From the NCBI RefSeq assembly GCF_000025925.1, contig NC_014033.1, positions 3,510,001 through 3,542,000 of the forward strand: DNA of 32,000 nt, read 5' to 3'. Positions 1 through 32,000 of this stretch are shown piece by piece. Under the pieces are notes generated by a model. The model was given only the letters and a program-made list of their open reading frames with translations, ran no database searches and was not told the DNA's origin. The number at the start of each line of letters is the position of its first letter. Position 1 is the stretch's first letter. Made by a program: the position numbers and the translations under genes. This stretch comes from Xylanibacter ruminicola 23. GTDB lineage: Bacteria; Bacteroidota; Bacteroidia; Bacteroidales; Bacteroidaceae.

Positions 1-1
1 T

Positions 2-1105
2 ATGGTGATAGATGGCAAGGATAGCTACGTGTTCTACAAGCCGCTGGGCAAAACGGGCTGCTCTATGGCCATTGTGTGCCCCGAGAGCGACATTTTTGGC
101 GGCTTTAACCGCCTGCGCCACACCGTGATGGGTATTGTGTTTGTTGGCTTGTTGGTTATGTTGTGCGTATTTATTAATGTAATTACGCGCGAGCTCAAGC
201 CTTTGCACCGCCTGGCACGCGAGGCCGAGACCATCGCCTCGGGTAATTTTGATGCCGAACTGCCCGACTTTGAGCGTACCGACGAGATTGGTCAGCTCAG
301 TCACTCGTTCGGTTACATGCAGCAATCACTGGTAAGGTATATCGACGAGCTGAAGCTTACCACCGCCCAGAAAGCGTCTATTGAGAGTGAGCTTAACGTG
401 GCCAGCAACATACAGATGAGCATGCTGCCCAGTGTGTTCCCCAACCGCGAGGGACTGGATATGCATGCCTCAATGACACCCGCCAAGGAGGTTGGTGGCG
501 ACCTTTACGGCTATCTGCTCAAGGGCGATAACCTGTACTTCTGCGTGGGCGATGTGAGTGGTAAGGGTGTGCCAGCCTCGCTGTTTATGGCGCAGGTAAC
601 CCGCCTGTTCCGTACGCTGGCCAACCAGCAGATGGCACCTGCCGATATCTGTACCCACATGAACGAGGCCCTGTCGGGCGACGAGAACCCCACCAACATG
701 TTTGTAACCATGTTTGTGGGCATGGTTAATCTGCAGTCGGGTCACCTCAAGTTCTGTAATGCCGGTCATAATCCACCTGTGATAGGTGGTGGCGAGCACC
801 ATGGTGAGTTCCTGCAGATGCTGCCTAACTTCCCTATCGGTGTGCTGCCGGGTTTGGAGTTCCAGGGCGAGGAGATTGATACCATCAAGGGACGTGCGCT
901 GTTCCTTTATACCGACGGACTGAACGAGGCCGAGAACCGCGAGCACGAGCAGTTTGGCGACGACCAGCTGCTATCTATCCTGCGCAACACCCATTTCGAG
1001 AGCGCCCAGCAGGTAGTTGAAACCCTTTATAACGAGGTTCAGCGCCACCGCGACGGCGCCGATCCGAACGACGATCTTACCATGATGTGCCTGCGCATGC
1101 AGTAA
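2..1105 (+). CDS. Membrane-anchored HAMP-domain PP2C/SpoIIE-family serine phosphatase (RsbU-like); 5' end outside window
   Basis: Frame is open from the window edge. TM segment GIVFVGLLVMLCVFINVI and HAMP-like linker (KPLHRLAREAETIASGNFDAELP...IGQLSHSFGYMQQSL). PP2C/SpoIIE motifs GGDLYGY, GDVSGKGVPASLFMA, LYTDGLNEA, DDLTMMCL. Stop TAA 1103-1105. Confidence 0.85.
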   Translation: MVIDGKDSYVFYKPLGKTGCSMAIVCPESDIFGGFNRLRHTVMGIVFVGLLVMLCVFINVITRELKPLHRLAREAETIASGNFDAELPDFERTDEIGQLSHSFGYMQQSLVRYIDELKLTTAQKASIESELNVASNIQMSMLPSVFPNREGLDMHASMTPAKEVGGDLYGYLLKGDNLYFCVGDVSGKGVPASLFMAQVTRLFRTLANQQMAPADICTHMNEALSGDENPTNMFVTMFVGMVNLQSGHLKFCNAGHNPPVIGGGEHHGEFLQMLPNFPIGVLPGLEFQGEEIDTIKGRALFLYTDGLNEAENREHEQFGDDQLLSILRNTHFESAQQVVETLYNEVQRHRDGADPNDDLTMMCLRMQ

Positions 1106-1130
1106 AGTTTAAGTGAGTTTTGATTGATAT

Positions 1131-1187
1131 GAGAAATCGATGAGGTTGAGTGTTAAATTACACTAATCGTCGATTTCTCCTTTTTTC
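1131..1187 (+). terminator. Putative intrinsic terminator after the phosphatase gene
   Basis: 10-bp inverted repeat GAGAAATCGA (1131-1140) / TCGATTTCTC (1170-1179), followed by CTTTTTTC. The loop is long (30 nt), so it is only moderately convincing. Confidence 0.45.
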
Positions 1188-1212
1188 TTGTCTATTTCTC
1201 CCTGATTTTCAG

Positions 1213-1220
1213 TACCTTTG
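1213..1220 (+). promoter_or_regulatory. Bacteroidota-type -7 promoter box (TAnnTTTG)
   Basis: TACCTTTG matches the TAnnTTTG consensus. It lies inside the ORF-track extension 1150-1311, about 90 nt upstream of ATG 1312. Confidence 0.45.
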
Positions 1221-1311
1221 CAGCCCAAAAGGAAAAATTAAACGGGCTGGACATGATAGGATAACAACACAGAACAATGCCCTGAACTTACTAAGTACTG
1301 AAGATTTTTTT

Positions 1312-1509
1312 ATGACAGATGACAAGAAGCTGAGTGTAGCCGATCTTGAAGAACGCTTACTCTACGATGATGACGATGATGCCGCCTCCAGTATCGACAT
1401 GTCGATGCGCAAGCACGGCTATTATTATGGCTACGGCTTTTATGGTCGCTACGGGCGTTATGCCTACTCGCACTACGGAAATAATAACGATAAAAGTATA
1501 AAGAGATGA
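1312..1509 (+). CDS. Small hypothetical protein (65 aa), acidic N-half and Tyr/Gly/Arg-rich C-half
   Basis: First ATG after the -7 box. Its stop TGA overlaps the next start (ATGA at 1506-1509). Sequence: MTDDKKLSVADLEERLLYDDDDDAASSIDMSMRKHGYYYGYGFYGRYGRYAYSHYGNNNDKSIKR. No family recognised; the coding status itself is uncertain. Confidence 0.4.
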   Translation: MTDDKKLSVADLEERLLYDDDDDAASSIDMSMRKHGYYYGYGFYGRYGRYAYSHYGNNNDKSIKR

Positions 1510-2102
1510 TTATTGCAGTTGATTTCGACGGTACCATCGTTGAGAACCGTTACCCTTACATTGGCAACGAGAAACCCTTTGCCATCGAGACCCTTAAGTT
1601 GCTTACCCGCGACCACCATCAGTTAATACTATGGACCTGTCGCGAGGGCCGTTTGCTCCAGGAGGCCGTAGAGTGGTGTCGCCAGCGCGGTTTAGAGTTC
1701 TATGCTGTTAACAGTAATTACCCCGAAGAAACGCCCGCCGGCAATCCCACCTACTCACGCAAGCTGAATGTAGATGTGTTTATCGACGATAGCGGTCTGT
1801 GCCCACTGCCCGATTGGGGCACCATCTACCAGATGATAGCCCATCGCCCCGCCGTGCTCCAGTCGCAAAGCCACTGCAGTCGTCGCTGCCGCTGGTCGGT
1901 AGGTGGAGGTTTGGTGCTGGTGCTGTTTATTATGAGTATGCTGTTCACCTCGTGTGGTAGCAGTCGTGATGTGGCCTATCTGCAAAACAGCGAGCAGGTA
2001 GATCTGAGTAGCTCTCAGCGCCTTTACGATGCCCGTATCATGCCCAAGGACCAGCTCACCATCACCGTTAACACCACCAATCCCGAGGTGTCGGTACCAT
2101 GA
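1506..2102 (+). CDS. Small HAD-superfamily phosphatase-like protein (first ~115 aa) with an aberrant in-frame C-terminal extension
   Basis: HAD motif I DFDGT (MIIAVDFDGTIVE) and acidic motif VDVFIDD. The overall pattern LILWTCREG...AVEWCRQRGLEFYAVNSNYPEE resembles small HAD-like proteins I recall as conserved in Bacteroidales. After ~aa 115 the frame continues without a stop into unrelated sequence. Confidence 0.6.
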   Translation: MIIAVDFDGTIVENRYPYIGNEKPFAIETLKLLTRDHHQLILWTCREGRLLQEAVEWCRQRGLEFYAVNSNYPEETPAGNPTYSRKLNVDVFIDDSGLCPLPDWGTIYQMIAHRPAVLQSQSHCSRRCRWSVGGGLVLVLFIMSMLFTSCGSSRDVAYLQNSEQVDLSSSQRLYDARIMPKDQLTITVNTTNPEVSVP

Positions 2103-2173
2103 CCACCCTCTGGTTCAGCGCCACCGGCATTGCCATCTCCCTCACCACGCTGCTGTATAATATACTGAAGTAA
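1881..2173 (+). pseudogene. Remnant of a Wza-like polysaccharide-export outer-membrane lipoprotein gene (N-terminal fragment plus orphan C-terminal tail)
   Basis: aa 126-198 of the 1506 frame give a truncated lipoprotein signal, LVLVLFIMSMLFTSCGSS. They are followed by DVAYLQNSEQ...YDARIMPKDQLTITVNTTNPEVSVP. From memory this matches the N-terminus and start of the Poly_export domain of Bacteroidales capsule export proteins (normally ~260 aa), and it breaks off at 2102. A 24-codon ORF in another frame (ATG 2099 to TAA 2173, MTTLWFSATGIAISLTTLLYNILK) looks like a stranded hydrophobic C-terminus. Confidence 0.4.
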
Positions 2174-2184
2174 ACAACAGTATC

Positions 2185-2250
2185 CTATTAATAGTTGCGG
2201 TTGTTACTATTAATGGTAGCAATTGCTACTATTAATACACGCAAATTTTC
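2185..2250. repeat. Three tandem 22-bp iteron-like direct repeats sharing CTATTAAT
   Basis: Units start at 2185, 2207 and 2229, an exact 22-bp spacing: CTATTAATAGTTGCGGTTGTTA / CTATTAATGGTAGCAATTGCTA / CTATTAATACACGCAAATTTTC. Units 1 and 2 match at 17/22. The array contains perfect palindromes CTATTAATAG (2185-2194) and GTAGCAATTGCTAC (2216-2229). Confidence 0.75.
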
Positions 2251-2254
2251 AGCC

Positions 2255-2408
2255 TGCTACGCGCTACAGTGCTACAGTTAGTTTTCGAGCCATTGCACAC
2301 CTACAACTAACGTCTATATTATATATAATATATATTATATAAATATAGGTATTTGGTTTGGGTTTGGTGCCGACTTGATTTCTAACTGTAGCACTGTAGC
2401 GTGTAGCA
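2255..2408. repeat. 27-bp inverted repeat (1 mismatch) flanking a 100-bp spacer that contains a 33-nt pure A/T tract
   Basis: Left arm 2255-2281 is TGCTACGCGCTACAGTGCTACAGTTAG. Right arm 2382-2408 is CTAACTGTAGCACTGTAGCGTGTAGCA, its reverse complement except for one G/A difference. Each arm contains GCTAC three times. The spacer holds TATATTATATATAATATATATTATATAAATATA (2315-2347) and TTTGG repeated three times (2352-2368). Confidence 0.85.
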
Positions 2409-2551
2409 ATCCCTACCGTTTGGCCTCTCTTTGCAGTGAAGCCTAAAGGGAATCGGGGCAAGATTCTGTTTATCAATACATAACAAAAATGGGGGCAAAA
2501 TATTAACCATATTTAATACGGGAGATGTTTGGTGGGATAGGGGAAATTTAG

Positions 2552-2559
2552 TAACTTTG
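2552..2559 (+). promoter_or_regulatory. -7 promoter box for sufE-nrdDG
   Basis: TAACTTTG matches TAnnTTTG, 20 nt upstream of ATG 2579. Confidence 0.5.
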
Positions 2560-2578
2560 CAGGCAAATTATATAAGCT

Positions 2579-3004
2579 ATGACAATAAACGAAATACAAG
2601 ACGAGATTATCGACGAGTTCAGTGGTTTCGACGACTGGATGGATAAGTATCAGCTACTCATCGACTTAGGTAATGAGCAGGAGCCGCTGGACGATAAGTA
2701 TAAAACAGAACAGAACCTGATTGACGGCTGTCAGAGTCGTGTATGGTTGCAGGCCGACCTGGTGGATGGTAACATTCACTTCAGCGCCGAGAGCGATGCC
2801 TTGATTGTAAAGGGTATCGTGGCCCTGTTGATACGCGTGCTGAGCGACCACACGCCACAGGAGATTCTGAATGCCGACCTGTATTTTATTGAGCAGATAG
2901 GACTGAAAGAGCATCTGTCGCCTACTCGCAGCAACGGACTGCTGGCTATGGTTAAGCAGATAAAGATGTACGCACTGGCGTTTAACGAGACATTGAAGAA
3001 TTAA
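2579..3004 (+). CDS. sufE: SufE-like cysteine desulfuration / Fe-S assembly sulfur acceptor
   Basis: 141 aa. Typical SufE pattern including the active-site Cys context LIDGCQSRVWL and C-terminal SPTRSNGLLAMV. Confidence 0.85.
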   Translation: MTINEIQDEIIDEFSGFDDWMDKYQLLIDLGNEQEPLDDKYKTEQNLIDGCQSRVWLQADLVDGNIHFSAESDALIVKGIVALLIRVLSDHTPQEILNADLYFIEQIGLKEHLSPTRSNGLLAMVKQIKMYALAFNETLKN

Positions 3005-3025
3005 TCATAAATAATTAGAAACCTC

Positions 3026-5266
3026 ATGATACAAACTGTAAAGAAGCGCGATGGGCGCATAGTGGGATTTAACGAACAGAAAGTGATGGCCGCCATACGT
3101 AAGGCCATGTTACATACTGACAAAGGCGAGGACGAGCGACTGCTGTACCAGATTACCGACCGTATTGCCCAGCGTGGCGAGAGTCAGATGACGGTAGAGG
3201 AGATTCAGGACTTGGTGGAGATGGAGCTGATGAAGTCGAGTCGTAAGGACGTGGCTCAGAAGTACATTGCCTACCGCAACCAGCGCTCGATTGCCCGTAA
3301 GGCCAAGACTCGCGAGGTGTTCCTGGATATCGTGAACATTAAGAATAACGATGTGACGCGCGAAAACGCCAACATGAACGCCGATACACCTGCGGGCATG
3401 ATGATGAAGTTTGCCAGCGAGACTACCAAGCCATTCGTAGACGACTATCTGCTGAGCGAGGAGAGTCGCAACGCCGTTGAGCATAACTATCTGCACATTC
3501 ACGATAAGGATTACTATCCTACCAAGAGTCTTACTTGCGTGCAGCACCCATTGGACAACATCCTGCAGAACGGTTTTACTGCCGGACATGGTGCCTCGCG
3601 TGCTGCCAAGCGTATCGAGACGGCCAGCGTACTGGCTTGTATCTCGTTGGAGTGCGCTCAGAACGAGATGCACGGCGGACAGGCTATTCCTGCCTTCGAC
3701 TTTTATCTGGCACCATTCGTGCGCCTGAGCTATATCGAGGAACTGAAAGCACTCGAAGACCTGTATGGTGAGAGCTTACAGGACTTGTACGACGAGCCTT
3801 TGATGGACTATCTCAAGGCCCCTCTGGATGGCCTGGAGGGTAGAGATCGTGCCCGTCAGCATGCCATCAACAAAACGGTGGCCCGTGTACATCAGGCCAT
3901 GGAGGCATTTATCCACAATATGAACACAATCCACTCGCGTGGTGGTAACCAGGTGGTGTTCTCGAGTATCAACTACGGTACCGACACCAGTGCCGAGGGC
4001 CGTTGCGTGATGCGCGAGATACTGCTGAGCACCTACGAGGGTGTGGGTAACGGCGAAACAGCTATCTTTCCCATTCAGATCTGGAAAAAGAAGCGCGGCG
4101 TGAACTACCTGCCCGAGGATCGCAACTTCGATCTGTATCAGTTGGCATGTAAGGTTACAGCCCGCCGATTCTTCCCTAACTTCCTGAACCTGGATGCAAG
4201 CTTTAACCAGGACAGCGAGTGGCGTGCCGACGATCCTAAGCGCTTTGTGCACGAGGTGGCTACGATGGGATGCCGCACACGTGTGTTCGAGAACCGATTC
4301 GGACCTAAGACCAGTATCGGTCGTGGTAACCTGAGCTTCTCGACTATCAACATTGTAAAGCTGGCCCTGGAGTGCCGCGAGGAGCAGGACGAGCAGAAGC
4401 GTATCGACATGTTCTTTGCCAAGCTGGATCAGATGCTGGAGATTACTGCCAAGCAGTTGGACGACCGCTTCCAGTTCCAGAAGACAGCCTTTGCCAAGCA
4501 GTTCCCCCTGCTGATGCAGTGCCTGTGGATTGGTGCCGACAAGCTGAAGCCTATGGACAGCATTGAGAGCGTGATTAACCAGGGTACACTGGGTATCGGC
4601 TTTATCGGACTGGCTGAGTGCTTGGTAGCCCTGATTGGCAAGCATCACGGCGAGAGCGAAGAAGCACAGGCGCTGGGTGTGAAGATTGTTACTTACATGC
4701 GCGACCGTGCTAACGAGTTCTGCGAGCGCTACCACCACAACTACTCGGTACTGGCCACACCAGCCGAGGGATTGAGCGGAAAGTTTACCAAGAAGGACCG
4801 TAAGGAGTTTGGTATCGTGCCCGGCGTAACCGATCGCGATTACTATACCAATTCTAACCACGTGCCCGTATATTATAAATGTAGTGCACGCCACAAGGCC
4901 GAGGTTGAGGCTCCTTACCACAACCTGACTCGTGGTGGACACATCTTCTACGTAGAGATTGACGGCGACGCTACCCACAACCCACAGGTAATTATGAGCG
5001 TGGTTGACATGATGGACCAGCTGGATATGGGTTACGGCAGTGTAAACCACAACCGCAACCGCTGCATGGACTGCGGCTACGAGAATGCCGACGACAACCT
5101 GGAGAAGTGTCCTAAGTGCGGTAGTAACAACATTGATAAGTTGCAGCGTATTACCGGCTATCTGGTAGGTACTACCGATCGCTGGAACAGCGGCAAGCTG
5201 GCCGAGCTGAACGATCGTGTAACCCACATCGACCACAGCGCACAGGATCAGGACTTGTTTAAATGA
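3026..5266 (+). CDS. nrdD: Anaerobic ribonucleoside-triphosphate reductase (class III RNR)
   Basis: N-terminal ATP-cone (VKKRDGRIVGFNEQKVMAAIRKA). C-terminal Zn ribbon CMDCGYEN...CPKCGS and glycyl-radical motif RITGYLVG. 746 aa. Confidence 0.97.
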   Translation: MIQTVKKRDGRIVGFNEQKVMAAIRKAMLHTDKGEDERLLYQITDRIAQRGESQMTVEEIQDLVEMELMKSSRKDVAQKYIAYRNQRSIARKAKTREVFLDIVNIKNNDVTRENANMNADTPAGMMMKFASETTKPFVDDYLLSEESRNAVEHNYLHIHDKDYYPTKSLTCVQHPLDNILQNGFTAGHGASRAAKRIETASVLACISLECAQNEMHGGQAIPAFDFYLAPFVRLSYIEELKALEDLYGESLQDLYDEPLMDYLKAPLDGLEGRDRARQHAINKTVARVHQAMEAFIHNMNTIHSRGGNQVVFSSINYGTDTSAEGRCVMREILLSTYEGVGNGETAIFPIQIWKKKRGVNYLPEDRNFDLYQLACKVTARRFFPNFLNLDASFNQDSEWRADDPKRFVHEVATMGCRTRVFENRFGPKTSIGRGNLSFSTINIVKLALECREEQDEQKRIDMFFAKLDQMLEITAKQLDDRFQFQKTAFAKQFPLLMQCLWIGADKLKPMDSIESVINQGTLGIGFIGLAECLVALIGKHHGESEEAQALGVKIVTYMRDRANEFCERYHHNYSVLATPAEGLSGKFTKKDRKEFGIVPGVTDRDYYTNSNHVPVYYKCSARHKAEVEAPYHNLTRGGHIFYVEIDGDATHNPQVIMSVVDMMDQLDMGYGSVNHNRNRCMDCGYENADDNLEKCPKCGSNNIDKLQRITGYLVGTTDRWNSGKLAELNDRVTHIDHSAQDQDLFK

Positions 5267-5760
5267 TAAGAGTATTAGATATCATAGAAGATACAATGGT
5301 GGACGGGCCTGGGTTCAGGACGTCCATCTATTGTGCTGGATGCAATCATCAGTGCCCAGGCTGTCATAATCCGCAGTCGTGGGCATTTGATGGTGGCCGC
5401 GAGATGACCACACAGCAGCTGATGAAGATTATCGTGGCCGACCCCTTTGCCAACGTGACCTTCTCGGGTGGCGACCCGATGTATCAGGCTGCTGGCTTTG
5501 CCGAATTGGCACGCGCCATACACCAGCAAACCAATAAGGATATCTGGTGCTTTACAGGCTTTACGTTCGAGAGCCTGATACAGGAAGATCAGCGCGAACT
5601 GCTCGAGAATATCGACGTGCTGGTTGACGGACCTTTTATCGAGCGACTGAAAGATCCCGACCTGCTGTTCCGCGGCTCATCAAACCAACGCATAATAAAC
5701 GTGCCCGCATCGCTTTACGAGGGGCACGTAGTATTGTGGAAGCCTGATGTTAGCGTTTAG
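5263..5760 (+). CDS. nrdG: Anaerobic RNR activating radical-SAM enzyme
   Basis: ATGA overlap with the nrdD stop. CX3CX2C cluster motif CNHQCPGC and GGDP motif FSGGDPM. 165 aa, stop TAG. Confidence 0.93.
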   Translation: MIRVLDIIEDTMVDGPGFRTSIYCAGCNHQCPGCHNPQSWAFDGGREMTTQQLMKIIVADPFANVTFSGGDPMYQAAGFAELARAIHQQTNKDIWCFTGFTFESLIQEDQRELLENIDVLVDGPFIERLKDPDLLFRGSSNQRIINVPASLYEGHVVLWKPDVSV

Positions 5761-7054
5761 ACTTGGCTAACTTCAGTTCGTAATCGTTTATTTTCTTCAT
5801 GTAGTGTTCGCGGAAATCGCGATAGTGATAGTAGGGTGCTATATCAGTTGGTATGGGTAGTGTAGCCTCGTTCTCGTTAAGTAGCACCTTGAAGATAATG
5901 TCAAGATCGTTCTCGTCCTTACGGTAGAACACAAACTGGATGTTGGCTGCCATGGGGAACACCTCGAAGTTAATCCAGCCGTCGATATCCAAACGGTCCA
6001 GATCGCGAATCGTGCGGCCGTAGCCGTTAAGATCCAGCAGACATGTTAGCGGCAAGATAATCGTCTCGTGTCCGAAACGCAGCGTGGCACCCGGGTGAGG
6101 GCGGATAATACAGCTGTCGGCATCCTCGATGATACGTTGCAGCAAGCGGCGCTGGGTAAACGGCTGTTTGCCGCCATTGTAGGGATTGCTGCCAAAGCTG
6201 AGGTACCAGAAAGCGTTGGCCTGCAACCAGTTGTTATACAGCTCGTCGGGGGTGTAGATGTCGAACAGACTGAACAGCTCGCGCATCTCGGTGCCCTGAA
6301 CGCTCGAGGCAATCTTGAAAATGGCCTTGTTAAGCTCGTAGGCATCCACCTCGCTGTTAAAGTAAACCGAATCGTTAAACATCTTGCCCATGGCTGGCTT
6401 GTGGATTGCGTACTTGGCGCAGAAATCCCTGTAGGCCTGCTGGGTTTTCTTTGAGTAACGCTGCTTGTACAGCACCGAATCCTGCATGTTCATGTAGTAC
6501 ATATCGTGCTGCGAGGCATCGGTATTGAATATCAGCTTGGGATTGTTCTTGGCCAGCTGCAACAGCTCGTGCTGCATCGACAGGATGCAACGGATAACCA
6601 CCGTACTCTTGGCCTCGATAACCGAGCGCCCCTCGAATACCTCAGGAAAGCGGTCGTACATGCGCTGGGCTATCTGCTGATGCTGTACGGCACCCAGGGG
6701 GGTCAGATCACCATATCGGCCACTCGCATCGTCGCGCAGGTAGCCAAGCAGTCGCAGAGCCTTCTGTCCCAACTCGGTAAGCTTGCCCAGACTGTCGGCT
6801 TTAAGCAGTACCAGATATGGGTAGTCGTACTCTTCGGCCTTGATGAGGTAACGCGACCCGTGGCGCGAATAGCTACTGATGTAAAACGGCTTCTCGCCCG
6901 ATGGCGGAGGTGTTAGTTCGCGTGTTGGCCCCTGGTAAGCATAGTAGTTACTGCCAGCCTTCAGAAAATCGCGTTTCAACGTTTCGCGAACGTTTTGACC
7001 GCACACCGAGGCTACCGACAGTGCCCAAAAGGCAAATAATACCACTTTTCTCAT
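5750..7054 (-). CDS. Secreted histidine acid phosphatase family protein (branch 2; possibly MINPP/phytase-like)
   Basis: Start moved to ATG 7054 (MRKVVLFAFWALSVASVCG|Q signal peptide), because the -7 box lies at 7076-7083. Catalytic RHG motif SRHGSRY and a second motif FGHETIILPL. The MINPP-like subtype is a guess from memory. Confidence 0.8.
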   Translation of the reverse strand: MRKVVLFAFWALSVASVCGQNVRETLKRDFLKAGSNYYAYQGPTRELTPPPSGEKPFYISSYSRHGSRYLIKAEEYDYPYLVLLKADSLGKLTELGQKALRLLGYLRDDASGRYGDLTPLGAVQHQQIAQRMYDRFPEVFEGRSVIEAKSTVVIRCILSMQHELLQLAKNNPKLIFNTDASQHDMYYMNMQDSVLYKQRYSKKTQQAYRDFCAKYAIHKPAMGKMFNDSVYFNSEVDAYELNKAIFKIASSVQGTEMRELFSLFDIYTPDELYNNWLQANAFWYLSFGSNPYNGGKQPFTQRRLLQRIIEDADSCIIRPHPGATLRFGHETIILPLTCLLDLNGYGRTIRDLDRLDIDGWINFEVFPMAANIQFVFYRKDENDLDIIFKVLLNENEATLPIPTDIAPYYHYRDFREHYMKKINDYELKLAKSKR

Positions 7055-7075
7055 AGTTTTTTCTCCTTTTCGGTG

Positions 7076-7083
7076 CAAATATA
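7076..7083 (-). promoter_or_regulatory. -7 promoter box (minus strand) for the acid phosphatase gene
   Basis: The reverse complement reads TATATTTG (TAnnTTTG), 22 nt upstream of ATG 7054. Confidence 0.45.
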
Positions 7084-7095
7084 CAAAAAAATCAC

Positions 7096-7103
7096 TATTT
7101 TTG
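7096..7103 (+). promoter_or_regulatory. -7 promoter box for the unknown-gene/rpoN operon
   Basis: TATTTTTG matches TAnnTTTG, 20 nt upstream of ATG 7123. It is divergent from the box at 7076-7083. Confidence 0.45.
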
Positions 7104-7122
7104 CAAAAAAATAGCGCATAAT

Positions 7123-7773
7123 ATGGCAAAAAACTCAAAATGGCAGGATGAATACTGGCTTCTGCTCATGCAGTTGTACTTACAAAAACCCACTGGCATA
7201 AAGCCCATGTACAGCAAGGCAATGGTTGATTTGAGTCTGGAGTTGCATATCGCACCCCAGCAGCTCTTCAATAAAATGTGCCAGATAGCCAACCTCGAAA
7301 CACCGCGCATCGAACACATCTGGGAGGTGTACGGACAGAACCCGCGTAAGCTGAAGCGGGCCGTAAACCTGTTGCGCGAAATGTGGGGATTCAACAACGC
7401 CCTGGAGTTTTACGAAGGGGTGGAGACGATTGAGAGTTTCGAGAAGGAGTTTAAGCCTATAGCTGATGATACCACGCTAACACCAATGATGCTGGTGCTG
7501 ATACTGGATGAGTACTTTCGCTTAACACCTATTACGATGGTGCCCGAGACCCCCGAGGTGCAGGCATTGGCCAAGATGATGAGGCTGAAGCCCCAGGAGG
7601 TGGTAGATGTGATGGAGGCTTTTCAGCACTGCGACCCATATCTGAATCGCAAGGACGAGATGAAGGGAAACTTGGTATTGGCCTGTCAGCAGGTGTGGCG
7701 CCGCTTTGGCAACAGCGAACCGCAGGAGTTGGCTTCGTATGCCGAACAGTTGAAGGACTATTTTGAACATTGA
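7123..7773 (+). CDS. Hypothetical cytoplasmic protein (216 aa) immediately upstream of rpoN
   Basis: Long ORF with codon usage like its neighbours. No signal peptide or TM segment, and no motif I recognise. It ends 10 nt before the rpoN start. Confidence 0.6.
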   Translation: MAKNSKWQDEYWLLLMQLYLQKPTGIKPMYSKAMVDLSLELHIAPQQLFNKMCQIANLETPRIEHIWEVYGQNPRKLKRAVNLLREMWGFNNALEFYEGVETIESFEKEFKPIADDTTLTPMMLVLILDEYFRLTPITMVPETPEVQALAKMMRLKPQEVVDVMEAFQHCDPYLNRKDEMKGNLVLACQQVWRRFGNSEPQELASYAEQLKDYFEH

Positions 7774-7783
7774 ATATTGAAAA

Positions 7784-9298
7784 TTGAGCATTAAGAATAC
7801 ACAGATACAGGAACAGCAGCAACTGCAGAAACTGGGACAGACATTCTCTCAACAGCAGTTGTTACAATCGTCGCTGATAGAGTTGCCAGTGACGCAGTTG
7901 ATTGACCGTATCAACACCGAAATGAACGATAACCCCGCTCTGGAGAGCGAACAGCCCTACGACGATGATGCGATGGCCACCGAAGAGACCGACTTTGGCG
8001 GTGGTAGCGATAACGATGGCGCCGAGGATTTTGAGGCTGCCAGCGAGCGCGAAGAACGTCAGAGTGCACTCGACGAGGCCCTGAGCGGTATCGGTCGCGA
8101 CGATGAAGACCTGCCTGTGTACCAGAGTGGCAGCTCGTATGCCGAGGAGCGCGAGGAGATCGTGTACGGCGAAACCGAATCGTTCTACGACCAGCTGAAA
8201 GAGCAGGTGGGCGAACTCGACCTGACTGATAAGGAACGTGATATTCTGGAATATCTGATTGGCTCGCTCGACGACGACGGATTGCTGAGAAAAGACCTCT
8301 CGATTGTTAGCGACGAGCTGGCTATCTATCATAACATCGATGCCACCGATAAGGAGATTGAGCACGTGCTGCAGATGCTGCAGGCTTTCGATCCCGCCGG
8401 TATCGGTGCCCGCTCGCTGCAGGAGTGCCTGCTGCTGCAGATTGAACGTCGCGACCCATCACGGTTGCGCGATCTGATGGAGCGTGTTATCAACCATTAC
8501 TTTGAGGCATTTACCCGCAAACATTGGGACAAGATACAGGCCGACTTGCAGTTGAACGACGTGCAGGCCGAGGCCCTGTTCCGCGAACTGCGCAAGCTGA
8601 ATCCACGTCCAGGTGCATCGCTTGGCGAAACCGTGGGTCGTAGCATGCAGCAGATAACCCCCGACTTTATTGTGGATACCCAGGATGATGGCACCATCAC
8701 CTTTACGCTGAACAACGGCGAGGTGCCCGAACTCAAGGTGTCGCAATCGTTTGTTGATTCGATGCAGGAGTATCAGCAGAACAAGGACCACCTGAGTCGC
8801 CAGACCAAGGAGGCGCTGCTGTATATCAAGAAAAAGGTGGATGCCGCACAGGGCTTTATCGAGGCCATCAAAGTGCGCCGCCACACACTCACGGTTACCA
8901 TGCGGGCCATCATCCAGTTACAGCGTCAGTTCTTCCTGGATGGCGACGAGGCCTCGCTGCGACCTATGATTCTGAAAGATGTGGCCGAAAAGGCCGGACT
9001 TGATATATCTACCATCTCGCGTGTAAGCAATTCGAAATACGCCCAAACGCGTTGGGGCACCTTCCCCTTGCGCCATTTCTTTAGCGACGGCTACGTTACC
9101 GAGAGTGGCGAGGAGCTGAGCACTCGACAGATTAAAGCTGCCCTGCGCGACCTGGTGGATGCCGAAGACAAACGTAAGCCGCTGAGCGACGACCAGCTGA
9201 AAGATCAGCTTGCTGCCAAAGGCTTTCCTATCGCCCGCCGCACCGTGGCCAAGTATCGCGAACAGTTGGGTATTCCTATAGCAAGATTAAGAAAATGA
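7784..9298 (+). CDS. rpoN: RNA polymerase sigma-54 factor
   Basis: Gln-rich N-terminus, acidic region II, HTH, and the C-terminal RpoN box ARRTVAKYREQLGIP. The only in-frame start after the TGA at 7778-7780 is TTG 7784; the next ATG is far inside the gene. Confidence 0.93.
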   Translation: MSIKNTQIQEQQQLQKLGQTFSQQQLLQSSLIELPVTQLIDRINTEMNDNPALESEQPYDDDAMATEETDFGGGSDNDGAEDFEAASEREERQSALDEALSGIGRDDEDLPVYQSGSSYAEEREEIVYGETESFYDQLKEQVGELDLTDKERDILEYLIGSLDDDGLLRKDLSIVSDELAIYHNIDATDKEIEHVLQMLQAFDPAGIGARSLQECLLLQIERRDPSRLRDLMERVINHYFEAFTRKHWDKIQADLQLNDVQAEALFRELRKLNPRPGASLGETVGRSMQQITPDFIVDTQDDGTITFTLNNGEVPELKVSQSFVDSMQEYQQNKDHLSRQTKEALLYIKKKVDAAQGFIEAIKVRRHTLTVTMRAIIQLQRQFFLDGDEASLRPMILKDVAEKAGLDISTISRVSNSKYAQTRWGTFPLRHFFSDGYVTESGEELSTRQIKAALRDLVDAEDKRKPLSDDQLKDQLAAKGFPIARRTVAKYREQLGIPIARLRK

Positions 9299-9915
9299 GT
9301 AGGGAAAAGAATATCATATTAACGGCAAGGGTGATGAGCATGGTGTTTACACCGTTCTACCTGCCTATTGTGGGGTTGCTGTCGCTCTTCTTTCTGAGCT
9401 ACCTCAGCTTAATGCCCTTGGGCTACAAGCTCCAGGTGTTAACGCTGGTGTATTTCTTCACCATCCTATTGCCTACGGTGCTTATTCATCTGTATCGTAA
9501 GTACAACGGCTGGAACCTGATTGAGCTTGGACATAAGGAGCGTCGTATGGTGCCTTACGTTATCTCTATTCTCTGCTACTTCTTCTGCGTGTACATCATG
9601 GACATGCTGCACATACCGCACTTTATGGGCACCATCGTATCGGCTGCATTGGCCATCCAGATAGTGTGCGCCTTGGTAAACGTGTGGTGGAAGATTTCAA
9701 CCCATACCTCGGCTATCGGTGGTGTGGCAGGCGCGCTGTTTGTGTTTGGCGAGCTGTTTGCCTTTAATCCCATCTGGTGGCTCTGTCTGGTGTTCATCCT
9801 GGCAGGCATGTTAGGCACCAGTCGAATGATATTGCGCCAGCACTCGCTTGCGCAGGTGGTAGCCGGGTTCCTGGTAGGCCTTGTGTGCTCCGTACTCGGT
9901 CTGCTGTATTTATAA
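9295..9915 (+). CDS. Polytopic membrane protein, PAP2-like phosphatase family (tentative)
   Basis: ATGA overlap with the rpoN stop. About 6 hydrophobic helices. Degenerate PAP2 motifs KERRMVP, ISTHTS, SRMILRQHSLAQVVAG (SRx5Hx3 with Q in place of D). Confidence 0.55.
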   Translation: MSREKNIILTARVMSMVFTPFYLPIVGLLSLFFLSYLSLMPLGYKLQVLTLVYFFTILLPTVLIHLYRKYNGWNLIELGHKERRMVPYVISILCYFFCVYIMDMLHIPHFMGTIVSAALAIQIVCALVNVWWKISTHTSAIGGVAGALFVFGELFAFNPIWWLCLVFILAGMLGTSRMILRQHSLAQVVAGFLVGLVCSVLGLLYL

Positions 9916-9945
9916 TGTTTTCTGAAATTTAATGTTTAATATATT

Positions 9946-10452
9946 ATGAAGCCATTAGTAAGTATTATCATGGGCAGTACAAGCGATCTGCCCGTTATGG
10001 AAAAAGCGTTTAAGTTGCTCGACGAGATGCAGGTACCTTTCGAGGTTAATGCCCTGTCGGCTCACCGCACTCCCGATGCCGTCGAGGAGTTTGCACGTAC
10101 CGCTAAGGATCGTGGCATTAAGGTGATTATTGCTGGTGCCGGTATGGCTGCTGCCCTGCCTGGTGTGATTGCCGCATCAACCACTCTGCCCGTTATCGGT
10201 GTGCCCATCAAGGGTATGCTCGACGGCTTGGATGCCATGCTTTCTATCATCCAGATGCCCCCAGGCATCCCTGTTGCTACAGTAGGTGTAAACGGTGCTC
10301 AGAACGCAGCTATCCTGGCTTGCGAGATGATGGCCTTGGCCGATCAGGAGTTGGCACAGCGCCTGGCTGTTTATAAAGGTAATCTGCGTATCAAGATCGA
10401 GAAAGCCAACGAGGAGCTGGCCGCGATTAAATACCAGTTCAAAACCAATTAA
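9946..10452 (+). CDS. purE: N5-carboxyaminoimidazole ribonucleotide mutase
   Basis: IIMGSTSDLPVM, SAHRTP, AGAGMAAALPGVIAASTTLPVIGVP. 168 aa. Confidence 0.95.
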   Translation: MKPLVSIIMGSTSDLPVMEKAFKLLDEMQVPFEVNALSAHRTPDAVEEFARTAKDRGIKVIIAGAGMAAALPGVIAASTTLPVIGVPIKGMLDGLDAMLSIIQMPPGIPVATVGVNGAQNAAILACEMMALADQELAQRLAVYKGNLRIKIEKANEELAAIKYQFKTN

Positions 10453-10479
10453 TGTTTAATTTTTAATGTCTAATCTTTA

Positions 10480-11865
10480 ATGTATAGCAGAAGACAATCT
10501 TCCGAAGCCCGTGTCGGCGGTATCGGCATTGGCGGTCAGAACCCCATCCGCATTCAGTCGATGGGAACGGTAGATACCAATAATACCGAGGGCTGTGTGG
10601 CCCAGGCCAAGCGTATTATCGACGCTGGTGGCGAGCTGGTTCGCTTTACCACCCAGGGTACCCGCGAGGCTGAGAACATGAAGAACATTTCGGCCCAGCT
10701 TAAGGCCGATGGTTACAATACACCACTGGTGGCCGATGTGCACTTTACTGCTCATACCGCCGATGTGGCTGCCCAGTACTGTGAGAAGGTGCGTATCAAT
10801 CCAGGCAACTACGTTGATCCAGGTCGTACGTTCAAGCATCTGGAATATACCGATGAGGAGTATGCTGCCGAGTTGCAGAAGATCGAGAAGCAGCTGGTGC
10901 CTTTCCTGAATATCTGTAAGGAGCATCACACGGCAGTACGTATCGGCGTGAACCACGGTTCACTGTCGGATCGTATCATGAGTCGTTACGGCGACACTCC
11001 CGAGGGTATCGTTGAGAGTTGCATGGAGTTCCTGCGTATCTTTAAGCGTGAGAACTTTAACGATGTGGTTATCAGTATCAAGGCCTCTAACACCGTAGTG
11101 ATGGTAACCACTATGCGTCTGCTGGTTAAAACCATGGATAAGGAAGATATGCACTACCCCCTGCACCTAGGTGTTACCGAGGCTGGTGAGGGCGAAGACG
11201 GTCGTATCAAGAGTGCCGTTGGTATTGGTGCCCTGCTTACTGAGGGTATCGGTGATACCATCCGTGTATCATTGAGCGAGGAGCCTGAGTGCGAAATCCC
11301 CGTGGCTCGCAAGCTGGTAGATATGATTCCTGAGTGTACCGCCCTGCGCGAGAAGGCTGAGGCAAGCATCAAGGACGATACCATCACGCTGGATGTGGAT
11401 GCCCCCGATTGGGAAACCCTGCAGCTCAAGGCCGCTATGGCTGTTGGTGCTCTGCTGATAGATAAGAAGGCCCACAACCTGGTAATCAACAGTTCAACGT
11501 TCAAAGATCAAAGTTCAAAGTTGGTAGAGCTTTCTGACGCCATTCTGCAGGCTGCCCGTATCAAGTTTACCAAGACCGAGTATATTTCGTGCCCAGGTTG
11601 CGGTCGTACGCTCTACAATCTGCAGGAAACTATTGCCAAGATTAAAGCTGCCACCAAGGACATGGTAGGCTTGAAGATTGGTATCATGGGCTGTATCGTA
11701 AACGGTCCTGGTGAGATGGCCGATGCCGACTACGGTTACGTAGGTGCCGGACGTGGTAAAATCTCGCTCTACAAGGCTAAGGAGTGTATCGAGAAGAATA
11801 TTCCCGAAGAAGAGGCTGTAGAACGTCTTATCGAATTCATCCGCAAAGACCGCGGCCAGAAATAA
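10480..11865 (+). CDS. ispG: 4-hydroxy-3-methylbut-2-enyl diphosphate synthase
   Basis: TIM-barrel part (IRIQSM...VRFT...RINPGN...RIGVNHGSL). Fe-S domain with ISCPGCGRT and GCIVNGPGE. An ~85-aa insert separates the two domains. Confidence 0.93.
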   Translation: MYSRRQSSEARVGGIGIGGQNPIRIQSMGTVDTNNTEGCVAQAKRIIDAGGELVRFTTQGTREAENMKNISAQLKADGYNTPLVADVHFTAHTADVAAQYCEKVRINPGNYVDPGRTFKHLEYTDEEYAAELQKIEKQLVPFLNICKEHHTAVRIGVNHGSLSDRIMSRYGDTPEGIVESCMEFLRIFKRENFNDVVISIKASNTVVMVTTMRLLVKTMDKEDMHYPLHLGVTEAGEGEDGRIKSAVGIGALLTEGIGDTIRVSLSEEPECEIPVARKLVDMIPECTALREKAEASIKDDTITLDVDAPDWETLQLKAAMAVGALLIDKKAHNLVINSSTFKDQSSKLVELSDAILQAARIKFTKTEYISCPGCGRTLYNLQETIAKIKAATKDMVGLKIGIMGCIVNGPGEMADADYGYVGAGRGKISLYKAKECIEKNIPEEEAVERLIEFIRKDRGQK

Positions 11866-11880
11866 AGACACGATTTTATA

Positions 11881-11978
11881 GGCACGGATAAACACGGCTC
11901 TTTTTTATAAAGAAACACGGCTTTAGTTGCAATACCAAAGCCGTGTTTTTAATTTATTAAAGCCGTGTAATCCGTGCC
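11881..11978. terminator. Bidirectional terminator / nested palindrome between convergent ispG and cobB
   Basis: The central hairpin is AAACACGGCTTT (11913-11924) / AAAGCCGTGTTT (11937-11948) followed by T's. Its outer arms are GGCACGGAT..ACACGGCT (11881-11899) and AGCCGTGT.ATCCGTGCC (11961-11978). The 8-mer ACACGGCT or its complement occurs 4 times. Confidence 0.6.
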
Positions 11979-11984
11979 AAAACC

Positions 11985-12677
11985 TTATTCGCTAAGAATC
12001 TTTACGAGTTCTTTCATACCCTCGCTGGCGCCTTTCTGTATCTGTGTTACGCGACCACCGGCGTTGATGGGATTGGGATCGATAAGGTAAACGGGCACAT
12101 CGGGACGGGCATAGTGCAGCAAACCTGCGGCAGGATAAACCACCAGCGAGGTGCCGATGATAATCAGAATGTCGGCCTCCTGTACCTCTTCGGCTGCTAT
12201 CGTGATGTTAGGCACCGCTTCGCCAAAGAATACGATAAACGGACGCAGTAACGAGCCGTCGCCAGCCTTGGTGCCTGGTTCTATCTCGCAGTTGTCGGGT
12301 GTAAGCTGAATTTGGTAGCGTGGGTCGTCCACATCGCGACTCGAACAAACCTTCATCAGTTCGCCATGCAGGTGAATCACCTTACTTGAGCCTGCCATCT
12401 CGTGCAGGTTGTCAACATTCTGCGTTACAACCGTTACGTCATAGTTTTTCTCAAGTTCGGCCACCAACTTATGTCCCTCGTTTGGCTGCACGTTCCAACA
12501 CTTCTTACGCAGCATATTGTAGAAGTTTGTTACGAGCGTAGGATCGGCCAGCCAACCCTCGTGGGTGGCTACCTTCTGTACGGGATAATTCTCCCACAAA
12601 CCATCGGCATCGCGGAAAGTCTTCAGTCCACTTTCTACCGACATACCTGCACCAGTTAAGACAACAATCTTTTTCAT
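11985..12677 (-). CDS. cobB: NAD-dependent protein deacylase, Sir2 family
   Basis: GAGMSVESGLKTFRDADGLWE, TQNVDNLH, IIIGTSLVVYPAA. 230 aa. Confidence 0.9.
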   Translation of the reverse strand: MKKIVVLTGAGMSVESGLKTFRDADGLWENYPVQKVATHEGWLADPTLVTNFYNMLRKKCWNVQPNEGHKLVAELEKNYDVTVVTQNVDNLHEMAGSSKVIHLHGELMKVCSSRDVDDPRYQIQLTPDNCEIEPGTKAGDGSLLRPFIVFFGEAVPNITIAAEEVQEADILIIIGTSLVVYPAAGLLHYARPDVPVYLIDPNPINAGGRVTQIQKGASEGMKELVKILSE

Positions 12678-12703
12678 AAGAATGATTTTTAAGTTTGATG
12701 TTG

Positions 12704-12711
12704 CAAAAATA
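12704..12711 (-). promoter_or_regulatory. -7 promoter box (minus strand) for cobB
   Basis: The reverse complement reads TATTTTTG, 27 nt upstream of ATG 12677. Confidence 0.45.
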
Positions 12712-12775
12712 CAACTTTTCTGATATAAAAAAGAAATTTTAGCAATTATAATGCATCGGAATAAGAAAAAAAGTG

Positions 12776-12783
12776 TAACTTTG
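12776..12783 (+). promoter_or_regulatory. -7 promoter box for the FKBP gene trio
   Basis: TAACTTTG, 42 nt upstream of ATG 12825. Confidence 0.5.
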
Positions 12784-12824
12784 CAGCCGTTTTTTAGACG
12801 TTACACATTATTAATAAATAGAGA

Positions 12825-13430
12825 ATGGATAAATTAAGTTATGCTTTAGGTCTGGGCATCGGTCAGCAGTTGGCTCAGATGGGTGCTGACAACATCAGTG
12901 CCGAGGACTTTGCACAGGCTATCAACGACGTGTTGAAAGGCAACGAGCTGAAGGTTTCACACCGTGAGGCTCAGACAATCGTACAGGACTATTTCCAGAA
13001 GCAGGAGCAGAAGCTCCAGGCTGAGCGTGCCGAGAAGGGAAAGGCACATAAGGAGGCAGGCGAGAAGTTCCTCGCCGAGAATGGCAAGAAGGCTGAGGTG
13101 GTAACACTTCCCAGCGGACTGCAGTATCAGGTACTGAAAGAGGGTAACGGTAAGAAGCCATCAGCTAAGGATACCGTTATGTGCCACTATGAGGGTACAC
13201 TCATCGACGGTACTGTATTCGATAGCTCATACCAGCGTGGTGAGCCCGCTACATTCCCACTCCAGCAGGTTATCGCTGGTTGGACCGAGGGTCTACAGCT
13301 CATGCAGGAGGGTGCCAAGTATCGTTTCTTCATCCCTTACCGTCTGGCTTATGGCGAGGGTGGTGCAGGTGCTTCTATTCCTCCATTCGCAGCACTCATT
13401 TTCGATGTTGAGTTAATACAAGTAGTTTAA
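12825..13430 (+). CDS. FKBP-type peptidyl-prolyl cis-trans isomerase, no signal peptide (FklB-like)
   Basis: N-terminal helical domain plus FKBP domain: HYEGTLIDGTVFDSSYQRGEPATFPLQQVIAGWTEGLQLM...IPYRLAYG. Confidence 0.9.
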   Translation: MDKLSYALGLGIGQQLAQMGADNISAEDFAQAINDVLKGNELKVSHREAQTIVQDYFQKQEQKLQAERAEKGKAHKEAGEKFLAENGKKAEVVTLPSGLQYQVLKEGNGKKPSAKDTVMCHYEGTLIDGTVFDSSYQRGEPATFPLQQVIAGWTEGLQLMQEGAKYRFFIPYRLAYGEGGAGASIPPFAALIFDVELIQVV

Positions 13431-13447
13431 AATAATAACAGAAAGCA

Positions 13448-14326
13448 ATGAAAAAATTATCAATCGTAGCCGTTATGGCTATTGCTGCTGCCGGTTTCAC
13501 CGCATGTGGCAACTCTACCCCTAAAGCAAGTCTGAAGACAGACGTAGACACTATGAGCTACGCCATTGGTATGGCTCAGACTCAGGGGTTGAAGGAGTAT
13601 CTCGTAGGAAGTCTGGATGTTGACACCGCTTACATGGCCGAGTTCATCAAGGGTCTGCAGGAGGGTGCTAACGCTGGCGACAACAAGAAGAAGGCCGCTT
13701 ACTATGCTGGTATCCAGATCGGTCAGCAGATTGCTAACCGTATGATCAAGGGTATCAACCACGAGGTATTCGGTGATGACTCTACAAAGACGATCTCTCT
13801 GAAGAACTTCATGGCTGGTTTCATCAGCGGTACTACAGGCAAGAAGGGTCTGATGACTGTTGATTCAGCTCAGATGGTTGCTCAGCGCATGATTCAGGAA
13901 ATCAAGGCTAAGGAGATGTCAAAGACCTATGGTCCTAACAAGGAGGCTGGTGAGAAGTTCCTCGCTGCCAACGCTAAGAAGGCTGGTGTAAAAACTCTGC
14001 CTAGCGGTGTTCAGTACAAGGTTATCAAGGAGGGTACAGGTGCTATCCCCGCTGATACTTCACTCGTTAAGGTACACTACGAGGGTCGTTTGATTAACGA
14101 TACTATCTTCGATAGCTCATACAAGCGTGGCGAGCCCACAACATTCCGTGCCAACCAGGTTATCAAGGGTTGGACAGAGGCTCTCACTCACATGCCTGCT
14201 GGTTCAGTTTGGGAGGTTTACATTCCTCAGGAGCTGGCTTACGGCGAGCGTGCTCAGCGTAACATCGATCCTTTCTCAGCACTGATCTTCAAGATCGAGT
14301 TGCTCGAGGTAAATCCTAAGAAGTAA
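13448..14326 (+). CDS. FKBP-type peptidyl-prolyl isomerase, lipoprotein
   Basis: Lipobox AAAGFTAC|GN. FKBP domain HYEGRLINDTIFDSSYKRGEPTTFRANQVIKGWTEAL...IPQELAYG. Confidence 0.9.
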   Translation: MKKLSIVAVMAIAAAGFTACGNSTPKASLKTDVDTMSYAIGMAQTQGLKEYLVGSLDVDTAYMAEFIKGLQEGANAGDNKKKAAYYAGIQIGQQIANRMIKGINHEVFGDDSTKTISLKNFMAGFISGTTGKKGLMTVDSAQMVAQRMIQEIKAKEMSKTYGPNKEAGEKFLAANAKKAGVKTLPSGVQYKVIKEGTGAIPADTSLVKVHYEGRLINDTIFDSSYKRGEPTTFRANQVIKGWTEALTHMPAGSVWEVYIPQELAYGERAQRNIDPFSALIFKIELLEVNPKK

Positions 14327-14328
14327 CA

Positions 14329-15288
14329 ATGAAGAAGTCATTGATATTTGCACTCGCCCTCGTGGCGGGTGCTTCTTTATCTACAGTAGATGCTGCCAAG
14401 AAAAAGAAGGTGGTAGTAAAGGAGGAGGCTCCTGTTGTTGAGGCTTTCAAACTCGCTACCAGTTCTGATTCTATCAGCTATACTGCAGGTATGAGTAGCA
14501 CAATGGGTTTGGTTAACTTCCTGCTTCAGCAGAAGGTAGATACTGCTTACATGGCTGATTTTGTACGTGGATTTAACGAGACTGTTTCAAGAAATCTCGA
14601 CAATCCCCAGGAGAAGGCTTATATGATGGGTATCACCATCGCTCAGCAGCTGGTTGACCGCATGATGCCTGGTGTGGCTAAAGAACTTGAGGGAACTCCC
14701 GACTCGTTGGTTTCGGGTGCTTTCTTCAAAGGTTTTACCGATGCCCTGCTGCAGGATACTACTTTCTTTAAGGTGGATGCTGCCGAGAACATCTTCAGAA
14801 CCAAGATGGAGGCCAACAAGGCTGAGAAGGAAGAGCGACTCTATGGCGCAAACCGCGAGGCTGGCCGTCAGTTCCTGGCCGAGAATGCTAAGAAGGATGG
14901 TGTGATTACACTGCCCAGCGGACTCCAGTACAAGGTGCTTACCCAGGGAACAGGTGCTGTGCCTACCACCAGCGATAAGGTACAGGTACATTACGAGGGT
15001 CGTCTGATCGACGGCACCGTATTCGATGCCTCAAGAAATCATGGCGACGAGCCTGCTGAGTTCCGTCCAACTGATGTGATCAAGGGCTGGACCGAGGCAC
15101 TTACCATGATGCCTGTAGGTTCAAAGTGGCAGGTTTATATCCCCTTTGAACTGGCTTACGGTAGTCGCGATGCCGGACAAATAAAACCTTACAGCGCGTT
15201 GATTTTCGATATTGAGCTTGTTGGAATCGTAGGTGACAAACCTGCACCAGCAAAGACCGCAAAATCGTCGAAAAAAGCTAAGAAATAA
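14329..15288 (+). CDS. FKBP-type peptidyl-prolyl isomerase, secreted (Mip/FkpA-like) with Lys-rich tail
   Basis: Signal peptide MKKSLIFALALVAGASLSTVDA|A. FKBP domain HYEGRLIDGTVFDASRNHGDEPAEFRPTDVIKGWTEAL. C-terminal tail KPAPAKTAKSSKKAKK. Confidence 0.9.
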   Translation: MKKSLIFALALVAGASLSTVDAAKKKKVVVKEEAPVVEAFKLATSSDSISYTAGMSSTMGLVNFLLQQKVDTAYMADFVRGFNETVSRNLDNPQEKAYMMGITIAQQLVDRMMPGVAKELEGTPDSLVSGAFFKGFTDALLQDTTFFKVDAAENIFRTKMEANKAEKEERLYGANREAGRQFLAENAKKDGVITLPSGLQYKVLTQGTGAVPTTSDKVQVHYEGRLIDGTVFDASRNHGDEPAEFRPTDVIKGWTEALTMMPVGSKWQVYIPFELAYGSRDAGQIKPYSALIFDIELVGIVGDKPAPAKTAKSSKKAKK

Positions 15289-15291
15289 GCA

Positions 15292-15321
15292 AGTGTGTCA
15301 CAAAAGTGGCACACTTTTTTA
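15292..15321 (+). terminator. Intrinsic terminator after the FKBP trio
   Basis: Stem AGTGTGTCAC (15292-15301) / GTGGCACACT (15306-15315) with one G-U pair, loop AAAA, then TTTTTT. Confidence 0.7.
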
Positions 15322-15362
15322 ATTTTTTCTTCAAAAAAGTTGCATTGTTCAATTAATTTGCG

Positions 15363-15370
15363 TAATTTTG
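15363..15370 (+). promoter_or_regulatory. -7 promoter box for the lrp-peptidase-cyclase operon
   Basis: TAATTTTG, 30 nt upstream of ATG 15400. Confidence 0.5.
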
Positions 15371-15399
15371 CTGACAAAATGTAACTAAAGGGAGAAAAA

Positions 15400-15879
15400 A
15401 TGGAAAAAATTGATTTTTTGGACAAAAAGATTCTGAGTATCCTTTCCAAGAATGCACGTATTCCTTTCAAGGATGTTGCTGCAGAATGTAATGTATCGCG
15501 AGCTGCTATCCACCAGCGTGTTCAGCACCTGATTGATGCCGAAGTGATTACAGGTAGTGGCTTCGATGTTAATCCTAAGAGTTTAGGTTATTCTACTTGT
15601 ACCTACGTGGGTATCACCCTTGAAAAGGGATCGATGTATAAAGAGGTGGTAGAGCGTTTGCAGCATATCCCCGAGATAGTAGAATGTCACTTCACTACTG
15701 GTCCTTATACGATGATGGTTAAGCTCTATGCTAAGGATAACGAGCAGCTGATGGAATTGCTGAATGGCAAGCTGCAGGGTATTCCTGGCGTAGTTGCTAC
15801 CGAAACATTGATCTCGTTGGAACAGAGTTTGAAACGTGAGATTCCCATCGTGCTCGACGATGAAGACAAAAAGCTATGA
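15400..15879 (+). CDS. Lrp/AsnC-family transcriptional regulator
   Basis: N-terminal HTH (LDKKILSILSKNARIPFKDVAAECNVSRAAIHQRVQHL) plus a C-terminal ligand-binding RAM-like domain. 159 aa. Confidence 0.9.
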   Translation: MEKIDFLDKKILSILSKNARIPFKDVAAECNVSRAAIHQRVQHLIDAEVITGSGFDVNPKSLGYSTCTYVGITLEKGSMYKEVVERLQHIPEIVECHFTTGPYTMMVKLYAKDNEQLMELLNGKLQGIPGVVATETLISLEQSLKREIPIVLDDEDKKL

Positions 15880-17591
15880 GCAGATTTGAACTCCAGTCGC
15901 ATCTGAATGATGTGTATGCCCACTTCCCAGAAGCTGAGAAGCGTCCTGTGATTGGTATTACTGGCAATTACGAAGACCTGACATGTAAGTTGGGTCGAGG
16001 CTATTATCAGTCGGTAGTAGCAGCAGGTGGTGTGCCCGTTGTTATTCCGCCTGTGGCCGATAAGCATGTAATTGTAAATACCTTAGAGCATATCGACGCC
16101 CTTATCCTGAGTGGTGGAGGTGATATCAATCCCCTTTGGGCAGGCGAGGAGCCTTCGCCCAAGCTGCATGGTATCAATCAGGAACGCGACCTGCCCGAAT
16201 TGTTGATTGCCCGTTTGGCCTACAACCGTCAGATTCCTATGCTGGGTATCTGTCGTGGTATCCAGACGCTGGCTACAGCGTTTGGCGGCAAGGTGGCACA
16301 GGACATCAGCGATGTGGCAACCATCAAGCATTCGCAGGATGCCGACCGTTCGGAACCTACACATAGCGTGATTATCGACGAAGATTCAAGTTTGTTCGAT
16401 ATTTATAAATCTACCAAGGTGATGGTTAACTCGTTCCATCATCAGGCTGTGGCCGAAGCTGGCGATAAGTTCAGAGTAATAGCCAAGTCGCCCGATGGTA
16501 TCATCGAAGCGATGGAGAGTAGCGAGTTTAAATCGATATTGGGTGTTCAGTGGCATCCCGAGTGTTTGGAAGAAGGCCTGCCCTTGTTCCAGTGGTTGGT
16601 TAACGAGGCCAAGAGTTTTCGTGAAGCTCATACCACTCACGATCGTGTGCTTACACTCGATACCCATTGCGATACACCTATGTTCTTTCCTCAGGGCATA
16701 CACTTTGAGCAGCGCGACCCCAAGATTCTTGTAGATTTGCACAAGATGACCGAAGGTCGTCAGGATGCTACCATCATGGTAGCTTATCTGCCCCAGCCAA
16801 CCGAGAATCCTACGGCCTTTGCTGATAGCATTTTCGACCAGATTGAGGTGATTGTTGGGCAGAACAGCGATTATGTACGTATCGCTAACACGCCTCGCGA
16901 CCTCTGGATGAACAAGCATCAGGGCTTGAAGAGCATTATGCTTGGTATCGAGAACGGTATCGCTATCGACGGTAAGCTGGAGAATCTGCAGCATTTTGTG
17001 GATCGCGGTATCGTATATATGACTCTCTGTCATAATGGTGATAACGATATTTGCGATTCGGCTTCGAAAACACAGCACACGCATCATGGTGTGAGTGCTT
17101 TCGGCGAGCAGGTTATCAAGGAGATGAACCGTTTGGGCGTGCTTGTTGATATGAGCCATGCTGGCGAGGAGAGCTTCTATCAGGCGCTCGAAATCAGCAG
17201 CAAACCTATTGTTTGCAGTCACTCGTCGGCACGTGCGCTTTGCGATCATCCTCGTAACCTTACCGACGACCAGATGCGTGCCCTTGCACAGAAAGGTGGC
17301 GTAGCACAGACTACCATCTATCACGGATTCCTGAAGAAGGATGGCGAGGCTACCATCAACGATGTGATTGCTCACTTAGAGCATGCCATTGATGTGATGG
17401 GTATCGACCATGTGGGTCTTGGTACCGACTTTGATGGCGACGGTGGTGTTCGTGGCTTGGCCGATTCGTCGGAACTGATTAATTTTACCCGTAGATTGCT
17501 GGCCCGTCGCTTCAGTGAGCACGACATCCAGAAAATCTGGGGTGGTAACTTCCTGCGTGTGATGGAGGAAGTACAAAAAGTTAGATATTAA
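15876..17591 (+). CDS. Two-domain fusion: peptidase C26 / class-I glutamine amidotransferase-like gamma-glutamyl hydrolase (aa ~20-245) plus M19 renal-type dipeptidase (aa ~256-571)
   Basis: ATGA overlap with the lrp stop. C26 part: LSGGGDINP, nucleophile GICRGIQ, QWHPE. M19 part: LDTHCDTP (HxD), MTLCHNGDNDI, VDMSHAGE, VCSHSSARALCDHPRNLTDDQ, GLGTDFDG, IWGGNFLRV. Confidence 0.85.
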   Translation: MSRFELQSHLNDVYAHFPEAEKRPVIGITGNYEDLTCKLGRGYYQSVVAAGGVPVVIPPVADKHVIVNTLEHIDALILSGGGDINPLWAGEEPSPKLHGINQERDLPELLIARLAYNRQIPMLGICRGIQTLATAFGGKVAQDISDVATIKHSQDADRSEPTHSVIIDEDSSLFDIYKSTKVMVNSFHHQAVAEAGDKFRVIAKSPDGIIEAMESSEFKSILGVQWHPECLEEGLPLFQWLVNEAKSFREAHTTHDRVLTLDTHCDTPMFFPQGIHFEQRDPKILVDLHKMTEGRQDATIMVAYLPQPTENPTAFADSIFDQIEVIVGQNSDYVRIANTPRDLWMNKHQGLKSIMLGIENGIAIDGKLENLQHFVDRGIVYMTLCHNGDNDICDSASKTQHTHHGVSAFGEQVIKEMNRLGVLVDMSHAGEESFYQALEISSKPIVCSHSSARALCDHPRNLTDDQMRALAQKGGVAQTTIYHGFLKKDGEATINDVIAHLEHAIDVMGIDHVGLGTDFDGDGGVRGLADSSELINFTRRLLARRFSEHDIQKIWGGNFLRVMEEVQKVRY

Positions 17592-17593
17592 AC

Positions 17594-18583
17594 ATGAATA
17601 AGAATATTTTTGCGGTTATATCGCTGGTGCTTTTGGTGGCCAGTTGTGGTAATTTAAAGAAGCAGACTACCGATGAGTCGGCTTCTTTGCAGCCTGTTGG
17701 TCCTGTGTTCTGTGCCGATAGTGCTTATCTGTACTGTCAGGCTCAGTGCGATTTCGGTCCACGAACCATGAACAGCAAGGCGCACGACGATTGCGAAAAG
17801 TGGATTATCTCAAAGTTCGAGAGTTTCGGCATGCAGGTAACCCCACAGAAAGCTGTGTTGAAGGGCTACGATGGTACATCGCTCAACAGCACCAACATCA
17901 TTGCCAGCTATCGTCCTGATCTGACCGACCGCGTATTGCTGTGTGCCCACTGGGACAGTCGTCCTTGGGCTGATAACGATCCCGACGAGGCTAACTGGAA
18001 AACACCTGTGATGGCTGCTAACGATGGTGCATCGGGCGTGGCTGTGATGTTGGAGATTGCCCGTTTGCTCTCTAAGGATACCTTGCAGCTTGGTGTTGAT
18101 TTTATCTGCTTTGATGCCGAAGACTGGGGCGTACCACAGTGGAACGAGGATAATTTCGATAGCGAGTCGTGGGCGCTTGGTGCTCAGTATTGGTCGACTA
18201 ATCTGCATAAGAAAGGCTATCGTGCCCGCTTTGGTATCCTGCTTGATATGGTAGGCGGTCAGGGTGCGCAGTTCTATAAAGAGGCCATGTCTGTTCAGTA
18301 TGCCAATCATATCGTAGAGAAAGTATGGCGCGCTGCTCAGGTAGTAGGTTACGGTAGCTTGTTCCCCTCGCAGCAGGGTACTGGCGTTACCGACGATCAT
18401 ATCTCGGTGAACACCAAGGCTAAGATTCCAACTATCGATATCATCCCTTATTATCCTAACTGCGAGCAGAGTTCGTTCGGACCTACTTGGCATACCGTTA
18501 ACGATGATATGGAACATATCGACAAAAATACCCTACAGGCAGTAGGGCAGACATTAATTCAGGTACTCTTCTCCGAGAAGTAG
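17594..18583 (+). CDS. Glutaminyl-peptide cyclotransferase (M28-fold, animal-type QC), lipoprotein
   Basis: Lipobox LLVASC|GN. LLCAHWDSRPWADND, AANDGASGVAVMLEIARLL, FICFDAEDWG. Starts 3 nt after the preceding stop. Stop TAG. Confidence 0.85.
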   Translation: MNKNIFAVISLVLLVASCGNLKKQTTDESASLQPVGPVFCADSAYLYCQAQCDFGPRTMNSKAHDDCEKWIISKFESFGMQVTPQKAVLKGYDGTSLNSTNIIASYRPDLTDRVLLCAHWDSRPWADNDPDEANWKTPVMAANDGASGVAVMLEIARLLSKDTLQLGVDFICFDAEDWGVPQWNEDNFDSESWALGAQYWSTNLHKKGYRARFGILLDMVGGQGAQFYKEAMSVQYANHIVEKVWRAAQVVGYGSLFPSQQGTGVTDDHISVNTKAKIPTIDIIPYYPNCEQSSFGPTWHTVNDDMEHIDKNTLQAVGQTLIQVLFSEK

Positions 18584-18594
18584 TACCTGAATTA
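18555..18594. terminator. Long hairpin spanning the QC stop codon, between convergent genes
   Basis: TAATTCAGGTACTCTTCT (18555-18572) pairs with AGAAG.AGTACCTGAATTA (18576-18594), with a 1-nt bulge and a 3-nt loop. It is the only structure in the 26-nt gap between the convergent stops. Confidence 0.5.
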
Positions 18595-18609
18595 TTCTTC
18601 TTGTAATTC

Positions 18610-19692
18610 TTATTTCTTAGGTTGCTCGGCTTCCAACTTCTCTACGGCGCCTGTCAAGGTGTTGAGAAGTAGGCGTGTGGTGTATTTCTTGTTGAACAAA
18701 GCACCACTCAGCAGCTCTACATTGCCGAACTGGGCTGCAGGAAACTCGTTGCTGACAATCTGATTCTTAGCATCGAAGATGGTTGAGCGCAACTTGCCTG
18801 GGATGTTTACATAGATGCCCGACTGCTGCGGCTTGGCAGCTTTCTTGGGATCTACGGGCGCAGGTTCGTCAACCGTTTTCAGGTCCTCTATATTAATATA
18901 ATAAGGTGTACCCGACAAATCATCGCTGTCAACCACTCCGTAATCAGGCGAGAAACGGAACAGTACATCGCGTTTCGTTGGCTTGTCAACCACGTAGGTA
19001 AACGTATGTGTGGTGGTATCGTTCTCGGTGGTGCCGATAAACATACTGGTGAGCGCCTCGTTCTGTGTGTTCAGTTCCTCCAGCATCAGTTTCAGTTGCT
19101 CGCCATCCTTAGGCATAAAGTCGGCCTGGCCCTTGGCCAGCATGCTTTTGCTCTCACGTATCTCGTAGATCTCCTGAGCAGTAAGCTCGGCCATCTTGGC
19201 GGTGCTGCCTGCCGAGAGAATCTCTTCGTTCAGATACGATTTGGGCGATTTCTTTAAAGGACGGATCTGCTGCACTGGGGCAGAAATGCTCTTAGACTGC
19301 TGCTTGGCATCGGTGTTGATGGCTAGCAGGATACCCTTGTCGCTCAGGCGTACGTTGCAGGCCGATGTCTTGGCATCAAACTTCACAGCGTAACACTTCG
19401 ATGTGTCGGCTACAGCAAATGGCTCCTGCTTTACCGACAGGATGCGATATTTGGTAGATGCGCTGGCAGGCACATCTTTCATACGTAGAAATTTCTCCGA
19501 ATACTTGCAGAATTCACCTGGGGTATAGGTACTCTTCTCCACCTGCATGGTAACGCGGATGGCTGTTTTGGGCAGATAATATACGGCGCCCTCGCTGGTA
19601 ACACCAGGTTTGTACGAACTGATTACGGTTTGTGCCAGCGAACTGGCAGTGCCTAATGTAAAGGCTATCAATAAAGTGCTAAATAATTTCAT
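18610..19692 (-). CDS. Secreted hypothetical protein (360 aa); possibly DUF4831-like (recalled from memory, unverified)
   Basis: Signal peptide MKLFSTLLIAFTLGTASSLA|Q. ATGA overlap with the nnr stop, so it is translationally coupled. No catalytic motif recognised. Confidence 0.7.
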   Translation of the reverse strand: MKLFSTLLIAFTLGTASSLAQTVISSYKPGVTSEGAVYYLPKTAIRVTMQVEKSTYTPGEFCKYSEKFLRMKDVPASASTKYRILSVKQEPFAVADTSKCYAVKFDAKTSACNVRLSDKGILLAINTDAKQQSKSISAPVQQIRPLKKSPKSYLNEEILSAGSTAKMAELTAQEIYEIRESKSMLAKGQADFMPKDGEQLKLMLEELNTQNEALTSMFIGTTENDTTTHTFTYVVDKPTKRDVLFRFSPDYGVVDSDDLSGTPYYINIEDLKTVDEPAPVDPKKAAKPQQSGIYVNIPGKLRSTIFDAKNQIVSNEFPAAQFGNVELLSGALFNKKYTTRLLLNTLTGAVEKLEAEQPKK

Positions 19693-21200
19693 TCATTAAG
19701 TCGTTTAAATGCATAAGGCAAGTTCTGAATCAAATCGCTGGCTATTACGCTTTCCTCGCCCAGCTCGCGAGCGGCAATGTCGCCAGCCAGTCCGTGCAGA
19801 TACATACCTACAACACATGCGTTTTCTTGATTATAGCCACGAGCCAGCAGTCCTGTGATGATACCTGTTAGCACGTCGCCGCTACCGGCAGTAGCCATAC
19901 CGGCATTACCAGTAGAGTTAAAGATGATATGACCGTCGGGCAGGCACAGCGAGGTGTGGTGCCCTTTCAGTACGATGTAGGCCTGCAGGCGCTCAGCCAG
20001 ATCGCGCGCCTTCATCAGACGCTCAAAGCTATCGCCCGAATGACCTTCCAAACGGTCGAATTCCTTGGGGTGGGGGGTCATGATGATACCCTTGGGCAGT
20101 TGCTGCAGCCATGCGCGATGACTGGCCAGAATATTAATGGCGTCGGCATCTACCACTGTGGGGCATTGACTGCGGCGCAGCTGTGCAATGATGGCAATTG
20201 CCGTTTGCTCGCTGGTTCCCAAGCCAGGACCAATGCCCAACGCATTGAAGTCTTCGGTGTCAACCGCCTCCGAGAAAGTGGTTTCCTCTCTGTCGAACTG
20301 TATGATGGCTTCGGGAACGCTCACCTGCAGAATGTTGCAGTTGCGTTTGGGTGTGTGGGTAGTGACCTTTCCTACACCTACGCGCAAACATGCTTTGGTG
20401 GCCAGCACCGAAGCACCTGCCATACCGTAGCTGCCGGCAATAATCAGGGCGTTGCCCATCTTGCCTTTGTGGGCAAACGGGTCGCGCTTCAGCAGGCGTG
20501 GGCGCACGTCGTTCTCCTCCAGCAGCGTATAGTTGGCATCAATCTTCTCCATGCCCTGTTTGCTCAGTCGGATATCCAGCACCTTCAGTTTGCCGATGAA
20601 TATCTGGTTTTCGGGGAACAGGAACGACAGCTTCGGCAACTGCAGTGTTAGCGTCATATCGGCACGGATAATGTTGGCTCTTACGTTGTAAGTGTTGTCT
20701 TCGGTCATCAGTCCCGATGGCACATCGATACTTACCACCTGAGCGGGCGAGGCGTTGATGTATTTCACGAGCGACGAGAAACCACCGGCCAACGGCTTGT
20801 TGATGCCCGATCCGAACAGTCCGTCAACCACCAGCATGCCCTCCTCTAACTGTGGGGGCTCAAACTCCTGGGTTACCTCAATCAGCGCTTTCGAGCGTTT
20901 CTCAATCAAACGCTTCTTGTTTATCATGCAGTCTTCCGAGAGATGACCTGATATGTTAAAAAGGTAGGCTGTTACATCGTAGTTTTTGTCAATCAGCATG
21001 CGGGCAACGGCCAGTGCGTCGCCGCCATTATTGCCTGGACCTGCGAATATGATGACGGGCGTGGTATAACCCCAGCTGTCGGCGATAGCTTGGGTCAGGG
21101 CTTTAGCGGCACGCTCCATCAGGTCGACCGACTTAATGGGCTCGTTCTCTATGGTGTATTTGTCCAATTCGTGGACTTGTGCGCTCGTAAATATCTTCAT
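19689..21200 (-). CDS. nnr: Bifunctional NAD(P)H-hydrate repair enzyme (epimerase + ADP-dependent dehydratase)
   Basis: Start moved to ATG 21200 (MKIFTSAQVHELD) because the -7 box lies at 21208-21215. YjeF_N motif FAGPGNNGGDALAVAR. C-terminal kinase-fold motif ATAGSGDVLTGIITGLLA. Confidence 0.9.
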   Translation of the reverse strand: MKIFTSAQVHELDKYTIENEPIKSVDLMERAAKALTQAIADSWGYTTPVIIFAGPGNNGGDALAVARMLIDKNYDVTAYLFNISGHLSEDCMINKKRLIEKRSKALIEVTQEFEPPQLEEGMLVVDGLFGSGINKPLAGGFSSLVKYINASPAQVVSIDVPSGLMTEDNTYNVRANIIRADMTLTLQLPKLSFLFPENQIFIGKLKVLDIRLSKQGMEKIDANYTLLEENDVRPRLLKRDPFAHKGKMGNALIIAGSYGMAGASVLATKACLRVGVGKVTTHTPKRNCNILQVSVPEAIIQFDREETTFSEAVDTEDFNALGIGPGLGTSEQTAIAIIAQLRRSQCPTVVDADAINILASHRAWLQQLPKGIIMTPHPKEFDRLEGHSGDSFERLMKARDLAERLQAYIVLKGHHTSLCLPDGHIIFNSTGNAGMATAGSGDVLTGIITGLLARGYNQENACVVGMYLHGLAGDIAARELGEESVIASDLIQNLPYAFKRLNE

Positions 21201-21207
21201 AATGGTG

Positions 21208-21215
21208 CAAAAATA
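21208..21215 (-). promoter_or_regulatory. -7 promoter box (minus strand) for nnr operon
   Basis: The reverse complement reads TATTTTTG, 8 nt upstream of ATG 21200, implying a very short leader. Confidence 0.4.
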
Positions 21216-21258
21216 CGAAAAAATTGCTAATGAATGATAGAGTTTGGCAGATTTTTTG

Positions 21259-21266
21259 TAATTTTG
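21259..21266 (+). promoter_or_regulatory. -7 promoter box for hpt-adk-obg
   Basis: TAATTTTG, 26 nt upstream of ATG 21292. Confidence 0.5.
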
Positions 21267-21291
21267 CACAAATTTTTAATTCTTTCAGCGT

Positions 21292-21828
21292 ATGAGTATC
21301 GTAAAGATAAAGGACAAGTCGTTCAAGATCTCCATTACGGAGGCTGAGATTAAGGAGCGTGTAAAGGCTGTTGCACAGCAGATTAGTAAGGATATGGAGG
21401 GCAAGAATCCTCTGTTGTTAGGTGTGCTGAATGGCGCTTTTATGTTTGCTGCCGATCTGATGCGCGAGATGACTATTCCTTGCGAGATTTCGTTTGTTAA
21501 GCTGGCCTCTTATCAGGGTACCACTTCTACTGGTAAAATCAAGGAGGTGTTCGGTATCAACGAAGACTTGACCAATCGTACGGTGATTATTGTAGAGGAT
21601 ATTGTGGAGAGCGGACTCACCATGAAGCAGATGATTGAGTCGTTAGGCACACGTAATCCCGCATCTATTCATATCTGCACCCTTTTCTTCAAGCCCAGCA
21701 AGCTGAAGGAGAAAATTAACCCCGAGTATGTTGCCTTCAGCATTCCTGACGACTTTATCCTGGGTTACGGACTTGATTACGATCAGCAGGGTCGCGGACT
21801 GAAAGATGTATACACCATTATCGAGTAA
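21292..21828 (+). CDS. hpt: Hypoxanthine(-guanine) phosphoribosyltransferase
   Basis: PRPP-binding motif VIIVEDIVESGLTM, LLGVLNGAFMFAADL, GYGLDYD. 178 aa. Confidence 0.93.
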   Translation: MSIVKIKDKSFKISITEAEIKERVKAVAQQISKDMEGKNPLLLGVLNGAFMFAADLMREMTIPCEISFVKLASYQGTTSTGKIKEVFGINEDLTNRTVIIVEDIVESGLTMKQMIESLGTRNPASIHICTLFFKPSKLKEKINPEYVAFSIPDDFILGYGLDYDQQGRGLKDVYTIIE

Positions 21829-21858
21829 GTAACTTAAATTAAACTAAATATCAGGATA

Positions 21859-22431
21859 ATGAAGAATATCGTTATTTTTGGTGCTCCCGGTTCAGGTAAG
21901 GGAACACAGAGTGATAAGATGATTGAGAAGTACGGTTTGAACCACATTTCAACTGGTGATGTACTTCGTGGTGAAATTAAGAATGGTACCGAGCTGGGTA
22001 AGACTGCTGCCAGCTATATCGAGAAGGGACAGCTGATCCCCGACGATCTGATGGTAAGCATTCTCGCTTCGGTTTACGATAGCTTCGGACGTGATAGCAA
22101 GGGTGTTATCTTCGATGGTTTCCCCCGCACCATCCCACAGGCCGAGGCCCTGAAGAAGATGCTCGACGAGCGTGGCGACAAGGTTGCTGCTATGATCGAG
22201 CTCGATGTTCCCGAGGACGAGCTGATGAAGCGCCTCATTCTGCGTGGTCAGCAGAGCGGCCGTGCCGACGATAATGAGGAGACCATCAAGAAGCGTCTCG
22301 TGGTTTACCACTCTCAGACAATGCCACTTATCGAGTGGTACAAGCAGGAGGGTGTTCACTATCACATCGACGGTCTGGGTGAGCTCGACCGCATTTTTGC
22401 AGACATTTGCCAGGTTATTGACAATATCTAA
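21859..22431 (+). CDS. adk: Adenylate kinase (short-lid type)
   Basis: P-loop IFGAPGSGKGTQ, STGDVLR, DGFPRT, GRADDNEETIKKRL. 190 aa. Confidence 0.96.
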   Translation: MKNIVIFGAPGSGKGTQSDKMIEKYGLNHISTGDVLRGEIKNGTELGKTAASYIEKGQLIPDDLMVSILASVYDSFGRDSKGVIFDGFPRTIPQAEALKKMLDERGDKVAAMIELDVPEDELMKRLILRGQQSGRADDNEETIKKRLVVYHSQTMPLIEWYKQEGVHYHIDGLGELDRIFADICQVIDNI

Positions 22432-23601
22432 ATGGAGAGTAATTTCGTAGACTACGTAAAGATTTACTGCCGCTCTGGAAAGGGTGGTAAGGGCAGTATG
22501 CACTTGCGCCATGTAAAGTATAATCCCAATGGCGGTCCTGATGGTGGTGATGGTGGAAAAGGCGGAAGCATTATTCTGCGTGGAAACCATAACTACTGGA
22601 CTTTGCTCCACTTAAAGTACGAGCGCCATATTTTTGCCGAGCACGGTGGAAATGGCGGTCGCGACAAGTGTCATGGTACCGACGGAAAGGATGTTTACAT
22701 TGATGTGCCTTGTGGTACCGTGGTGTATAATGCCGAAACCGGTAAGTACGTCTGCGATGTTACATACGATGGTCAGGAAGTCATGCTGCTTAAGGGCGGT
22801 CGTGGCGGATTGGGTAACTTCCAGTTCCGCACAGCCACCAATCAGGCGCCCCGTTATGCGCAGCCTGGTGAGCCCATGCAGGAGATGACTATTATTCTTG
22901 AATTGAAACTTTTAGCTGATGTGGGCTTGGTAGGTTTTCCTAATGCAGGAAAATCTACCCTGGTCTCATCGCTGTCAAATGCTAAGCCCAAGATTGCCAA
23001 TTACCCATTTACTACGATGGAGCCTTCGCTGGGTATCGTAGGTTATCGCGACAACAAGTCGTTTGTGATGGCCGATATTCCTGGTATTATCGAAGGTGCC
23101 TCTGAAGGTAAGGGCTTGGGACTTAGATTCTTACGACATATTGAGCGCAACTCGCTCCTGCTGTTCATGGTACCAGGTGATACCGATGATATCAAGCGTG
23201 AGTATGAGATTCTGCTCAACGAACTTCAGCAGTTCAATCCCGAGATGCTCGACAAGCATCGTGTGCTGGCCGTTACCAAGTGCGACCTGCTTGATGAGGA
23301 GTTGGTTGAGATGCTGAAGGAAACCCTGCCTCAGGATCTGCCTGTGGTATTCATTTCAGCCGTAACGGGTTATGGTCTCGACGAACTCAAGGATGTGCTT
23401 TGGAACGAGTTGAATGCCGAAAGCAACAAGCTTAACGTCATCACCTCGGAGGATTCGCTGGTACATCGCGACAAGGATATGAGCCGTTTTGCTCAGGAGC
23501 TTGCCGACGAGGGCGAGGACGAGGATATCGAGTACATCGACGAGGATGATATCGAAGATATCGAGGACTTTGAATACGAGGACTTCGACGACGAAGCATA
23601 A
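22432..23601 (+). CDS. obg: GTPase Obg/CgtA with strongly acidic C-terminal tail
   Basis: Starts directly after the adk stop. Gly-rich Obg fold ([24 protein letters not shown]). G1 [10 protein letters not shown]3 DIPG, G4 TKCD. Tail [31 protein letters not shown]. Confidence 0.96.
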
Positions 23602-23639
23602 CGTTACGCAACAAATTTTACCAATTTTTTAAAAAATAG

Positions 23640-23670
23640 CCGATTTATAACTTTAAATCGGATTTTTTTT
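23640..23670 (+). terminator. Intrinsic terminator after obg
   Basis: Stem CCGATTTA (23640-23647) / TAAATCGG (23654-23661), then ATTTTTTTT. Confidence 0.7.
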
Positions 23671-23672
23671 CA

Positions 23673-23680
23673 TATCTTTG
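23673..23680 (+). promoter_or_regulatory. -7 promoter box for the TBDR/lipoprotein/nuclease cluster
   Basis: TATCTTTG lies directly after the obg terminator, 64 nt upstream of ATG 23744. Confidence 0.5.
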
Positions 23681-23743
23681 CACCGAAATTTAAACAATCC
23701 GGATTATATCCGCTCATTTAATTAATTAAAACAGTTCTAGTTT

Positions 23744-26700
23744 ATGCAGAAAAGATTGCTCTTTCTGGTTGCTTTAATGTTAACTTTCTCGTTAACATTG
23801 ATGGCACAAATCACAACTTCAAGTATGGCTGGAAAGGTGACCCTCGACACAGCGAATGGCGAGGAAGTCATCGGTGCTACAGTTGTGGCTGTACACGAGC
23901 CCTCTGGTACTCGTTACACAGCAGTAACTAATACCACAGGTCGTTTCTCGATCAATGGTATGCGTACTGGTGGTCCTTACGCAGTGACCATCTCTTACAT
24001 TGGTTTCCAGCCCAAAACCGTCAAGGGTATTACCCTCCAGCTGGCTGAAACCTACAACCTGAATGTATTCCTCACCGAGGATGCTACCGAGCTTGCAGAG
24101 GTTGTTGTAAGCGGTAAGGCTTCAAAGTTTGCTGCTGAGAAGACGGGTGCTGCTACTAACATTAACAGTACGCAGATCACAAACCTGCCAACCGTTAGCC
24201 GTTCTATTACAGATGTAACACGTCTGTCTCCTTACGGAGGTAACGGCATGAGCTTCGCTGGTAGCGATGGTCGTAACGCTAACTTCACCGTTGATGGTGC
24301 TAACTTCAACAACAACTTCGGTCTTTCTGACAAGTTGCCTGGTGGTGGTAACCCAATCTCTATCGATGCTATCGAGGAGTTGCAGGTTGTTATCTCTCCA
24401 TACGATGTTCGTCAGACCAACTTCATCGGTGGTGGTGTAAACGCTATTACCAAGTCGGGTACTAACACCTTCAAGGGTAGTGCTTATGTTTACCACAAGA
24501 ACGAGAACATGCAGGGTGACGCTGTAAATCGTCAGCAGATCCAGGGCGCTCGTGAGAAGGCTCAGACTACTACTTACGGTTTCACACTGGGTGGTCCAAT
24601 CATTAAGAACAAGCTCTTCTTCTTCGTAAACGGTGAAATGATCAAGATTCCTTCAATCGTTAACCGTTGGAAGGGTTCAGATGATGGTAAGGCCGATGCC
24701 GACAACTACATCTCTCGTACTACTAACAAGGATCTTGAGGCTGTTTCTAAGTACATGGCCAGCAAGTATGGTTATGATACCGGTTCATGGACCAGCTTCC
24801 CTGCTGATGAGAGCAACTACAAGCTGATGGCTCGTTTGGACTGGAACATCACCGATCGTCATCACCTGGCTTTGCGCTATAACTATACAAAGAATAATAT
24901 CTGGAACTCGCCTAACGGTACTTCTATGGACGGTGGTACTCGTATGGCTTCTTACCGTATGTCACAGACTTCAATGTCGTTCGCTAACTCAATGTACTCA
25001 ATGGAGAACCTCGTTCACTCTTGGTCATTGGATTTGAACAGCCGTCTGACCGACAACCTGTCGAACCAGTTCCTGGCTACTATCTCTAAGCTCGACGACG
25101 TTCGTGGCACTAACTCTGCTGAGTTCCCATTCATCGATATCACTCGCGATGGCGATAACTATATGGCTCTCGGTTACGAGCTGTTTACTTGGAACAACGC
25201 CGTTCATAACACTATCTGGAACATCAAGGATGATGTTACCTATTATATGGGCGACCACAAGATTATGGCTGGTATTACCTTCGAGCATCAGATGGCCGAC
25301 AACCAGTACATGCGTAATGGTTCTGGTTACTATCGCTACAACATCACCGACGATATGTATGTAGGCGGTGTACTGCAGCCAGATATGCTGTTCAACAGCA
25401 CACCTGAGGTATTCTGCTTGACTTACGGTTACGATGGTGAGGCTGCTCCTGCAGCTCGCGTACAGTTCAACCGTCCTGGTATCTATGCTCAGGATGAGTG
25501 GAACGTTAACAATAAGCTGAAGCTCACATACGGTCTGCGTGTTGACGGTCTGTTCTTCAACAACAGCGACCTGATGACTAACGCTGCTATTCTGAACCTC
25601 GACTACAACGGTCGTCACATCGATACCGGTAAGTGGCCTAAGAACAGCATCACCTTCTCTCCACGTCTCGGCTTCACCTACGATGTATTCGGTGACAAGA
25701 GTCTGAAGGTTCGTGGTGGTACTGGTCTTTTCTCTGGTCGTCTGCCTTTGGTATTCTTCACCAACATGCCAACCAACGGTGGTCTGGTTCAGTATCAGGC
25801 ACAGATCAACGAGAAGAACGCTGCCAAGAAGGGCTTCTCTATGGACGTGTTCGCTGGTGGTCCTATGACCAAGGTTAGCGATATGATTGCTAAGCTGCAG
25901 AGCCTGGGCTATCCTACAACTGTTAAGCCTGAGGACGGAACTGTTCCTTCAGCTGTTAACGGTGTAGATCCTAAGTTCAAGATGCCTTAGGTATGGAAGA
26001 CTTCTGTTGCTATCGACTATCAGCTGCCTGTTGACTTCCCATTCTCAGTTTCTGTTGAGGGTATCTACAACAAGACTATCAATGCTGTGTCAATCTCTGA
26101 CTGGAGCATTAAGAACGTAGGTGGTTTCGCTCGCTTCAACGGTGCCGACAACCGTCCTATCTTCCCCGATGATTTCCGCAGCGGTACAAAGGCATTCGTG
26201 CTCGAGAACACCAGCAAGGGTTACGGTTGGAGTGCTAACGTTACTCTGAACGCTCAGCCTGCTGATTGGATTAGCTTGATGGCTGCTTATACTCACACTG
26301 TATCTAAGGAGGTTACCGGTATGCCTGGTTCGGCTGCTGAGTCTGCCTTCACATACGTTCCTACTTACGAGGGTCCAAACAACATCAAGTTGCACAACTC
26401 TCAGTATGTAACTCCTGATCGTCTGATCGCTTCTGCTACTATCCACGATAAGTGCGGTAACCACTATAACTTCATCTACGAGGCATATCGTGGTGGCTAC
26501 AACTACTCTTACACAACTGTTAACGATATGAACGGCGACGGTTACAACTACGACGCTATCTATATCCCAACAGATGATCAGGTAGGTGTTGGTACAGGCG
26601 ACTTCCGCTTCAAGACTCAGGACGACCTGACTCGCTTCATGGACTATGTTCATAAGGATAGCTACCTGAGCAAGCATCAGGGTACTTACGCCGAGGCTTA

Positions 26701-27034
26701 CAGCGTTTACTCTCCATGGGTACACCGCATCGACTTCGGTTACAAGCACGACTTCAAGTTCAACGTAGGTCAGACTAAGCACATGCTGCAGCTCACCTTC
26801 GATATGAAGAACGTTCTTAACTTCTTCAACTCTTCTTGGGGTGTTGCTAAGCACCTGAATCCTGAGATTGGTAGCGAGGCTAAGATCCTGAAGTACGAGG
26901 GCGTTGATGCACAGGGTTATGCAACCTTCTCTACACCTTCTTCTATCAGCGGTAATACTCAGACTTGGACTACCAACTACGCTATCGGTCAGTGCTGGTA
27001 CGCTTCTGTAGGTATCAAGTATTATTTCAACTAA
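23744..27034 (+). pseudogene. TonB-dependent receptor (CarboxypepD_reg-like N-domain + plug + large barrel; not SusC-type) interrupted by one in-frame TAG at 25988-25990
   Basis: ORF-track entries 23744-25990 and 26087-27034 are in the same frame, and the 32 codons between them are open. Signal peptide ...LTLMA|Q. CarboxypepD_reg-like segment GKVTLDT...GPYAVTISYIGFQ. Plug motifs (ISIDAIEELQVVISPYDVRQTNFIGGGVNAITKSGTN). C-terminal aromatic end ...VGIKYYFN. Confidence 0.8.
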
Positions 27035-27054
27035 TTAATTAAGGTAAGATTAAT

Positions 27055-28569
27055 ATGAAACTTAAATATTTCATTCCGTCTCTCGTAGCAGTTGTAGCAG
27101 CTGTATTCACAAGCTGTTCTGACGGTAAGGATGCTACCTATCTTGAGGGAATTCGCGTTTCTCAGTCGTATGTAGCTCTGAACACTGCTGGTGGTTCTGC
27201 CTCTATCGATGTAACCACCAATGGTAGCTGGACTGTTACTGAGGTTCCCAACTGGCTCACCGTTTCGCCTGCCTCTGGTACAGGTAACGGTACTATCACT
27301 TTCTCGGCCGACGCTGGCGAGGGTCGTAGCGGTTCAGTAAAGCTTAACTGTGGCGACGAGACTCAGATCGTCAACATCATTCAGGGTGTTGTAACTATCA
27401 GCCCTGCTACTTGTGCTGAGGTTCTGGCTGGTCCCGACTCTAAGACTTATCAGGTAACTGGTACTGTTACCAGCATTGTAAATACCACTTATGGTAACTG
27501 GTACTTGAACGATGGTACTGGTGAGGTTTACATCTATGGTACACTCGACTCTAAGGGTAGCACCAAGAACTTCAGCAGCTGGGGCCTCGAGGTAGGCGAC
27601 CAGATTACTGTTCAGGGTCCAAAGACTACTTATAATGGTACTGTAGAGCTGGTTGACGTAACTGTTGTTAAGATTGTTAAGTCACTCATCAAGGTTGATT
27701 CTCTCACAGTTGGTGGCGTTAAGGCTACTGAGCTGCCTGTAGCTGGTGGCGAGATCACTGCTCACCTCACCTGCAAGGGTACTGGCGTAGCTGTTGAGAT
27801 TCCTGCCGACGCTAAGGATTGGCTGGGTGTTACCTCTTCAACAGTAGGTACTAACCCAACTGTTACCTTCTATGCTAAGGCTAACGAGGGTGGCGACCGT
27901 GAGACAACTGTTACCTTCAAGACCACCGATGGTTCTAAGGAGTACAGCTCACAGGCTACTATTTCTCAGAAGGGTGCTATCGTTGAGTGCAGCATTGCCG
28001 ACTTCCTGGCTGCTGCTGTAGGTAATACTCAGTTCCGCCTCACTGGTGTTATCACCAAGATTGCTAATGCATCTTATGGTAACATCTACATTAAGGACTA
28101 CTCTGGCGAGACTTACGTTTATGGCGTAGGTTCTAAGGGCGACTTCGAGAAGCTTGGCCTGAAGGGGGGTGATGTTATTACTCTCGTAGGTAAGCGTGGC
28201 GAGTACAAGGGAACTGCCCAGATGACTGGTGGTCAGTTCGAGAAGTCAATCAAGGTAACTGAGGTTTCAATCGCCGAGTTCCTGGCTAAGGAGGATGCTG
28301 CTAATGTTTACTATAGAGTATCTGGTACTATCGACGAGATTGCCAACGATACTTATGGTAACCTGTACATCACAGATGGTACCAACCGCCTGTATGTATA
28401 TGGCACATATCCTGGATGGGGTGCTACCGGTGATAACCGTAAGGGCGCTATCAAGAATCTGGGTATCGCAGTAGGCGACAAGCTCACCGTTATCGGTGTT
28501 AAGTCAACCTACAAGGATACTCCTCAGGTTAATGGTGGTATCTACTTCTCTCACGAGAAAGCTGAGTAA
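27055..28569 (+). CDS. Lipoprotein with modular architecture BACON-like / OB-like / BACON-like / OB-like / OB-like (putative surface nucleic-acid-binding protein)
   Basis: Lipobox AAVFTSC|SDGKD. BACON-like segments at aa 34-110 (SQSYVALNTAGGSASIDVTTNGSWTV...WLTVSPASGTGNGTITFSA) and aa 212-306. Three mutually similar ~95-aa repeats at aa 115-207, 309-399 and 402-500. The repeats share the core xTGxVxxIxNxxYGNxYxxDxxGxxYVYG ... GDxxTVxGxxxxYxGTxxx. The OB-fold assignment is by pattern only. Confidence 0.85.
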   Translation: MKLKYFIPSLVAVVAAVFTSCSDGKDATYLEGIRVSQSYVALNTAGGSASIDVTTNGSWTVTEVPNWLTVSPASGTGNGTITFSADAGEGRSGSVKLNCGDETQIVNIIQGVVTISPATCAEVLAGPDSKTYQVTGTVTSIVNTTYGNWYLNDGTGEVYIYGTLDSKGSTKNFSSWGLEVGDQITVQGPKTTYNGTVELVDVTVVKIVKSLIKVDSLTVGGVKATELPVAGGEITAHLTCKGTGVAVEIPADAKDWLGVTSSTVGTNPTVTFYAKANEGGDRETTVTFKTTDGSKEYSSQATISQKGAIVECSIADFLAAAVGNTQFRLTGVITKIANASYGNIYIKDYSGETYVYGVGSKGDFEKLGLKGGDVITLVGKRGEYKGTAQMTGGQFEKSIKVTEVSIAEFLAKEDAANVYYRVSGTIDEIANDTYGNLYITDGTNRLYVYGTYPGWGATGDNRKGAIKNLGIAVGDKLTVIGVKSTYKDTPQVNGGIYFSHEKAE

Positions 28570-28594
28570 AAATTAGATAAAGCTCAAAACTAAC

Positions 28595-28633
28595 GCGCCA
28601 AAATGTTGTGGATAGCGACATTTTGGCGCTTTT
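28595..28633 (+). terminator. Strong hairpin/terminator between the lipoprotein and nuclease genes
   Basis: Perfect 12-bp stem GCGCCAAAATGT (28595-28606) / ACATTTTGGCGC (28618-28629), 11-nt loop, then TTTT. It ends 13 nt before the nuclease ATG. Confidence 0.65.
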
Positions 28634-28646
28634 AAATTCGATAAGT

Positions 28647-29594
28647 ATGAATAAGATGTTTTATTCTTTAGCAGTCTTTGCATTTGTTGCTTGCGGTGGT
28701 GGTAGCAGTAGTAGCGATGGTCCTAATCCTACTCCCGATCCAACGCCTACACCTACACCAACTCCTACAGTAGGCAATGCTAATAAGAACGATGCTTCTG
28801 AGAATGCCTATCTGGCTCGTTTGGAAATGCCTAAGGCTCGTACCGATTCAAAGGTTATTACCCATACTACCAAGGATTATGGCGTAACCTATTCGGTAGA
28901 GTGGGATAGTAATATCCGTGCTCAGCGCTGGACTTGTTACGATATGAACAAGCGCAACGCTGCCAAGAACGGTAATACCCGTAAGTCGCTTTGGCCTGAT
29001 GGTGATCCCTGGAACTACGATCCCGATGTAGCTACGAGCGATCAGCAGGCCACCTATAGCGAGCTCAGCAAGAGCTATTATCCTGGTTCTAAGGATTATT
29101 ACGAAAAGGGTCACGTTTGTCCTTCAAACGACCGCCTTTATACCAAGGATGCTAACGAGCAGACTTTCTACATGACTAACATTCTGCCAATGGTAGGTAA
29201 GTTTAATGGTAAGCTTTGGCAGAAGATGGAGCTGCAGGTAAACAGCTGGGCTCAGAAGTTGGGCGATGGCGACACCATTTTTATCTGTAAAGGTGGTACC
29301 ATCGATAAGGCCGATCAGATTCTTGGCAAGACAATCAACAATCATGTCGTGCCCAAGTACTTCTTCATGGCGCTGTTGTTTAAGAACGCTTCTGGCCCCG
29401 TACGTATGTTAGGCTTCTGGGCCGAGCATCTGAACGAAGACCATTCGAACGATGCCCTGAAAGGCTATGTAGTAAGCATCGACGATCTGGAGCAGAAAAC
29501 AGGTATCGATTTCTTCTGTAACCTGCCCGACGATGTCGAGGAACAGTTAGAGGCTACGAAGAGCGAAGACATCATTTCTGCTTGGGGCCTTTAA
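28647..29594 (+). CDS. DNA/RNA non-specific endonuclease (Serratia NucA / Endonuclease_NS family), lipoprotein with Pro/Thr linker
   Basis: Start moved to ATG 28647 (MNKMFYSLAVFAFVAC|GGGSSSS), because the track start 28608 lies inside the terminator hairpin. Linker NPTPDPTPTPTPTPT. Catalytic block YYEKGHVCPSNDR (the DRGH-type His) and the metal-binding Asn in MTNILPM. Confidence 0.88.
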   Translation: MNKMFYSLAVFAFVACGGGSSSSDGPNPTPDPTPTPTPTPTVGNANKNDASENAYLARLEMPKARTDSKVITHTTKDYGVTYSVEWDSNIRAQRWTCYDMNKRNAAKNGNTRKSLWPDGDPWNYDPDVATSDQQATYSELSKSYYPGSKDYYEKGHVCPSNDRLYTKDANEQTFYMTNILPMVGKFNGKLWQKMELQVNSWAQKLGDGDTIFICKGGTIDKADQILGKTINNHVVPKYFFMALLFKNASGPVRMLGFWAEHLNEDHSNDALKGYVVSIDDLEQKTGIDFFCNLPDDVEEQLEATKSEDIISAWGL

Positions 29595-29626
29595 GCTACT
29601 ATTTGAAAAGTACTTAGATTTCAATT

Positions 29627-29673
29627 GAAAAGTACCTGGAACGCAAATGTTTTCTAGGTACTTTTCATTTTTT
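29627..29673 (+). terminator. Intrinsic terminator after the nuclease gene
   Basis: Stem GAAAAGTACCT (29627-29637) / AGGTACTTTTC (29656-29666), then ATTTTTTG. A near-copy of the left arm (GAAAAGTACTT, 29605-29615) could pair alternatively. Confidence 0.65.
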
Positions 29674-29718
29674 GTGGTTTTTATGTCAAAAAAACTTGCA
29701 TCATATTGTTTTATTTTG

Positions 29719-29726
29719 TATCTTTG
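29719..29726 (+). promoter_or_regulatory. -7 promoter box for the second TonB-dependent receptor
   Basis: TATCTTTG, 33 nt upstream of ATG 29759. Confidence 0.5.
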
Positions 29727-29758
29727 CCCCGCAAGTGGAACAATTTAACTGGTTGAAG

Positions 29759-32000
29759 ATGAAAAGACTTTCTACATTACTATTTGTACTTTTGACAATA
29801 TCGCTTTCTGTTATGGCTCAGGTTACTACATCTGGTATTACAGGTGTGGTGATGGCTGATGGCGAAGAGGCTATCGGTGCTACCGTTACGGCCAAGCATG
29901 TGCCTTCGGGCTCTATCTATCGTGGTGTTACCAATATCGATGGTCACTACACGATTACAGGCATGAAGGCGGGCGGACCTTACGAGGTTGAAATATCGTA
30001 TATCGGTTTCCAGACATCGCGTTTTACCGATATCCAGTTGGCCCTGGGTCAGAATGCTGTGGTTGATGCCACGCTGAGCGAGGGCTCAGAGATGATTCAG
30101 GAGATTGTGGTAACAGCTAAGGCCAACAACACTATGCGTAGCGACCGTAGTGGCGCTGTAACCAGCCTGAACGCTAACCAGATGGCTGCTGTGCCTAATA
30201 TCGGTCGTTCTATGCTGGATATCATGAAGATGACGCCACAGTCGAGCTCGGCCAGCGGTATGGCTATTGGTGGTGGAAACTACCGCCAGTCGTATGTCAC
30301 CATCGATGGTGCCTCGTTCAACGATTCGTTCGGAATGGAACCCAGTCCGCTGCCTGGTGGCGGCACTCCCATCTCGCTCGAGGCACTCGATCAGATGACC
30401 GTTTCGGTTACGCCTTACGATGTGCGTCAGAGTGGTTTTACTGGCGGTGGTGTGAATGCGGTTACCAAGAGTGGTACCAACACCTTTAAGGGTATGGCCT
30501 ATACCTTCCTGACCAGTTCCGACCTGAAGGGTAAGAAGATTCGTAACGACCGGTTGCCCGTATCCAAGGGGCATAACAGCACCTTTGGCTTGAGCTTTGG
30601 CGGACCGATTATCCAGGATAAGCTCTTCTTCTTCCTTAACGGCGAGTACGAGGATAATGTGACGGCTGGCCCAGCCGTGATGGCTTATAACCGCAGCGAC
30701 CAGCCCTATTCGGCCACGAATCGTCGCCCCAAGTTGGCCGAGCTCGAGAGTCTGTCCACCTACATGCAGAACGCTTATGGTATTACCACAGGTCCTTGGC
30801 AGAATTATAACCTGAAAACGCCCGCCTACCGTATTCTGGCCCGTATCGACTGGAACATCAACGACGATCATAAGTTTAATGTGCGCTTCACCAAGTCGAA
30901 CCGTAAGGAGGCCAACCCCGCTTCGGCATCGCGTAGTATCGGTAGCAATCGCACCTCTATTATCTATGGTGGCAACCAGAACTCGTATGGCGGCAATACC
31001 GATTATGGTATGTCGTCGCTCTCAAGCCGTTATATGACCGAGTTCCGCTTCACTTCGGTGGCTGCCGAGCTCAATAGCAAGTTCGGTAAGCTGCATAACA
31101 CCCTGCGTGGCACCTACTCGTATCAGGACCAGCCCCGTAGCAACGAGTATGGTGTTGATGTACCTGTGGTTGAGATTGTGATGAGCGATGGTCAGGGCCA
31201 TTATCCTTACTGGGCGCTTACCGGCGATTTGTTTACTTATGGCAATGTGGCCAAAACCAAGACTACCGTGATTACCGACGAAATCAATATCCAGTTGGGT
31301 AAGCACAACCTGTTTGGCGGTTTGCAGTACGAGCACAACTGGGCTGCCAACGGCTATGCTCAGGCAGGTGCCGGCTATTATGCCTTCCAGGCCAGTCAGG
31401 ACGAGATAGATAAGGCCATCGTAAACAACGACTGGGGGCCGATTTTCGCAGTAGATCACACCCGCTTGTTTGGTATCACCTATGGCAATGGCGACAATCA
31501 CGATCATTTTTTGGCTAAGATGAGCACCAACCAGTGGTCGCTCTATCTGCAGGACAACATGAGCCTCTCCGATCGTTTCCGCATGTCGCTTGGTCTGCGT
31601 TTCGAGCTGCCGTCTTATCCCAGTCTGAAGGATAATTTCAACGAGGAGTATTATAAGATTAGCTTTGGTGGCGAGCATTTCCGCACCGATAACGTGCCAA
31701 ATGCCAGCATCTCGGTATCGCCGCGTGTGGGCTTCAACTGGGATATCACCGGCAATCGTAACCTGATACTGCGTGGTGGTTCGGGCCTCTTCATCGGTCG
31801 CCTGCCGTTTGTTTGGCTCATCTCGGCTGTAGGCAACTCAGGTATGGGACAAACCTCGTATATTGCCTCGCAAACCAAGGGTATTATTCCTACCTTTACC
31901 ACCAGTCAGCAGAATATGCTGCAGCAGATAGGTGCTCAGAGCAAGATTTCGGTGCCCAGCAGCGCCACTATCCTGAGCGATAACCTGCGTATGCCCAAAA
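29759..32000 (+). CDS. TonB-dependent receptor, paralogue of 23744-27034; 3' end outside window (absent from supplied ORF track)
   Basis: My own translation from ATG 29759 stays open to the window end (747 codons). It begins MKRLSTLLFVLLTISLSVMA|QVTTSGITGVVMADGEEAIGATVTAKHVPSGSIYRGVTNIDGHYTITGMKAGGPYEVEISYIGFQ, and contains ISLEALDQMTVSVTPYDVRQSGFTGGGVNAVTKSGTNTFKG. It is collinear with TBDR1 up to ...SDNLRMPK. The three minus-strand track ORFs here are antisense shadows. Confidence 0.88.
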   Translation, partial: MKRLSTLLFVLLTISLSVMAQVTTSGITGVVMADGEEAIGATVTAKHVPSGSIYRGVTNIDGHYTITGMKAGGPYEVEISYIGFQTSRFTDIQLALGQNAVVDATLSEGSEMIQEIVVTAKANNTMRSDRSGAVTSLNANQMAAVPNIGRSMLDIMKMTPQSSSASGMAIGGGNYRQSYVTIDGASFNDSFGMEPSPLPGGGTPISLEALDQMTVSVTPYDVRQSGFTGGGVNAVTKSGTNTFKGMAYTFLTSSDLKGKKIRNDRLPVSKGHNSTFGLSFGGPIIQDKLFFFLNGEYEDNVTAGPAVMAYNRSDQPYSATNRRPKLAELESLSTYMQNAYGITTGPWQNYNLKTPAYRILARIDWNINDDHKFNVRFTKSNRKEANPASASRSIGSNRTSIIYGGNQNSYGGNTDYGMSSLSSRYMTEFRFTSVAAELNSKFGKLHNTLRGTYSYQDQPRSNEYGVDVPVVEIVMSDGQGHYPYWALTGDLFTYGNVAKTKTTVITDEINIQLGKHNLFGGLQYEHNWAANGYAQAGAGYYAFQASQDEIDKAIVNNDWGPIFAVDHTRLFGITYGNGDNHDHFLAKMSTNQWSLYLQDNMSLSDRFRMSLGLRFELPSYPSLKDNFNEEYYKISFGGEHFRTDNVPNASISVSPRVGFNWDITGNRNLILRGGSGLFIGRLPFVWLISAVGNSGMGQTSYIASQTKGIIPTFTTSQQNMLQQIGAQSKISVPSSATILSDNLRMPK

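Follow-up and report, generated by a model that had tools for sequence, protein, structure and literature searches.

A putative SusD-less, Sus-like locus for nucleic-acid capture and import in Xylanibacter ruminicola 23, centred on an Oar-type transporter and its BACON/OB-fold lipoprotein

Does a run of four genes in Xylanibacter ruminicola 23 encode a Sus-like, SusD-less system that binds, cuts and imports nucleic acids? An earlier note on a 32,000-nucleotide stretch of contig NC_014033.1 (positions 3,510,001 to 3,542,000; hereafter the window, whose numbering we use) had raised this idea, and our observations on it are of gene content, domain families, synteny, remote homology and fold similarity. 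All four ORFs lie on the + strand where that note had placed them: a transporter gene of 1096 codons, TBDR1 (23744–27034), the gene for its cognate partner, a 504-aa lipoprotein (27055–28569), a gene for a 315-aa nuclease lipoprotein (28647–29594), and a second Oar-type transporter ORF, TBDR2 (29759 onward, cut by the window end at 32000). Every other feature given below is likewise on the + strand.

The upstream boundary of the locus is the obg terminator, a hairpin with a T-run at 23640–23661 that is kept in nine relatives (RNAalifold). It is followed by a Bacteroidetes-type −7 promoter box, TATCTTTG (23673–23680), which serves TBDR1 and the lipoprotein gene and whose motif, TAnnTTTGC..CGAAA, is without variation in nine related Prevotella loci. 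The 5' leader contains a short stem-loop, CGGAT-TAT-ATCCG (23700–23712), and then an invariant TAATTAAAACAGT block; relatives have a leader stem at the same position, with differing sequences. The terminator and the promoter box are thus as the earlier note described them, but its single promoter for all four genes is not upheld. A hairpin with a 15-bp stem (28595–28629), terminator-like or attenuator-like, occupies the spacer between the lipoprotein and nuclease genes (folding energy of the spacer −24.5 kcal/mol), a terminator-like hairpin at 29627–29666, GAAAAGTACCT ... AGGTACTTTTC, followed by the U-run ATTTTTTG (29627–29674 in all), lies 3' of the nuclease gene, and a second −7 box, again TATCTTTG (29719–29726), stands 33 nt before the start codon of TBDR2. 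Because strong hairpins flank the nuclease gene on both sides and TBDR2 has a promoter box of its own, a single four-gene operon is unlikely.

In TBDR1 a type I signal peptide precedes a CarboxypepD_reg domain (residues 29–110); a plug is matched weakly, and the barrel is OMP_b-brl_4. Both receptors are of the Oar type (CarboxypepD_reg plus OMP_b-brl_4) and match both domains of Oar-like transporters, PF13620 and PF25183, strongly. A SusC identity was rejected, the TIGR04056 score being 55.7 bits where the cut-off is 368, and none of the four genes is SusD-like, both as had been supposed. Since the Pfam Plug and TonB-barrel matches of TBDR1 are weak only, its presumed TonB dependence is drawn from its family. 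TBDR2, which reaches 1105 aa in the related locus L001 and is followed there by glyS, shares the Oar-type domains and can stand as a paralog, albeit a distant one (32% identity to TBDR1); it has no partner lipoprotein and its part in a nucleic-acid system is unproven. The Oar protein of Myxococcus is needed for secretion of the protease PopC, and no OB-fold lipoprotein is known to pair with it. Membership of both receptors in the Oar-like barrel family PF25183, together with UniRef relatives named 'Oar-like', fits a reading in which TBDR1 and/or TBDR2 export the nuclease or the lipoprotein to the surface of the cell, and eDNA, biofilm DNA or NET DNA is degraded without import; we return to it below.

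TBDR1 is not the single intact ORF that had been claimed, although its coordinates and domains hold. An in-frame TAG at 25988–25990 replaces Gln749 and splits the gene into a 748-codon part and a remainder. In the public contigs of L001 and L002 this codon is CAG and TBDR1 is intact at 1096 aa; the TAG is the sole difference from those contigs (over 14,946 nt and 11,624 nt, respectively), and it is also found in the ENA assemblies ERZ761560 and ERZ1023040. Among 94 aligned homologs, position 749 is occupied by Q (52), M (28) or K (14) and in none by a stop. With this nonsense codon, the strain probably has no active core transporter.

The lipoprotein has a type II signal peptide (Cys21) and the module order BACON1-OB1-BACON2-OB2-OB3, in agreement with the BACON-like and three OB-like modules read from it before. 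BACON domain 1 (residues 30–112; 27142–27390) matches PF13004 and PF19190 and is a beta-sandwich in the model, and BACON domain 2 (residues 211–307; 27685–27975), the second Pfam BACON stretch, is 36% identical to it; overall Pfam matched BACON twice (4.8e-18) and the OB fold weakly. OB module 1 (residues 113–210; 27391–27684) was recognised by its likeness to OB2 and OB3 and by its secondary structure, and the three OB modules are paralogous (36–42% identity, E about 1e-18 to 1e-20). The OB2–OB3 tandem (residues 308–504; 27976–28566) is HIN- and DUF5689-like: hhalign aligned residues 312–448 with the DUF5689 profile at a probability of 91.8% (E 7e-7). Neither Pfam nor NCBIfam detected DUF5689 in the lipoprotein, so the link is one of remote homology only, and we regard the tandem as a likely remote homolog of that family. 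For an AF2 model of the tandem (pLDDT 96.2, pTM 0.88) the best Foldseek matches in the PDB were p204 HINab with dsDNA, p205 and p202 HIN, RPA-DNA, SSB and CST, with TM-scores over the whole tandem that are low (0.36–0.38), only single OB folds superposing well. The matches included 4JBM, the entry matched to DdbD by the authors who described the ddb loci (PMC12478041).

Lipoproteins of this kind are numerous, with matches in 6070 clusters at 50% identity. This one has CSDGKD where the consensus of its relatives is CSDD. The mature protein is acidic (pI 4.96), OB2 alone being basic, and a GH16 enzyme is the only PDB sequence match of its N-terminal region. The BACON domain owes its first description to carbohydrate-active proteins, and oligosaccharide binding is known for some OB folds. 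The acidity, the GH16 match and this background on the two domain types favour uptake of a glycan or another non-nucleic-acid polymer, bound by the BACON and OB modules, with the nuclease an unrelated neighbour that was inserted between the two transporter genes.

The nuclease itself, claimed to be a lipoprotein DNA/RNA non-specific endonuclease, bears out that assignment (Endonuclease_NS, 4.7e-35; NucA structures, 1.3e-12). Its lipoprotein Cys16 is followed by a Pro/Thr-rich linker and a catalytic domain (residues 81–295) in which His156, Asn187 and Glu195 fall, in the alignment with NucA, on its catalytic His, its Mg-binding Asn and its Glu, respectively. The sequence at its Cys, CGGGSSSSDG, is without a canonical lipoprotein export signal, and so the enzyme may face the periplasm.

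Comparison across genomes set apart what is conserved from what is accessory. We kept 80 related loci (numbered with L) from at least 468 matches among species-representative genomes; neighbour counts are given over 82 loci. Wherever the upstream flank sufficed, in 78 of 78 related loci, a TBDR1 ortholog immediately precedes the lipoprotein gene in the same orientation, with a gap of about 20–45 nt, in taxa that include Prevotellaceae, Muribaculaceae, Sodaliphilus and Marinilabiliales; the TBDR1 orthologs are 66–94% identical, and for the pair identity is 58–94% across orders. The conserved unit is therefore this obligate gene pair, with the nuclease and TBDR2 as accessories. Of the neighbourhood that the earlier note expected to be conserved, the pair held; the nuclease did not, its ortholog occurring in three of the 82 loci (L001, L002 and L005), and TBDR2 is confined to close Prevotella relatives. 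With orthologs this few, and with strong hairpins on both sides, the coupling of the nuclease to this locus is one of adjacency only.

The variable slot nonetheless has a recurrent content. At least 43 of the 82 loci have a nucleic-acid hydrolase or DUF5689 gene within 5 kb of the pair, nearly always on the same strand and directly adjacent: NPP phosphodiesterase (25–26 loci), Endonuclease_NS (12), DUF5689 (8), Endonuclease_1 (6–7) or EEP (4). Oar-type TBDR1 relatives in Bacteroides and Parabacteroides likewise adjoin EEP or NPP genes. Between the lipoprotein gene and TBDR2, close Prevotella relatives have nothing, Endonuclease_NS or Endonuclease_1, the last a non-orthologous displacement by a second nuclease family. 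In eight loci (L026, L038, L043, L045, L071, L075, L076 and L077) a lipoprotein beside the pair fuses BACON and the same OB module or DUF5689 to Endonuclease_NS.

The glycan reading can draw on about 37 of the 82 loci, in which no hydrolase gene adjoins the pair, and on the isolation of the nuclease gene by hairpins here. We nevertheless consider it quite improbable: genes from five families with links to the hydrolysis or binding of nucleic acids recur in the adjacent slot, relatives fuse OB modules to the nuclease, the top fold matches are all nucleic-acid-binding OB proteins, and in the related loci no recurrent CAZyme was found next to the pair, the one exception being an unrelated upstream amylase-like gene in some. 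Export through the Oar-type barrels gains from the role of BT3563-type nucleases in remodelling biofilm eDNA (PMC8851478), yet we judge it highly improbable, as many loci keep the pair yet lack any nuclease that could be exported, its frequent partner NPP, with a signal peptide, fits the processing of imported material, and tight transporter–lipoprotein pairing parallels the SusCD and DdbCD importers.

Like SusC/SusD PULs, the locus places the gene of a cognate, putatively surface-exposed lipoprotein right after that of an outer-membrane transporter and adds a hydrolase lipoprotein that may likewise be at the surface, but its transporter is not SusC/RagA, it lacks SusD and CAZymes, and its hydrolase is a nuclease. 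The earlier note knew of no characterised Bacteroidota system of this composition; as a claim of no precedent that fails, because systems of the same logic, SusD-less TonB-dependent transporters with a DUF5689 binding protein and nucleases, have been published. Gut Bacteroidales have the DNA-utilisation loci ddbABCDEF, deletion of which stops B. thetaiotaomicron from depleting DNA (Sharan et al., PNAS 2025, PMC12478041), and B. thetaiotaomicron VPI-5482 has BT3560-3563 (Bechon et al. 2022, PMC8851478). These have in common with our locus a layout like that of a PUL but lacking SusD, a TonB-dependent transporter whose N-terminal domain is CarboxypepD_reg, an adjacent non-SusD partner of HIN-type tandem-OB-like fold, lipoprotein and/or periplasmic nucleases, and accessory genes that differ among subtypes. 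The members differ. Here the partner is BACON-OB-BACON-OB-OB, linked to DUF5689 by hhalign only (92%), and the receptors are Oar-type barrels of about 1100 aa; outside the N-terminal domain, BLASTP found no significant similarity of either to a B. finegoldii transporter (916 aa, paired with DUF5689) that we take to be Bt-type-like and whose locus has Exo_endo_phos_3 in place of Endonuclease_NS.

The third precedent bears on a different function. In Riemerella anatipestifer, RA0C_RS04915 (a CarboxypepD_reg outer-membrane protein) and RA0C_RS04920 (DUF5689 plus DUF5017/choice-of-anchor J) are essential for natural transformation, as shown genetically (PMC8459023); they too comprise a SusD-less transporter and an OB/DUF5689-type surface protein, and a nuclease gene lies close by. 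The TBDR1–lipoprotein pair could accordingly be the outer-membrane DNA-uptake step of transformation and not of nutrition, the OB lipoprotein binding intact DNA, which would then pass the barrel for ComEC-dependent uptake. The remote DUF5689 homology of our tandem and the very strong conservation of the pair agree with this, as do the nuclease gene beside the Riemerella pair and a close relative of the Riemerella protein (DUF5689 plus choice-of-anchor J; NF052645, 184.7 bits) directly upstream of TBDR1 in L042, L049 and L050. However, the partner architecture differs, neither comEC, dprA nor other competence genes were found in the locus, and the usual neighbours are degradative, the commonest being the periplasmic NPP phosphodiesterase and then non-specific endonucleases, both of which would destroy transforming DNA. 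We think transformation unlikely.

Import of nucleic acids is the reading we favour, and we hold it probable that the locus is an outer-membrane capture and import system of ddb logic built from different family members. Taken together, the obligate pair, the five recurring neighbour families, the OB–Endonuclease_NS fusions, the DUF5689 homology and the HIN/RPA/SSB-like folds make the idea of SusD-less, Sus-like nucleic-acid binding, cutting and import well supported by comparative and structural inference, and the conserved nuclease His, Asn and Glu and the published ddb and Riemerella precedents count for it as well; a conserved four-gene unit, an intact TBDR1 and the want of precedent are the parts of the original proposal that fall away. 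On the other side stand the roughly 37 loci where no hydrolase gene adjoins the pair, the rarity and hairpin-flanked position of the nuclease, the low TM-scores of the tandem and its purely remote DUF5689 homology, the acidity of the lipoprotein, the sequences after the Cys of the nuclease and in the lipoprotein, the weak Plug and TonB-barrel matches of TBDR1, and its truncation here. We infer a complex in which the lipoprotein, encoded about 20 nt downstream of TBDR1, would sit surface-exposed on the transporter, its three OB folds interspersed with two BACON domains, and bind DNA or RNA in a non-specific manner. Cutting of the polymer to oligonucleotides would fall to the Endonuclease_NS lipoprotein, an accessory in the variable slot, and TBDR1 would pass these to the periplasm. 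Many relatives encode, just downstream, a periplasmic NPP-type phosphodiesterase that would go on to release 5'-nucleotides for salvage. The locus thus looks like an uncharacterised variant, in a rumen Prevotella, of the loci for DNA utilisation that were reported from gut Bacteroides in 2025.

Four plus-strand genes had been proposed for this locus by an earlier note, and open reading frames are indeed found for TBDR1 (23744-27034; WP_033150480.1), the BACON/OB lipoprotein (27055-28569), the nuclease (28647-29594) and TBDR2 (29759 to the window end). In Pfam searches both receptors matched CarboxypepD_reg (PF13620; 1.5e-17 for TBDR1 and 1e-15 for TBDR2) and the OMP_b-brl_4 barrel (PF25183; 1.7e-49 and 2.6e-40, respectively). 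With both defining domains present, their sequences identify TBDR1 and TBDR2 as Oar-like TonB-dependent transporters, although family membership is the sole basis on which TonB dependence would be assigned. TBDR2 had been described as a paralog of TBDR1; both are of the Oar type, but they are just 32% identical. Neither is a SusC-type receptor, as the note had also held: the TIGR04056 match reaches 55.7 bits against a cut-off of 368.25 and covers only the N-terminal domain. The protein encoded downstream of the transporter, which has BACON and OB modules, gave no SusD match in Pfam or NCBIfam. The locus therefore differs from a SusC/SusD polysaccharide utilization locus (PUL) in having neither a SusC/RagA-family transporter nor a SusD/RagB-family lipoprotein.

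The lipoprotein, a Xylanibacter (Prevotella) ruminicola protein (504 aa; ADE83098.1 / WP_013065084.1), has the composition first read from its sequence, with two BACON stretches and three OB modules. BACON (PF13004) scores 65.3 bits in Pfam against a gathering score of 25 over the two stretches, which are 36% identical to each other, and the Pfam OB-fold match is weak. The three OB modules are paralogous (36-42% identical). The protein matches no NCBIfam family, and Pfam did not detect DUF5689 even with E values up to 10 allowed; profile-profile comparison by hhalign aligned residues 312-448 with the DUF5689 profile at 91.8% probability (E 7e-7). Since a Foldseek search with the full-length model returned just generic multi-domain beta-sandwich chains, it was repeated with OB2-OB3 alone, modeled by AlphaFold2 with a pLDDT of 96.2. 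The top PDB matches were the HIN domains of p204, p205 and p202, including the dsDNA complex 4JBM, followed by RPA-DNA, SSB, CST and LysRS anticodon-binding OB folds, all with a Foldseek probability of 1.0. Single OB domains superpose with an rmsd of 3.5-4 A over ~100 residues, and the TM score for the whole tandem is low, at just 0.36-0.38. OB2-OB3 is predicted to form five-stranded OB barrels that superpose on OB domains known to bind DNA or RNA. In its mature form the protein has an acidic pI of about 5, and relatives are already listed in some public sources as 'DNA-binding protein' or 'RPA family protein'.

The nuclease, a 315-aa protein that the note had called a lipoprotein DNA/RNA non-specific endonuclease, bears out that description in its domain match (Endonuclease_NS, PF01223, 4.7e-35) and in its active-site residues. 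Compared with Anabaena NucA (1.3e-12; structures 2O3B and 1ZM8 at about 1e-12), the catalytic His156, the Mg-binding Asn187 and Glu195 are conserved, within an EKGH rather than a DRGH motif. A canonical lipoprotein export signal is absent. The comparative and structural evidence, all of it computational, makes us fairly confident of a pathway in which the lipoprotein would bind DNA or RNA at the cell surface, the nuclease would fragment the bound nucleic acid, TBDR1 would import the resulting oligonucleotides, and the periplasmic phosphodiesterases present in relatives would complete their degradation. The opposite direction of travel, an outward, Oar-like secretion of the nuclease, is in our judgment very unlikely and the least probable of the readings.

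The note had treated TBDR1 as one intact gene. In the window sequence its reading frame is instead interrupted at 25988-25990 (+), where TAG stands in place of a CAG codon for Gln749 (KFKMP*VWK). Two other sequences, GCA_019973335.1 and a Logan assembly (SRR4090641), are identical to the window over 14,946 and 11,624 nt, respectively, except at that base, and their CAG yields an intact 1096-aa TBDR1. The idea of an artefact of the window sequence was rejected, as two independent public assemblies, ENA ERZ761560 and ERZ1023040, share the TAG in DNA that is 100% identical. Because these two carry TAG and the other two contigs CAG, both alleles are real in public data. Among 94 aligned homologs residue 749 is Q in 52, M in 28, K in 14 and a stop in none. 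The nonsense codon probably inactivates TBDR1 in the window sequence, and the TAG allele could be a loss-of-function variant of X. ruminicola that arose in nature or in the laboratory. CAG and TAG in otherwise identical backgrounds would amount to a ready-made natural knockout, and the nonsense allele offers an immediate genetic handle.

A scan of species-representative genomes with the lipoprotein confirmed at least 468 matches, from which the best 80 loci were kept. In every locus with upstream flank (78 of 78) the gene immediately 5' of the lipoprotein gene, on the same strand, is a TBDR1 ortholog (66-94% identical). Among representatives clustered at 50% identity, those of 6070 clusters match the lipoprotein (E up to 1e-3). 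Just three loci have a nuclease ortholog, and TBDR2 is confined to close Prevotella relatives, and so we regard TBDR1 and the lipoprotein gene directly downstream (hereafter the pair) as the conserved unit and the other two genes as accessory. The lipoprotein had no match in the plasmid collection. Four plasmid-labelled PLSDB records (NZ_OY725757.1, NZ_OY725934.1, NZ_OY725948.1 and NZ_CP081918.1) carry housekeeping genes (e.g. ettA), PULs and ddb-like loci and look like chromosome fragments.

Clustering of the neighboring genes, with Pfam run on the cluster representatives, revealed a slot beside the pair with varied occupants: an NPP-type phosphodiesterase with a signal peptide (25-26 loci), Endonuclease_NS (12 loci), often fused to BACON plus the same OB module or DUF5689, Endonuclease_1 (6-7 loci) in the same position as the nuclease in the window, EEP nucleases (four loci), and stand-alone Riemerella-type DUF5689/choice-of-anchor J proteins (related loci L040, L042, L049 and L050). 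A T9SS C-terminal domain considered for the Endonuclease_1 neighbor was dropped for want of NCBIfam support. Between the lipoprotein gene and TBDR2, Endonuclease_1 replaces Endonuclease_NS in L004, L006, L007, L008 and L034 (about 11600-12720), and the slot is empty in L003 and L009; among close relatives one nuclease has undergone non-orthologous displacement by another. Fusion lipoproteins also adjoin the pair, with the order BACON-DUF5689-BACON-Endonuclease_NS in L043 (4572-6638), L045, L075 and L076, and BACON-OB module-Endonuclease_NS in L026 (11581-13017) and L071 (12078-13784). These fusions tie the BACON/OB/DUF5689 binding modules to nuclease function. Downstream of the pair, several loci encode ~540-600-aa proteins with CarboxypepD_reg and a small barrel (L043, 11738-13531; L066, 8300-9928).

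In total, a nucleic-acid hydrolase or DUF5689 gene lies within 5 kb of the pair in at least 43 of 82 loci, almost always adjacent and co-oriented, and about 37 of the 82 have none of these genes. A system for a glycan or other substrate, in which the nuclease is coincidental, seems to us very unlikely. In L018 and L056, TBDR1 is preceded by SusC/SusD-like pairs; these are ordinary PULs and were rejected as parts of the system.

The gene arrangement does not agree with the four-gene, single-promoter model of the note. A predicted promoter box (TATCTTTG) lies at 23673-23680 (+), and another with the same sequence precedes TBDR2 at 29719-29726 (+). Strong hairpins bracket the nuclease gene: the one that follows the lipoprotein gene, at 28595-28629 (+), has a 15-bp stem, and the one that follows the nuclease gene, at 29627-29674 (+), has a U-run. 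A single operon is improbable, and the nuclease gene has the look of a cassette that occupies a variable slot. The first hairpin overlaps the alternative GTG at 28608 and so favors ATG 28647 as the start codon of the nuclease. The 5' leader of TBDR1 (23700-23737) holds a short stem-loop followed by an invariant TAATTAAAACAGT block; in nine related Prevotella loci the stem-loop sequence differs while the pairing is kept, and the two elements together may be regulatory. Rfam matched no family anywhere in the window, and hence there is no known riboswitch in the leader. RNAalifold on the promoter alignment recovered just the obg terminator, the leader hairpin appearing only in single-sequence folds. 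The genes hpt, adk and obg, with purine-salvage and housekeeping roles, lie directly upstream (21292-23601), a synteny kept in about 20 Prevotella loci.

The note knew of no characterized Bacteroidota system of this kind, yet Sharan et al. published essentially the same idea in 2025 for ddbABCDEF (PMC12478041). In B. thetaiotaomicron this locus, which is required for DNA depletion, encodes three nucleases, the TonB-dependent transporter DdbC, its DUF5689 partner DdbD, with a predicted HIN-like fold, and the lipoprotein DdbE (PMC12478041). Overall, the note's observation is confirmed in part and its interpretation supported in part: it was right about the biology in outline, but its operon model, intact TBDR1 and lack of precedent fail. 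The ddb loci fall into four subtypes, represented by the DdbC queries Bt1 (WP_008762511.1), Bt2 (WP_055220680.1), Pv1 (WP_005843284.1) and Pv2 (WP_117829583.1) (PMC12478041), and membership is defined by a DdbC-type transporter with >50% identity and >75% coverage to one published query. None of these four accessions came up among the clusters of the lipoprotein representatives, of the Bacteroides relatives of TBDR1 or of the window proteins. Of the signal-peptide nucleases, at least one of which a ddb locus has, the window offers the Endonuclease_NS lipoprotein at 28647-29594.

In the B. finegoldii locus L086, a 916-aa TBDR is followed by DUF5689 and Exo_endo_phos_3, a gene order from which we infer a Bt-type-like ddb locus. 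Beyond the N-terminal domain neither TBDR1 nor TBDR2 shows significant BLASTP similarity to its transporter (E 0.077 for TBDR1, in the N-terminal region only, and 0.24 for TBDR2), which, unlike them, has no PF25183 barrel match. B. ovatus, B. finegoldii and P. distasonis encode other Oar-type relatives of TBDR1 (41%, 32% and 53%, respectively) that have EEP or NPP genes as neighbors, and these loci may be the published Pv type. With the B. ovatus transporter as query, the homologs retrieved included those of B. thetaiotaomicron and B. pyogenes and none named P. vulgatus. The Oar-type transporters of L083 (B. ovatus, 8001-12391) and L085 (B. finegoldii, 8001-12381) occupy the same ettA-to-EEP slot while being mutually 36% identical, a situation reminiscent of ddb loci, in which one subtype is reported to replace another at a fixed position.

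The ddb work builds on BT3560-3563 (PMC8851478) and on a Riemerella natural-transformation pair (RA0C_RS04915/04920; PMC8459023), and DNA uptake for natural transformation is a second way to read the window locus. The Riemerella-type module NF052645 (DUF5689 plus choice-of-anchor J/DUF5017) is not matched by the window lipoprotein; true members lie upstream of TBDR1 in L042, L049 and L050, and not in the window. We consider transformation unlikely and prefer the capture, cutting and import of nucleic acids.

More tentatively, and with somewhat less than even confidence, we propose that the pair represents a separate, unclassified family of nucleic-acid or oligonucleotide importers outside the four ddb subtypes, more widespread and conserved (at least 468 loci; transporters 66-94% identical across orders), with a plug-in slot for interchangeable nucleases and perhaps serving as the main nucleotide-scavenging route in rumen Prevotellaceae/Muribaculaceae. 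If the window locus does import nucleic acids, DNA-utilization loci would reach from a few human-gut Bacteroides to very many rumen, gut and marine Bacteroidia, which would rely on another transporter family and another modular binding protein. A highly conserved lipoprotein now labelled 'BACON domain-containing protein', 'DNA-binding protein' or 'hypothetical protein' would gain a function, and there would be a hint of how the Prevotella abundant in the rumen recycle nucleic acids of microbial and feed origin, which hold much phosphorus and nitrogen.

Follow-up and report, generated by a model that had tools for sequence, protein, structure and literature searches.

Identification of a two-gene unit with a BACON/OB-fold lipoprotein

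Analysis of the window, that is, the whole stretch of 32,000 nucleotides from Xylanibacter ruminicola 23, identified a gene directly downstream of a TonB-dependent receptor gene. Its product combines two BACON domains with three OB folds and is probably a lipoprotein of the cell surface. Our preferred reading, which we consider probable, is that this lipoprotein is the surface substrate-binding subunit of a two-gene TonB-dependent outer-membrane unit that imports nucleic acids. The invariant receptor neighbour together with frequent nuclease neighbours suggests that the lipoprotein most likely binds pieces of DNA or RNA outside the cell so that they can be imported.

The ORF at 27055-28569 on the forward strand is present as described previously and translates into 504 amino acids, with the domains in the order BACON, OB1, BACON, OB2, OB3. 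The gene and its parts are as follows:

27055..28569, + strand: BACON/OB lipoprotein gene (the main finding), 504 aa, beginning 20 bp past the stop codon of the receptor gene TBDR1
27055..27117, + strand: signal peptide and lipobox (..AVFTS-C21), followed by the acidic, export-signal-like SDGKD
27154..27384, + strand: BACON domain 1, aa 34-110, a predicted Ig-like beta-sandwich (PF13004, 39.5 bits; BACON_2, 41.1 bits; all-beta model)
27385..27687, + strand: OB fold 1, aa 111-211, the family's best-conserved domain (repeat comparison and model)
27688..27972, + strand: BACON domain 2, aa 212-306 (PF13004, 39.0 bits)
27973..28254, + strand: OB fold 2, aa 307-400 (repeat comparison and model; weak PF01336 match, E 0.013)
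28255..28566, + strand: OB fold 3, aa 401-504 (single-domain model, pLDDT 96.4; Foldseek matches to STN1, RPA32/14 and LysRS OB folds)

Profile scans with Pfam and NCBIfam found no nuclease domain in the 504-aa protein, and the Pfam scan yielded no match to DUF5689 (PF18942) at E<=1. NCBIfam contains no model for this lipoprotein.

The N-terminus of the protein, MKLKYFIPSLVAVVAAVFTS-C21, is a signal peptide ending in the lipobox cysteine, which is followed, as the preliminary description had pointed out, by the acidic stretch SDGKD, with two aspartates among its five residues. Cys21 is invariant in the family alignment; a lipobox was found in 105 of 110 family representatives, and 80 of these 105 have at least two Asp or Glu residues among the six positions after the cysteine. 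The export signal of Bacteroidota lipoproteins is said to consist of acidic residues just after the cysteine, as reportedly found by Lauber in 2016 and Valguarnera in 2018. The earlier suggestion of such a surface-export signal is plausible, the acidity being a recurrent feature of the family, and the lipoprotein is likely exposed on the cell surface.

The segments between the repeats, previously described as BACON-like, were assigned to this domain with confidence. Tested singly, each exceeds the PF13004 gathering cut-off of 25 bits, and a scan of the whole protein gives two matching stretches (E 4.8e-18). The two segments are mutually homologous (BLASTP, 36% identity over 53 aa, E 7e-9), and the AF2 model consists of beta strands only at positions 33-110 and 212-305, with pLDDT of about 80-90, consistent with an Ig-like all-beta fold. 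A Foldseek search with the whole five-domain model matched nothing but chains of Ig-like domains and told nothing about the OB folds, for which a single-domain model was needed.

The three repeats of about 95 aa noticed earlier are real: pairwise BLASTP gives 36% identity for OB1 and OB2 (E 8e-20), 39% for OB1 and OB3 (E 4e-22) and 40% for OB2 and OB3 (E 9e-23), a similarity far beyond chance. The conversion of their amino acid positions into nucleotide positions was arithmetically correct, and all three quoted core sequences were found verbatim. The repeats share 23 invariant columns, including the motifs YGN, D, Y.YG and GD..T..G....Y..T; the motif GDxxTVxG...Y.GT, which had been ascribed to every repeat, is exact in OB1, but reads TL in OB2 and Y.DT in OB3. 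In the predicted structure all three repeats have the order b1-b2-b3-helix-b4-b5, as in a five-stranded OB barrel. With the OB3 model, every one of the 50 best Foldseek matches in the PDB is an OB fold that binds nucleic acid (probability 1.00, TM about 0.6, E from 2.7e-4), among them CST/STN1 bound to single-stranded DNA, archaeal and human RPA32/14 and the anticodon domain of LysRS, with no carbohydrate-binding module among these 50. A profile built from the three repeats has RPA32 as its best PDB sequence match (E 0.0055). A deeper OB3 profile searched against PDB sequences brought no gain (E 0.03). According to the predicted structures, the repeats of the lipoprotein are OB folds.

The preliminary description had likened the repeats to the tRNA_anti/YhcR class of OB folds and had proposed profile and structure searches. 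The class is supported by the OB3 fold matches and by relatives of the protein: PF01336 is passed by 23 of 41 long relatives with the same repeat (E<=1e-5; best E 3.4e-31), nine of the 41 match RMI2 and four match tRNA_anti_2, and two close homologues were named 'YhcR' by JGI. The repeats of the window protein themselves fall below the PF01336 threshold, with 17.9 bits (E 0.0029) for the protein against a gathering cut-off of 27; taken singly, OB2 scores 15.9 bits, and OB1 and OB3 have no match.

All three OB domains are acidic, with family median pI values of 4.65 for OB1, 5.28 for OB2 and 4.86 for OB3. This is atypical for proteins binding polyanions and counts against nucleic-acid binding, which calls for caution.

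The conserved partner is a TonB-dependent receptor

The lipoprotein gene follows one receptor gene and precedes a part of another:

23744..27034, + strand: TonB-dependent receptor TBDR1 (N-terminal CarboxypepD_reg, weak Plug match and OMP_b-brl_4 barrel in Pfam)
25988..25990, + strand: in-frame TAG, codon 749 of TBDR1, a nonsense mutation or a sequencing error
29759..32000, + strand: TBDR2, a second receptor paralogue running past the window end, 32% identical to TBDR1

The translation of TBDR1 contains a TonB-box-like motif, 'AEVVVSG'. In all 78 related loci for which upstream sequence was available, from rumen Prevotella to marine Draconibacterium, the lipoprotein gene is immediately preceded by a receptor gene of about 1,095 aa, typically with a gap of about 20-30 bp, and the same arrangement is retained in distant relatives at 30-34% identity (loci L084 and L089). 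The conserved partner of the lipoprotein is this receptor and not a nuclease. The upstream receptor was not part of the preliminary description. TBDR2 has no lipoprotein gene after it.

The TAG codon in TBDR1 is a single-base change; at this position the relatives have CAG, ATG, AAG or CAA. It is also the sole base that differs between the window and the related locus L081 over 12,946 bp, and the L081 counterpart is an uninterrupted gene of 1,096 aa. Either the gene carries a nonsense mutation or the base was misread in sequencing. Given this premature stop, the receptor-lipoprotein unit may be inactive in the sequenced strain.

The SusCD, BtuBG and XusAB complexes of Bacteroidota follow the same general scheme, in which the gene of a TonB-dependent barrel is followed by that of its surface lipoprotein partner. 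The window pair differs from these in that its receptor is not SusC-type, its lipoprotein has neither the SusD TPR fold nor a beta-propeller, and its inferred ligand belongs to another class. TBDR1 scores 55.7 bits with TIGR04056, in its N-terminal region only, against a cut-off of 368, and a sequence search found no relatives of it among solved structures at E<=0.001.

These data bear on the possibility that the protein is a SusE/F-type surface protein binding glycans or mucin, with the BACON domains and OB-like barrels serving as carbohydrate-binding modules. BACON domains often occur in polysaccharide utilization loci and owe their name to a putative carbohydrate-binding role, the term OB itself stands for oligonucleotide/oligosaccharide binding, and the full-length lipoprotein finds its best PDB sequence match in the BACON part of a GH16 enzyme (E 0.004). 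Against this, the receptor type, the structural matches of OB3 and the gene content do not fit: no SusD gene and no glycoside hydrolase or other carbohydrate-active enzyme was recognised among the scanned genes of the window, the genes of L081 and the slots that follow the lipoprotein gene in related loci, so that the region does not resemble a SusCD-type polysaccharide utilization locus. We consider carbohydrate binding very unlikely and rejected this reading because the features of polysaccharide loci are absent. The family advises caution in the use of BACON as a marker of glycan metabolism.

Boundaries of the unit and the adjacent nuclease slot

Three further features define the surroundings of the pair:

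23640..23661, + strand: hairpin resembling a terminator, located between obg and TBDR1 and bounding the two-gene unit on its upstream side (stem of 8 bp, then a run of T)
28595..28629, + strand: intrinsic-terminator-like hairpin at the end of the receptor-lipoprotein unit (15-bp stem followed by TTTT)
28647..29594, + strand: lipoprotein DNA/RNA non-specific endonuclease, 315 aa, with lipobox FVAC and a Pro/Thr-rich linker (PF01223, E 5e-35)

The receptor-lipoprotein unit is delimited by terminator-like hairpins on either side, and it sits in a housekeeping neighbourhood. The downstream hairpin, which lies between the lipoprotein and nuclease genes, is strong (dG -24.5 kcal/mol, z -4.9, none of 200 shuffled sequences folding as well). 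The nuclease likely starts at the ATG at 28647 and not at the mechanically listed GTG at 28608; the gene call in L081 has the former start.

Which enzyme fills the slot beside the lipoprotein gene in related loci varies from lineage to lineage. We counted these enzymes in 80 loci by ORF clustering and an in-frame nuclease search: 40 loci have a nucleic-acid or nucleotide hydrolase from one of three unrelated families in the slot, namely an NPP phosphodiesterase in 26 loci, Endonuclease I in seven and Endonuclease_NS in seven, and in the other half, for example L001, no recognisable nuclease was found within the flanks examined. A TlpA-like thioredoxin is a neighbour of the lipoprotein gene in seven loci, and distant contexts contain further BACON-Endonuclease_NS genes and EEP genes. 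The earlier observation of an OB/BACON protein next to a nuclease is correct for the window, where the PF01223 gene lies downstream, but the nuclease is not the conserved partner and a hairpin lies between the two genes.

One could imagine that the lipoprotein serves the nuclease encoded next to it, as a scaffold on the cell surface that gathers substrate for this secreted or tethered enzyme without involving the transporter. YhcR of B. subtilis (COG4085) is an extracellular nuclease with OB folds within the same polypeptide. The same holds for the extracellular nuclease Xds of V. cholerae (PMC6746945), and the YhcR, Xds and ExeM/NucH nucleases resemble the window protein in having extracytoplasmic tRNA_anti-class OB folds, which in these nucleases hold nucleic acid. 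They differ from it in that the catalytic domain is part of the OB polypeptide, which in the window family is the case only for the relatives P0270 and P0224, where the OB repeat is fused to Endonuclease_NS and Endonuclease I, respectively. These fusions and the nuclease gene immediately downstream in the window would agree with an accessory role; on the other side, the receptor is always adjacent, and loci such as L001 do without a nuclease. Since the nuclease is not conserved and a terminator-like hairpin intervenes, we rejected this reading as scarcely credible.

The slot content is also relevant to the nature of the ligand. The lipoprotein may be the binding subunit of the transporter with a ligand that is not a nucleic-acid polymer, such as nucleotides, dinucleotide cofactors, another phosphodiester or anionic compound, a protein or a peptide. 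OB folds bind many kinds of ligands, those of this family are acidic, an NPP-type nucleotide pyrophosphatase/phosphodiesterase, which is active also on nucleotides and cofactors, is the neighbour found most often, and the TlpA-like thioredoxin could be added to this list. However, true endonucleases of two unrelated families fill the same slot, the OB repeat is fused to endonucleases in P0270 and P0224, and all structural neighbours of OB3 among the best 50 are DNA- or RNA-binding OB folds. We regard such a ligand as unlikely, though worth keeping in mind, and retain nucleic-acid fragments as the probable substrate.

Distribution and conservation of the family

The lipoprotein has more than 5,500 homologues; in a collection with one genome per species the family occurs at no fewer than 536 genomic places, and it comprises 3,687 clusters. 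The combination of BACON and OB domains had been called unusual. In fact it is not rare, as the collinear BACON-OB-BACON-OB-OB architecture is common to 109 of the 150 best 50%-identity clusters; among the papers listed by our literature search, none pairs 'BACON domain' with 'OB-fold'. OB1 has a median identity of 61% to the 109 representatives, and the other domains 32-43%.

Comparison with known systems and proposed function

How Bacteroidota take up nucleic acids became known only in 2025, with the description of one type of Bacteroides locus, the ddbABCDEF DNA-utilization loci (PMC12478041). DdbD, a lipoprotein with DUF5689, was modelled as a lid that binds DNA, and the Riemerella homologue of DdbC is a CarboxypepD_reg outer-membrane protein (PMC12478041, PMC8459023). 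The DdbC/DdbD genes of B. thetaiotaomicron (BT3560/BT3561 region; PMC12478041, PMC8851478) resemble the window pair in four respects: a TonB-dependent transporter gene is followed by a surface-lipoprotein gene; DNA binding is proposed to occur via OB-like (HIN/p202-like) folds; secreted or lipoprotein nucleases are encoded alongside, as is the Endonuclease_NS lipoprotein at 28647-29594 in the window; and the gene content of the locus varies between strains and lineages. TBDR1 was likened to DdbC (WP_008762511.1) by the architecture class of the Riemerella DdbC homologue, not by sequence identity. The systems differ in that DdbD is defined by DUF5689, whereas the window protein has three tRNA_anti-type OB repeats and two BACON domains, and in that the ddb nucleases BT3562/3563 are EEP-type according to Bechon et al., whereas the window family is accompanied by Endonuclease_NS, Endonuclease I or NPP. 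A BACON-domain gene was reported in B. thetaiotaomicron strains with an alternative ddb locus type (PMC12478041, PMC8851478).

In Riemerella anatipestifer, a CarboxypepD_reg outer-membrane protein and an adjacent lipoprotein (RA0C_RS04915 and RA0C_RS04920, the latter with DUF5689 and DUF5017) are essential for natural transformation (PMC8459023), and the ddb system was described as evolutionarily related to this pair (PMC12478041). The Riemerella pair and the window pair are alike in the receptor architecture with an N-terminal carboxypeptidase-regulatory-like domain, in the adjacent binding-protein gene and in the implied substrate, extracellular DNA; they differ in the domains of the lipoprotein and in the surroundings, which here contain degradative enzymes. 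The same machinery of receptor and OB lipoprotein might then take up DNA for transformation and not for nutrient scavenging, which the relationship with Riemerella and the position of the pair as a conserved core unit among housekeeping genes would fit. We nevertheless think this rather improbable: the recurring neighbours are degradative and include NPP phosphodiesterases that would reduce DNA to mononucleotides, and no competence genes were seen in the window.

We propose that the import unit could work as follows. The lipid-anchored N-terminus would tether the lipoprotein to the outer leaflet, with the two BACON (Ig-like) domains acting as spacers. The three OB folds, which are of the RPA32/STN1/tRNA-anticodon class, would capture extracellular nucleic-acid fragments, probably single-stranded or oligonucleotide-sized, and the captured fragments would be handed on to the neighbouring barrel for import driven by TonB. 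The polymer would be cut by the nucleases or phosphodiesterases whose genes occupy the slot, the enzyme differing by lineage. The BACON/OB lipoprotein would take the place of DdbD (DUF5689) within a ddb/Riemerella-like logic. This mechanism implies that the lipoprotein may form a complex with the receptor barrel and bind nucleic acids, and that the unit may import them.

A more specific version, which we offer tentatively and hold to be somewhat doubtful as a whole, is that the pair represents a second lineage of TonB-dependent nucleic-acid importers, one that makes do without DUF5689. Prevotellaceae, Muribaculaceae and marine Marinilabiliales would have the pair as a conserved core unit; the three acidic, aromatic-rich OB folds would take single-stranded DNA, RNA or oligonucleotides and not duplex DNA; OB1, being highly conserved, would sit on the barrel like a lid; and the adjacent slot would be refilled with lineage-specific nucleases. 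If this were true, the import of oligonucleotides across the outer membrane would be a core trait found widely among anaerobic Bacteroidota, and it might be linked to the uptake of DNA in gene transfer.

The rumen, the gut and sediments are rich in extracellular DNA and RNA. The family would carry the ddb principle over to hundreds of species that use another binding subunit and would give a function to proteins annotated merely as 'BACON domain-containing protein'. Since this subunit is built from recognisable OB folds, the specificity for the ligand (single- or double-stranded, DNA or RNA, length) is directly testable with single domains.

Relatives with DUF5689

The relation of the OB repeat to DUF5689 was addressed by comparing the repeat with the two halves of DUF5689 using hhalign, with non-significant E-values of 0.1 and 0.04; as the DUF5689 profiles are shallow, this result neither shows nor excludes homology. 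Two observations nevertheless connect the family with the ddb system, in which DUF5689 is the hallmark of DdbD. In the relative P0214, DUF5689 is located between OB1 and the next OB domain, where the window protein has its second BACON domain. The DUF5689 segment of P0214 used as a query found only three proteins, and no TonB-dependent receptor gene was found beside the P0214-like DUF5689 matches in contexts L082 and L083. In L084, a BACON-DUF5689-Endonuclease_NS protein is encoded directly upstream of the receptor-lipoprotein pair.

Domain structure of the lipoprotein

The ORF at 27055–28569 (+) encodes 504 aa, and its translation confirmed the coordinates and core motifs given in the preliminary description. 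The three OB repeats, each of about 95–100 aa, are 36–40% identical in pairwise BLASTP comparisons (E 8e-20 to 9e-23) and share 23 invariant columns in the alignment of OB1–OB3; the two BACON segments are likewise homologous to each other (BLASTP, E 7e-9), and each separately passes the Pfam BACON threshold (39.5 and 39.0 bits vs 25). Modelled at full length with AlphaFold2 (mean pLDDT 83), the protein shows five separate domains: all-beta sandwiches at aa 33–110 and 212–305, and three units in which a short helix leads into the b1-b2-b3-helix-b4-b5 succession that is canonical for OB folds.

As a PDB search with the whole model returned only strings of Ig-like domains, OB3 was modelled alone (pLDDT 96.4, pTM 0.88). 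The 50 best PDB neighbours of this model were all nucleic-acid-binding OB folds (probability 1.00, TM about 0.6, E from 2.7e-4), including STN1 in the CST–ssDNA complex, Pyrococcus and human RPA32/RPA14 and the LysRS anticodon-binding domain, with no carbohydrate-binding module among the 50. The initial assignment of BACON and OB-fold domains is supported, and the outcome that had been named against it, repeats folded as a carbohydrate-binding module or in some other way than OB, was not observed.

At the sequence level, the OB repeats of the window fall below the PF01336 threshold (17.9 bits vs 27); among PDB sequences, RPA32 matches them best (E 0.0055). Searched against 1.84 billion representatives, the three-repeat profile matched 3,687 clusters with E≤0.001. 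When 41 long OB-repeat members were scanned, 23 matched PF01336 at E≤1e-5 (best E 3.4e-31), nine matched RMI2 and four tRNA_anti_2; YhcR is the JGI name for two close homologues of the lipoprotein. Many cluster representatives (P0121–P0270) have C-terminal extensions of 130–600 aa or extra OB copies, up to 7–9 repeats in some (for example, P0159 and P0230); some extensions contain Big_2 domains, while most have no Pfam match.

The N-terminus carries a lipoprotein signal with Cys21 invariant across the family. A lipobox was found in 105 of 110 family members, 80 of these 105 having at least two acidic residues after the cysteine; the lipid-anchored protein is probably surface-exposed.

Pairing with a TonB-dependent receptor

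The lipoprotein family is widespread, with more than 5,500 homologues and at least 536 genomic places in a scan of one genome per species, so the combination of BACON and OB domains is not unusual, contrary to what had been supposed. The best 80 of these places encode proteins with 57–79% identity over the full length and belong to rumen Prevotella, Muribaculaceae, Sodaliphilus and marine Draconibacterium, Saccharicrinis and Maribellus. The preliminary description had also overlooked the key partner: in all 78 of these 80 loci that have upstream sequence, the gene immediately upstream, usually separated by about 20–30 bp (20 bp in the window), encodes a receptor some 1,095 aa long.

Features of the window around the lipoprotein gene
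23640–23661, terminator-like hairpin on the upstream side of the receptor–lipoprotein pair
23744–27034 (+), TonB-dependent receptor TBDR1, with CarboxypepD_reg, a weak Plug match and an OMP_b-brl_4 barrel (Pfam)
28595–28629, strong terminator-like hairpin on the downstream side of the pair (15-bp stem followed by TTTT, dG −24.5 kcal/mol, z −4.9)
28647–29594, Endonuclease_NS lipoprotein, lipobox FVAC
29759–32000, running off the window end, second receptor TBDR2, of the same architecture as TBDR1 and 32% identical to it

Comparison with family models showed that TBDR1 is not of the SusC type. The pairing is kept in distant relatives of the lipoprotein at 30–34% identity (loci L084 and L089), whose receptors are 31–38% identical to those of the window. 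Since terminator-like hairpins flank the pair, TBDR1 and the lipoprotein gene seem to form a unit of two genes, from which the nuclease gene seems to be separate. A mechanically listed GTG start at 28608 falls within the downstream hairpin, which ends 17 nt before the ATG at 28647; this ATG is thus the likely start of the nuclease.

TBDR1 contains an in-frame TAG at 25988–25990, codon 749 of 1,096. In the 82 aligned receptor copies from related loci, some of them copies of the paralogue, the corresponding codon is CAG, ATG, AAG or CAA. In L081, a contig with the identical lipoprotein and an intact 1,096-aa receptor, the TAG base is the sole difference from the window over 12,946 bp. This stop codon either arose very recently by nonsense mutation or reflects an error in sequencing, and a genuine stop would probably leave the strain without a working import unit.

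Variable slot downstream of the lipoprotein gene

The contents of the slot adjoining the lipoprotein gene were determined in the 80 loci by ORF clustering, Pfam scans and in-frame searches. Half of the loci (40/80) harbor one of three unrelated enzyme families: NPP-type phosphodiesterase/nucleotide pyrophosphatase in 26 (PF01663, E 5e-87), Endonuclease I in seven (PF04231, E 5e-62) and Endonuclease_NS in seven. The remaining loci have a TlpA-like thioredoxin (seven), a receptor paralogue, quinolinate synthase-like genes (Draconibacterium, assigned by eye), unrelated genes or nothing there. Distant members of the lipoprotein family adjoin BACON-Endonuclease_NS and EEP genes (L087, L088), and two relatives join the OB repeat to a nuclease in a single protein, Endonuclease_NS in P0270 and Endonuclease I in P0224. 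These fusions, together with the swapping of non-homologous enzymes of the same substrate class in the slot, are the strongest functional evidence obtained here. Gene replacement is frequent in this slot across lineages.

In the nuclease of the window, the catalytic domain is preceded by a Gly/Ser stretch and a Pro/Thr-rich linker (PNPTPDPTPTPTPTPT); these features, together with the lipobox, point to an enzyme that is tethered through a flexible stalk.

Relation to known DNA-utilization systems and proposed mechanism

In B. thetaiotaomicron, ddbABCDEF is needed for depletion of exogenous DNA; besides nucleases, it encodes a TonB-dependent transporter, DdbC, and next to it DdbD, a lipoprotein with DUF5689 whose model, similar to the p202 HIN domain, casts it as a DNA-binding partner (Sharan et al., PNAS 2025, PMC12478041). 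The same authors report homology between DdbCD and RA0C_RS04915/RS04920, a gene pair for natural transformation in Riemerella. RA0C_RS04915 is a CarboxypepD_reg outer-membrane protein (PMC8459023), and a BACON-domain gene occurs in B. thetaiotaomicron strains with an alternative locus (Bechon et al., PMC8851478). By architecture, the window locus follows the same logic, but its lipoprotein, unlike DdbD, has no DUF5689 match in Pfam.

The 810-aa P0214 has the order BACON, OB, DUF5689, OB, OB, so that DUF5689 takes the segment held by BACON2 in the window lipoprotein. In L084, the paired genes of a receptor and a BACON/OB lipoprotein are directly preceded by one for a 921-aa BACON-DUF5689-Endonuclease_NS protein (973–3738); in this case the domain that characterizes DdbD is part of a nuclease. 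The predicted domain layouts of P0214 and this neighbour tie the BACON/OB family to the DUF5689/ddb family. When the OB-repeat profile was aligned with profiles of the two halves of DUF5689, the matches were collinear but fell short of significance. By analogy, the BACON/OB pair is best placed as a variant within the recently described Bacteroidota nucleic-acid-utilization transporter systems. The P0214 locus (L082, 5320–10433) has no adjoining receptor gene, and two Mfa-like fimbrial protein genes precede P0214, an arrangement that may point to a form of the module associated with pili.

In the proposed mechanism, enzymes encoded nearby would cleave the polymer extracellularly or shorten it in the periplasm; the three modelled OB folds, with the BACON domains as spacers, would capture nucleic-acid fragments and hand them to the barrel, which would take them in by TonB-driven import. 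OB1 is far more conserved than the other domains (median identity 61% vs 32–43%), which would fit the speculation that it docks on the barrel. The OB domains are acidic (median pI 4.65–5.3); if they do bind nucleic acids, they may do so by cation bridging or through aromatic stacking by residues of the conserved YGN and Y.YG motifs, perhaps with a preference for substrates that are short or single-stranded.

Surrounding genes

The region 1–19700 is housekeeping (with, among others, SpoIIE/HAMP phosphatase, the anaerobic ribonucleotide reductase NrdD, histidine phosphatase, RpoN, IspG, Sir2 deacetylase, two FKBP isomerases, a C26/M19 peptidase fusion and M28 peptidase), and no competence or polysaccharide utilization genes were seen in it. 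Immediately upstream of the unit (21292–23601) are the nucleotide-salvage genes for hypoxanthine phosphoribosyltransferase and adenylate kinase, and Obg. Among the upstream flanks listed, this arrangement is repeated in the Prevotella loci L003 and L006 but absent in Draconibacterium L066, and so the adjacency may be coincidental. TBDR2 is not followed by a lipoprotein gene, glycyl-tRNA synthetase coming next in L081; this second receptor occurs in 12 of the 80 loci.
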